This document shows, in pieces, positions 1-64,000 of a stretch of DNA of 64,000 bases. Both the position numbers and the translations under genes were made by a program. Source of the DNA: Macrostomum lignano. Lineage: Eukaryota. Numbering within the stretch: position 1 is the first letter of the stretch; each line of letters begins with the position of its first letter. The stretch lies in contig NIVC01001839.1 of assembly GCA_002269645.1 (NCBI GenBank), positions 215,595 to 279,594 on the forward strand, written 5' to 3'. The notes under the pieces were generated by a model. That model was given only the letters and a program-made list of their open reading frames with translations. It did no database searches and was not told the DNA's origin.

Positions 1-400
1 GCATCCCCCAGATAGCAAGCATCCCCCAGATAGCAAGCATCCCCCAGATTGCAAGCATCCCCCGGATAGCAAGCATCCCCAGATAGCAAGCATCCCCCAA
101 ATAGCAAGCATCCCCCGGATAGCAAGCATCCCCCAGAAAGCAAGCATCCCCCAGATAGCAAGCATCCCCCAGATAGCAAGCATCCCCCAGATTGCAAGCA
201 TCCCCCAGATAGCAAGCATCCCCAGATAGCAAGCATCCCCCAGATAGCAAGCATCCCCCAGATAGCAAGCATCCCCCAGATAGCAAGCATCCCCAGATAG
301 CAAGCATCCCCCAGATAGCAAGCATCCCTCAGATAGCAAGCATCCCCCAGATAGATAGCATCCCCAAATAGCAAGCATCCACCAGACAATAAGTAGCTAG
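1..400. repeat. 17-18 bp minisatellite (GCATCCCCCAGATAGCAA)n, cut by the window start
   Basis: About 20 tandem copies with a variable C-run; the same family recurs at 60.8-61.2 kb. Confidence 0.95.
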
Positions 401-419
401 TGCGACAATTTCCTTAGCA

Positions 420-1670
420 TTATAGTGGCTCCTTTAAAATTCGCTCACTTTTACGTTTGAAATTGTGTATCTTTTATGTTTGACATGGTGGCTCTTTTAT
501 GTTTGAAATGAAGTCACTTATATGTTTGACATGGTGAATCTTTTAAATGTTTTACAGGTTGGCTCTTTAATTTTCAACATGGTGGCTCTTTTATGTTCGA
601 CATAGTGGCTCCTTTATGTTCGACATGGTGGCTCTTTTATGTTCTACATGGTGGTTCTTTTATGTTCGACATGGCGGCTCCTTTATGTTCGACATGGTGG
701 CTCTCTAATGTTTGACATGGTGGCTCCTTAATGTTTGACATAGTGGCTCTTTAATATTCAACAAAGTGGCTCTTTAATGTTTGACATAATGACTTTTTAA
801 TGTTCAAAATGGTGGCTCTTTAATGTTTGACATGGTGGCTCTTTAATGTTTGACATGGTGGCTCTTTAATGTTCGACACGATGGCACTTTAATGTTTGAC
901 ATGGTGGCTCTTTAATGTTTGACATGGTAGCTCTTTAATGTTCGAAATGTTTTTTTTGTTTTACAGTGGCTCTTTAATGTTCAACATGGTGGCTCTTTTT
1001 TGTTTGAAATAAAGTCTCTTATATGTTTGACATGGTGGCTCTTAAATGTTCGGCATGATGGCTCTTTAATGTTCGACATGAAGTCACGTATATGTTTGAT
1101 ATAGAGTCACATATATGTTTTACATAGTGGCTCTTTTATGTTTGACATGGTGGCTCTTTTATGTTTGAAATGGTGGCTCTTTTATGTTTGAAATGGTGGC
1201 TCTTTAATGTTTGACATGGTGGCTCTTTAATGTTCGACATGGTGGCTCTTTACTGTTTGACATAGTGGCTCTTTAATATTCAACATAGTGGCTCTTTAAT
1301 GTTTGACATGGTGGCTCTTTAATGTTTGACACGATGGCACTTTAATGTTTGACATGGTGGCTCTTTAATGTTTGACATGGTGGCTCCATTATGTTTACAT
1401 GGTGGCTCTTTAATTTTTGACATTGTGGCCCTTTAATGTTCGACATGGTGGTTCTTTAATGTTCGACATGGAGTCACGAATATGCTCGACATGGTGGCTC
1501 TTTAATGTTTGACATTGTGGCCTTTTAATGTTCGACATGGTGGCTCTTTGATGTTTGACATGGTGGCTCTTTAATGTTCGACATGGTGGCTCTCTAATTT
1601 TTGACATTGTGGCTCTTTAATGTTCGACATGGAGTCGCGTATATGCTTGGCATGGTGGCCCTTTTATGTT
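420..1670. repeat. 23 bp minisatellite (ATGTTTGACATGGTGGCTCTTTA)n
   Basis: About 50 diverged tandem copies; ORF 1410..1607 is its translation. Confidence 0.93.
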
Positions 1671-1714
1671 TAGCATTTTGTGTTTTGAAGGTGTTTTAAC
1701 AAAAAAATTATTTT

Positions 1715-1780
1715 GCTCTACTAAGATTCGAACCCAGGTCACTACATTAGCAGTCCAGTCTGCTCGCATCTAGGCTATCT
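1715..1780 (-). mobile_element. tRNA-derived SINE head or tRNA pseudogene fragment
   Basis: Minus strand reads TAGCCTAGATG (A-box-like) ... GGGTTCGAATC (B-box) with a CT-GCT-AA anticodon-like loop; no convincing acceptor stem. Confidence 0.5.
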
Positions 1781-2129
1781 CTTTTTTTAATCTGAGAACA
1801 TGAACTGTGGCCCTTTGAATTCAATTCTTACAGCAAGTCAATTGGAGTAAAAAGTTATGACATAATCAATTTCTCGGTCAGCCAGTATCAGTCCCAATTT
1901 AAGTTAGCAATATGGTTACGCAATTTCTATCAAGTAGTGTGTGCATTTCTTTGACACTGTTTTCAACTTTTTGTGATGCAATCTTTATCACAATTGAAAT
2001 TCAGTCAGTCAGTTTTTTCTCTCGCATTTTTACAATGCCTTTCAAGTTGAAAGAGCTGCTTGACCTTTGCAAAAAAGCATGTTTTTCGAATATTTAATCC
2101 CTTTAAAATTGAGCAATTTCTTAGCCAAG

Positions 2130-2252
2130 ATGCATGTACCGTCCCAGGAAAATTTCTGATCGAATGGTGCAAGTTTGAAGAAAATCGGTTAAGCCGTTTT
2201 TTCTGAAATCCATCTCACAGAGACACACATTTCATTTTTAGTATATAGGATA
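2130..2252 (+). mobile_element. Possible 3' end of a non-autonomous Helitron/HINE-like element
   Basis: GTGCAAGTTTGAAGAAAATCGGTTAAGCCGTTT...ACAGAGACACAC...TTTTTAGTATATAGGAT resembles, from memory, the 3' core of DINE/Lep1-type elements; no database check was possible. Confidence 0.35.
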
Positions 2253-5200
2253 AACTAAAAAACTTTTTTTGAGTTTTACAATCTTAAGAAGTCAAGACTA
2301 CAAGAGTAAATAGCAAGGCTAAGTTCTTGTCATTTACGATAAGTGAAAAGCAAGTGGCATTACTAGCCTTCAATTTCAATTACAATGATAAAAAAAGCTA
2401 GTAAAAACAACAAAGGAGAAGGCAACAACAACAAGCAAGAGCAAGAAAGCAGCAATACGTCGACCAATATGGAGCAATAAGGCGCGCTGCTTTTTAAATT
2501 TAGCAAAGTTGTTACACTTTTAAACAAAAAATTCCTAAAATGGTAGATACACTTTCTATTGAATATACAAAGCAGATAGATTTCTAAGAAAAATCAATTT
2601 TATTTGTTTGTAAGAATTTAGAACACTTTAAATTTGTTCAGGGAGTCGTGAAAATGCAGTCATGTAAGTACAACTTATATTGTGCATATTTGCAGCTTAT
2701 ATAAATCATTTTATACCTCAATTTCGAAGACTTTGTCTATACTATGCTTCAATATATTGCAATTCATTTTCTGTACTCGTCAGAATCTGCATGTAATCGT
2801 TAAAAAATAATTTCTTTTGGCAATCTACATGTAATAGATGCGATGTAAATGTACCAGTAGCAAGGATATTTTTTATCTACTACTATACAAGTAATATTTA
2901 AAGCATATTTGAAATTGAAAAAATTGCAATATTCTTTGCAATGCGATTGCAAGAATTTCACTTTCTTGATATGTCTTTAACACTACTTACATAAGCATCT
3001 AAAGCGCACATGAAAGTTGAGAAAATTGCAAGTTCTATGAGAAAGAAATTGCAATTAAGTCAATTATTGTGAATAAAATTGCAAGTTTCAAATTTTTTCC
3101 TCAATTTCGGGTATCATGTGAACCCAAGGACGACTAACGTATACCTTAAGTAGTCCTTGTTACAATCATCTTTCCAGTTTTCATATATTTTACTGGTCCC
3201 CGAAAACAGCCGCCTAATTCCATCCCGCCGTTTCAGACCTTTTAATTCATCTTTAATTTTCCGTTCTTTATTTCCATTATTGTGTTTATAACATAAGTTA
3301 TAGGTTCATTCGATCCACCGTAACGCAATGAGAAATTAAAGTAATTTAGTGCTTCAAATTATATTTCACTTCGCTTTCGGGCTCTAAAAGGTAGTGGGAC
3401 AGATACATATTCAGGTTATAAGGACATAAAATAAATTCATTTTTTGGATAAAAACTCGCAAGAAATTAGTTTCAAGAAAGCTTTTGAAAGAAAACAATAC
3501 TTAAAAAAATACTCGTTAGAATAACAGTGTTTTGCAGAAGAGTTTTTATTGAAATAAATTTGTTAAAATTTCTTTATTTTACATTTGTAATTTAATTTTT
3601 TTTGTGACTAATAGGTTTTTCTTTTCTTTCTTGTAAAGCGCAGCACTCTATCTATCGGTAGGCCCTATCTATCTCGATAATCAAGGTTCTTGATAATGCA
3701 GTCGGGAACGGAGACTCGTCATTTATATAAATTCCTAATTATAATTTTTTTTATTTTGTTTGCCTCTAAGGGTTAGAAAACGCTAGGCCTTTTAAAAATC
3801 ATTTAATTGATCTGGATTACAGTGGTAAAATGACAGTGTGTAGGAACCTGGGCGCTAGGCTAAATAACTTTGCTACTATTTAGCTGGCACTAGTAAAATA
3901 AGCTCGTCACCACTTAGCTTGCAGTCTTGCCCATTGCATCTAAAATAAAATATATAATTGTAGATGCTACTAAACAAGCTACTAGGCCTATGGCAAAGAA
4001 AGTATTGCATTAACATTGCATATATATAGGCCTATGGCTATAGGAATATATGTATATCTACTATCATATATATTCCTATATAGTTTAATAAATATTTTGT
4101 TATATCACTTTGGTACATATATTTCAAAAGAATGCCTAAACAATTAGTATAGTTCATGCAAATATTTACAATCAGTACTTTTAACTCTTGTTTTTTATAG
4201 CCATATGTCCTACTCATCTGCCCAAATATTCAAATGCTATAAAGAACTGCATGTATATACATATACATATACACTGTATAGTTAGCCTAAAGTCATATAA
4301 TATTTAAGTAAGCAGAGCAAATGGGTCCTGACCAATTTGGCAACAAACAAATTTGGCAATAGAGATTTACAATAGACTAATTCAACAAAAAGCTACAAAA
4401 GCAAATTTGGCTAAAATCTAGGCAAATTTGCAATAATTAATAAAGGAACAACAATTTTGTATAATTCTGATAATTATTTTAGTACAATGGTATTCTTCAA
4501 TTTAGGTTTTTTGGGCCATACATGTTTTTCGTCCCTTTGAAAATCTTATTGGCAACTGGATTTTTGGTATCCGAGGCTAATTTGGCAATTTCATTTTCCC
4601 CATGCCAATTGCCAATTAAAAAAAGATTTTGTAAGTATAGGGGCCTAACAAAAGTATTATATAAATTGATATAATTGAATTATTAGTTGTTATTGTCTGC
4701 AGCATAGATAGGCCTCATAGCAATCTTATAAGAGAACAATTTCTACTTTTTAAATGTATCTTTGGAAATATCCATCCTTAAGAATTGGGCTAGTTGCCTA
4801 TAGGCAACCAAAAATAGGCATTAGCAACTGAATTTTAAGCCCCAAGGGCCAGCTGGCAAGGCAACTACAGCTTAGCATAATTTCCAACCTTAAAAAACCC
4901 AGTCTTCAATTAGCTTTCATTTTAAATTGAGTTTGTTTTATCTTTCATTTACCTTGTAAGTTTTAATTCCTTTCTAAAAATTTGTTATTTGAGGTTGGGT
5001 AGCCTTGTAAACAAAAACCTTTGAAACTTGTAAAAAAGAGAAACAGTTTTCTCATATGCTTTTTAAGGTCCTTCTATTAGTTGCAATGTTTGGGAAAATA
5101 ATTAGCAAAAAAGCCATGCAAATAAAAATGACAAGATTTAGAAATGTCAAGTGGCTTCCATGCACTATCATATTCTCAAAGATCTGAGATGTCCAATTCA

Positions 5201-5259
5201 ATAACATACTTTTCCAGTTATTATAATATGCTTATGTAGCCATTATTTCATATTTTTAA

Positions 5260-6009
5260 ACCCCTATTGGAATAAGTTTCAAAAACCCGTGGACGCGCGA
5301 CACGGGTGCCAAAATTGTGCCTTCAAAAGTGCGACGCGACACCAAATTTTGTTGACTGGGGGGCGGCGATGCGCGACACAACACCGATGTCTGTTGACCG
5401 AATGACTGGGGGGGGGAAGGATGCCACAGCAGCCACGTTACAATTGACAATTCTCGTTCTGCCGTTCATTCCCGACACCAAGACCATGGAACGAGGGATG
5501 AGAGTATTCCTTTCAATTTCGCGGAAAAAGAAATGAAATTTAAAAACAATAAACAGTAAAACAACAAAGGTACAACAGTTAGAAAAACAGCGCATGCATT
5601 GTAACTAACAAGTAACATTTCTAAAAATTATATTTGAAGTTAATTAGTTATTTTACCATCAAAATAAAAAAGAACAATTCAAGAATTAGTTTTTATCAAA
5701 CATGTTTGAAACATTTAAATACCAAGAAACAACCGTGAACATATTATTACAATGAAACACAGTTTGCGAGGTTTTAGCTGCAGATCTAGGCTGCAACGCG
5801 ACACATGACGACACCAGCCGCCAAGTTGCCACACTTTCGCATCTCGTTGTGTCGTGTCGCTTGACACGACGCATGACGACACCAGGTTTCCACAGTATCG
5901 CGCAATGTGACACACCACTTGACACCACTGTTGCGTGACGTGACACCAGGAGAATCCAAAAATGCGATGGACGGTCATCCACGTTTTGTTAACTTATTCC
6001 AATAGGGTT
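5260..6009. mobile_element. Non-autonomous TIR DNA transposon, about 750 bp
   Basis: Perfect 17-bp inverted core CCCTATTGGAATAAGTT (5262-5278 and 5991-6007) extending imperfectly to about 35 bp; TTAA/TTTAAA on both flanks; many subterminal GACAC/GTGTC motifs; no transposase. Confidence 0.8.
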
Positions 6010-6908
6010 TTAAACTAGTGTTCTGCCACTGCAAGTTTCAACTACCATAACAATAATTGTAGCTATAAGAAAACAGCAACTTCTGTAGCCAAATTTTCCT
6101 ATCATTATGGGGCTATAATAATTCTGTAACTACACTTGCCATAACCATAGTCATAATATATCAAAAATGGCAATTTTGTATAGAAAATTGTAGTATATAT
6201 AAGACAAAACAGAGAAAAACAACAGTAGTAGAGATAAAGAAATATAATTTAAATAGATTTTTCAAATAATCTTGCTTTTGTAAGATATAAATAGATAAGA
6301 GATAGATATATATATTATAGATAATCTTATATAACATAAATATATAAGAGATAAAAATAGCCTACTGATATAGTAATTTATAAACTATACTTCTACATAT
6401 ACACTTGATTCAACTCAATACTTAGATTTGATTAGCATATTAATTAAAGTGCAAGTGTAGTAAAAACAAGCAAAACAACTAGACAAGTGAATGAAACCTT
6501 TTTGAAGTTTTATAGAAAGTGTTAGTTCTCTATGTGTATTCAACAAGTATTTATTTAATAGATTAGTAGACTAAAAATAGTTTATTTTGTGTAATTGTCA
6601 ACATGTTTTTAATATATTTTTTATTCCATACTTGATGCCCATAGTTTCATTATAGATAGCCATTATGGCAGTCTGGAAGTTTGCCATTATCCATAACTGT
6701 AGCCATAGGCTAAAAAGATTGCGTAGCTATAATGTAGCTCGTATAATAAAAATATGGCTGCAAAAGTGCCATTCCTATAATTTACTATAACTGTAACCAT
6801 ATTGATAGCAGAATACCATTATAAATTTTCACAAACATTCTAAGAAAGCCTTTATTACATGTAATTTGCTAGATTGCTGCCAAATTTGCTTTTGCCAAAT
6901 TTGTCTGT

Positions 6909-8006
6909 TGAAGTGGCTCGCGTGCGGCGAGATGAAGACTGCTTGTCTTTTAATAAAGTGCTGCGGCTGGGCCTTTTACGGCTCCAGTTTATTTGGGCCA
7001 TAGACAGTTTGAGCAGCAGTGGCTGGCTCTGTCAAAAGTACATGTGTCCGCTACACAACTCCCCCCAGAGCCAGACGATGTTGCTCTTGCATTGTGCTCG
7101 TCGGGAGCTCAGCTGCTGTGGCAAACAGCTGGGTCAGCTGCAATTACTTTGCCACTAACGCAATGAAAACGACTGGGTTAGAAAAGGGTCACTGGCAGTG
7201 GATGACCGGGTTGGGGCGTCTAAATTGGTAATGTAAAACTGTTAGTAGCACAGAAATCAAAAGCATGCAGAGGCTGGCTCGATGGTGGGTGTTCAGGGAC
7301 TGTCCAAAAGTGTGAGCACTTTGCTGCTGATAGATCGAGCTGCGAGCCGGTGGCGTTGTGGGCCAGTTGAGGTCATAGACACCAGCATCCTTGAGGCCAA
7401 GGGCAGCGGCAGCAGTGGATGGTTAAGCTGATGATGATGCTGTTGGTACGTATGCCATTGTGGTGATCTGTCGGTAGTGTGGTGGGGCCTACAGCGCAGA
7501 AAAGTGCACTGATGCTTTGTCCGACGTGTCCGCCTGTGCTGCTGGGACAAGGCGTTGCCGAGGTGAGCCGCATCGACGTCGCAGCGTCGCCATCGGGTGG
7601 GGCGTTGCAAGCAAACTTTGGCAGGCGAGAGCCCCTTACCCGGAGTGCACTGCTCACCTACTGCATAACCGCAGTGACCAGGAATCAGTCATGGTCACTT
7701 TGATGCGGCTCCAGTCAGAAGCGCTGAGCCGGATTTAGGGATCGAGGTGGCCAATGGCTTTGGCTGGACTCGGAAGACCTGGTGGCCGAAACTGTGACGA
7801 GGCAGCGGGCAAAAAGCTTGAAATACTCAGCTACGGCTGAGTATAGTCGGGCTCACCACTGAAGCGGCTCGCGTGCGGCGAGATGAAGACCGCTTGTCTT
7901 TTAATAAAGTGCTGTGGCTGGGCCTTTTACGGCTCGAATTTATTTGGGCCATAGACAGTTTGAGCAGCAGTGGCTGGCTCTGTCAAAAGTACATGTGTCT
8001 GCTACA
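6909..8006 (-). mobile_element. Short non-autonomous LTR retroelement (TRIM-like)
   Basis: 147-bp direct repeats 6909-7055 and 7860-8006 with TG...CA ends and 6 mismatches; 4-bp TSD CTGT (6905-6908, 8007-8010); PBS TGGTGAGCCCGAC (minus, 7858-7846); PPT GGGGGGAG before the 3' LTR; AATAAA in the LTR; no gag/pol. Confidence 0.9.
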
Positions 8007-8600
8007 CTGTATTAAATTTCTGTTACCAAATTTGCATGCATCCAAGCAAACAATGGTGCATAAACTCATTAGAGACCTATGTCTTTATATATATATATAT
8101 ATGCAATGGATCAATAGTAGTAAAACAAAGAATTTTATAGAAGCTATAATTGGATATATTTTTTTTTAATACATTAGATTAGAGATACACTTAGTAGGCC
8201 TGGGCCCATACTATACATGTATATTATCTGTAGCATGCTAGAAGACAAGGGTTGCTTGCATCTATGGGCTATAGCTTATTAATTTGACTGACAATGAAAT
8301 GAGGCAAGGCTGCTAGAAAAATTATGATGAGCTTTTTTAACAAGCAGTGGGATACAACTGCCAGCTAAATAAGTGTTGCCATTTGCAATTCAATATGAGC
8401 AAGTGACTAATTTAAAATCAGTTTACTCACAGTGACATCATGCCACATCCAGGAAGGTGTACATTATCTCTTTTGTAACCAGGGTCTGAACCCCACGAGA
8501 CACTTTACTATGCCAGACTGGGACAGCTCAATAGACTGCACCTGTACTGCTAATGACCAATCTATGCCAGACATTGTCTATAATATTGGCTGCAATTTTA

Positions 8601-8885
8601 CTGCAATCATACATGCGCGACCTCCAAAATTCGATTTGACTTAGTTTTAACAAAAATGCGACGTAGTTGTTGGCCAAAAATGCCACTTACATGTAAAAAA
8701 CGCTATTAACGCAACTTTGGGTAAACGGCAGGAGTAACTATAACTGTCTTAAAAAGCCGAAATGCCTCGTCAGCTACTTAGTACTACTACTTGGTGTTTT
8801 TCGGGTGGGCATTTTTGCGACTTCCATGGTTGGCCGCCAAATCGATCGGCCGACTTGGCCGACTGTTGCGCATGTATGACTGCAA
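8601..8885. mobile_element. MITE with about 22 bp TIR and TTA TSD (PIF/Harbinger-like)
   Basis: CTGCAATCATACATGCGCGAC versus reverse complement TTGCAGTCATACATGCGCAAC; TTA at 8598-8600 and 8886-8888. Confidence 0.7.
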
Positions 8886-9262
8886 TTAAGTAGGATATAT
8901 TAGCCTAGCAGAAATTTTAGCACACAATGACACAACAAAAGTTTATTAGAAACATTTAGCTCACTATTGGTCATTAAAGATGTGTCATTAATGTATGCAA
9001 TGTTTTTAAAATAAAAAAATGATATGAAAGCTACAAAAAGTAAGATTTTTTGCTAAAAGCTTTACTTGAGATTTGAGAATCCATAATTCCTAGAAATACA
9101 AACAAAATGAATGTAAGGATTTGTTAGCCAGTAAGATCGATAGCAATAGGTGATCAATACATTCTATTCTGCTTTATCCACATTAAAGCGCTGATATTGC
9201 TCTATCCGATTATCACCTGTCTGTCATATTTACCTAACGCCATCAGTTCCAGCTGCTCAGGC

Positions 9263-12200
9263 ATGGACGTCGAGAGCATGCACTCGGCTCGCAGCGGCAG
9301 ATCTGACAGGTCGCACAGATCGGCGCCGGCTCATCATCATCGGGGCGGCGGCGATATGCGATCGAGCTCCGGCAGGCATCACGGGCCAGGCCAGATTCAT
9401 TCCCAGCAGCAGCAGCAGCAGCAGCATCAGATGCAGCCATTGCCGCCTCCGCTGCCTCAGATGGCCTCAGCCTACAGGCCTCAGCCTCCGCCTAACTATG
9501 CCCCACCATTGCCGCCAACATCCATAGCTGCCGCTAGCATGATCTCGCCATATCATTACCAGCCTCCGACTGACAGCGACAATCCCAATGAACTTGGCGG
9601 ATTGCAGCAGCATCAACAGCAGCAGCAGCAGCAGCAGCAGGCAAACCAGGATGACAATTGGGGCGAGACAAACACGGCGCTAACTGGGGCTACAAGCGAA
9701 ACTGGTATGAGCGCTGACGAGATGGCTCGTTATAGTCGAGAGTTGGACGCGGCCGCTGCCGCCGCTGCCAGTGCCGATGCTGCCGGCTTCGACTGCGGTC
9801 GAGCTATGGCCACTGTGCTGAGCGTGACGCTTGGCTTAGCTGCGTTCATCTCGCCTCTGGTTATGGTTGTACTGCCCAAGGCTGGCGCTTTCACTTGGGA
9901 GGTAAGGGAGGCTTTGAGCATTTTAACCTCTTGCTAATCTTTTCTTGCTGTTGATTCTCATTTACCCACAATCACCATAGAGAATCAACCTGCGTCCATT
10001 CACTGTGACAATCTTCCATAACTCACTGTGATATCAGCCTTGGTTTACTGTGAAAATCGGCCCTGATTCACTGTGATTATTGTTAATGGTTCACTGTGAT
10101 TATTGTCCATTATTTACTCTTCACCGTGATGACTGTCCCTGGTTCACTGTGATGATTGCCCCTGATTCACTGTGATGATTGCCCCTGATTCACTGTGATG
10201 ATTGCCTCTGATTCACTGCGATGGTTGTCCTTGATTCACTGTGATGATTGTCCTTGATTCACTGTGACGTCTGTGATGATTGCCTCTGATTCACTGTGAA
10301 AATCGCCCCTGATTCACCGTTATTCTCCGCGTCCCACAGTTAAAAGAGTGCAGCGTCGCCTGCGAAGGTAAGCTAATTAGTCTGGCATTTCGCCTGCTAA
10401 TCCTGCTAGTGGCCACCTGGTGCCTGTTCTTCCGACGTGGCCGAGCTTCAATGCCCCGGGTGTACATATTCCGAGTTTTGATATTATTTCTAATATTTGT
10501 CATCACTTTCGCATTCTGGCTATTCTACGGCGTGAGAGTTTGGCAGTATCAAGAGTCCGATTATAGCAGTATTGTGGAATTCGCTGTTGGACTCACAGAT
10601 GCCCTGCTGTTTGTGCACTATTTGGGCGTTGTGCTGCTTGAGATTCGTCACCTGCAGGCCAGGTTAGTCATTGTTAGGAATAATCTCCTCTTTCAAGATC
10701 TGTGTGCTGCTTGTCTATGTATGTAGAATCGCCCTAATCCACCCAACCTGAGAATTGCCCCTAATCCACACAACCTGAGAATTGCCCCTAATCCAGTCTA
10801 CCTAAGAATCGCCCCTAATCTACCCAACCTAAGAATTGCCCCTATTCCACCCAACCTGAGAATCGCCCCTAATCTACCCAACCTAAGAATTGTCCCTATT
10901 CCACCCAACCTGAGAATTGCCCCTACTCCACCCAACCTGAGAATCGCCCCTAATCCAGCCAACCTGAGAATCGCCCCTAATCCAGCCAACCTGAGAATCG
11001 CCCCTAATCCAGCCAACCTGAGAATCGCCCCTAATCCAGCCAACCTGAGAATCGCCCCTAATCCAGTCTACCTGAGAATCTCCCCTAATCCAGCCTACCT
11101 GAGAATCGCCCCTAATCCAGCCTACCTGAGAACCGCCCCTAATCCAGCCAACCTGAGAATCGCCCCTAATCCAGCCTACCTGAGAATCGCCCCTAATCCA
11201 GCCTACCTGAGAATCGCCCCTAATCCAGTCTACCTGAGAACCGCCCCTAATCCAGCCAACCTGAGAACCGCCCCTAATCCAGCCAACCTGAGAATCGCCC
11301 CTAATTCAGTCTACGTGAGAATTGCCCCTATTCCACCCAACCTGAGAATCGCCCCTAATCCAGCCTACCTGAGAATCGCCCCTAATCCAGCCTACCTGAG
11401 AATCGCCCCTAATCCAGCCAACCTGAGAATCGCCCCTAATCCAGCCAACCTGAGAACCGCCCCTAATCCAGCCAACCTGAGAATCGCCCCTAATCCAGTC
11501 TACGTGAGAATTGCCCCTATTCCACCCAACCTGAGAATCGCCCCTAATCCAGCCTACCTGAGAATCGCCCCTAATCCAGCCTACCTGAGAATCGCCCCTA
11601 TTCCACCCAATCTGAGAATTGCCCCTATTCCACCCAATCTGAGAATTGCCCCTATTCCACCCAACCTGAGAATCGCCCCTATTCCACCCAACCTGAGAAT
11701 TGCCCCTTTTCCACCCAACCTGAGAATCGCCCCTATTCCACCCAACCTGAGAATTGCCCCTAATCCACCCAACCTGAGAATTGCCCCTATTCCACCCAAC
11801 CTGAGAATTGCCCCTTTTCCACCCAACCTGAGAATCGCCCCTATTCCACCCAACCTGAGAATTGCCCCTATTCCACCCAACCTGAGAATCGCCCCTATTC
11901 CACCCAACCTGAGAATCGCCTCTAATCCAGTACCAAAGAATCGCCCCTAATCCACGCAGCCAGGGAATCGCCTCAGTCTAATCAACTACCTACAGTAGTA
12001 TGACGGTAAGTTAGAAATCGGAAGAAACTCAGTTTGCCATAAACTATTCCAGATACGCCATAAAAGTGCTGCGCTCCCCGGACGGCGAGTCGCACATCTA
12101 TCCAGTTGGCGAACTGAGCATTCAACGGGCCGCTGTTCTCGTATTGCAACAATATGCCGTCGATTTTAACGCATTCAATCCGTATTTGGAGCAGGCCTAC

Positions 12201-13858
12201 GCTAGCGCTAGGAATCGTTCGGCTCATAGGTGCGTGTCTCTAATCTGTGTGTAGCTATGCAAGTAGACCTATGTATCTGAAATGCTCATTTAGCTGTCAC
12301 GATGCCGCAATAATTCCCCCAATTTTTCTCCACGATACTGCGATAAACCCCCTAATTATTCTCCCCGATGCCGCAATAACTCCCCCAATTATTCTCCACG
12401 ATGCCGCAATAATTCCCCTATTTATTCTCCACGATACTGCGAAAATTCCCCCAATTATTCTTCACGATGCCGCAATAATTCCCCCAATTATTCTCCACGA
12501 TGCCGCAATAATTCCCTTATTTATTCTCCACGATACTGCGATAATTCCCCAAGTTATTCTCCACGATGCCGCAATAATTCCCCTATTTATTCTCCACGAT
12601 ACTGCGATAATTCCCCTAATTATTCTCCACGATGCCGCAATAATTCCCCTATTTATTCTCCACGATACTGCGATAATTCCCCCAATTATTCTCCACGATG
12701 CCGCAATAATTCCCCCAATTATTCTCCACGATAATTCCCCCAATTATTCTCCACGATGCCGCAATAATTCCCCCAATTATTCTCCACGATGCCGCAATAA
12801 TTCCCCTATTATTCTCTACGATAATTCCCCCAATTATTCTCCACGATGCCGCAATAATTCCCCTATTTATTCTCCACGATAATTCCCCCATTTATTATCC
12901 ACGATACTGCGATAATTCCCCAATAATTATCCACGATGCCGCGATAATTCCCCCAATTATTCTCCACAGTGTTCTGCATTACCTACAATTGTAAACCAAC
13001 ACTAAATAAAAAAATGTACATCAGCCTACTAGTTAGTAGCAACTTTCGTTTTTTTCTACCTTTAAAATTACTGTTATTTACAGACGGAGCTACCGTTTCT
13101 ACGACGTGGACCAGGGCTCGCAGGCCAACGGTTCAGCAGCTGCTGGAGGCGATAACGGCGGCGGCGGCAATGGCGGAGGTCACAGCAGCAGCGGTCGGCA
13201 CCAGCGTCGAGGTAGCGCTGCCGGAGGCGGTGGCGGCGGTGGCAGTCGGTCGGCGGCTGACCGATTCTATGACGAATGCGAGTACGAGCGCCGGCTGAGG
13301 AAGCGCCGGGCGCGCCTGGTCACAGCCGCTGAAGAGGCATTCGCGCACGTGCGCCGGGCCACGAACTCCGAGCTGATGGGTCCGCAGCACCTGCCGCAGC
13401 ACATGTCCCAGCAGCAGCAACAGCCGATTGGCAAACCAATGAGCGCCTACGAAGCCGCTCAAACCGTGTTTCCAACAATGCTACGCGCTCTGCAGAAATA
13501 TTTGCGCATTACAAAGCAACAGCCGCGCTATACTACTGACATGGTGCTGCACCATCTGACCAACTGCATTCACTACGGACTGTCCGCTAAAGCGTTTATT
13601 GAACGCTACCTGACCCAGGGCCCCGTGGTGGAGGACCCTCGCGCTCCGGCTGGGCGCAAGCGTCAGACCTGGACTCTGCTATGCGACTGCATGCCGTCCA
13701 GATCGCTAGACGATGGCGTTCAATTCTGCCTGCGCCAAGGCGATGTGAGCCTGTTCTGCACAGTGAAGAGAATACCGTTCTTCAGCCTAGGCGAGGAAGT
13801 ATTCGACAACAAGCGGCACAAATTCGTGCTCCGTCTGAATTCGGAGACTTCGGTTTGA
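9263..13858 (+). CDS. vang: Van Gogh/Strabismus planar cell polarity protein; join(9263..9901,10340..10662,12053..12229,13084..13858), 637 aa
   Basis: N-terminal Ser cluster MDVESMHSARS, DDNWGETNTALTG, four TM segments (WLFYGVRV, ALLFVHYLGVVLLEIRHLQ), LSIQRAAV, YERRLRKRRARLV, C-terminal PDZ-binding ETSV*. All junctions GT-AG and frame-consistent (phases 0,2,2). Confidence 0.97.
9995..10320. repeat. 23 bp minisatellite (TTCACTGTGATGATTGCCCCTGA)n in Vang intron 1
   Basis: About 13 diverged copies running almost to the acceptor at 10339. Confidence 0.85.
10725..11955. repeat. 27 bp minisatellite (CTGAGAATCGCCCCTAATCCAGCCAAC)n in Vang intron 2
   Basis: About 45 copies; source of the spurious LRIAPNPAN ORFs. 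Confidence 0.95.
12295..12968. repeat. 33 bp minisatellite (CACGATGCCGCAATAATTCCCCCAATTATTCTC)n in Vang intron 3
   Basis: About 20 copies, some internally deleted. Confidence 0.93.
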
Positions 13859-15429
13859 AAAAAAAACCGCAACAGACTTGCTGCGCGACCAGTTTTTTTT
13901 GTTCGTTTGTTCAAAATTAAGACGCGAAAAGCCTCGCTACACTACTAGTATAGCAAGCGCAGATGATTTTAGCGAGTAGCGCTAGAAGCATTTTTCGCCG
14001 GTATGTTGAAATTCAAGTCAAAATCAATAAACGAAACCAGTCTAAAGCAAAATGACAACGAATAATGATCTGTTTCTCTCGTCAAGTTCTGTTATATGTG
14101 CTTTGGTTTTTTTCAACAATGCTGCATGAAATTCTCTATATATTGTCTGGCTTTGCTAATAATTTGTAAACTGACGTTAGACTTACCGGTTTTGTTATTC
14201 TGTATTGACGAATAAATTTTTGCTTTTTCTGCTTCTGCGCCTGCCATGGTTGCCCAATTGGTTTTCATTCATTGCTTTTTAATGCAAACAAAAAATTGTA
14301 CTGGATAAAAATAAATCTAAAATTATTCTCTAGGTTCATTTTCTTTTTCGATTTTTGTTATAATACTGCCCTTGTAGTAACTTATAATATTGTTTTAATA
14401 CTTTGCTTGCATCAGCTATATTAATCATATTTGTTCTCTGTTTTAGAAAATTAGTCAACTGCGCGTGTGTAAAAACAAATTTTTAGTATATTTTGATGAT
14501 GAATAAACTTACTATAAAAAGACTAGTATTAGTATTATTGTGATGTAAAAGTAAAAATGTAAATATTATTTTCGCACGAAAGATATAATCATTGGATTCG
14601 TGCGTTTTTATATCTTTTATAATAATAGTCAAAATCTTTATTGCTACTATAAAATAGTAGCAGCATCTGTTCATGCTTGGATTAAATTAATATTAATTGT
14701 TTATCCTGATGCTTTTGTACCGACTTGTCTATATAGTATTAAGATATGAATTTGTAATGCTTTAAGGTAGCCTAATTTTATTATTTTATGCTTTACTATG
14801 CTATCAAAAATTTGCTCTGTTTGTTGTTCTCAAAGCTTTTAGAGTTTTCCTCGCAAATTATTTAGCTAAACACGACACCTGAATTTGGTGTGGAACCAGC
14901 TTTTTAATAATCCTGTTTATAAATGTTTTTATTACTTTAAGTAGTTTACGAAGCTACTGTTCAAATACAGTTTATTTTGCAGACAGTCTAATATTGTGTT
15001 TTATTGCAGTTAATAATGTGTGTCTGACTTTAATAAATGATATTCTTTAATAATATTGTTTTAGTTTACTGTTAGATTGCTACTAGTACTATATGCGAAT
15101 AGCTTACGATTTATAAGCATGGCTAATTTGCGAGTTGGCTCCTGTCAAAAAAAGTAATTTTTTATCCTGTGCAATCTTGTCATTTAAAATGGCCTGGTTT
15201 CATATAAACAAATACAGTTTTATAGTTGCTTGTTGCTATACTAGAATTGTGAATGAGTGATGCTTTATTATGAATTTCACTTTTCTTTAGTGTTTTAGTG
15301 TTTCTTATTTTTTGTCTTAGGTGTCTAACTAATTTAAGATAGCCCGCCTACTTGAACTATCGTAATTAGCAATCCCCAAACTATTATTAGGATAATTATT
15401 CGCTTTACTGATCAATTTATTACAACTAG

Positions 15430-16090
15430 GCAGGTGGCGCACTTTAATCGGCATTGTCACACAACCGGCGAGAGGCCAACTCGCCTGAGCAGGCACACAA
15501 GGAGCCTCTTCACGGCAATCGGTTCTAGAACCAGAATAAATTCGAGTTCTAGAACCAGGACCAGTGTGAAATGAGGAGCTTCGAACCCATTTTATGTTTG
15601 ACAGTCTTTACAATTTAATTTTGTCGTTCTTTGACTTTGTTTCCTCTTGGATATGACAAAAAAGGAATAATTATATAACAATAATAAAAAATTGACGATT
15701 TCAAATATATTTTACTGTTAAAGTGTAAACATGACAACGGTTCGAGAAAATTTCTCGAACCATATTCTAGAACCAGAACCATGTTCCGGAACTGATTCTG
15801 TTTTTCGAACCATCGATATGAAGAGCGTCGAACCGGTTCGGAACCGGTTCCGTTTTTCGAACCGGCGATATGAAGAGGCTCAAGCACTAATGTACGCATT
15901 CATACGCACAGGCACACAGGAGTTTCAGCGGCCCTAACTTTATTAACCGTTAGGCATTTACACTCCATTGTGCCTTGGAGGTTGGCCTTGCACGAGCAGA
16001 GTCAAGTCGAGATTCCATAATTAATGTAATTACACTTGGAATCGAGCCTGGGCTTGCTGGCACAAGAACGCCGCCCTAGACCTCAAACTG
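15430..16090 (-). mobile_element. Probable tRNA-derived SINE interrupted by a MITE
   Basis: Minus-strand head GAGGTCTAGGGCG ... GGCTCGATTCC (A/B-box-like) at 16085-16038; body interrupted by the insertion at 15502..15881. Confidence 0.4.
15502..15881. mobile_element. Palindrome-rich MITE with 11-bp TIR and 3-bp TSD
   Basis: GAGCCTCTTCA (15502-15512) and TGAAGAGGCTC (15871-15881), AAG on both sides; internal GGTTC/GAACC motifs and hairpin GGTTCGAGAAA-A-TTTCTCGAACC. Confidence 0.7.
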
Positions 16091-16442
16091 TATCCTGAGT
16101 CGCAATTGTTAACTTTGGAAGTACGAAAACTTATTTCGTCGTATTCATAAAGTATGAAATTTTCATTAAGGCTAATTTCATTTCACTATGGAGTTTCTGG
16201 TACTCGATAAAAAATCAATCATTCGGCTCGGCGGATGATTGTACTGCATATGCGGTTGTTTATTGCATCAACAAATGTAGAGACGAGTATGGGTAATTAA
16301 TTCTAACTATTTAAAATTCTAAAATACGCAACAATAAAAATAAGGTATGTAGTATGGAATACAATACAAACATTCGTTTTGCAAGTTTAAGGCGGTAGAA
16401 GTTGTTTTATTGCAAATGTATTTAAATTTTCTTTTTTCTTTG

Positions 16443-16823
16443 GGGTCTCCCTAAAACACGCACCGCACCGCCCCGAACCGCTACACATTATAACATTTTT
16501 TGTCAATGCAGTATTTGATTGCAAGGAAAACTATTTGTTGTAAGAGTAATGGAATAAATATCTTTAATTATTATTATAAATATTGTTATTATTTTTTATA
16601 TTCTCGTTTTGATTATTAAATTATATTATTATTACTTTATTAATATTATTATTAATATCACTTATTATTCACTGAATTTTATATTTCAAATTAAAAAAAC
16701 TAAATTTGATAAAAGCTTTGAAGCTTAACAGAAAACGCACTTTTTTAGTGTCTTCAGTTATAGTCCAATTTGTTTTAATGTGTAGCGCTGCAGGGCGGTG
16801 CGGGGCGTGTTTTAGGGAGACCC
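16443..16823. mobile_element. hAT-type MITE (8-bp TSD)
   Basis: About 48-bp imperfect TIR starting GGGTCTCCCTAAAACACG; exact 8-bp TSD TTTCTTTG at 16435-16442 and 16824-16831; AT-rich interior. Confidence 0.85.
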
Positions 16824-17924
16824 TTTCTTTGACATCGTTACACACGCGCGGCGGCAATCTTCTGTAGACTTGGTGCGTGACACTGCGTCCTGCGTGTAGT
16901 GTGCGTGCGTGGGCTCACTCTGAGCCTGCATGTATACTGGCTTTTCTGGCTTGATTGATTACGTATACAAGCACTAGCAGTAGCTACTAAGTAAATACTA
17001 TTTTACTGGGCTTTAAACTAGCTATTTATAAGGCAAGGCAGTAGGCTGGAAAATAATTTACTTAATAATTTAGGCTGGATAAGTGGGGGTCCTATTACTT
17101 GACAATATAAATGCAAAAGGCAAACGTAAAAAATACATTAACAAACGTTTTTAGACAGTTGTTATAATATTTTTATATTATAGGCCTAGTTGTTATTTTT
17201 GAAACTTTGCATTTACACTAACTGATTTACACACTTACATTAAGTGGTGATTTAATTATTTTTACAGTCAAAACATAAAACAAATACCATCTAAATTAAG
17301 TGACGAAATTACAATGCAAATAATAACAGGTGCTTAAATTTTGAAAATTAAAATAACTATTTTGTTATTTTTGCAGTCACCATATTAGCCTAAGCAAGTT
17401 TTTATTACTTGACCAATTTTCAAAAGTAGCTAGCACGTATCTAAGATTTAAGATTTAAGATTTATTAAATACCATAGTTTTGATTGTGTATTAGTGCAGG
17501 CAAGGTCCAGTGTGGGAAAAACACAGGACTTCATTTGGGGTTACAATCATTTTGGGGCTTGGCAAAAAGACCTTTTGGCAAAGGGCATTTTGGCAAAAGT
17601 TAGATACCTTATTATTAGTCATTTCGGCAAAAGGGGTATACAAATGCTGAACAGCACTATGGCAGGAACCTTAGAATTCATTGACTAACCAAATTTACAC
17701 TTGATGAATTGTGACAATGGTATTGTATATAGCAGTATGTTTAAACTGCATATATACTACGGTTACTACCTATAGTATTTCTATTATCTAAGGTTATTTC
17801 TTTGCGTAAATAACAGGGGTGTTTCCTGTATACTAAGAATTCTACCTCTGACACCAAAGTTGTCTTAAGTATGTCTTTAATTCCTCTATTAAGCCACCAA
17901 AGTTGGGCCTTTTCATAATACCAA

Positions 17925-18141
17925 TTCCAGAACCAGAATCGGTTCGGAATTCCAAGAAAAACAGCAGTATAACTATTAAACTCTTAATATTTGACTGCCT
18001 TAACAACCTAACTTAGCACAATTTTTCACTTTCTTCTTGGCAATTGTCATTCAATAATAAAAACTTTATAGCACGTATCTCCCTCTGGTCTAGTTATGGA
18101 GACAAAAAGTTATACTTCACAAATTGGTTCTGGTTCTGGAA
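17925..18141. mobile_element. Small inverted-repeat element related to the GAACC/GGTTC family
   Basis: TTCCAGAACCAGAA (17925-17938) with exact inverted copy at 18128-18141; TSD not evident. Confidence 0.45.
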
Positions 18142-21100
18142 CCAGAGCAAGCAATATGAAAAGGCCTGTTGTTGTAGGGCACTTTCTTTAATAATAATAT
18201 CCCAATTGCTGATACCAACTTATAATAGTGCTCTTTGTTCTCTTTTTTATAAATCTTACTGATGTCACCAAAGTTGTTACAAGGCTAAACCTCTCTATAT
18301 AATCCAGGGTCAGGATTGTGTACCATTGTACGCCGGAACAAAAATTGCTTCCGTAGCTCATGCATGCCAATGTATGCCAACAAACTTTTTATCACATACA
18401 AAAAGATGCCAAAAGTTACAAATTACAACTAATATTAAAACTTGCAAAATATTAATATTTGAACAACTTATGTGGTAAAACTAAAAATCTTTTTACTAAA
18501 CTGTAGAGAACTAGTTCATTTTAACTATTTTTGTTTTACTTTTACTTTCCTAGAATAGTTAAACCCAGTTTTTTAAATTTAGTTTTCCATTTTTTTGTAA
18601 AGGGCTGGCTATTCTTTCTGATCAAAATTTTGCTACTATAACTATGTACATGGAGACAATGCCAAAGGCAAACTTAATCATTTTTGTATGCTAATTATAT
18701 AGATTGATTGTTGGGACTCGGAACTTTTGGTCCCACCTGCTGGTCTTGGCAATAATCTCTATATACCAAGCTGTACGCCAAGAGGGCATGCCAGGCGCCT
18801 TTGTACGCCAAGTTGTATGCCAATGTGTAATCTAGGTCCCTCTATATGCCAGCAAATTCCGGCGTACATGTATACCATTCGGAGTCTGGTATATAATTCT
18901 ATTGGAAAGGCTATTAAGTTGTTATAGGGGTTAACTTCTGTCTTTTATTAAATGTTCTAATACTAGTAGCTGCTACCAAGACTATTATATTTTGAAATTA
19001 TATTTCATAGAATAAGTCTGAGAATGTTTTTTAGAATTAGTCAGAGTACTTTTCTAAGCATAGGTCTAAGTAGTGGTCTGAGTATTATTCTTAGTATTGT
19101 TCTCAATATATTAGTTGTGTTCTTTTGTTATTCTTGCCTGAGCGATATTTTGGTCTACTTTGATGTACTTTGTATTTCCAATCCTAGGCATTACTGAGAT
19201 CAGAGAGAGGGTCATAGCCTTCATAGTTCTCTGTGTATTGCTAGGTTCTACCTTGTATTCTTCTACTTATCACTTCTAGTTCTAGTTCTCAGTAGTATAT
19301 ACAGTATGTGCTTCCTTCTACTTTACTTCTCTTAGTAAAATGAATTAACACAGAGAATAGTCTTTGAGTATGTTTGCTTAGATAACTTCTTCAATTGCTT
19401 ATTAAATGCCTTTCTTACAAACTGCGGTGAAGGCAAGTTGTTCTCTTCTCTGCTATGTTACAACAAGAAGTGTTTCTTAGTTTTAGCACAAATTCGAAAT
19501 ATAATGTACAGTTATTAAACTTGTAAAAAGAACTAGGGGGGCCTTGCATACGTATTGTAATTTGTATAGACAATATATAAGTACACAAGTATTAGTTTCA
19601 GATATTATATTTGTTTAAATGTAACCATCAAAGGTTAATATCATATAAATGTGAATGTATAAATATGTACATTGAAGCACTATATTGCAACCATGCATAT
19701 ACATAGATGTATAGTTTTTATAATGCTTGCTTCCAATCTATTTACATGTTTGAATCATCACATGTATGAATACTACATGTACAATATATATGATATATAT
19801 GTATTAAATTTACTAAATTGGCTTTGGTTAAATTAGTTTTTGATTAAATTGATTCTCAATTAGACTTTGTTTACACCAGGTACAATTTTAAATTCTGATA
19901 TATCAGTTTGATCAGCCACTTTTACTGTGTCCACTTTTGTAATAGCTTCTACCCACTTTCTTTCCAAAACCAAAGGTTTTCATTAAATAGTCATTTGGTC
20001 AAATAGGCCTAGTCCTATTAAAAAGATGTGTGCATAATTTCCAATTCAAATTAAAGTAAATATTCTACTCTAGATGAGTTGCTTATAATTTGATGACTTG
20101 ATAAAATAAGTCAGTATTGGAAAGAAGTATACTTTTTATTTAAAGTGAAGTGTTTCTAAAAAACAAATTAAACTAAAGGGAACCATGATAAGTATTCATA
20201 AATACTCAATTATTCTTTTTGCACTTACTTTACACTTTTATTTTTAACATGTAACTTTAATTTAAATTTAAAATCATATGCATCTACTTCCCGCTATTTG
20301 AGTATTTGACAAAATGGCAAAATGACTATTTGACAAAAAATTTTTGACAAAATGTCTTAAAATTGAAACAACCTAATATTACTATTTACCAAATTGAATA
20401 TAATGTTACCAAGTGGGCATACATTGTTACCTAAGTGAGCTATATCCATTGTTAGACCTCATGGCCATTGCCCTACCATAGGCCCCTAGTCAAGAAAATG
20501 GCCTGTGGCATGAAAATTTTATTATGTAAAAATTGTCAAAAAGGGCATCTGTCCTCTGATAGACTTGGCAAATAATCTAAATATACTAAATCTAATACAC
20601 TAAATCTCTAAGGTTTGAATGCTTACCATTGTAATGTAGCTTGTATACTAAAGTCATTAATAATGGACTTGATAATAATATACAAATTAGCTAGGCTAAT
20701 GTAAGTTAGCATAAATTCTGAGAATTATATGAATATAATATTTATGCAAGGTAGTGCTTATTGTCATGGTTTATCAAAATAATATCAATATTATCCACAT
20801 AGTGCCATACTAATAATTTCCTACTTATTTGCATACCAGCTAAATTATAATATATATAGTGTTATATTAAAATGTTGTAACATAATAAGCTATAATGTTG
20901 ATATCTAATGTCAATAAACTATTGATATTATTTGTATGCATATGCCTATAAGGACTTCTTCAAGTTTAGATGTATAGAATAAATATTTCCAGTTTTAATT
21001 AGATCTTGATTATGTTTTATATAAATCTTTTTTATCCTTAGCATAGTAATTATGTAACAAAATAGATTTTACCTAGGCTTACAATAGTTAAAGCATTTAG

Positions 21101-21417
21101 ACAAATCAAACTAGGCTAGGCTTTTTAAAAAAGTATGACGTATATTAGCCTAGGCTCTAATATATAACAGTAGCCTTGATTTTTGTTTCTAAAAATAGAC
21201 AATTTTACATGTTATTGCTTCTTTTATAGCTTATCTAAATTATTTTGTATAAGTTATAGGCCATTAGAAAATAGTAGCTAAATTTATTAATTTACAAGAA
21301 TTTTTTAGGATGTTTTCTTCTATTGTGTGAGTTTATGTAGTATAGTGGCTAATTTATTAACAACGAAGGCTCATTCAGACAATTTGTAGCAATCTCTTAT
21401 TGGCCATTCCAGCACTA

Positions 21418-21434
21418 ACCAGTTAACCCAGTAA
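21418..21434 (+). promoter_or_regulatory. 3' splice acceptor (branch-like CACTAAC at 21413-21419, CCCAG at 21427-21431) directly upstream of the UTP20 start codon
   Basis: CACTAACCAGTTAACCCAG|TAAATG; could end a 5' UTR intron or be an SL trans-splice acceptor. Confidence 0.4.
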
Positions 21435-24400
21435 ATGGAAGAAGAAGAGGTTTTATCTAAAAAGCAAAGGAACACCTTTAAGGTAAATTATTTGCTTTTT
21501 TCTGAACGACTTTCTAAGTGATACATTTATCTCTTTTTTAAAATAAACAAACTGCAAATTTACCTCATAAATTATTGAAACAGTTCCAAGGCTTCAATGA
21601 GCACAAGGAGAGGATTAAGTTAGCCTTATTGCGCAACCAGCTCTTTCCAATTAAGGTAAAGTCAAAATATTTTACTTGTATTTTCTACATGCTTCGAAGC
21701 TTAACAAAATTTTACTTTGCAATGTCTTAATGATTTTTAGCTTGACTCTGATACAGACACCAAGTGCGCTGCAGCATTGGAAAAGTGGACAGAATTAAAT
21801 TCTACTACTGAATATGGTAAGTAGTACATCCAGATATTATCGGTTATGTATTTAATATTAACTAGAAACCTGTGTGCACTTTGGACCCTTTGAAAATTTT
21901 AGTTGCCTTTCGCCGCGACGTGGAGGTCTTTGTCCAATCTTTGGAGATACTTGTTCTACACAAGGTGAGATAAACAGCATATTTAAAAACTAAGTTCCTT
22001 TATAATAAGAATTTTACCATTTAGATACTAATTTTTTAAATGTACTTTTTTAGGATGACGTCATCGCTACATTTAAAGAGGCCTTGCAGAACAGTAGCAT
22101 CGAATCGTTGCAGCCAATTATGGAGTGAGTATACTTAAAAATTTATGATTTTTTCGTGTTTTTGAGTCTTATTAACATCAAGTTCACTTTCACGTCCCTA
22201 AGTATTCACATTACCATCCCATTCACCCACATTGCCTCATTCACCCACTCAATATTCACATTAGCATCGGATTCACCCAACCACCCACCCACGATTCACA
22301 TTAGCATCGCATTCACCCACACAACCACCCACCATTCACATTGGCATCGCATTCACCCACCCAACCACCCACCATTCACATTGGCATCGCATTCATTTAC
22401 CCAACCACCCACGATTCACATTAGCATCGCATTCACCGACACAACCACCCACGATTCACATTAGCATCGCATTCACCCACACAACCACCCACCATTCACA
22501 TTGGCATCGCATTCACCCACCCAACCACCCACCATTCACATTGGCATCGCATTCATTTACCCAACCACCCACGATTCACATTAGCATCGCATTCACCGAC
22601 ACAACCACCCATCATTCACATTAGCATCGCATTCACCCACCCAACCACCCACCATTCACATTGGCATCGCATTCACCCACCCAACCACCCACCATTTACA
22701 TTGGCATCGCATTCACCCACCCAACCACCCACCATTCACATTGGCATCGCATTCACCCACCCAACCACCTACCATTCACATTGGCATCGCATTCATTTAC
22801 CCAACCACCCACGATTCACATTAGCATCGCATTCACCGACACAACCACCCACGATTCACATTAGCATCGCATTCACCCACACAACCACCCACCATTCACA
22901 TTGGCATCGCATTCACCCACCCAACCACCCACCATTCACATTGGCATCGCATTCATTTACCCAACCACCCACGATTCACATTAGCATCGCATTCACCGAC
23001 ACAACCACCCATCATTCACATTAGCATCGCATTCACCCACCCACCCACCCACCATTCACATTGGCATCGCATTCACCCACCCAACCACCCACCATTTACA
23101 TTGGCATCGCATTCACCCACCCAACCACCCACCATTCACATTGGCATCGCATTCACGCACACAACCACCCACCATTTACATAGGCATCGCATTCACCCAC
23201 CCACCCACAATTCACATTGGCATCGCATTCACCCACCCGCAGATTCGGCGTGGCCCTCTGCTTTGACCTTAGCGAAGCGATGCAGTGGGAATTCGGCAGC
23301 CTCGTGAGCATCTACACGGGCTTGTTGAGCCGCCACTCCGCGGCCAGCAGTCACCAGGCTCTCGAGCATGCGTTCACCGGCATCTCCTACACTCTGTACG
23401 CTTTACGTCGTCAACTGCGTCGACAACCGGACGAAGCAGCCATCCAATTGAAACCGTTGCTATTGGCTGGCGGTCACGTGACTGAATTAGCGGCCGAATC
23501 GTTTGCATTTTTATTGCGCAAATTGCCGAATCAATCTAATCAACTGACCGCTAGACTGTTGGACTTATTAGCTAGCTGGTTGGACAGTGCTGCAGCGTCC
23601 GATGATGCAGATCTGATGACGGAAGCTGTATCAGGCACTGTTTTCTATTGGCTTCGGGGCGCGGCTGGTCAGTTAGCTGCCGGACAATTCCAAACTGTCT
23701 ATCCGAGACTTATAGACTGGCTGATTGTCAATCAGGAGCTTCCCGCGACTAGAGAGATCCGTCTACGCTGCTTGACACTGGTGCATGTTCGCTTGTTGCG
23801 TCACGCTCGTCGAGGCGATAACAGCGACGCCGCTATCGAACCTATTCGCCGACAATTGCTAGACAGGCTAGCCGGCGGTTCAGCTTCCGACGCTGCCGAA
23901 CTAGTTGCTAGGCTGTTGCTAGGCGAATTCGATTGTTATTCGAAGAAAAATCGGCGTCAAGCTTTAGTATTGTCGCAGGCTTTGATTGGTGGAAAAGGCG
24001 ACCCAGAGCGATGGTGTCGATGTATTGAAAAGTTGTCGAACAACCAATCGACCTGGTCGAAATCTGTCGCTCGTCTGACTGCCGGCCTTACTCGATATTT
24101 TTGTCAGAGCAGCGACGGCACAAGCAAAATCACTGTTGATCATTGTCTTGAAGACAATTTCTGTCAGCGTCTGTTTCGTTGCTGTCGATTGTCGACCTGG
24201 ACGCTACCAGGTGTCGATGCCGACAATAGTGAAATTTGGCGTCGTAGATTTGAATTTGTTCAGCTGGTTGGCGGCGCCGGAGTCGGAGATGAAGCCGGTA
24301 GCGACAGTGGCAGTCTTGGCAGGCGCTTCCTGCGGTTGGCCTTGCCGATGCTAGCTGAGGCCGTTTGTCTCGGTGGCGCGGAAGCTTTCGAGCAACTCGG

Positions 24401-27400
24401 CGCCTTCTGTCTGGCGCCGGCGTCTGGCTGTTGGCGCGCACCGGCGGAGTCGTTCGAGGCGGTGCCAGCTGAGGACCGCCTGATTGACTGGGCTGAGTGC
24501 GGGTGAGCTGAAGGAGGGATGTAGCCTCTGCTGAGGGAGGAGTGTAGCCTAAGCTGAGGGAGGGGTGTAGCCTGAGCTGAGGGAGGGGTGTAGCCTGAGC
24601 TGAGGGAGGGGTGTAGCCTGTGCTGAGGGAGGAGTGTAGCCTAAGCTGAGGGAGGGGTGTAGCCTCAGCTGAAAGAGGGGTGTAGCCTGAGCTGAGGGAG
24701 GGGTGTAGCCTGAGCTGAGGGAGGGGTGTAGCCTCAGCTGAGGGAGGGGTGTAGCCTGAGCTGAGGGAGGGGTGTAGCCTGAGCTGAGGGAGGAGTGTAG
24801 CCTCAGCTGAGGGAGGGGTATAGCCTGTGCTGAAGGAGGGGTGTAGCCTGAGCTGAGGGAGGGGTGTAGCCTCAGCTGAGGGAGGGGTGTAGCCTCAGCT
24901 GAGGGAGGGGTGTAGTCTCAGCTGAGGGAGGGGTGTAGCCTGAGCTAAGGGAGGGGTGTAGCCTCAGCTGAGGGAGGAGTATAGCCTGAGCTAAGGGAGG
25001 GGTGTAGTTTCAGCTGAGGGAGGGGTGTAGCCTCAGCTGAGGGAGGGGTGTAGCCTCAGCTGAGGGAGGGGTATAGCCTGTGCTGAAGGAGGGGTGTAGC
25101 CTGAGCTGAGGGAGGGGTGTAGCCTCAGCTGAGGGAGGGGTGTAGTCTCAGCTGAAGGAGGGGTGTAGCCTCAGCTGAGGGAGGGGTGTAGCCTGAGCTG
25201 AGGGAGGGGTGTAGCCTCAGCTGAGGGAGGGGTGTAGCCTCAGCTGAGGGAGGGGTGTAGCCTCAGCTGAGGGAGGGGTGTAGCCTGAGCTGATTGCAGC
25301 ATTAAAGATCATAGAGTGGATATGCAAGTAATTTTGCCTTCAAACACTTGCAGCTCCGAGGAGAAGGTGCTTACAGAACTGAGCAGCACGATTGACAGGT
25401 TGGCGTCGTCTGCCGATGGTTTTCTATGCAATCGACTAGCATTGTGCTGCAGTTTTCTACCGATGAGCAAATTCGCGTAAGTTTTTGGCAGATTGTGAAT
25501 ATTCACTACGAGTAACTGACGAAGCCGAAAATGATAAAATGAAATTAAAAATATCGAATCATTGTCTCAATTTGCAGATCAGAGTCAAGCCTAGCCAGTG
25601 TATTGGACAAGCTTGTCAATCTGACAGTGAGACAGCTGTCAAACAGTTCTCAAACAGTTGCCCTAACGCTGGACCAATGCCAAGCATTGTTTCGCTGCAT
25701 CTACGCTCTGCTAAATCTATCCGCTGATGCCGCTCAACTGCAGAATTTAATTAGTTCGCTAATAGATTCGTTGCCCTGCAATTGCGCTAGCCCGATCTAT
25801 TGGAAGTGTATCGATTTTCTGTTGCAATTCCTGTCAGATAGAGGCGACCATTTGAAGTTGATATTCGACAATAGTAATCTTGCTAATAAGCTCAATAGTT
25901 TGGCTATTGATTGTTTAACATCGGCTAATCATTGCGTCAGGCTGCACTGCTTGCGCACGCTGCGTCAAATTGTTAAACAAGATGCCAACAATCCAGACGA
26001 TTCAGTGTTATTATTGTTGCGCTGTATCGAGTCCTGTCTAGCTGCCGAGTCGTTAACAGTTGGTATTGAAAATCTGCGGGAATGCTTGCGTCTGTTGGAT
26101 GGTCTGGATGCTGAACGGTTGGCAGCTGCATCGGCGGCGCCTAGCGTAGCTGTCAGTACGCTGTGCTGTCGCTATCTGTTAGGCCTGCTCCGTACCCAGT
26201 TCACTCCGCTGTGGACTCCCATAGCTAAACTGTTAGCTAGCCATGCCGCCTATGCTGGATCAGCATTTTGGTCAGTTTTAACCTCAGCTCTGACCACTGC
26301 TAATCTCGACTCAGCTAGCATTATTAAGGACAATGCATTTGAGACTGACGATAACGGCGATGACAAACAACAAAAAGAAGAGGTTGCTATGGCAACCGAT
26401 TCTGGAGACACTGTTTTTATTAATAGTTTCCTTGACAACGAAGCGAAGCGACTCTCGTACGGCCAGTCAAGCCCGAGTCTTGAGCGCATTGATCCGCTTA
26501 CCTATCGGCTGCAGCTGTGGCGGTGCCTGCGTGTCCTATCGCCCCAGCTAGTTGCTAAGCGAACCGCTATCACCTCGCCATTGATTTTAGCCTGCCTTCG
26601 CAACGGAGAATTTTGTCCTAGCCTGAATCGCGAACCTTGGATTATCCGACGGCGTTGCCAAGCAACCCTAGTTGCTATGCTAGATTTGTACTCCGGCCTG
26701 GGGAAAGCTATTAAATGTGTCAGCGGTGAAGCGGAGTTGCATCGCTGGTACTACAGCTTATTGCAGTGCTCCGTGGCTCAGGTGATGATCATTAATGACT
26801 GGATAGAGCTGAGCTAAGGGAAGCTTGAGACTAGATAGAGCTGAGATAGAGGAAGGATAGAGACTGTATAGAGTTGATCTAATGGAAGGATGGAGACTAG
26901 GTGTTGAGGTAAAGAAAGGATAGAGTCAGGATAGAGCTAAGAGAGGAGAAGGATAGAGTCAGGATAGAGCTAAGAGAGGAGAAGGATAGAGTCGGGATAA
27001 AGCTAAGAGAGGAGAAGGAAAGAGTCAGGATAGAGCTAAGAGAGAAGAAGGATAGAGTCAGGATAGAGCTAAGAGAGGGAAAGGATAGAGTCGGGATAGA
27101 GCTGAGAGAGGAGAAGGATAGAGTCGGGATAGAGCTAAGAGAGGGAAAGGATAGAGTCGGGATAGAGCTGAGAGAGGAGAAGGATAGAGTCGGGATAGAG
27201 CTAAGAGAGGAGAAGGATAGAGTCGGGATAGAGCTAAGAGAGGGAAAGGATAGAGTCGGGATAGAGCTGAGAGAGGAGAAGGATAGAGTCGGGATAGAGC
27301 TAAGAGAGGGAAAGGATAGAGTCGGGATAGAGCTGAGAGAGGAGAAGGATAGAGTCGGGATAGAGCTAAGAGAGGAGAAGGATAGAGTCGGGATAGAGCT

Positions 27401-30400
27401 GAGAGAGGGAAAGGATAGAGTCGGGATAGAGCTAAGAGAGGAGAAGGATAGAGTCAGGATAGAGCTAAGAGAGGAGAAGGATAGAGTCGGGATAGAGCTG
27501 AGAGGAGAAGGATAGAGTCGGGATAGAGCTGGGAGAGGGAAAGGATAGAGTCAGAATAGAGCTGAGAGAGGGAAAGGATAGAGTCGGGATAGAGCTAAGA
27601 GAGGAGAAGGATAGAGTCGGGATAGAGCTAAGAGATGAGAAGGATAGAGTCGGGATAGAGCTAAGAGGAAAGGATAGAGTCGGGATAGAGCTAGGAGAGG
27701 GAAAGGATAGAGTCGGGATAGAGCTGGGAGAGGGAAAGGATAGAGTCGGGATAGAGCTGAGAGAGGGAAAGGATAGAGTCGGGATAGAGCTAAGAGAGGA
27801 GAAGGATAGAGTCGGGATAGAGCTAAGAGATGAGAAGGATAGAGTCGGGATAGAGCTAAGAGAGGAGAAGGATAGAGTCGGGATAGAGCTGAGAGGAAAG
27901 GATAGAGTCGGGATAGAGCTAAGAGGAAAGGATAGAGTCGGGATAGAGCTAAGAGGAAAGGATAGAGTCGGGATAGAGCTGAGAGGAGAAGGATAGAGTC
28001 GGGATAGAGCTGAGAGGAGAAGGATAGAGTCGGGATAGAGCTGAGAGGAGAAGGATAGAGTCGGGATAAAGCTAAGAGAGGAGAAGGATAGAGTCGGGAT
28101 AGAGCTAAGAGAGGAAAGGATAGAGTCGGGATAGAGCTGAGAGGAAAGGATAGAGTCGGGATAGAGCTGGGAGGAAAAGGATAGAGTCGTGATAGAGCTG
28201 AGAGGAGAAGGATAGAGTCGGGATAGAGCTGAGAGGAGAAGGATAGAGTCGGGATAGAGCTGAGAGGAGAAGGATAGAGTCGGGATAAAGCTAAGAGAGG
28301 AGAAGGATAGAGTCGGGATAGAGCTAAGAGAGGAAAGGATAGAGTCGGGATAGAGCTGAGAGGAAAGGATAGAGTCGGGATAGAGCTGGGAGGAAAAGGA
28401 TAGAGTCGTGATAGAGCTGAGAGGAGAAGGATAGAGTCGGGATAGAGCTAAGAGACGAGAAGGATAGAGTCGGGATAGAGCTGGGAGAGGGAAAGGATAG
28501 AGTCAGAATAGAGCTGAGAGAGGGAAAGGATAGAGTCGGGATAGAGCTAAGAGAGGGAAAGGATAGAGTCAGGATAGAGCTAAGAGAGGAGAAGGATAGA
28601 GTCAGGATAGAGCTAAGAGGAAAGGATAGAGTCGGGATAGAGCTAGGAGAGGGAAAGGATAGAGTCGGGATAGAGCTGGGAGAGGGAAAGGATAGAGTCA
28701 GAATAGAACTGAGAGAGGGAAAGGATAGAGTCGGGATAGAGCTGAGAGGAGAAGGATATAGTCGGGATAGAGCTGAGAGGAGAAGGATAGAGTCGGGATA
28801 AAGCTAAGAGAGGAGAAGGATAGAGTCGGGATAGAGCTAAGAGAGGAAAGGATAGAGTCGGGATAGAGCTGAGAGGAGAAGGATAGAGTCGGGATAGAGC
28901 TAAGAGAGGAAAGGATAGAGTCGGGATAGAGCGGAGAGGAGAAGGATAGAGTCGGGATAGAGCTAAGAGAGGAAAGGATAGAGTCGGGATAGAGCTGAGA
29001 GGAGAAGGATAGAGTCGGGATAAAGCTAAGAGAGGAGAAGGATAGAGTCGGGATAGAGCTGAGAGGAGAAGGATAGAGTCGGGATAGAGCTGGGAGAGAG
29101 AAAGGATAGAGTCAGAATAGAGCTGAGAGAGGGAAAGGATAGAGTCGGGATAGAGCTAAGAGAGGAGAAGGATAGAGTCGGGATAGAGCTAAGAGATGAG
29201 AAGGATAGAGTCGGGATAGAGCTAAGAGGAAAGGATAGAGTCGGGATAGAGCTGGGAGAGGGAAAGGATAGAGTCAGAATAGAACTGAGAGAGGGAAAGG
29301 ATAGAGTCGGGATAGAGCTAAGAGAGGAGAAGGATAGAGTCGGGATAGAGCTGAGAGAGGAGAAGGATAGAGTCGGGATAGAGCTGAGAGAGGAGAAGGA
29401 AAGAGTCAGGATAGAGCTGAGAAAGGAGAAGGAAAGAGTCAGGATAGAGCTGAGAAAGGAGAAGGAAAGAGTCAGGATAGAGCTGAGAGAGGAGAAGGAA
29501 AGAGTCAGGATAGAGCTGAGAGAGGAGAAGGATAGAGTCGGGATAGAGCTGAGAGAAGGATAGAGCTGAGAGAAAGAAAGGATAGAGTCGGAGTAACAAT
29601 AAGTAAATCAGGATCGAGATAAGGAAGGGGTTAGATTCGATAATAATTTTGTTTGAAAAAGCATTTATCTTCATTTCCCAGGTGCGCAAAGCGGCACTGC
29701 GATGCATAATAGCCTACGGCGACAAGACCCTGGCGGGCAAACCGGCGGCCGCCTCCTCAGTGGACTGGATTGGCTTTTTGCATCGTCTGTCAGATTTCAA
29801 ATCAACAAAAGAAGCTTTAGTTAGCATCGGCGGTGACCTGTCGGAGGCTAGCGAACTGCAGAGGCAGGCCGTCTTAGCGGTTGCTATGCGCCTGTTGCTG
29901 GGCAGGGTGCGCAGCGGCGGCGGCGCTGGCGGTCAATTGCAATGCATCTTCGCTTTCCTAGAAGAGAGTTGCCAACCGGAGGAGCGAAGGAGCTTTCTAA
30001 ATCAGCTGTTGTTTGATCAGTTTGCCGGATTAAGCCTGGACAATGTGTCCAGTATTGAAATTGACAGCGACGTGTCCATTGGCAGGCTGCAGGCTGCGGC
30101 GAAATGCGCCCTGCTTGTGCTGTCCAGCATGAGACTGGATGCCAGCGAGCTGTGCAGATTATACAGTCTGCTGCTGTGTTTCTGCGCTTTGCTGCCGCGG
30201 TTGGCTGCAAGTTTAGCCGCTAATAATACTACTAGTGTTAGTCGGATCGCGAGTAGTCAGTTGCGTGGCTTGAGACAGGCTTGTCAGAAAGCTGTTCTGA
30301 GAGCGCTGGAGTCTGGCAGCGATCGGTTGCTCACTGAGCGGCTTATTGATGACACTTTCAAGTGAGCTCTGTTTTTTATTATTCTTCAGACTGAGTAGTC

Positions 30401-33400
30401 CATCGCCAGCCTCCCAGATCCTCAGTTGCTGTGCCAGCCTCCCAGATCCTCAGTTGCTGTGCCAGCCTCCCAGATCCTCAGTTGCTGTGCCAGCCTCCCA
30501 GATCCTCAGTTGCTGGGCTAGTCTCCTAGATCCTCATTTGCTGGACCAGCCTCCCAGATCCTCATTTGCTGGACCAGCCTCCCAGATCCTCAGTTGCTGG
30601 GCCAGCCTCCCAGATCCTCATTTGCTGGACCAGCCTCCCAGATCCTCAGTTGCTGGGCCAGTCTCCCAGATCCTCATTTGCTGGACCAGCCTCCCAGATC
30701 CTCATTTGCTGGGCCAGCCTCCCAGATCCTCATTTGCTGGACCAGCCTCCCAGATCCTCAGTTGCTGGGCCAGCCTCCCAGATCCTCATTTGCTGGACCA
30801 GCCTCCCAGATCCTCAGTTGCTGGGCCAGTCTCCTAGATCCTCATTTGCTGGACCAGCCTCCCAGATCCTCATTTGCTGGACCAGCCTCCCAGATCCTCA
30901 GTTGCTGGGCCAGCCTCCCAGATCCTCATTTGCTGGACCAGCCTCCCAGATCCTCAGTTGCTGGGCCAGCCTCCCAGATCCTCAGTTGCTGTGCCAGCCT
31001 CCCAGATCCTCAGTTGCTGGGCCAGTCTCCTAGATCCTCATTTGCTGGACCAGCCTCCCAGATCCTCATTTGCTGGGCCAGCCTCCCAGATCCTCATTTG
31101 CTGGACCAGCCTCCCAGATCCTCAGTTGCTGGGCCAGTCTCCTAGATCCTCATTTGCTGGACCAGCCTCCCAGATCCTCATTTGCTGGACCAGCCTCCCA
31201 GATCCTCAGTTGCTGGGCCAGCCTCCCAGATCCTCATTTGCTGGACCAGCCTCCCAGATCCTCAGTTGCTAGGTCAGCCTCCCAGATCCTCAGTTGCGAT
31301 CCCTTATCGTATACTCAGATAGGCTGGTTAAGAACCCACTTCTGCAAGTCACTCGGTTGATCGATCCGACCTTAAAATTCGCAGGCACTGCGTGGAGCCC
31401 CATCTGCCCCGCCTAGCAACCGAAGCAGCCACCGCAGGCACGCCCGGCCTCGCGCTGCGCCTGCTCCAGATCTGGTCGGCCGACAATCGTCACGATCGCC
31501 TATTAGAAGGCCAGCCAATTCAATCGTTAGCCGAGTTGCTAAGCAACGCTAATTCGCCTAGCAACGGAAGCGTTAGCGAACCTGTCCTACTAGCCTGCCT
31601 GTCAATCTTCAACAATTTACTAGGCGAAGAGGCGGATTCCACTGCACCGATTGAGGCTATGCAAGCTGATAATAGGAAGCTGTCCCGGCCTCACTATCTG
31701 ATGCCGGTTGCAGATTCTCTAGCCAGCTTCGTGTCCAATCGTTTATCTCCCGGTAGATTAGAAGCTTCAATTGACGTGTCCAGAGAAGCGCTAAGGTTGC
31801 TGGCTCTTCTAGTAGACAACGGTCTGTACAGAGCCGAGGCGTGCGAGAAATTGGCTGGCACCCTGCTCAGACTGCTGCTGCTACCAGTGGATGGAAACAA
31901 GAGCAAATCATCGAAGAAGAAAGTTGGCGGCGGAATTGGCGGACTGAGAAGCGACGAGTTTCAGGCGCGTCTGTTGGCGGCACTGCTGACTCTGTTGAAG
32001 AGGGCCGCCTCACCATGTCGGACGCTGTTTCTGTGAGTATTATCAGTCTCAAGGGTGAGATTCCAGTCAGTCTTAGGGGTGAGATTCCAGTCAGTCTCAG
32101 GGGTGAGATTCCAGTCAGTCTCAGGGGTGAGATTCCAGTCAATCTCAGGGGTGAGATTCCAATCAGTCTCCGGGGTGAGATTCCAGTCAGTATCAGGGGT
32201 GAGATTCCAGTCAGTCTCAGGGGTGAGATTCCAGTCAGTATCAGGGGTGAGATTCCAGTCAGTATCAGAGGTGAGATTCTAGTCAGTCTCAGGGGTGAGA
32301 TTCCAGTCAGTATCAGGGGTGAGATTCCAGTCAGTATCAGGGGTGAGATTCCAGTCAGTATCAGAGGTGAGATTCTAGTCAGTCTCAGGGGTGAGATTCC
32401 AGTCAGTATCAGGGGTGAGATTCCAGTCAGTATCAGGGGTGAGATTCCAGTCAGTATCAGGGGTGAGATTCTAGTCAGTCTCAGGGGTGAGATTCCAATC
32501 AGTCTCAGGGGGATTTAAATCAGTCTCAGGGGAGATTTCAATCATATAGTATCAGTATTTAAATATTCACAAGTCAAACTTATAGTTTTAACAAAAAAAA
32601 TTATACTTCATATATTCCCTACTAAATCTCATATTTATTTCCACTAAATCTCATCGCACATGCAGGCAAGCGTTCACGCTGTTCTCAAAGCTCACTCACC
32701 GATCCAGTCGGATTCTGCTCTGCCAAATAGCGGAGGCTGCCGTCAATAAGCTGGGCTTGGTCAGCCAGCCTCTGGGCGAGCTGGCTAACGATGTAAGAAC
32801 ATTTCTTTGCATTGATTGCTACTTAGGGTTTTTTTCTAAGTAGTGCAGTTTGCCTCTGACTATCGTAAATTATTTGGCAAATAAAACCGTTTTTTAATTA
32901 TAGGTTATGTATATACTGCCTATTGTAAATCAACAACTGCATTAAGAAGGCATTTAGTCTATATAAAATGGATAATTTCGCACCTTTGTAATAAATTATT
33001 CTAGATTATATCTTTTTTAGCCTAAGCCTTTTACCTTTTCCTGTCATTTAGCCTGTTTATAGCTGCTATTAATTTTGCTGCTAGATGCTTATGTAGATTA
33101 ATCTAAGACTTCAACATCAACAGTTCCATAGGCTCGAACGATAAGACATGGACTGTGCATGCTGTCTTGCCTTGGTTTTTGCTGTCTAGATTTGTGTACT
33201 TTTAGCTGTATTATTATCGCATCTGAAGTATAGAATGCACCTTATGCATATTTATACATGTAGAGCTAATTCATTGATTTAGTTAGGCAGGATAGATTGG
33301 CTATCCCGATCAGTATAATAATAAGTTATTTTATCCCTATTCCTTCACTATCTCCTTAAGTGAAGACATATCCCTATAGCATTTGTTCAGAATTTGTCCT

Positions 33401-36400
33401 CATGGTTTAGTCAGGGTTTTTGTTTTAATTTGATAGAGAGGCATTCGTTTAAATTATTTAGCCAATCAATTTTATCGTGCGACCATTGCGTGACTGTTCG
33501 ACTCCCAGTGAGTTCTGCTCTCCACTTTTGTGGGCGTCCCAGTTGGCCCATAATTTATGGCCTGCTCATATTTTCTTTTCTCTCGATAAATTTCTCGATT
33601 TTTTACTGTTCATTTTTCGACCCTTGTTTATCATCCGCCGAATTTATTCATTTTTCTTATGCATCCTTTCTTCAGACTCTGCCATGAACCCTCCCTCAGA
33701 CTCTGCCATGAACCCTCCCTCAGACTCTGCCATGAACCCTCCCTCAGACTCTGCCATGAACCCTCCCTCAGACTCTACCATGAACCCTCCCTCAGACTCT
33801 ACCATGGACCCTCCTTCAGACTCTACCATGAACCCTCCCTCAGACTCTGCCATGAACCCTCCCTCAGACTCTGCCATGAACCCTCCCTCAGACTATACCA
33901 TGAACCCTCCTTCAGACTATACCATTAACCCTCCCTCCGAGTCTGCCATGAACCCTCCCTCAGACTATACCATGAACCCTCCTTCAGACTATACCATGAA
34001 CCCTCCTTCAGACTATACCATGAACCCTCCTTCAGACTATACCATGAACCCTCCTTCAGACTATACCATGAACCCTCCTTCAGACTATACCATGAACCCT
34101 CCTTCAGACTATACCATGAACCCTCCCTCAGACTATACCATGAACCCTCCCTCAGACTATACCATGAACCCTCCTTCAGACTATACCATGAACCCTCCCT
34201 CCGAGTCTGCCATGAACCCTCCCTCAGACTATACCATGAACCCTCCTTCAGACTATACCATGAACCCTCCCTCCGAGTCTGCCATGAACCCTCCCTCAGA
34301 CTATACCATGAACCCTCCCTCCGAGTCTACCATGAACCCTCCCTCAGAATCTACAATGAACCCTCCCTCAGAATCTGAAACAAACTATTTCTTAGAATTT
34401 GCTTCAACTGTTTCTTAGATTCTGTAATCTCTTCAAATCTACTTAATTCTTTACTTTTCTATTCCTCCTGTTACTTTTTCCACTAATAATTATTATACAC
34501 TGCAGCCAACGGCCCAACCTCTTGGGTGCCTAGCCATCCAGCGCTGCAAGTTAAGCAGAGTTGGTTGTGGTTAGTACGCAGCTTGCGGCACCCTCGAGTG
34601 CGGACGCCTTGAGGCTTGAGCGAGTAATAAAACTAAGCTGAAAGCTCTGTACAATTTGTACACAGTATTGCTTATGAATACAGATTTTGCTGAGCAGTTC
34701 ACTCACAGCCAAACCACTTATCCACCCATCCAGCTGAACGCCTGGGACAAACGGCACATTGAGATGCCCGACTTCGAACGGCGAGAACGCGGCCATCAAT
34801 CAGCTTTGACAATTGTGACGGCTTTGACAGCCGGTCCCAGCCTCTCTTCTTCATCATTGTCTGGCTGGTCTCAACTGCTTAACAATCGTTTAGAGACCCT
34901 GCTCATCGCTGAGCACTGCGCTCTGCATACCCTGGCTCACGTGACTGACGGCCCTCTGAGATTGTTGGCTTCGGAATTGCTGCAGTCTTTGATTGCTGCT
35001 TTGGCCGCTTTAGACATTGCGAGTACCGATGCAGCTGATCGTGATGAGTCTGAGGCTCGCTCTCGCGTGCTCAATATGCTCCTGTGGCGCTCCGTCTGGC
35101 CAGCCATTGCTCAGGGCGTCAAAATGGACGAGGTGAGGGGCCAGCTAGGTTTGCTGCTTGTTTTTTGGGGATCCTGTTCTCTCCCGCTATTATCCCGTTT
35201 TCTTCCCTGCTCTACAAATGTCCTCCCTGACTGACTCAAGAGTACCTTCTCGGACTTCCTATACCTTTAATTCCCCCTAATACCATCCTAGAACCTGCTC
35301 AAATTCCCCAAATACCTTCCTAGATTCCCCATAGCCTCTTACGAGGCTATGCCTCGTAGATTAGCCTCGTAGATTTAGCCCCATAGCCTCGTAGATGACG
35401 GATCTACGAGGCTTCTCGTAAATCCCCCAAATACCCTTCTTGATTCCCCATACCCTCTCGAATCCCCCAAATACCCTTTTTGATTCCCCATACCCTCTCG
35501 AATCCCCCAAATACCTTTTTTTATTCCCCATACCCTCTCGAATCCCCCAAATACCCTTTTTGATTCCCCATACCCTCTCAAATCCCCCAAATACCCTTTT
35601 TGATTCCCCATACCCTCTCGAATCCCCCAGAAACCCTTTTTGATTCCCCATACCCTCTCGAATCCCCCAAATACCCTTTTTGATTCCCCATACCCTCTCG
35701 AATCCCCCAAATACCCTTCTTGATTCCCCATACCTTCTCAAATTCCCTAAATACCCCCTAGATTCTCAATATCCTCTCATATTTCCTAAATACCCTCATA
35801 GATTCCCCATACCCTCTCAAATTCCCTAAATACCCTCCTAGATTCTTCATACCCTCTCTAATTCGCACACACCCTTCTATCTTCTTCTATTCCTGTCTGA
35901 GTTTGTTCTTTTGCCTCAGAAATTTCTGCTACCCATACTTCTGGCTCTTCTCACTCGCTGCTCAATAATTATGCCCCGTGTTGGGATTTATTTTCCTTCA
36001 CACAGGCACTGCTCTCTCAGTAGCATTCAGTAGGCCAATTTGGCTATCAATTTATTCTGTCTGTGCCTACCAGAGTATCGGTTCTCTTAATACACGGTTT
36101 TTTTCGCATTATTCATGAATATTTTCCTTCTCTATATGCTATGTTGACAATCCAAAAGTGATAAAAAATATACCAGCTGAGAGAATAAGTAGCCTGCCTC
36201 GCAGTGAGGCTTGTGTACTAACCTGTTAGTGCAAAGATGCTAGTTGATTAATGCTTGTTTCTGCTGACATACTCCCACCCACATTCTTCCCATTTTATAT
36301 ACAGATCCCCATTCTCCTTTCTAAACCTGCTCTAGACCCCCATTCTTCCCATCCATTCTAGAATTTCTCATAACAGTCTAGCTCTAGATCCCCATTCTTC

Positions 36401-39400
36401 CCATCCATTCTAGAATATCTCATAACAGTCTAGCTCTAGACCCCCATTCTTCCCATCCATTCTAGAATATCTCATAACAGTCTAGCTCTGGATCCCAAAC
36501 TGTATAAAATGAATTTCTCTAATTTCTCCCATGCTCCCAAAACCCTGTCTGGCAACAGAACCGTCGCGTGGAATACATCGGCCTACTAGGCAAAATTGTT
36601 ACCGAATTCGGTCACCATGCTCGCCTGCAAGGATTAGCGGGTCTCCTACCGTCGGCCCAGCAGCAGCAGGCATCTGCAGATGCAAGCGCCGGCAGTTCGA
36701 CATCCGCCTCAGTCAACGACTCATTTTTCGACAATGTTCGCAGCGTCAATGTGAGTAAATGTTTATCTACATGATTGTTTAGTCTGTATAGTCTGGACTA
36801 TCCTGTGTATGGTCTCACCTGTATCCATTTAACCTTCTCTCTAGTCGGCTCGAATCGTGAAAGGATTCCGCCAGCTGATCACTTATCTAGCCAGCCCTAG
36901 AGGGGATTGCATCCCTGCTAATCTGCTGTATCACTACCTGCTGCCGCTGCCTATGCACTATTTGCACAAGAGCGGCCGGTCTGCTTCAGCAGGGAAACAG
37001 CAGCAGCAGCAGCAAGCTTCTAACAGACGCAGCTTAATAGAATCCTCTTTAGAGCTGCTGGCCTCCATCAGCTCCCGTCTGTCTTGGCCGATGCTGCAGC
37101 AGCTGCTCAAACTCTGCCTGAAAGGCTTGGACGGGCCGGCTACGGAATCCAAGCTGCCAGTGCGACTGGCCGTTGCCGCCCTGTCCGGTCTGGGAGAAAT
37201 CGGAGAACTAGACGAGGATGATCAATTAGAAATCGAACCGGAAGCGGCTAGCAAGCAAACTGGTAATCGGAAGCGACGATTGCGTTTCTTCCAGCAATCG
37301 GTTCCGGTTAGTAACAGTTTTGCAACGGTTAAACGAGCGAAGAAATTGTCACCGGAAGTGAATAATGGCAGACCGGAAGTGACTAATAGCAAATCGGAAG
37401 TGACTAATGGCAAACCGGAAGTGACTAAAGGCGAACCGGAAGTGACTATAGGCGAACCGGAAGTGACTAAAGGCGAACCGGAAATGACTAATAGAAAACC
37501 GGAAGTGACTAAAGGCGAACCGGAAGTGACTAATGGCGAACCGGAAGTAACTAACGAAGAACCAGCAGCGTCAAATAGCGCCACTAGATCAATGGGAGGC
37601 AGCGGGCCGTTGACTTTTCTAATAGAATTCGTCTGTCCCCGATTGGAGCGCCACCTGTCCAGAGACAAGACCGCCGCTGAGCAGCAGCACCGGTTGGCGC
37701 CGCGACAGGAGCCCCAGGTGCTTCAAGTATCCGTGGCCGTGGCCCTCGCTCAATTATTAGCTAAGCTACCCCGCCGGCTGCGAGACCAACGCCTGCCTAA
37801 GCTGGTCTATCGGCTAGCGGAGTTCCTTCGCAGTCGGGAACACGCCGTACGCAAAGAGGCCGGTGCAACTTTAGTACGAGTTGTACAGTTGCTAGGCAAC
37901 GACTATCTAGGCTTTGTTGCCAGGGAATTGAGCCTGCTATTGGCTAGAGGATACACTCGGCACGTGTTGGCGCACACGCTGCACTCTCTGTTGCGTCACT
38001 GCCAGGCTGCTGGCATGCCCACCGGCTGTCTGGATGGCGAGACCCTGGATCGGCTGTGCCGCATCTACATGGACGAATTGTTGGGCGACTTGTCCAAGGA
38101 GAAAGAGGTCTAGAATTGATTCTATTGCGATGTTGTACTTTCTTTTTAGTTATCACTTGAGATTTTAAGTTCACTCTTATTTAAATTTGAAGTTCCCGTC
38201 TCCTAATCTAGATACCCGAAATCCCGGATCTTCCTAATTAGGTCATAAATTAATTACAATCATTAATGATTGGAATATTCCCTATCTAAATAAAAAATCC
38301 CAAATTCCGTCTCCCTAATTATATTAATTCATAAATTAAGTCCAATCACTCCCTATCTATAGATCACAAATCCCAAATCCCATCACTCCCTATCTATGGA
38401 TCACAAATCCCAAATCCCATCACTCCCTATCTATGGATCACAAATCCCAAATCCCATCACTCCCTATCTATAGATCACAATTCCCAAATCCCATCACTCC
38501 CTATCTATAGATCACAATTCCCAAATCCCATCACTCCCTATCTATGGATCACAAATCCCAAACCCCATCACTCCCTATCTATCGATCACAAATCCCAAAC
38601 CCCATCACTCCCTATCTATCGATCACAAATCCCAAATCCCATCACTCCCTATCTATAGATCGAGAACCACTCCCTGTCTATAGATCACAAAATCCCATCA
38701 CTTCCTATAGATCAAGAATCACTCATTATCTATAGATCACAAAATCCCATCACTTCCTATCTATAGATCAAGAACCACTCCCTATCTATATATTAAGAAC
38801 CACTTCCCTATCTATAGATCAAGAATCACTCCCTATCTATAGATCAAGAACCACTCCCTATCTATAGATTAAGAACCACTCCCTATCTATAGATCAAGAA
38901 CCACTCCCTATCTATAGATCAAGAACCAATCCCTATCTATAGATCAAGAATCACTCCCTATCTATAGATCAAGAACCACTCCCTATCTATAGATCAAGAA
39001 CCAATCCCTATCTATAGATCAAGAATCACTCCCTATCTATAGATCAAGAACCACTCCCTATCTATAGATCAAGAACCAATCCCTATCTATAGATCAAGAA
39101 CCACTCCCTATCTATAGATCAAGAACCACTCCCTATCTATAGATCAAGAACCACTCCCTATCTATAGATCAAGAACCACTCCCTATCTATAGATCAAGAA
39201 TCACTCCCTATCTATAGATCAAGAACCACTCCCTATCTATAGATCAAGAACCACTCCCTATCTATAGATCAAGAACCACTCCCTATCTATAGATTAAGAA
39301 CCACTCCCTATCTATAGATTAAGAACCACTCCCTATCTATAGATCAAGAATCACTCCCTATCTATAGATCAAGAACCACTCCCTATCTATAGATCAAGAA

Positions 39401-42400
39401 CCAATCCCTGTCTATAGATCACAAAATCCCATCACTTCCTATAGATCAAGAATCACTCATTATCTATAGATCACAAAATCCCATCACTTCCTATCTATAG
39501 ATCAAGAACCACTCCCTATCTATATATTAAGAACCACTTCCCTATCTAGATCAAGAATCACTCCCTATCTATAGATTAAGAACCACTCCCTATCTATAGA
39601 TCAAGAACCACTCCCTATCTATAGATCAAGAACCACTCCCTATCTATAGATCAAGAACCACTCCCTATCTATAGATCAAGAACCAATCCCTATCTATAGA
39701 TCAAGAATCACTCCCTATCTATAGATCAAGAACCACTCCCTATCTATAGATCAAGAACCAATCCCTATCTATAGATCAAGAACCACTCCCTATCTATAGA
39801 TCAAGAACCACTCCCTATCTATAGATCAAGAACCACTCCCTATCTATAGATTAAGAACCACTCCCTATCTATAGATTAAGAACCACTCCCTATCTATAGA
39901 TCAAGAATCACTCCCTATCTATAGATCAAGAACCACTCCCTATCTATAGATCAAGAACCAATCCCTATCTATAGATCAAGAACCACTCCCTATCTATAAA
40001 TCACAAATCTTAAATCCCATCACACACTATCTATAGATAAAAACTTCCATATCCCAACACTCCCTATCTACGAGGGATCTTAGTCTTAATTCGTAGATCT
40101 GAAATCCACTTGATCAACATATTGTTCTTAATCTTAGCCTAGAGAGTCAGTCAGATCAAAGTACAAATAGTCTATAGATATCTACGCCACCCCACCACCC
40201 CCCCCCTCGCAGGTGGAAGCGCTCACCCGCAAGCTGCCTGAGGCGCAGCGCACTCACGCCTATAGCGTGATGCACCGCCTTGGCTCCATGGTGGGCCCAA
40301 CCGGCCTGGCCCAGCTCACCAACATTCTGGCCAATCAGTGCTCCGCTGTGCGCAGCTTAGCCGCGCTTAAAAAACTCGAACGACTCTGTGGTCAGCTGGA
40401 ACGAGCCGACTCGTTGCCTGGCAACAGCGGATTAACAGACGAACAGTTGCTAACCGCCGCTCACCTGCTCTGTCGTCGAGCAGGCGACGAACAGAATGGC
40501 GATAATAATTCGAAAGATAAATTGTTAGTAGCATCAGGAATCGAACCCGCGGCTGAGCATCGAAGTGTCGGCATTCGCGGCCCGGACTGTCGACTACTGG
40601 ACCCGGAGCCTGCCAGATCCGAGACGCGACCCGCGCAGCTCGGCAGCTATCAAGTGCTGCTAAGATTCGGCCTGAGATTGCTCTACGCTGTGCTCAGAAA
40701 TGCTTCATCAAAAAGCGACTCAGAGAGCGGCAAGAATAAAAACTGCTCCCCGATATCGCGTCGGATGCTGGATCCGTTTGTGCCGATTCTGTTGAGCTCG
40801 TTGGATTCGCAACACACAGCTGTGCTCACGGCGGCTCTGCAGTGTCTCAGCCGTCTGGTTCCCCTGCATCAGTTGGCGGCTACAGCTGCTGCTGATCTCG
40901 ATAAAGGCCAAGGCCAATCCAGCAACGCTTACCGGCCGATTGCTAAGCGCGTTCTGGCTCTGTTTAACGAGCAAAGCTTGCACTGGTCAACTAGGCAACA
41001 GTTGCAGCAGCCGTCTCAATTGCAACAATTGCTGCATAAAACTTTAGCCGTTCTCATTAGACACGACGCGCTGTCGCAGCCGGATCTGGTCACCATAGTA
41101 GACTACATCGCTCTGGATGTGGACAGTCCGCACAGGGCCAGTCACGCTTTTCCTCTGCTCCGAGCTTTGCTAGCTAAACGCCTCAACCCTAAGCCGCAGC
41201 TGAGACACGAATTAGACGTTGAAACTGAGAAAGATCACGCCAGTCTGTCCTCTATCATGGACTCCTTGCGTAGTCTAGTGGTCACATCTGCGCTAGACTA
41301 TGTTCGCAGTCAGTCGCGCGACTGTCTGTTAATCTATCTTAGAGATTATCAACTGCCAGCTAAAACTGTACGACGCTATTTGGACTTCTTCTTAGTTCAG
41401 TTGGATTACGATGGCGTGGATGGTAGGAGCTCGGCTGTGCAGATGCTGGCCTCCCTGATCCACTGCATCTCAGCTGACTGGCTGGTGAATGGCGATCTGG
41501 CCAGGGTGCTGTTCCTCAAACTGTTAGTAGCCGCAGACTCGGAATGCAATGATCAGCTGAGAGCCCGGCTAACCGACTGCTTGCACGGCCTGTTGCGCAG
41601 ATGCGGCGCAGATCAGCGCAGAGAATTGTTTGCCTCAGCTTTGCGTCTGATGCGCACGGATGTTAAACAGTTGTCGCAACGGGTTGTTCAACAACGCCTG
41701 GGTCTGACTGCGGCTTTGTCGTTTTTTGAGTACAGAGAAGTTGAAACAGAGAGCGGCGATGAAGAGAACTGGTCCACAGTTGAATTGCACACCTGCTTAG
41801 CTGAACTGTTGAAGCAACTGGCTGATGCATCCTTGAGTACAGCCGAACACGAGCAGAAGCCTAAAAGCCTAAAACAAGCTCAAGAGACTGACGTGGTAAA
41901 CGAAGCAATCGATCATGCTCTGTTCCGTTGTGTTGACTTGTTAGCCAGATGTCCCAATGCGCTGCAGCTGCAGCAGGTACACACAGACATCTGGTCATTG
42001 TTAGAGAGCCTACTGAATCATCGGTTCGCTTGGGTTCGGCGTCGCTGTCTGCAGTTGGTTGCTAACAGACTGGCTGAGCAGTCCCAGCCGGCAATGACTG
42101 ACACAGACTCAGCCATGTCTCACTGTCGCACTCTGGCCTTGGCATTTTTTGATCAGTTAAAATCGCCTCACCTGGATGAGGCCTGGTCAGACGATGTGGC
42201 TCGCGCACTTGTTCACCTGTGCTGTCGGGTTCACCAGCTAGAACTGGGTAGTGACGCGAGTCCAGCAACAGCCGGTTTAACCGGCGCAGATAAAGGCTTC
42301 TCAACCGAATGGATTCTGCTCAGAGTTGGCCGAGAGTCGCGCTACGAATTGCAGCATTTGAAGCCGTCAACGCTTCGCCGCTGCCTAGCCTTGAAGGTGT

Positions 42401-42783
42401 GCGCCGGGGTGGCCTCCGTGCTGGGCGGTGACGCTTTGGAATCGTCCGGCTGTCTTCGCCGGTGCCTGGCCGTGGCGGCGCGCGAACTTCGACAGCGAAA
42501 TGCTTCGCCAGAAGTGACCGATCTGGCGCACTCGCTGTTGGACACACTGCGACGGGGCGTCGGAGAGTCCGCCGTGGCCTCGGCGCTGGCCCAGCTGACC
42601 AGGTCGCGAGCTGCTGCCCGGTCCGACCGTGCCGGATCGCTGGCTGCCGCCGCCGTCACTCAACCGGAAGTGTTCGCTAGACGGAAACGCCGCAAACAGC
42701 AAAAGAAAGCTGAAGCGGCCAAGGCCAAGATTGCCAAGTTTAAATTGGCCAGGCGTGGCGGTCTGGCTGCTTCTAAGAAATAG
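21435..42783 (+). CDS. UTP20: UTP20 / small-subunit processome component 20 (HEAT-repeat), 2949 aa; join(21435..21482,21584..21655,21741..21816,21903..21964,22054..22124,23243..24502,25300..25476,25578..26781,29682..30361,31385..32032,32666..32792,34734..35132,36559..36750,36845..38107,40213..42783)
   Basis: Motifs matching UTP20 in order: NTFK|FQGF, ALEKWTELN, LAAESFAFLLRKL, LNAWDKRHIEMPDFERR, SFFDNVRS, FLRSREHAVRKEAG, LLARGYTRHVLAHTLHSLL, KEKE|VEAL, FLVQLDYDGVDGRSSA, basic C-tail. All 14 introns GT-AG with consistent phase; 8850 nt total with no internal stop. Confidence 0.93.
22200..23240. repeat. 40 bp minisatellite (ATTCACATTGGCATCGCATTCACCCACCCAACCACCCACC)n in UTP20 intron 5
   Basis: About 25 copies; the last copy runs into the acceptor ...ATTCACCCACCCGCAG. 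Confidence 0.95.
24504..25292. repeat. 23 bp G-rich minisatellite (GCTGAGGGAGGGGTGTAGCCTGA)n forming almost all of UTP20 intron 6
   Basis: About 34 copies from the donor to within about 8 nt of the acceptor. Confidence 0.95.
26930..29590. repeat. 31-33 bp purine-rich minisatellite (GAGAGGAGAAGGATAGAGTCGGGATAGAGCTAA)n in UTP20 intron 8
   Basis: About 80 copies with degenerate edges. Confidence 0.96.
30405..31297. repeat. 28 bp minisatellite (CCAGCCTCCCAGATCCTCAGTTGCTGGG)n in UTP20 intron 9
   Basis: About 32 copies; source of ORFs 30346-31360. Confidence 0.95.
32043..32530. repeat. 24 bp minisatellite (GGGGTGAGATTCCAGTCAGTCTCA)n in UTP20 intron 10
   Basis: About 20 copies starting about 10 nt after the donor. 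Confidence 0.95.
33670..34375. repeat. 24 bp minisatellite (CAGACTATACCATGAACCCTCCTT)n in UTP20 intron 11
   Basis: About 29 copies; source of the (MNPPSDYT)n ORF. Confidence 0.95.
35424..35870. repeat. 39 bp minisatellite (CCCCAAATACCCTTTTTGATTCCCCATACCCTCTCGAAT)n in UTP20 intron 12
   Basis: About 8 good copies plus degenerate flanks. Confidence 0.9.
36334..36495. repeat. 52 bp unit x3 in UTP20 intron 12
   Basis: AGACCCCCATTCTTCCCATCCATTCTAGAATWTCTCATAACAGTCTAGCTCT repeated three times. Confidence 0.85.
37352..37561 (+). repeat. Coding 21 bp minisatellite in UTP20 exon 14 encoding (PEVTNGE)x10
   Basis: CCGGAAGTGACTAATGGCGAA units, in frame and stop-free. Confidence 0.92.
38350..40000. repeat. 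Compound 37 bp then 25 bp minisatellite (AAGAACCACTCCCTATCTATAGATC)n in UTP20 intron 14
   Basis: The two unit types share the core CACTCCCTATCTATAGATCA. Confidence 0.95.
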
Positions 42784-42899
42784 GACTGGCTGACGCATTG
42801 CTCCGGTGTTCTGTGTCTAAAGTCCGGCTTGTTTTCTAATATTCGGACTGTTAGGGCTTAGTTTTGAACAGGGATTATCGAAGTTTCGGGTTCAGGCTT

Positions 42900-43380
42900 G
42901 GTTTTTAGATCAGGTTTAGATTCGGGTTTTTAGGTCACGTTTAGATTCAAGTTTGTAGATCAGATTTAGATTCGGGTTTTTTAGGTCAGGTTTAGATTCA
43001 AGTTTGTAGATCAGATTTAGATTCGGGTTGTTTAGGTCACGTTTAGATTCAAGTTTATAGATCAGATTTAGATTCGGGTTTTTTAGGTCAGGTTTAGATT
43101 CAAGTTTTTAGGTCAGGTTTAGATTCGGGTTTTTTAGGTCAGGTTTAGATTCAAGTTTATAGATCAGATTTAGATTCGGGTTGTTTAGGTCACGTTTAGA
43201 TTCAAGTTTATAGATCAGATTTAGATTCGGTTTTTTTAGGTCAGGTTTAGATTCAAGTTTTTAGGTCAGGTTTAGATTCGGGTTTTTTAGGTCAGGTTTA
43301 GATTCAAGTTTTTAGGTCAGGTTTAGATTCGGGTTTTTTAGGTCAGGTTTAGATTCAAGTTTTTAGGTCAGGTTGAGATC
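42900..43380. repeat. About 22-25 bp minisatellite (TAGGTCAGGTTTAGATTCRRGTTTT)n just 3' of the UTP20 stop
   Basis: About 20 alternating subunits. Confidence 0.9.
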
Positions 43381-43861
43381 CGGGTCTTTAAATTATATTC
43401 AAATTCGAATTCAGATTTCAAACAGAGTACAATTAAGGCATGATTTGAGAAGTTTCTTTTCGATTTCCATTTATTAATGTGGTTCACTGATGCAAATGCT
43501 TAGCAAGTGATGTGTAATTGTCTCTGATTTATCATTATCCTACTTTCCTGTTGATTTCATCTTACTTCCTTCCCGCTGTGCCCATTGTGCGTTGTCTTCT
43601 TTGGCTAAAGATTTGTTAAAGTTGGCCAAGAATTTAAAGTTTAAGAATTGTCATTTTCTAGCTCGGCCAACGCATTTGGTACTGCAGTTGAGCACCGCGA
43701 GTTGCACTGCTGTGGTATTAAATATAATCCCAGTTTGGGCATTTTATGTTGCTCGTCAGTTTTGTGGACACGAAATGTTGCTGCAGTTTTTAGCAGGATT
43801 CTTTGTTGGCTTGTTTTCTTGTAACTGTAGTAAGGGGCTGATGGTGGGTTTCTAGTGATGT

Positions 43862-44132
43862 GCTTGTCTGTCTGCCTGACTGTCTGTCTGCCCGCCTGTC
43901 TGCCTGTCTGTGTGTGTCTGTCGGTCTGTCTGTCTATCTGCCTGTCTGTCTGTCTGCCTCTGTCTGTCTGCCTCTGTCTGTCTGCCTGTCTGTGTGTGTC
44001 TGTCGGTCTGTCTGTCTGACTGTCTGCCTGTCTGTCTGCCCGCCTGTCTGTCTGTCTGTGTGTGTCTGCCTGTCTGTCTGTCTTTATGCCCGTCTGTCTG
44101 CCTGTCTGTCTGTCTTAGTGGCTGTCTGTCTG
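43862..44132. repeat. (TGTC)n-type microsatellite
   Basis: Imperfect CTGT/GTCT tandem. Confidence 0.9.
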
Positions 44133-44774
44133 TATTTTTATATCGGAGCCTATCATATATTTACTATTTTACGCTGTCTCCAAGTATCATAAAGCAAGTT
44201 CGGGCCGCCAGCCACACCGAATAATGAATAAATTTTGTTATCTTGTCTAGTCAGACATATGTTGAAACATTTATCCTATTGGCCGTTGGTATTTCGCGAT
44301 GACCTAAAAAAGAGCTATAAAAACTCAATGACTATAATAAATTCACTAAGTGCCCCATCGGGACATCCCATGCCTTTCAAAGCTGGGTATATTTGCCAAT
44401 GCAACGCTATGCAATTCTCAAAGCAATATGCGCTATCAGGTTAAGACTGTGTGCCAAGCTGGATTTCAGATTTAGGCCTTATCATAAGCGCTTATTTACA
44501 TCACTTCGAGCATTTATAGTGCGACCTTGCTGAATTGCTGACGTCAATGCAGCTTGATCTTCCCGTGGTTTGCTGTGTTGCTTGCGGCTTCTGCAATGCT
44601 TAATGGAGATTTCAGATGGGGTTTAATTTAGCTCGTATTATTGTTAATTCGACTGCGTGTTTATCCGACTTTGCTGTCGGATTAGGCAAGAGGATTACGT
44701 GATTAGAATTCGTCAGTCACTGATTAACGCAGTAGTTCGCTTTTAGAATTTCACGCGTTTCCAGGCTTGTCCGT

Positions 44775-45470
44775 GTCTTTGCATTCCTAATCTTAGTGTC
44801 TTTGCATTCCTGATCTTAGTGTCTTTGCATTCCTAATCTTAGTGTCTTTGCATTCCTGATCTTAGTGTCTTTGCATTCCTGATCTTAGTGTCTTTGCATT
44901 CCTGATCTTAGTGTCTTCATTCCTGATCTTAGTGTCTTTGCATTCCTGATCGTAGTGTCTTTTCATTCCTGATCTTAGTGTCTTTGCATTCCTGATCTTA
45001 GTGTCTTTGCATTCCTGATCTTAGTGTCTTTGCATTCCTAATCTTAGTGTCTTTGCATTCCTGATCTTAGTGTCTTTGCATTCCTGATCTTAGTGTCTTT
45101 GCATTCCTGATCTTAGTGTCTTTGCATTCCTGATCTTAGTGTCTTTGCATTCCTGATCTTAGTGAGTTTCTAATATTAGAGTCTTAGATATTAGATCTTT
45201 GAGTTTCTAATATTAGTGTCTTTACATTCCTAATCTTAGTGTCTTTACATTCCTAATCTTAGTGTCTTTACATTCCTAATCTTAGTGTCTTTACATTCCT
45301 AATCTTAGGGTCTTTTCATTCCTGATCCTAGTGTCTTTACATTCCTAATCTTAGTGAGTTTCTAATATTAGAGTCTTAGAAATTAGATCCTTGAGTTTCT
45401 AATATTAGTGTCTTTGCATTCCTGATCTTAGTGTCTTTGCATTCCTGATCTTAGTGTCTTTGCATTTCTC
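44775..45470. repeat. 23 bp minisatellite (TCTTAGTGTCTTTGCATTCCTGA)n
   Basis: About 24 copies with two interruptions by GAGTTTCTAATATTAG segments. Confidence 0.93.
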
Positions 45471-46011
45471 AAGCATCAGCAAGCAAAGTCCTCAGCATCT
45501 TTGCAATCAAGAGATTACCAGCATTTTCTTTAGTAAGTTGTTAATTCAGCTGGATTTAATTTGCAGTCCTGTTGCCATCATTGCACACTCCAGTTTGTGC
45601 AAATTGTTTGGCATAAATTGGCTGCATACAGGTGAATCGGTCAATCAATCCATCAATGGATGCATAAAATGTCCCCCTGCACGGGATTAAAACAGGAACA
45701 TTTGAGCAAGGAACCACCCTGTTTAATCGGTCAACAATATGCCAAATTCATTGATTATGCAGAGCGCTGCCATGCGGTAGGGGAGCTCTTGCTCGTATGA
45801 TTTTTGAGCAATCGTTTTTCCGATGGACGGATGATTGGGAGCAGGGATAAGCAATGTCTGGTTGTGCGGTCCAGCGCTTATTTTATAATTGGCTCTGCTT
45901 GACGTGAATTCTTTTTTTACTTTCTGATAAAACACTGCAGACATAATTGCTAATTCTCTAATTGCAGTGTTGACAAAAAGTGGGTGGATTATGATTGATT
46001 CCGTGTGTTGA

Positions 46012-46100
46012 CAGATAGATAGATAGGTAGATAGATAGATAGATAGATAGATAGATGGATAGATAGATAGACACACATGTAGACAGACAGAAAGACAGGC

Positions 46101-46135
<35 letters not shown>

Positions 46136-46368
46136 AAGATAGACAGGCAGACAGACAGACAGAAAGATAGAGACAGGCAGACAGACAGCCAGACAGACAG
46201 ACAGAAAGATAGACAGACAGACAGACAGACAGAAAGATAGACAGGCAGACAGACAGACAGACAGAAGGATATACAGACAGACGGACAGACAGACAGACAG
46301 ACAGAAGGATAGACAGGCAGACAGACAGACAGACAGACAGAAGGATAGACAGGCAGACAGACAGACAA
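46012..46368. repeat. (GATA)n/(GACA)n microsatellite
   Basis: Compound tetranucleotide tract. Confidence 0.92.
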
Positions 46369-46904
46369 GATATATGCATTCATGCATACAGATAGCTCAT
46401 ATTTCTCTAGTTGAAAGCAATTTGCCAATAGAAAATGGTAATTCTTAACAAGTGCAGGCAATTTGCTCAAGTGCCAAGGGGCAAATTGGCAGGTGCAAGC
46501 AGCAGTCTGCCTTCCCACACTTGTACGTGCGTGCCGCGCCAATGTTGCTGGGAGCGGAGCTGAGCATGATCGTGCTAGCAACTGGGAGAGCCCATGGGTT
46601 GGAGCTGCGGATATTTGAAGTTTGTTCAGCTTTTGCGCCGCGCCTTTGTCCTGCAAACACGGCCTCTGGCATGAGGGCCAGTTCTTGTGCTCAGCTGAAT
46701 TTGAAAAAGAAGAAAAATGAATGAAAGAAAGTTTGTTGCCACTGGAGCGCGCTCAGTTTTTAGCGTTTTCTCAGGTCAGTCAGAAGAATTCCTTCTTTGG
46801 GATCGATTTTTGTCAATATCTTTGCCACGAACTGCTCAAGTGGCAACAGAAGGACGCACGCTTGCAAATCTTCTCGAAAGAGATACACTGATTAAAGATC
46901 AAAG

Positions 46905-47095
46905 TCTGACTTTGTGTCTGTCTCTGTCATTTTGTCTGTGTGTCTTTGTTTCCTTGTATGTGTCTTTGTGTCTGTCTGTCGTCTGACTGTGCGTCTGTCT
47001 TCCTTTTTGTTTGTCTTTTGTCTTTGTGTTTGTCTTTTTGTCTGTGTGTCTTTGTATCGGTCTTTGTGTCAGCCTTTGTGTCCCTGTGTGTATGT
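46905..47095. repeat. Degenerate TG/TC-rich microsatellite
   Basis: TTTGTGTCTGTC-like low complexity. Confidence 0.75.
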
Positions 47096-48145
47096 GTGCC
47101 TAATTGTTAATTCCTGTCATTGTAAAGATTTCTTTCACTGTGATTTCTTTGAAATAAAATACTTGTAAAATAACCTTCAACAAACGAAATTCACTTAATT
47201 GTAGTTTAGAATTTTATACTTCTGCAGAAATATTATAACCAGAGTAGACTTTCTCAAGCAACCTTTGTTCCGATTATTTAGGCGTGGAACTACTGATTAA
47301 AAATAAAAAAAATGTTTAATATGGTTAAGTGATCGCTAATAGTTGCGACAGCAGAGCAAGTATATGCAAACATGCAGTTGGAGCAACTACATAAGTTTGG
47401 TTACGGTGTCGAACATTAAGTAAACTATAGCATAAGTTGAAACTAGTAGACATTGTGCCAATATGAAACAGTTAGCTTTCGAAGCAAAGCCAAGGGTAAA
47501 TCAATTTAGTAATTATGGCTGATGGCTTTTCTGACAGTGCTTTGACCCCTTGCTGGAGTGGGTGAAAAGTCAGCGCTGTGATGAGAAACACTCATAGCTG
47601 GAACTAAAACAGCTCACAGCTATTGGGGTTGCAAATTAACTCGAGTGGAATTAATTAGCCTAATTTATCCATGCCAAGCCGACTTACAATCGGAAACTGC
47701 ATTTGACAGCGAAAATGCTGGCGTATATGGATTGAGGCTGCATGGTAGGCATATAGCTGTGAACTGTATTTACAGCCAACTTCAAGGGTTGCCTCGCCCC
47801 ATAGAGACAGAAACCCTGGCTTGACAACGCCAGTTTTCTTCCGGTCTCTGGGGGAGGGGGAACAAATCCCACTATGCCACGGCCTCCATTGTGTGTCAGT
47901 TGGCACATTTCCGTATTGAATCAGAACACTGCACTCTTCATTAGTCACTCTACCTACGGAGCAAGCGATGTCGTAGAGGTGAAATAAACATTAATATTTT
48001 ACCGATGATGTTACAAATATCTCAAGTTCAGGGTTTACATTAACTGTCTAAAATTGACAGGAGTTATGCGCCTTGATATGAGTAAAACTTGTTGAGTTAG
48101 TTAAAATTGAAGAAACTATCAGATCAGCGTGTGTCGGTGGAGCTC

Positions 48146-50146
48146 TCAGATGAGGGTCTCCCTCGTTGTGTCCGCGGCCGCTGCCTGCCAGCTGGCAGCC
48201 GAGTCGCTTTCATATCCAGCTTCTCTTCTTCCTCTTTGAAGCAGCTGCTGTTGCTGCCGCTGCTGCTGCTGTTGCAGCTTCAGCTGTTGCAGAATTCTCG
48301 GACGAACCGCCTGCTTCTGGACGGCCGCGGCTGCGGCGGCTGCCTTCGAGGCCGGCCGAAGAAACGTCGACGGGCTCGACTCCAGGCGGACAATCTCCGG
48401 CGGCGACGGTGGCGACGGCTGGCGCCAGGCCGACATCGGCGCCGGCGGCGTTAGCGGCGGAGTCAGCAGCGGTGGAGGCGGAGGCGTTGGAGGCGGCGGC
48501 GACAGGCGACGAACTTCGGGTCGATGACGAGGACAAGAGCCCCGGCCGCTGGTTGGAGCAGGTCGACGACGAGGCTGATGATGCCTCTGCTGATGCTGCT
48601 GATGCTGCACCAGCTGTCGCTGCTGTTGAATCTCTTTACGTCGTCGTTTCGTCATCTTTGAGATGTCAACGCTATCGGCAGCTGCCTCGTCAGACGAATC
48701 GGCATTCACCCCGGATGTGGCAGCGGTTGTCGCAACGCTGGCGCTGTCGTCGTCGCAGTAGTCGACGCGAGCCTTCTGCAGGCTGGCCCGCTGCTTCTGG
48801 CTGGCGATGCGCAGCAGGATGATGTCGCACAGCATGGAGGACAGGCCGAACAGGGCCAGGCCGCTGCCCAGGTTCATCGACAGGCTGTAGAAATCGAAGC
48901 GGCCGCCCTCGCCAGACACGGACACGAAGATCTTGATGCCGTAGGCGTGCACCAGCATTCGGCGGTCTTCGCCCTCGCTGCGGTAGTTGTAGGCGTACTG
49001 CACCGAGAAGCCATGCGTGTCGGTGCCTCGCCCGGTGTCCAACTCGCGGAAGTGGTACTTCGGAAGGCAGCGCTCGTCAGGCAAGTCGAAGTTGCACATC
49101 CAGGAGATGTCAACTCCGATAGCTCCGCCAACTCTGTAGATGTCCTCGGCCGATTTGGCGTCGCCTGTGGCGTAGTGAAGAATGTCGCCCAGCCGGAACA
49201 CGGGGCAATAAGTGAAGTTGGGATGCTGCTGCTCGTACAGGCAGTTGTGCAGGTAGTCGCTGGTCATCCAATCCAAAATGTTTCGCCGCTTTTTGTTGAA
49301 CGCTCGAAAGTCGACGCTGTTTTTGAGTAGAATGGTGAAGTCTCTGGCTCGGGTGAGCACAGATTGGCCTGGCAGCTGGAAATTGTCCTCCATGAGCAGC
49401 GGGCACCAGCCGTACGACATGCAGGTGTGCGTACTGCTGTTGCACTTGCCCGTGCGCCGCCCGTATTCGCCGATGGTTCCGCCGGCGCAGTCGCTGTCCC
49501 AGTAGCAGTGTCCGGCCCTCTCTGGACAAGCCGACATCGACTGGCGATCGGTGACGCGAGCGTTAGTCGTGATGAAAATGGCGCCGTTCATGATCGGGGG
49601 AATGATGTAGTCCGCAGCGTCCCAGACCCTCGCTCCGTTGTCCCAGTCGTCGCTTTTGTTAACAAAATCCAAACCCTTCACTTTGAAGACAACGCCGCCC
49701 TCTGGAGTCTCCTTGGCCTGGTAGCCTTTCTTGTGCCAGATGATGTAGAACAGGAAGTACACAATCACAGACAGCTGGACGCTGCGATAAAACAAGCCAA
49801 ACTTAATGCTTCGGATCACCACCACTTTTTGCAGCTTGTATTCAAAGAAGCCGGCCAGAATTTTGTGAAGAAACTGCGGTCCCGGGCGACTCGTGCGGGC
49901 CTGCGACGGCTGCTTCTCGTGCTCCATGACTGGTTTAGCGTTGGCCTTAGTCTGTCGGGATTGACTCAACGTTGGGCGAGGCGATTTCGGGTATTTTATT
50001 ATCCCTTTGGGCCAATCGGAACCCATCAAGCTTTCATTGGCTGATACTGGGGAATTAGCCAACCTACCCTTGTAGTCCAGAGTCGAGTGTGGAAGTGGCA
50101 TGAGAACCAACAGAGGAGGAGAAGCTGAGAGCTTCTGCAGACGCAT
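48146..50146 (-). CDS. P2RX: P2X purinoceptor-family trimeric cation channel, single coding exon, 666 aa from the first in-frame ATG (593 aa if started at 49927)
   Basis: FFEY..KVVVIRS, TM1, KGYQ, VVFKVKG, WDAADY, all 10 ectodomain Cys (ACPE, CYWDSDC, TGKC, TC..GWCP, C...YCPVFRLGDI, WMCNFD..C), FTILLKN, AYGIK, G.GGRF, NLGSGLALFG...CDII (TM2); long Q/P/A-rich C-tail. Confidence 0.95.
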   Translation of the reverse strand: MRLQKLSASPPLLVLMPLPHSTLDYKGRLANSPVSANESLMGSDWPKGIIKYPKSPRPTLSQSRQTKANAKPVMEHEKQPSQARTSRPGPQFLHKILAGFFEYKLQKVVVIRSIKFGLFYRSVQLSVIVYFLFYIIWHKKGYQAKETPEGGVVFKVKGLDFVNKSDDWDNGARVWDAADYIIPPIMNGAIFITTNARVTDRQSMSACPERAGHCYWDSDCAGGTIGEYGRRTGKCNSSTHTCMSYGWCPLLMEDNFQLPGQSVLTRARDFTILLKNSVDFRAFNKKRRNILDWMTSDYLHNCLYEQQHPNFTYCPVFRLGDILHYATGDAKSAEDIYRVGGAIGVDISWMCNFDLPDERCLPKYHFRELDTGRGTDTHGFSVQYAYNYRSEGEDRRMLVHAYGIKIFVSVSGEGGRFDFYSLSMNLGSGLALFGLSSMLCDIILLRIASQKQRASLQKARVDYCDDDSASVATTAATSGVNADSSDEAAADSVDISKMTKRRRKEIQQQRQLVQHQQHQQRHHQPRRRPAPTSGRGSCPRHRPEVRRLSPPPPTPPPPPLLTPPLTPPAPMSAWRQPSPPSPPEIVRLESSPSTFLRPASKAAAAAAAVQKQAVRPRILQQLKLQQQQQRQQQQLLQRGRREAGYESDSAASWQAAAADTTRETLI

Positions 50147-51006
50147 CCGTTTAATACGAGCTACGGCATCTGCTATTGACAGATTGACAGATTGAAGTAT
50201 CTCGCTAAAGAACAAAACTCAAATTTTAAATGACGGAAACGCAAGTCAATCAATAATCGCAGTGCTCAATCGGTAAACAGTTTATTGACAAATAAAATCA
50301 TTAAAATATTAATGAATTTGTTTTACTGGTTGACTATTGACCATATATAAGGCTCTAATTACATGTAACTACCGAGTTTACGTCCAATTCGCACGAGTTT
50401 TATTCAGATTCCTGTAGTCTAGTCAATATTGAAGCATTGATGGTAGACTTAGCTGGATAAAGTATGAATAGAATAAAATATCTGGCAAGCTTGAAACCAA
50501 CGGCAAGTTTTACTAGCTAGTATTATTAAAGATAAAAACTAATCAGACGTAAATTGAAAGTATTGACATCCTCGATATGCTCAATAAATAGGAGTTAGCT
50601 GTTAAATACCGTAATGTCTTTGATACTCACAATAGCTTTCCTTGCAATAGCATCGAAAAATAAATTATCGATCTTGTTAGCTAACAAGCTATGTCACAAA
50701 TTATTTAACTCTAATGCTGTTTAAAAATTATTCGAGAAAAGCTCTCCACGCAAAATCGTCAGAAAACATTAAAGCTCGTGTTTTAATCGACCCGACGGAA
50801 TGAATAAAGAAACTTGCCAAGTTATTTTGATGTTTCCGCGGACGAGCTTATATAACTGGTTTTCTGCAGGCGTGGTGAGCAGATTATACATGTACTTATT
50901 TTTTATGGCAAAAACCAAATAGAAAATATCCTTTAATCAAGTTATAAGCGAAAAAAAGTTCTTCTTCGACGGATCTAGCTCTTATTCAAAGGGTTTTTCA
51001 TACGTC

Positions 51007-52417
51007 TCAACGGTCGTCCTTTTCAAGACTCTTAGCGGCAACTCGACCAATTGCTTCTTGCAGAAGCAGAGCTCCGGTGCGAATGACCGATCGAGCTGAC
51101 CGCTTCCGGTTAGCGCCTTCGCCAAGATTGCAGGACTTTCGCTCGCAATCCACCGGTAGCATCTTCGACAGCTTGTTCGACTTGAGCGCATCGTCAAGCC
51201 TTGGCTTCCTGGGAACTGTGGCGCTTGTTGAACGGCTTCCTCCGCCGGTTTTGATCGACTCGGTGTCCAGAATTAACGAAACAACTTGAACACCGCCAAC
51301 TTCGGCCAAGAACATCTGCATAAATGCAGTAATAAATCAGCAAAAATGTTTTTGGTGACCAGATACTGCTAGCTACGTGTCTGGGTCTTTTCAGAATAAG
51401 GATTCCAACTTTTCAAACTGTTCCAAGGTTCATGGAGGAAAGAAGGGGCAGAATACAGCTCTGCGAAATTAGAGGTTTGTGCCAAAAAAATCTGTGGTAA
51501 ATGGCCTGCACGTAAAAGGTCTAAAGAAACGTTCAAATCTTCATCAAATTAATCCGGCTTTTGTGTGATAACGCAGCTTGTGCAAATCGCGTGATTTGAT
51601 AGCTCAATTGACGACAGTATCCTCAGAATAAGCATGGCCTACTTACCTGGTAGGTGCCCTCGCCAACTTTTCGTACCAATCGTACGCGTCTTCCCCGGCT
51701 GTCTTTAGCAAACTCGGCCTTGTTCTTCTCTTCGCCGCCCGGTTCGTCAACAGCAGCAGCGATGGATCGCCTGAGCAGAGCGCCTGAACGTTGGCGCTTT
51801 TCAGGCGACGTAGCGTAATAGGCAATCAGATCGACTACGGTTTTGAATCGGCGGTTCGAGTACAGGTAGTAACCAGCCGGGCTCTCCCTGACCAGGTAGT
51901 GCTTCACCCTAGAGGACTCTTGCTTCGTCAGCTGGCCCTCTACCACGGAGGCGCTTCGCCGAGCTCGGAAGAGACGGGACACCAGCGCAGCCACGGAGGA
52001 GTTACGCACTCCGTCGGCCCCGTCACGTCGCCTCGAAGAGTTCACTTCTTTTAGTACGCTGATAGCGTACCTTTCGCGACGGCTGTGACAGGGCCTGAGC
52101 AGGTAAGTTCCACCCTGCCTGTCGCCGCTAAGCAGCAGCTTGTTGGCCTCCTGTCTGGTGCAGTTCACCCAACAGTCGAGACTTTCCACTTGTCTATAAA
52201 TCGACTCTTCGCTCTTGATTGTAGCGATGGTTGAAACCGGAGTTGAAGAGTCTCTTGGCGGCAGGGCCGGTGGTGGCGGCGACTCTTGACGACGTTTCTG
52301 CAGCGCGTCGCTCCGTCTGCGAAGTTGAACCGTGTTGTTGCCGGTGTCCGAGTTTTCCACCGCCATCATTGAAGGTGGACGGGGTGGCAGTTCCGGAGGT
52401 TCGCTTGAGTTTACCAT
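51007..52417 (-). CDS. SH2-domain protein with Pro-rich N-terminus and vestigial tyrosine-kinase start, no catalytic domain; complement(join(51007..51315,51647..52417)), 359 aa
   Basis: SH2 motifs W..TRQEA, TYLLRPC, YAISV, VKHY, F.TVVDLIAYY; then RVRLVRKVGEGTYQ|MFLAEV. Donor CAG|GTAAGT at 51646 and acceptor TTTATGCAG at 51316 are both phase 0. Confidence 0.8.
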
Positions 52418-53029
52418 AGCTAATAGACTGCTTGACGAAGTTTACTAGGAATTCGCTTTCGCTGCGACCAAAAACGCGATCAAACTGCGGTGGAATATAA
52501 ACAAAAAATTAACTAGCTGATCTACGAGCTATAAGATTCTACAGCATTAAAGCTAAATAGTTTTTAGGGTGGTAAGCCGTGTTAAAAATCATTTGACTTC
52601 ATATTTGCATTACAGTTAGGCGCAGTCGAATCCTGTTTACATTTTGGTGGTCGCTTCAAATTTGGTGGGCACAAATCTGGATGGCTTTAAAGTTCAGCAT
52701 TTCAGCGCATGAGCCTAGTTATTGGAGGTGAAGTTTCACTATAGCTTTTCCGCTAGCTGACAGGATATACAAGCAAACTGAGAGTGTAGAAACTATTAGT
52801 TAGTTATAAGTGTCTGTTACAGAATCTTCCAACTGCATTGGCATAAGCAGCATCAGTGAAAATTAAAACCATCGGATTCAGTTAGAACTTGTTTATGCTG
52901 CCTTTGATTCTAAACAGCTGTCAGCTGAGACAGCTAGTGTGCTTTCTGCAAATAAATATAATTAATCAATTCGAGTGCATACGTGTACCTAGATGCATTA
53001 AAACAGTGTAGACCGAAGTAGGGACAGGG

Positions 53030-53700
53030 TAGGTAGATGCATGGAAATCGGCAGATAGAGGCATGGAAATCGGCAGATAGAGGCATGGAGATTTGCAGGT
53101 AGATGCATGGAAATCGGCAGATAGAGGCATGGAAATCGGCAGATAGAGGCATGGAGATTTGCAGGTAGATGCATGGAAATCGGCAGATAGAGGCATGGAA
53201 ATCGGCAGATAGAGGCATGGAGATTTGCAGGTGGTTGCATGGAAATCGGCAGATAGATGCATGGAAATCGGCAGATAGAGGCATGGAGATTTGCATGTAG
53301 ATGCATGGAAATCCGCAGATAGAGGCATGGAGATTTGCAGGTAGATGCATGGAAATCGGCAGATAGAGGCATGGAAATCGGCAGATAGAGGCATGGAGAT
53401 TTGCAGGTAGATGCATGGAAATCGGCAGATAGAGGCATGGAGATTTGCAGGTAGATGCATGGAAATCGGCAGATAGAGGCATGGAAATCGGCAGATAGAG
53501 GCATGGAGATTTGCAGGTAGATGCATGGAAATCGGCAGATAGAGGCATGGAGATTTGCAGGTAGATGCATGGAAATCGGCAGATAGAGGCATGGAAATCG
53601 GTAGATAGATGCATGGAGATCGGCAGATAGATGCATGGAGATCGGCAGATAGATGCATAGATATCGGTAAATAGATGTATGGACATCGGCAGATAGATGC
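53030..53700. repeat. 22 bp two-variant minisatellite (GCATGGAAATCGGCAGATAGAG / GCATGGAGATTTGCAGGTAGAT)n
   Basis: About 30 subunits between the divergent SH2 and otopetrin genes. Confidence 0.95.
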
Positions 53701-54129
53701 TGTAGAGCCGGAGATCTGCCAAGCAGGCAACAAAGCAGTCTTGCTACTTTACTACTCAAGCTCAGTTTCAATGGCTATAAATATAATAAATTATAGCTCA
53801 ACAGACCAATGCACATTAAATTTCTTTCCATCACAAGCAAACACTGCCCAGTACTGGCTCTGGAGCAAACACACGTGGGTGATTAATTACTTGGAATTCT
53901 GGATGAGCCCCGCGCCGTCAGAAGCCGGTTTGAGCGCACACGCACACCTCTTTCTTAATTCTTCTCTTCTATCCACTCTCGTAGTTCGCAAACTAACACA
54001 GGACCCTATTTTTAAGTCGACTGAAAAAATTTCTAACTTGCCTTGGTCATAAATAATTATATTCGGTTTTGTTGTTTAATTCGAGTCTACAATCCAGATT
54101 GTAGCCAACTGAGCCTTCTTCATACAACG

Positions 54130-57100
54130 ATGGACTCCGTAAGACCGAAGTCTAATGACACCTGGCAGCAATCAAAGTCCGGCCAATTTCAGCAAAGGAG
54201 GAGAAGAGTTAGGTAATTTTCGGGAATTTTTCAGAACCAAGTTTTTCTACACTAATTATACTACTATCGTGATTTCGGAGACAGTAGTGAATGGAAATCC
54301 AGTTTGATATAAAGCCACATGAAATAAACTCATTCCAGACATTTTATCCTGTTGTAGCCTAGTGGTTAGGGCGTCGGACTCACTACTGAAAGGTTGGGGG
54401 TTCGATTCTCGAACCACCCGGAGCAATTTGTGTCCTTGAGCAAGACACTTAACTCTGCATTGCTTCAGTTCACCCAGCTGTAAAATGGGTGCCAGCATTA
54501 GCTGGGGTTAATTGAAGGTGTGTGTGGCAACCTCCCAGTCCTTGCACTGAGCCTTCAGATGCGCCGCGCAATAGCTGCGGCTGAGCTGTCGGTTGCACAT
54601 CTGCCCATTGGACGGTAGTTAATCAGTTATCACTGTTATTAATTATTCTTTTGCTTAAATTTACAGGAAACCAAGCCATTTAGCATTCACTTCCTATCAA
54701 GATGGATCTACCAGGCTGTCAATGCTGCAGTCGCTACTGACTCTCTACTGCATGCTCGCACTGATGCTTGGCGTTGTTGTACCGATTACCGACGCCCTCG
54801 CTCAGCCTGAGGAGCACGCTGAGTACAGACAGGTGAATTTGGGGCTTTTTAGGTAGCTAAATCTGGGATGGATGACGAGGATTGTGGCGCAAACAACGTG
54901 ATGTATACAGCAGAGGTTGGCAAACTCCGGGAGGACCCGCGAAGCCTCTCTATCCGGCCCTCGAATCCTTGAAACTTCACAATAGCAGTCCGTCCCACTC
55001 AAGGTTTGTGTCTCTTCTCTCCCGATCTCTACCTCTCCTTTCCGCCGTTCATCTCTCATCTCCTCTTCCCTCTTCCCCTCTATTGCAGCCATGAGTTGCC
55101 AACCCCTGCTGTAAGGATAGAGCTACAGTATTCATTAGAATGTTGTTTTTACTTTTTTCAGATATTCTACATTTTTATGCACGCGGTTGGCATTGTTGGC
55201 ATTGTGTACATGAACAGCCTGATATCCTACTATGGGAGCAATTATTACAAAAGAATTTGCAAAAGCAAAGTTGACAAGAAGTTAGTTCTAGAACGAGACT
55301 CGACCGCTGCAACCAGTGACGCCACTGAGTCCGTTGATCCGGAACACTCTACCGCACTCGTATCCCGCAATGGAATCAGTGCAGACGAGGTGACAGCAGC
55401 CCCTGAGGGAACGGCAGATTCTGTACAGCCCCAGGTGCTCAGGCCAGGTCGGAGCATCTTGCACCAGATTCGCCGTCGCTGCAACGGCAGTAGACGCAAT
55501 TCGGCAAGCGATTGGTTTCAACGACGCAAAAGAATTTGGAAGCTCAGACGAACATTAAGTGAGTAAAGTGGTGTGCTTCACTTTTAGCAACTTTAAATTC
55601 AATGCAAAACATCAATCTTGGTACTATGAAACATGTAAAGTTTGGTCCTTTACCCCCAGAACTTGGTATATTTAGGTTGAGTCGAAATTACTTGCTTTTA
55701 TCAGGTAAAATTCTAATGCTCAATCATTCACTGACTGTAAAATATATATTATCAAATCATACCAAATGCCAACAAAAACCTCCAGACTCCGGCGCATTAG
55801 CAGCTGTTGAACAGGAAAAAATTATTCTGTCCGGTGTTGGCGTCAATCTCTACCTGAGATTCGGAGCCATTAGTAAGCTTAAAGATGTTCTCTAGACATT
55901 TGTAAGCGTGACGGACACTTGAAAATAACTGTTTAAATAATCAATCCAGTTTTCGGATTCGGTGTGATGATGCACAGTGCCTTCAAAATTGTTGACAGTC
56001 TGAGCAAACGTGGCGACAGCAAACTCTGTTTGAGTCCCTGGTTTCTGCCCAAACACATTATTGATCTGCTGTTCATCGTACTGCAGACCTATTTCCTGTT
56101 CAAGCATCACAAGGTAATGGAGTTCTTTATGGGATCTTTACTCTCTATGCTCGTGTGGTATTCATAAATATCAAACTTGAACTCGCATTAACCAGGTGAC
56201 AATAAATACTCAGAAGTCGTTGATTCGATTCTTTCTAATTCACCTGGCCGTTGCGAATCTGTGCATTTGGATTAAGACGGTAGTCTACGAGATCAAGACC
56301 GGATTGATGCATTCTACTGGGAAGAAGCTGGACAGAACCGTCCCTAATGCTGCAGCTAATTTTACAACGCCAAGCTACGGACAAAGTTTGGACGTAGCAA
56401 ATGAGCTGCTGAATATTAGCGACGTTTTTAATATTCAAGACCAGTTAATCAATGATGGTAAACAACGTTTCTTAGATAATGATATTAATAGAGCTTTTCG
56501 TTTAGAAAATCAGAATTCTATGTTAATTTTTTATTCCACGTATATTTCATGTACCTAAAAATCATAAAAATGCATGGCACAGCTCGAATCTTTTGTTTTA
56601 TGGATCTATTTTATCAACTCTGTTACACATATTGTTACACAGTCAGCTAAGAATGAGAAAATAGATTCACAAAACCAATGAGCCGAGCCAAGAAGTCAAT
56701 AGAGCTATAAAAAAGGCAAAACATATCAAAAGATGAACACTGGATCTGCTTCCTAATATTCCTATCGAAATCAATAACAATTTTTGTGCTGAAAAATGGA
56801 AACTTTCGATCTCCGTGGTGTATTTTTCAGCGAAAATCAGCCTCATAAACATTTACTAAGAAAGGCAGTTTTCGTCCTTCTACTTGAGCAGTCCTTGATG
56901 CAGCCTTGGTGAGTATACGTAACTAGTATGAGGTTAGAGCGGCCACAGGGAACAAACAAACAGCAAAGTAAGCGATTTGTTCCAGAGTTCACCCTGCTGT
57001 GATAGCAGCGGTGAGCTACTCTGGGGCCTGGGCTTCCCCATTAGTCCAGATATGTTGGTAAAACGGTTTAAAATATTAGTCATACTTGTTCTTACTCGAC

Positions 57101-58154
57101 TGACTAGCGCCCAAATGTATTGCAATAAAATCCTTATTCAGGCAACGGCACCGCCCGAAATTCGTCTTGCACTGGCCGATTCAAAATCGACAAAAACTCT
57201 CCATCGGCCCAGCTCGGACCCTACCTGTACCCATGTGCAGTGGAGTACGGCTTGATCTGTGCAGCAATTTGCTACAAATTCTTCACAAATGTCGGCAACA
57301 CGGAGGCGGCAAAGAAGTCGACTCCTGTCAGTGAAGCGACTGCGCTGCCTCGAAGCACAACTTGTCACAAGTCGCACCGAGGCCTATTCGGCGGCCTAAT
57401 TGTCACAATCTGCGTCCTGGTACCGATGGTCAGCTTGCTGATAGCGCGTCAGCAAGCCAATAGTGAGTACAGAGATCTGCACGTTATCGCCATGCTGATT
57501 ATTGAATGCATCGTGTTAGTCTGCACAACAATAATAGCTCTATTTGGAGCTGTCAATGCTATCCGAAAATTAAAACTGTCCAAACTCGAGCGTCACGAAG
57601 CGTTCGACGTCAATTTATTGTTTGTCGGCCTGGCTGGCATCGTCTGTTACAGCTTGTTCGTGGCTATCTCTGTCGGGGCTTGCATGATGACGTCACCGAA
57701 CGATCAAAACGCAGGCTGTCAGTGGGGCAGGAGACGACAAGCTCAAATTACTCAGTTAACTGGATTGAAAGCTTTGGCTGATCTGACAGAATCGGTTGCT
57801 CAGACTTTGTTCATTATGCAGGTGATTCAGCGGAAAATTACAATTGAATTAGCCCAGAAAATGGAGAAACCCGGTCGAGGCATCACAGCGGCTCTGCTAC
57901 TTGCCAACTTGGCTATGTGGATCGAGTCCGTGTTCGAAGTTCAACGCGATGTTGCCCAGGACTTTTTGAACTACTACTTTGGCGTCATGCCGTGGAGCAT
58001 CATAAAGCTAATCTTTCAGCCCTTGATCATATTCTACAGGTTTCACTCGACTGTGTGCCTCTCCGAGATCTGGGTGCACAGTTACAAGCTGAACAGCCTG
58101 CACGACAGTCAGTCTCACAGGTCGACTCCGCGCAAAGGGGCTCGTTCAGAGTAG
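54130..58154 (+). CDS. OTOP: Otopetrin proton-selective channel, 723 aa; join(54130..54212,54667..54832,55162..55558,55786..55872,55950..56113,56196..56457,57142..58154)
   Basis: NLYLRFGAIIFG, FIVLQTYFLF, IRFFLIHLAVANLCIWIKTVVYE, PYLYPCAVEYGLI, CHKSHRGLFGG, LAQTLFI, LLLANLAMW, PLIIFYRFHSTVCLSEIW. All junctions GT-AG and frame-consistent (2172 nt). Exon 1 is the least certain. Confidence 0.93.
54350..54520 (+). mobile_element. tRNA-derived SINE with CORE-like domain in otopetrin intron 1
   Basis: A-box TAGCCTAGTGG (54355-54365), B-box GGTTCGATTC (54399-54408), then GTGTCCTTGAGCAAGACACTTAAC...TTCAGTTCACCCAGCTGTAAAATGGG resembling the MIR/CORE-SINE central domain. Confidence 0.75.
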
Positions 58155-58667
58155 GAATGAAAGTACGGTTCATTACTTATTAAACACCCGACTTCGATTG
58201 AACACATTTTGAAGAGTGACTAGAGTACAAGATTTTATAAAATTAACGTTTGCAGGATCCCAGATGTTTCAAGTTTAATGCGTGTAAATTTAAATTTAAA
58301 TTTTGTAAATTTACTTCATGGATCAATTCTACTTATGATAATTTTATGATAATTTTAATAAAGCATGCTTTGTACTTATTAAATTCTTATTGTTAAGCTG
58401 TCAGTCGCAAAGCTCAAAAGCAGCGCCCATCGGTAGGGGTCTCAGTTTTGTCTATGTCCAAGGCTGCCACAGAGCCGTGCAAGGAATCCGATCTTGCCTC
58501 GAACTGTCACTGCCAAACAACAGCCTTGCCTTAGTAAGCTTATTAAAAACTCACTTTGTCGACTAGGTGCTAATCGCGACGCGGTAAAAACCATATCGAG
58601 CGCAAGGAGCGCCACTTCCGTTCAAACGACAAAAGAAGTTTAAAAACCAACTTACCATTTTGTCAAA

Positions 58668-58979
58668 ATGGCCGGCTCCAAGAAGAAGTTCCCGAATGAA
58701 TTCATGGACGACGACGACGACAAGAAGGAGACGTCGGCGGGCTACGTGCCAAAGCAGTCGCTAGATCCCAAGATTTTTCTCAATGACGCCAGCAAGGACG
58801 TTGCGCCGGGTATCAACGACGACGATTACTGCGTGAACTGCTTTGCGTCACCCTTCAAGTCTTGCAAGTGCGGCAAGCCGCAGCCCGGGCCGAAGCGGAG
58901 CGCAAAAGACGCGGGAAAGTCCAAGTCGCCGAAGCCCGCAAAGGAAGGCAAGGACGGCAAATCGAAGGACGGGAAGTGA
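58668..58979 (+). CDS. Orphan 103-aa protein with acidic patch, Cys cluster (CxxCx7CxC) and Lys-rich tail
   Basis: GC-rich ORF in AT-rich surroundings, strongly C/G-ending codons (AAG, GAC, GGC), AAAATGG start context; no family recognised. Confidence 0.65.
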   Translation: MAGSKKKFPNEFMDDDDDKKETSAGYVPKQSLDPKIFLNDASKDVAPGINDDDYCVNCFASPFKSCKCGKPQPGPKRSAKDAGKSKSPKPAKEGKDGKSKDGK

Positions 58980-60811
58980 CGCCGCGAGCATTTTGCAGCC
59001 AGTGAATATCCTATAGCTAATGAGGAGCACTGCTTGTGAGTTGCCCTGCTGTCAGGCATTGAACATTCTGCTGTTCATTTCCATGCTTTTAAGTAATTAA
59101 CAACAACTCCTGTGGCATTGCACTAACTTCACAAATGCTTCTATCGCGGCCTGTTTTTGCCATCCAAATCTTCTGCTCTCCACAATCAGCGTCACTGGCT
59201 ACTTAAATGCTTAATTTTCTGTTAAAAGTCCAAAATAAATCGGACGCAAGAGGCGCTGCAGTGCCATTCAAACAAAATTAAAACTATTTGGCGCAATTTT
59301 TTGTTCAAACCGACAGCATATATTCACCAGATTTTTTGTTTCGCTAAAAAAGTCTTTATAAAAATCTTGTTATTTTGTCTTTCCGTGTGTCAGGCCATTG
59401 TTTACGCATTTTTCTAGCTAAAAACACCCGTATGTTTAGTTACAGTAAAGCTCTCAACTATTTTAGCTATTGTATTTGAAATCCAAAAAAGGAAAGTTGC
59501 CGTTTTAAGTCTTGCAGTACGTCGATATACATTTTTTGTATAGTACATGTAAACCCAAAAATGTTTTGTGCAGCTCAAAGTACATCAAAAGAACAATCTA
59601 ATTTTGAAGCTATTGAAGCCTCTATTCGCGAGACCGAGACCACAAGACGTAAGATTATAAGTTTCTAGTCGGCGACCTACAAATGATTAATAATTTTTAT
59701 CTCTCTCACCCATCCGCTGCTCATCATCTTTATTAAGACAAACACATTAAAGGATTGGATTTTGAATAGCCGATCCGATGATGCGGTAACTTAAAATATA
59801 TATTTAGTGGTTTCTTAACATATATGATATGAGTATATTAAAGCAAGCATTAAGCGTATTGGATAAGTCTGAGTCACTATCGTCTAACTAATGACTAATG
59901 CTATTTTAATGCTACTAATGATTTACTATTATATCCTAGCTTATACATAGTTAGCCTAGTTAGGTCCAAGATCCTTAAACATTATTCCCACCCACGTCAC
60001 CCCTTCAAAAGGTTTTAACCGCTGGGCAGTGCATGCGCCGGTCCCAGACGCGCAATTCTGGCCGATTCCCTCGGACCTTCCTGCTCGTGTGTCATCTGAA
60101 ATATCTTAGTATTTGATGTAGTTTAATCCCACCCCACATGACAAGACCTAAAAACCCTTTAAAGTGGAAACATACTTTTTTGGCGGCCTGAAATCGCTCT
60201 TTACAATGCCGTCATCAAGCACTTGTGGCTTTTTGTAAGAGCGCAGCCGTCCACAACTGCTACACTCCACCGCACTCTGATAGCACTGCAATTTCCTAAT
60301 TTCCTAACCTGACCTAACCTAAATTCTATTCTTAATAGTCCCTAAATATTATAGGATTAAATATGATTCTTGTAGAACTAAAACTGAAAGTAGCAAACCA
60401 AACCAAGTAGCAAACTATAAGCCAAGTAGCTAGCAAACTTCTTAAAAGCTGCAATCCTAAGTTGAAGCTTCAGTCGAAAAGCCAACCTATTTCTGAAGCA
60501 TAAACTTAATTGCGTCTTGAATTGTAAAAGAATGGAGCAGCTGCGCTTATAGTTAATGGACTAGCAATCTAGTGCCCCCTTTCGGGGCGCCCAGTAAGCA
60601 CGGAGCAAAAATTATTCATAGAAAAAATTAAAGGTCACATTTTTTTCAAAAACAAATTCCTTCTTCAGTTTTAAAAATCACTTTATTCAAGTAAAATTGT
60701 CACGGACAAAGATGTTTGCTATGAATCTCTTTTTTCTAAAATTAACAAAGACAAAAAAATAAGGCTTTCACAAAGATAACAGACATTCTCCCTAAATAGA
60801 AAACATCTCCA

Positions 60812-61215
60812 AGAAAGCAAGCATCCCCCCAGATAGCAAGTATCCCCCCCCCCAGATAGCAAGCATCCCCCCCCCAGATAGCAAGTATCCCCCCCCCCAG
60901 ATAGCAAGTATCCCCCCCAGATAGCAAGCATCCCCCCAGATAGCAAGTATCCCCCCAGATAGCAAGTATCCCCCAGATAGCAAGCATCCCCCCAGATAGC
61001 AAGCATCCCCCAGATAGCAAGCATCCCCCAGATAGCAAGCATCCCCCAGATAGCAAGCATCCCCCAGATAGCAAGCATCCCCCAGATAGCAAGCATCCCC
61101 CAGATAGCAAGTATCCCCCAGATAGCAAGCATCCACCCAGAGAGCAAGCATCCCCCCAGATACCAAGCATCCACCCAGATAGCAAGCATCCTGCAGATAG
61201 CAATCACCCCTAAAT
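60812..61215. repeat. 17-21 bp minisatellite (CCCCCAGATAGCAAGCAT)n, same family as 1..400
   Basis: About 20 copies with variable C-runs. Confidence 0.95.
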
Positions 61216-61303
61216 AGCAAGCATCCTGAATAGAAAGAATTCTAAACATGTAGATACACGTAGCTAGTACCCCTCTCTCCCAAATAGCCATTACCCCCCC
61301 CCC

Positions 61304-61305
<2 letters not shown>

Positions 61306-61388
<83 letters not shown>
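61306..61388. repeat. (GA)n microsatellite preceded by poly-C
   Basis: Pure GA tract of about 41 units. Confidence 0.97.
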
Positions 61389-61389
<1 letters not shown>

Positions 61390-61599
61390 AAGCACCCCCC
61401 CCCGATAGTAAGCACCCCCAAATACAATAGCAAGCATTCACCAGACAGCAAGTAGCTAGTGCAAATATTTTCTCCGCTAATGCAATAATGGCTTTTTCAG
61501 GTAGTGGAATAATCCATGTCTCAGCCAGTGCAATAATCCTCTTCTCATCTAGTGCAATAATACTTTACTCATCAAGTGCAAAAATCGATGTCTCAGCTA

Positions 61600-62210
61600 G
61601 TGCAATATTCCCTTTCTAAGCTAGTGCGATAATCCTTGGCTTATCAAGTGCAATAATCCTTGGCTTATCAAGTGCAATAATCTTTGGTTTATCAAGTGCA
61701 ATAATCCTTGGTTTATCAAGTGCAATAATCCTTGGTTTATCAAGTGCAATAATCCTTGGCTTATCAAGTGCAATAATCCTTGGCTTATCAAGTGCAGTAA
61801 TCCTTGGTTTATCAAGTGCAATATCCTTGGTTTATCAAGTGCAATAATCCTTGGTTTATCAAGTGCAATAATCCTTGGTTTATCAAGTGCAATAATCCTT
61901 GGTTTATCAAGTGCAATAATCCTTGGTTTATCAAGTGCAATAATCCTTGGTTTATCAAGTGAAATAATCCTTGGTTTATCAAGTGCAATAATCCTTGGTT
62001 TATCAAGTGCAATAATCCTTGGTTTATCAAGTGCAATAATCCTTGGTTTATCAAGTGCAATAATCCTTGGTTTATCAAGTGCAATAATCCTTGGTTTATC
62101 AAGTGCAATAATCCTTGGTTTATCAAGTGCAATAATCCTTGGCTTATCAAGTGCAATAATCCTTGGCTTATCAAGTGCAATAATCCTTGGTTTATCAAGT
62201 ACTTGGCTTA
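61600..62210. repeat. 24 bp minisatellite (TCAAGTGCAATAATCCTTGGTTTA)n
   Basis: About 24 copies with a degenerate 5' edge from about 61480. Confidence 0.95.
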
Positions 62211-62989
62211 TTAGTCCATAATAAAAACTTTCCAAACTTGCTGGACTAGTCACAGCATTTCAGCAATCCCCTCAGCCCAAAAACTTCAGCAATTCCCATA
62301 TCAGCAGCTTTTGGAATCTTAAAAATTCCTTCATGAGCCTGAAAATTTAGCGGATAACCCTTTGATATCTTGGCAATTCCACATGAGTCTCTTGGTTGAA
62401 CCCTAACCCTGCTTAGCCACAGCCTTTTCACAATCAGCCAACTGATGAACTTTGACATCTAATGATCTCTTTCTCAGCCCAAGAATTTCAGCATTCCTTT
62501 ATGAATCTTTGACACCTCAGCCACCCCCCCCCCCCCCTGAGATCTTAGACGCCTTAACATCTCAACAATCCCCCCAAGAGAAACAGCCCAAGCATTTCAG
62601 TGATCCCCGTGAGCTTTAACATCTCAGAAATTCTCCAAATGAGACATAATACTTCTTGTCTCAGCAACTCCTATATGAGCCGCAAAATTTCTGAAATCTC
62701 CCAGTATGCCTTGCAATCACAGCAATTCCCCATGACCCTTGAGTCACAGTATATTTCAGATACCTCCATGAGCCTTGAAATCTTAGCGATTGCCACATCA
62801 ATTTCACAAATGAACTTTAAAACCACAGCAATTCTCCCTAGAATCACGTCATCGCATCATCTCAGAAATTCTCCCATGAGTCTTGACATCAAAGCAATTT
62901 CCCCTACCAGCCTTGACAATTCTCAGTGAGTCATTTATGTTCGACAGGGCGCTTCTTTTATGGTTGGCTTGGTACTCGTAATTATCTTT

Positions 62990-63528
62990 AATAATGGTTC
63001 ACCAGCAGTTTAGCAATGGTTCACCAGCAGTTTAGCAATGCTTCACCAGCAGTTTAGCAATGGTTCACCAGCAGTTTAGCAATGCTTCACCAGCAGTTTA
63101 GCAATGGTTCACCAGCAGTTTAGCAATGCTTCACCAGCAGTTTAGCAATGCTTCACCAGCAGTTTAGCAATGGTTCACCAGCAGTTTAGCAATGGTTCAC
63201 CAGCAGTTTAGCAATGCTTCACCAGCAGTTTAGCAATGGTTCACCAGCAGTTTAGCAATGCTTCACCAGCAGTTTAGCAATGGTTCACCAGCAGTTTAGC
63301 AATGCTTCACCAGCAGTTTAGCAATGCTTCACCAGCAGTTTAGCAATGGTTCACCAGCAGTTTAGCAATGCTTCACCAGCAGTTTAGCAATGGTTCACCA
63401 GCAGTTTAGCAATGCTTCACCAGCAGTTTAGCAATGCTTCACCAGCAGTTTAGCAATGGTTCACCAGCAGTTTAGCAATGGTTCACCAGCAGTTTAGCAA
63501 TGGTTCACCAGCAGTTTGGCAATGGTTC
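62990..63528. repeat. 22 bp minisatellite (CACCAGCAGTTTAGCAATGSTT)n
   Basis: About 24 near-identical copies in two variants (GGTT/GCTT). Confidence 0.96.
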
Positions 63529-64000
63529 CAGATTATTCCATATTCCAGATTAGCAGTGCTCTCCCCGATTTAGCTCTGCTAAGCTTTAAATTAGCACTTA
63601 CAGCAGATTAGCACTGCTATAGAAGATTAACCCAGCCCCAGCAAAAGTATTTTTAAATTTTAAAGTAAAAAAGGCATGATTCAGTATATAAGAAAATCAT
63701 TATTGTCACAGGCCACAGAGATAAATTCTTTGCTTCAATGCAGACTCGAACTTCTGCTAAGCCTATACCTGTTAGCTTGTACTGCCTGCCTACGATGCGG
63801 CCATTGTGCCGAATGACAGATGGTCGAAATAAACCTATACTATTCAAGAAGTTTAGTATATCAAGAAGTTTAGTAACTTTTGTTTTATACAGTTTAAAGT
63901 TCCACAATGACCTCAAATTATCCCTTTTAATCTCGCAAAGCAGATAGCAGGCATGCTTTTTAGCAGCCTTCAGTTATCTTGTTTGCAGTCTACAACTTTC

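What the first reader, a model, noticed from the sequence alone, without database searches (positions are those of the whole stretch)
48940..49690. P2X subunit that keeps one half of the ATP site and has lost the other
Seen: K-x-K (VVFKVKG, about 49676-49684) and FTILLK are intact, but G-Y-N-F-R is G-F-S-V-Q (49012-48998) and RTLIKAYG is RMLVHAYG (His at 48947-48949). All 10 Cys and both TMs are conserved and the ORF is intact. Known: P2X ATP sites are inter-subunit; in zebrafish P2X4 numbering K70, K72, T189, L191 and K193 come from one subunit and N296, R298 and K316 from the neighbour. So the three key residues of one face are all replaced and the other face is preserved. Inference: a homotrimer should be ATP-insensitive; the protein may be an obligate heteromeric or modulatory subunit that lowers the number of ATP sites, or a channel gated by another ligand (the K-to-H swap hints at pH or metal sensing).
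Basis: partly seen in the sequence, partly recalled or inferred. Interest (0 to 1): 0.8.

Follow-up and report, generated by a model that had tools for sequence, protein, structure and literature searches.

The report
Flatworm P2X subunit with half ATP site
This is an intact, selectively maintained flatworm (Macrostomum-type) gene for a P2X ion-channel subunit that has kept one half of the ATP-binding pocket and lost the other. It therefore probably works only as a partner subunit, or responds to something other than ATP, but nobody has tested it.

Summary
An uninterrupted minus-strand ORF (ATG 49927 to stop 48146, 593 aa) is a full-length P2X protein: Pfam PF00864 E=3e-98, human P2X4 E=1e-75, and a predicted fold with TM-score 0.85 to solved P2X.

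- **Kept:** both TM helices, all 10 ectodomain Cys, and K-x-K, T and K of the lower-body half-site.
- **Lost:** N/R/K of the upper-body half-site are S308/Q310/H327, in a gap-free alignment.

Of 53 columns at least 85% conserved in 177 other P2X representatives, it keeps 49. Three of the four changed columns are exactly N, R and K.

The same S/Q/H signature is in three Macrostomum lignano copies (79% identity). dN/dS against one of them is 0.20, so the gene is not decaying.

- The Thr of the N-terminal TXK motif and the Tyr of the YXXXK surface-expression motif are also lost.
- The gene is intronless, whereas a canonical paralogue has 7 exons.
- The long tail ends in a conserved RETLI.

Similar degenerate-site P2X genes exist in flukes, tapeworms and hagfish.

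Most likely it is an accessory subunit for heterotrimers with canonical P2X. Function is untested. It is a new variant of a known kind.

The parts
48146..49927 (-). Single-exon CDS of a divergent P2X subunit (593 aa plus stop). The P2X domain is residues 28-380, followed by a tail of about 200 aa.
   Evidence: ORF list; translation; Pfam PF00864 E=2.8e-98, residues 28-380 of the protein on profile positions 1-353 of 361; PDB phmmer hP2X4 E=1.2e-75; Foldseek TMt 0.84-0.88 to P2X1/P2X4. In-frame ATGs further upstream (e.g. 50146) cannot be excluded. 49927 is chosen by homology with the M. lignano start MCSLR....
49826..49840 (-). N-terminal Y-K-L-Q-K (residues 30-34) in place of the family motif Y-x-T-x-K/R. 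The conserved Thr is Leu32.
   Evidence: The column is T in 117 and S in 12 of 148 other P2X. It is L in all three Macrostomum clade members and M in the fluke/tapeworm atypical clade. T18A/K20T effects are given in PMC3360091.
49736..49807 (-). TM1 (residues about 41-64).
   Evidence: AlphaFold helix 41-64; alignment to TM1 of P2X4.
49676..49684 (-). K82-V-K84, equivalent to zfP2X4 K70/K72. This lower-body half of the ATP site is kept.
   Evidence: Invariant in alignment A1; codons identical in the M. lignano copy; local dN/dS 0.03 for codons 72-121.
49385..49408 (-). W-C-P-L-L-M-E-D (174-181). The family's WCPxE glutamate is Leu178 in the MAFFT alignment, or is retained as Glu180 after a 2-residue insertion in the HMMER alignment.
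   Evidence: The column is E in 91% of other P2X. In hP2X3 this Glu (E156) salt-bridges the NFR arginine (PMC6590987). The placement is ambiguous for the window. In the M. lignano copies the position is P or Q under either alignment.
49322..49339 (-). F-T-I-L-L-K (197-202), equivalent to zfP2X4 F188/T189/L191/K193. Kept.
   Evidence: L200 is Gln in the M. lignano relatives.
48998..49012 (-). G-F-S-V-Q (306-310) in place of G-(Y/W/F)-N-F-R. N296->S, F297->V, R298->Q.
   Evidence: The Ser codon differs synonymously from the M. lignano copy (TCG vs TCC).
48938..48961 (-). R-M-L-V-H-A-Y-G (323-330) in place of R-T-L-I-K-A-Y-G. K316->H327.
   Evidence: The column is K in 152 of 164 other P2X and H in 3.
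48809..48886 (-). TM2 (residues about 348-373) with the conserved GSG and Asp368.
   Evidence: Invariant N352, G354, G356, C367, D368; AlphaFold helix 346-389.
48776..48883 (-). 108-nt tract (codons 349-384) that differs at a single base from the M. lignano Mlig019017g3 gene, against 23% mismatch elsewhere.
   Evidence: Third-position identity is 93-100% here versus 50-70% elsewhere. A run of 61 identical bases is expected about 1e-4 times.
48773..48787 (-). A-S-L-Q-K (381-385) in place of the post-TM2 Y-x-x-x-K surface-expression motif. The Tyr is Ala381.
   Evidence: The column is Y in 107 and F in 25 of 155. The motif's function and its rescue by heteromerisation are given in PMC3360091.
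48149..48751 (-). Low-complexity cytoplasmic tail of about 200 aa (acidic, then basic/Gln/His-rich, then Pro-rich, then poly-Q). It ends in R-E-T-L-I (48149-48163).
   Evidence: Translation. The tail cannot be aligned with the M. lignano copy except for the last five residues RETLI, which are identical. The fit to a class I PDZ-ligand pattern (S/T-x-hydrophobic-COOH) is from my own knowledge.

Best explanation
The gene encodes a real, selectively maintained member of the P2X family from a Macrostomum-type flatworm. It belongs to an intronless, fast-diverged paralogue lineage.

It has kept the pore, the disulfide scaffold and the lower-body half of the ATP pocket (K82, K84, T198, L200, K202). 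It has given up the upper-body half (N->S308, F->V309, R->Q310, K->H327). It has also lost the Thr of the N-terminal TXK motif and the Tyr of the YXXXK surface-stability motif.

The most likely mode of action is as an accessory subunit in heterotrimers with the canonical P2X paralogues of the same animal.
- In a 2 canonical : 1 variant trimer, its intact lower-body face completes one ATP site with a canonical neighbour. Its dead upper-body face removes one site. Two sites remain, and two are enough to gate.
- Trimers with two or three variant subunits would be silent to ordinary ATP concentrations.
- The subunit would thus lower the number of ATP sites. Through its N-terminus and long tail with a C-terminal RETLI, it would probably also alter desensitisation, trafficking or anchoring.

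Shown: the sequence features, their conservation and purifying selection. Inferred: ATP insensitivity of homomers, heteromeric assembly and stoichiometry.
For: - **Family membership and intact architecture:**
- **One-sided loss:** only N308S, R310Q, K327H (plus the alignment-dependent E178L) depart from 53 highly conserved columns.
- **Conservation of the derived state:** the same S/Q/H is in three M. lignano copies. dN/dS is 0.20 over 368 codons with dS 0.72.
- **Asymmetric constraint:** the K-x-K strand has dN/dS 0.03 and the head domain 0.47.
- **Residue assignment to the two subunits:** PMC3866589.
- **Concatemer data:** one K308A per P2X2 trimer gives EC50 23-42 uM versus 19 uM. Two dead sites abolish gating (PMC4035740). 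K69A-P2X2 is rescued by wild-type P2X6 (PMC3866589).
- **YXXXK motif:** mutants traffic poorly as homomers and are rescued by heteromerisation (PMC3360091).
- **TXK motif:** mutants give fast-desensitising P2X2 receptors and barely functional or non-functional P2X1 and P2X3 receptors; the same review's reference list cites a paper on a dominant-negative P2X1 PKC-site mutant (PMC3360091).
- **Partners exist:** M. lignano has canonical paralogues, Mlig018619 and A0A1I8H227.
- **Precedent:** silent Dictyostelium dP2XC/D suppress dP2XB currents on co-expression (PMC2787382).
Against: - There is no expression, assembly or electrophysiology data for this gene or any relative.
- Heteromerisation cannot be tested with the tools at hand, which predict monomers only.
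- The rules for TXK, YXXXK and the ATP residues come from vertebrate receptors. They may not transfer to flatworms.
- The adenine-contact Leu (L200) is Gln in the M. lignano copies. A third clade member (A0A1I8ISC6, a dubious gene model) lacks the K-x-K strand altogether. The 'kept' face may therefore not be under special constraint across the clade.
- With only a pairwise comparison, per-site selection on the kept face cannot be separated from the overall 79% identity.
- The species of the window is not established.
Confidence: 0.45

Rival explanations
1. It is a homomeric channel with a re-tuned pocket. The trimer still assembles on its own. It would be gated by something other than micromolar ATP: very high ATP, another nucleotide or anion, protons or zinc acting through His327, or an unknown ligand.
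For: - The whole gating machinery is conserved: pore, Asp368, disulfides and 49 of 53 conserved columns.
- The pocket keeps three Lys and gains a titratable His. That His is identical in the M. lignano copies and recurs in schistosome atypical P2X.
- An ATP-insensitive K69C-P2X2 carrying a bulky label in the pocket opens to zinc or acid without ATP (PMC4460280).
- The authors of the dP2XC/D study also raise non-nucleotide ligands (PMC2787382).
Against: - The position is Arg, not His, in the third clade member. It is Q or T in other fluke atypical proteins, so there is no consistent new chemistry.
- Loss of the TXK Thr and the YXXXK Tyr predicts poor homomer function or surface stability, if vertebrate rules hold.
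- No candidate ligand can be named.
Confidence: 0.25
2. It is a dominant-negative or non-conducting regulator. It co-assembles with canonical subunits mainly to silence or retain them, or it acts as a scaffold through its long tail. It does not form a working channel.
For: - Three separate defects each give non-functional or poorly expressed receptors in vertebrate P2X.
- dP2XC/D give a dominant-negative phenotype with dP2XB.
- A tail of about 200 aa ends in a conserved RETLI.
Against: Pore-lining TM2 and the conserved Asp are strictly kept. TM2 is the most conserved part of the protein within the clade. That is unexpected if conduction no longer matters, although the local conservation may partly reflect gene conversion.
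Confidence: 0.2
3. It is a decaying retrocopy (processed pseudogene) that happens to retain an open frame.
For: The gene is intronless while a canonical paralogue has 7 exons. The tail is low-complexity. One M. lignano copy (g2) has a frameshifted tail.
Against: - The frame is open for 593 codons.
- dN/dS is 0.20 at dS 0.72.
- 49 of 53 conserved columns and all 10 Cys are kept.
- The derived residues are shared with three M. lignano copies, with a synonymous difference in the Ser codon.
- The C-terminal RETLI is conserved.
Confidence: 0.04
4. It is an alignment or sequencing artefact, and the N/R/K residues are present but shifted.
For: An N-Y-R triplet lies 7 residues downstream (315-317).
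Against: Three independent alignments agree, and there is no gap between Cys287 and Gly330. NYR aligns with the canonical YYR/YYK. The same sequence is found in independently assembled M. lignano contigs.
Confidence: 0.02

Closest known systems
Macrostomum lignano hypothetical proteins BOX15_Mlig019017 g1/g2/g3 (PAA61171, PAA82904, PAA81535)
   Same: 79% identical over the P2X domain. Same GFSVQ and RMLVHAYG, same YxLQK N-terminus, same Ala in place of the YXXXK Tyr, intronless, and same C-terminal RETLI.
   Different: The tail is otherwise unalignable. The adenine-contact Leu is Gln. There is no synteny with the window. These proteins are annotated only as hypothetical, and no paper found in the library discusses them.
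Canonical flatworm P2X: M. lignano Mlig018619 and A0A1I8H227, and the Schistosoma mansoni ATP receptor family (SmP2X was shown to be ATP-gated by Agboh et al. 2004, cited from my own knowledge)
   Same: About 40-45% identity. Same fold, 10 Cys, K-x-K, FT..K and the TM2 motif.
   Different: They have GWNFR, K316, YETxK and YRxAK intact. Mlig018619 has 7 exons.
Atypical P2X clade of flukes and tapeworms (Trichobilharzia CAH8840334, Schistosoma margrebowiei VDO74744, Fasciola TPP63337/THD26064, Opisthorchis/Clonorchis TGZ71468, Dibothriocephalus VDN14635)
   Same: - N->S in most.
- K316->H/Q/T.
- R298->Q/E in some.
- The TXK Thr is replaced (by Met).
- The WCPxE Glu is often lost.
- K70 and T189 are mostly kept.
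   Different: They have large ectodomain insertions. K72 is often lost too, and the YXXXK Tyr/Phe is kept. Grouping with the Macrostomum clade has only 28% NJ bootstrap support, so shared origin versus parallel loss is unresolved.
Dictyostelium dP2XC and dP2XD
   Same: P2X-family proteins that give no nucleotide-evoked current alone and suppress a functional paralogue on co-expression (PMC2787382).
   Different: They are intracellular amoebal proteins and very distant in sequence. Which residues cause the silence is not established.
Mammalian P2X6
   Same: A subunit that does not form functional homotrimers but works in heterotrimers, e.g. two P2X2 plus one P2X6 (PMC3866589).
   Different: P2X6 keeps all ATP-binding residues. 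Its defect is in assembly and ER exit, not in the pocket.
Engineered P2X2 K308A / K69A concatemers
   Same: They give the exact experimental analogue of one dead half-site per subunit. One mutant subunit is tolerated and two are not (PMC4035740).
   Different: They are artificial and carry a single point mutation. Here nature has replaced three or four residues of the same face.
Hagfish 'P2X purinoceptor 3-like' (Eptatretus A0A8C4QWY6, Myxine UPI00358F777C)
   Same: The only other cluster among 142 with the lower face 4/4 kept and the upper face 0/3 kept (S, K, Q).
   Different: It is a vertebrate lineage and an independent event. R->K is conservative, and the TXK Thr is kept.

Membership tests
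P2X receptor protein family (Pfam PF00864) | Full-length match to the family profile | tested here: met
   E=2.8e-98, 329.7 bits, residues 28-380 on profile positions 1-353 of 361. 34 PDB P2X sequences match at E<=1e-46.
P2X receptor protein family (Pfam PF00864) | Two transmembrane helices flanking a large ectodomain, and a P2X fold | tested here: met
   AlphaFold helices 41-64 and 346-389, mean pLDDT 73. Foldseek top hits are all P2X, with TMt 0.84-0.88 and E about 1e-33.
P2X receptor protein family (Pfam PF00864) | Ten conserved ectodomain cysteines (five disulfides) | tested here: met
   C134, 141, 147, 162, 169, 175, 229, 241, 278 and 287 are invariant in alignment A1. The feature is described in PMC3360091.
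P2X receptor protein family (Pfam PF00864) | TM2 pore motif with the conserved Asp (rP2X2 D349) | tested here: met
   N352, G354, G356 and D368 are invariant.
ATP-gated P2X channel (functional class) | Lower-body ATP residues K70, K72, T189, K193 (zfP2X4 numbering) | tested here: met
   K82, K84, T198 and K202 are present.
ATP-gated P2X channel (functional class) | Upper-body ATP residues N296, R298, K316 | tested here: not met
   They are S308, Q310 and H327. F297 is also Val.
ATP-gated P2X channel (functional class) | N-terminal TX(K/R) motif | tested here: not met
   The Thr is Leu32. The column is T or S in 129 of 148 other sequences.
ATP-gated P2X channel (functional class) | Post-TM2 YXXXK surface-expression motif | tested here: not met
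   The Tyr is Ala381 and the Lys (K385) is kept. The column is Y or F in 132 of 155.
ATP-gated P2X channel (functional class) | ATP-evoked cation current | not testable with these tools
   Needs heterologous expression and electrophysiology.
Obligate heteromeric / accessory P2X subunit (P2X6-like role) | Co-assembly with another P2X subunit and dependence on it for function | not testable with these tools
   Only monomer structure prediction is available. Canonical paralogues exist in M. lignano, but co-expression is unknown.
Processed pseudogene | Disrupted frame or neutral evolution (dN/dS about 1) | tested here: not met
   Open frame of 593 codons, and dN/dS 0.20 over the P2X domain.

The most novel reading that the evidence does not exclude
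Natural 'half-site' P2X subunits are a recurrent, selected class. Examples are this Macrostomum lineage, the fluke/tapeworm atypical clade and a hagfish P2X3-like gene, together with mirror-image proteins that keep N/R/K but have lost K70/K72.

Their job would be to set how many ATP sites a heterotrimer has, and at which interfaces. This would be a mode of receptor tuning unknown in the seven mammalian subunits.

A stronger version is that the S/Q/H pocket with its His makes the homomer a proton- or metal-gated P2X channel that no longer needs ATP.
Probability: 0.2. Interest if true: 0.8.

Novelty: new variant of a known kind. Interest (0 to 1): 0.55.

Why it matters
All seven mammalian P2X subunits keep the full set of ATP-contact residues. 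The idea that two of three sites suffice therefore rests on engineered mutants and concatemers.

A naturally evolved subunit that has deleted exactly one face of the inter-subunit pocket, while conserving everything else, would be a natural experiment on three questions: site stoichiometry, the direction of signal transmission from each half-site, and heteromer assembly rules.

If the fluke and tapeworm atypical P2X genes work the same way, parasite ATP receptors may be heteromers whose pharmacology differs from the single cloned schistosome receptor. That bears on using them as drug targets.

If instead the homomer responds to another stimulus, it would extend the ligand range of the P2X fold.

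Tried and rejected
1. **Other P2X copies in the window.** tblastn of the protein against the window found none.
2. **Synteny with the M. lignano Mlig019017g3 locus.** blastn and tblastx found only the CDS and shared repeats. The L26 and mitochondrial-carrier neighbours are not in the window.
3. **Source species.**
   - Exact-protein look-ups of the P2X and of the neighbouring SH2 ORF found nothing.
   - A homology search with the UTP20 ORF returned nothing at 1e-20.
   - A search with the Vangl ORF returned no Macrostomum hit.
4. **Common origin with the fluke/tapeworm atypical clade.** NJ bootstrap support is only 28%. No maximum-likelihood program was available.
5. **The fourth changed conserved column (WCPxE Glu).** MAFFT says Leu178. 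HMMER pairwise alignments keep Glu180 after a 2-residue insertion. It is left as ambiguous.
6. **AlphaFold monomer.** It confirms the fold, but the tool returns no coordinates. Pocket geometry and the E178/E180 question could not be examined.
7. **Literature.** No paper in the library links P2X and Macrostomum beyond passing mentions. None was found describing natural P2X subunits lacking N/R/K.
8. **Non-coding similarity.** The 3' and 5' flanks show none to the M. lignano copy.
Full report
**1. What is there**

Reading the minus strand and listing ORFs shows one uninterrupted frame. The first homology-supported ATG is at 49927 and the stop at 48146, giving 593 aa.
- Pfam places a full-length P2X_receptor domain on residues 28-380 (E=2.8e-98).
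- phmmer against PDB sequences gives human P2X4 at 1.2e-75 and all other solved P2X types behind it.
- An AlphaFold model built on a 20-sequence alignment (mean pLDDT 73) has the two expected helices, 41-64 and 346-389.
- Its best Foldseek matches are exclusively P2X structures, with TM-score normalised to target of 0.84-0.88.
- The gene is a 50-65% GC island in flanks of 32-45% GC.
- There is no second P2X copy in the window.

**2. Check of the observation**

- K-V-K is at 49684-49676.
- G-F-S-V-Q is at 49012-48998.
- The His codon is at 48949-48947.
- FTILLK is at 49339-49322.

The HMMER alignments to human and zebrafish P2X4 put GFSVQ under GYNFR and RMLVHAYG under RTLIKAYG/RTLIKGYG, with no nearby gap. 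MAFFT alignments of 20 and of 180 sequences agree.

The downstream N-Y-R (315-317) lines up with the canonical Y-Y-R/K. It is several residues up the beta-hairpin, so the 'N/R/K placed elsewhere' refuter fails.

Ten ectodomain Cys are invariant in the alignment.

**3. Is it more than chance?**

I ran an exhaustive HMMER search of 1.84 billion cluster representatives. It gave 1438 P2X hits, and the best 150 were returned. I aligned them with the earlier hits.
- Among 53 columns at least 85% conserved in 177 other P2X, the window protein keeps 49.
- The four changed are N308S, R310Q, K327H and E178L.
- Three of the four are therefore exactly the upper-body ATP residues (hypergeometric p about 2e-4).

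The fourth is the Glu of the WCPxE motif. In human P2X3 that Glu (E156) salt-bridges the NFR arginine next to the ATP gamma-phosphate (PMC6590987). This one is alignment-dependent, because HMMER keeps Glu180 after a two-residue insertion. I count it as ambiguous.

In a census of the seven ATP residues over 142 complete sequences, 95 are fully canonical. Only the window protein, its M. lignano relative and a hagfish protein have the lower face 4/4 kept and the upper face 0/3 kept.

**4. Relatives**

The closest protein is Macrostomum lignano BOX15_Mlig019017g3, at 79% identity. It is one of three copies at least 90% identical to each other. All three have GFSVQ and RMLVHAYG.

A third, more distant M. 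lignano member is A0A1I8ISC6, at 58% identity. It has V, E and R at the three positions and lacks the K-x-K strand. Its model carries about 250 aa of implausible N-terminal sequence and may be faulty.

Canonical paralogues exist in the same species: Mlig018619 and A0A1I8H227, with GWNFR, K316, YETxK and YRxAK.

The window's own species could not be fixed. Exact look-ups and two neighbour-gene searches were uninformative.

**5. Selection**

This is a Nei-Gojobori comparison of the window CDS with the Mlig019017g3 CDS (locus L001). Over 368 codons of the P2X domain, dN=0.147, dS=0.721 and dN/dS=0.20.

| Region | dN/dS |
|---|---|
| K-x-K strand (codons 72-121) | 0.03 |
| Head domain (codons 122-171) | 0.47 |

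- The derived Ser is encoded by different synonymous codons in the two genes.
- The gene is therefore not a decaying copy, and the S/Q/H state itself has been maintained.
- With one pairwise comparison, face-specific selection cannot be separated from the general constraint.

**6.

(a) The Thr of the N-terminal TX(K/R) motif is Leu32. The column is T or S in 129 of 148 sequences. In P2X2, T18A/K20T causes fast desensitisation. In P2X1 and P2X3, the same changes give barely functional or non-functional receptors. The review's reference list also cites a paper describing a dominant-negative P2X1 mutant at this site (PMC3360091).

(b) The Tyr of the post-TM2 YXXXK motif is Ala381. Mutating this motif limits surface expression of homomers. 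Heteromerisation with wild-type subunits rescues it (PMC3360091).

(c) Other radical, clade-specific replacements at conserved columns are E170M, I171S, P208R, R295E and F309V.

(d) Both the window gene and Mlig019017g3 are intronless, while canonical Mlig018619 has 7 exons. A retrogene origin is plausible.

(e) The tail of about 200 aa cannot be aligned between the two genes, except that both end in RETLI. This fits the class I PDZ-ligand pattern (my own knowledge).

(f) A 108-nt tract over TM2 (48883-48776) differs at one base from the M. lignano gene, against 23% elsewhere. I read this as a gene-conversion tract. It would imply that both genes share a genome. Nucleotide-level constraint is the alternative.

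**7. The pattern is rare but not unique**

Flukes and tapeworms carry a well-supported atypical P2X clade (NJ bootstrap 92-98%).
- N is replaced by S or I.
- K316 is replaced by H, Q or T.
- R is replaced by Q or E in some members.
- Met replaces the TXK Thr.
- The WCPxE Glu is often lost.
- K70 and T189 are mostly kept.

Whether this clade and the Macrostomum clade share an origin is unresolved, with 28% bootstrap support. The Macrostomum clade is not sister to either canonical Macrostomum paralogue (0-0.5%).

Two hagfish genera share a P2X3-like protein with S, K and Q at the three positions.

Several proteins show the mirror image, with K70/K72 lost and N/R/K kept.

I found no paper in the library describing any of these as a class.

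**8. How it most likely works**

Experimental groundwork is as follows.
- In P2X2 tandem trimers, one K308A subunit leaves the ATP EC50 at 23-42 uM versus 19 uM.
- Two intact sites are 'necessary and sufficient'. Disrupting two sites abolishes activation (PMC4035740; PMC3866589).

A subunit whose upper-body face is dead but whose lower-body face is intact removes exactly one site per copy.

| Trimer (canonical : variant) | ATP sites left | Predicted result |
|---|---|---|
| 2 : 1 | 2 | Should gate |
| 1 : 2 | 1 | Should not gate |
| 0 : 3 | 0 | Should not gate |

Two further motif losses are tolerated or rescued in vertebrate heteromers, and the pore is strictly conserved. The best-supported reading is therefore an accessory subunit for heterotrimers with canonical paralogues (confidence about 0.45).

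Rivals:
- A homomer re-tuned to another stimulus (about 0.25). Interest in this comes from the conserved His, and from the report that a pocket-modified, ATP-insensitive P2X2 opens to zinc or acid (PMC4460280).
- A mainly dominant-negative or scaffolding role, as suggested for Dictyostelium dP2XC/D (PMC2787382) (about 0.2).
- A pseudogene (about 0.04).
- An artefact (about 0.02).

**9. Comparison and novelty**

By homology and fold it is a member of the P2X family. It fails three features that characterise ATP-gated P2X channels (N/R/K, TXK and YXXXK), so I do not file it as an ATP-gated homomeric receptor.
- In function it most resembles engineered K308A subunits and silent partners such as P2X6 or dP2XC/D.
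- P2X6 keeps its ATP residues, however, and the amoebal proteins are unrelated in detail.
- I rate it a new variant of a known kind.

Interest is moderate to fairly high for P2X specialists, because it offers a natural test of site stoichiometry. It is limited by the complete absence of functional or expression data, and by the fact that sister sequences are already in public databases.

Noticed in passing
window 48776-48883 (minus strand; codons 349-384 of the P2X gene): This 108-nt tract over TM2 has a single mismatch to the M. lignano Mlig019017g3 gene, against 23% mismatch elsewhere. Third-position identity is 93-100%. It looks like a gene-conversion tract between paralogues, which would put both genes in one genome. 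Nucleotide-level constraint is the alternative.
   Followed up: partly
window 48146-49927 versus L002 6001-12368: The divergent P2X gene and its M. lignano relative are intronless, while the canonical paralogue Mlig018619g2 has 7 exons. The divergent lineage may have started as a retrocopy.
   Followed up: partly
window 48149-48163 (minus strand): The last five residues, R-E-T-L-I, are identical in the window protein and the M. lignano copies, although the rest of the tail of about 200 aa is unalignable. This fits a class I PDZ-binding C-terminus. The tails share an order of acidic, then basic/Gln/His-rich, then Pro-rich segments.
   Followed up: partly
window 57240-58154 (+): An ORF with a strong Otopetrin (proton channel) domain (PF03189, E=1e-43) lies about 7 kb from the P2X gene. 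It is probably one exon of a larger gene. No link to the P2X gene was examined.
   Followed up: no
window 9197-13858 (+), 29649-42783 (+), 51626-52417 (-): Neighbouring genes by Pfam are Strabismus/Van Gogh-like (two ORFs), UTP20 (N-terminal, central and C-terminal domain ORFs spread over about 13 kb) and an SH2-domain ORF. None is syntenic with the M. lignano Mlig019017g3 locus, whose neighbours are ribosomal L26 and a mitochondrial carrier.
   Followed up: partly
whole window, e.g. 448-1671, 10725-11972, 22254-23238, 26916-29556, 38643-40003, 53031-53700: The window is packed with minisatellite arrays, with periods of 18-66 bp, tens of copies and 80-96% matches. They lie mostly between the coding ORFs, probably in introns and intergenic DNA. 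The 18-bp array at 1-386 recurs at 60812-61226.
   Followed up: no
P0086/P0181 and P0110 (Fasciola hepatica THD26065.1 and THD26064.1, same 258-kb contig): Two atypical, degenerate-site P2X genes have adjacent accession numbers on one Fasciola contig, which suggests a tandem pair. The atypical clade also includes a tapeworm (Dibothriocephalus latus).
   Followed up: partly
P0076 / P0180 (Eptatretus burgeri, Myxine glutinosa 'P2X purinoceptor 3-like'): Hagfish carry a P2X with K-K-T-K kept and N/R/K replaced by S/K/Q. It is at least 90% identical between the two genera. This is an independent vertebrate example of the same one-sided pattern.
   Followed up: no
P0041, P0075, P0112, P0142, P0146, P0150, P0163 (P2X representatives): These are mirror-image proteins that keep N/R/K but have lost K70 and/or K72 (and sometimes T189/K193). 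Half-site loss therefore occurs on either face in nature. The species of most were not looked up.
   Followed up: no
P0278 (M. lignano Mlig019017g2): One of the three M. lignano copies has a frameshifted, shortened C-terminal tail after ...RRRRRSAG. This is either an assembly error or a copy losing its tail.
   Followed up: no
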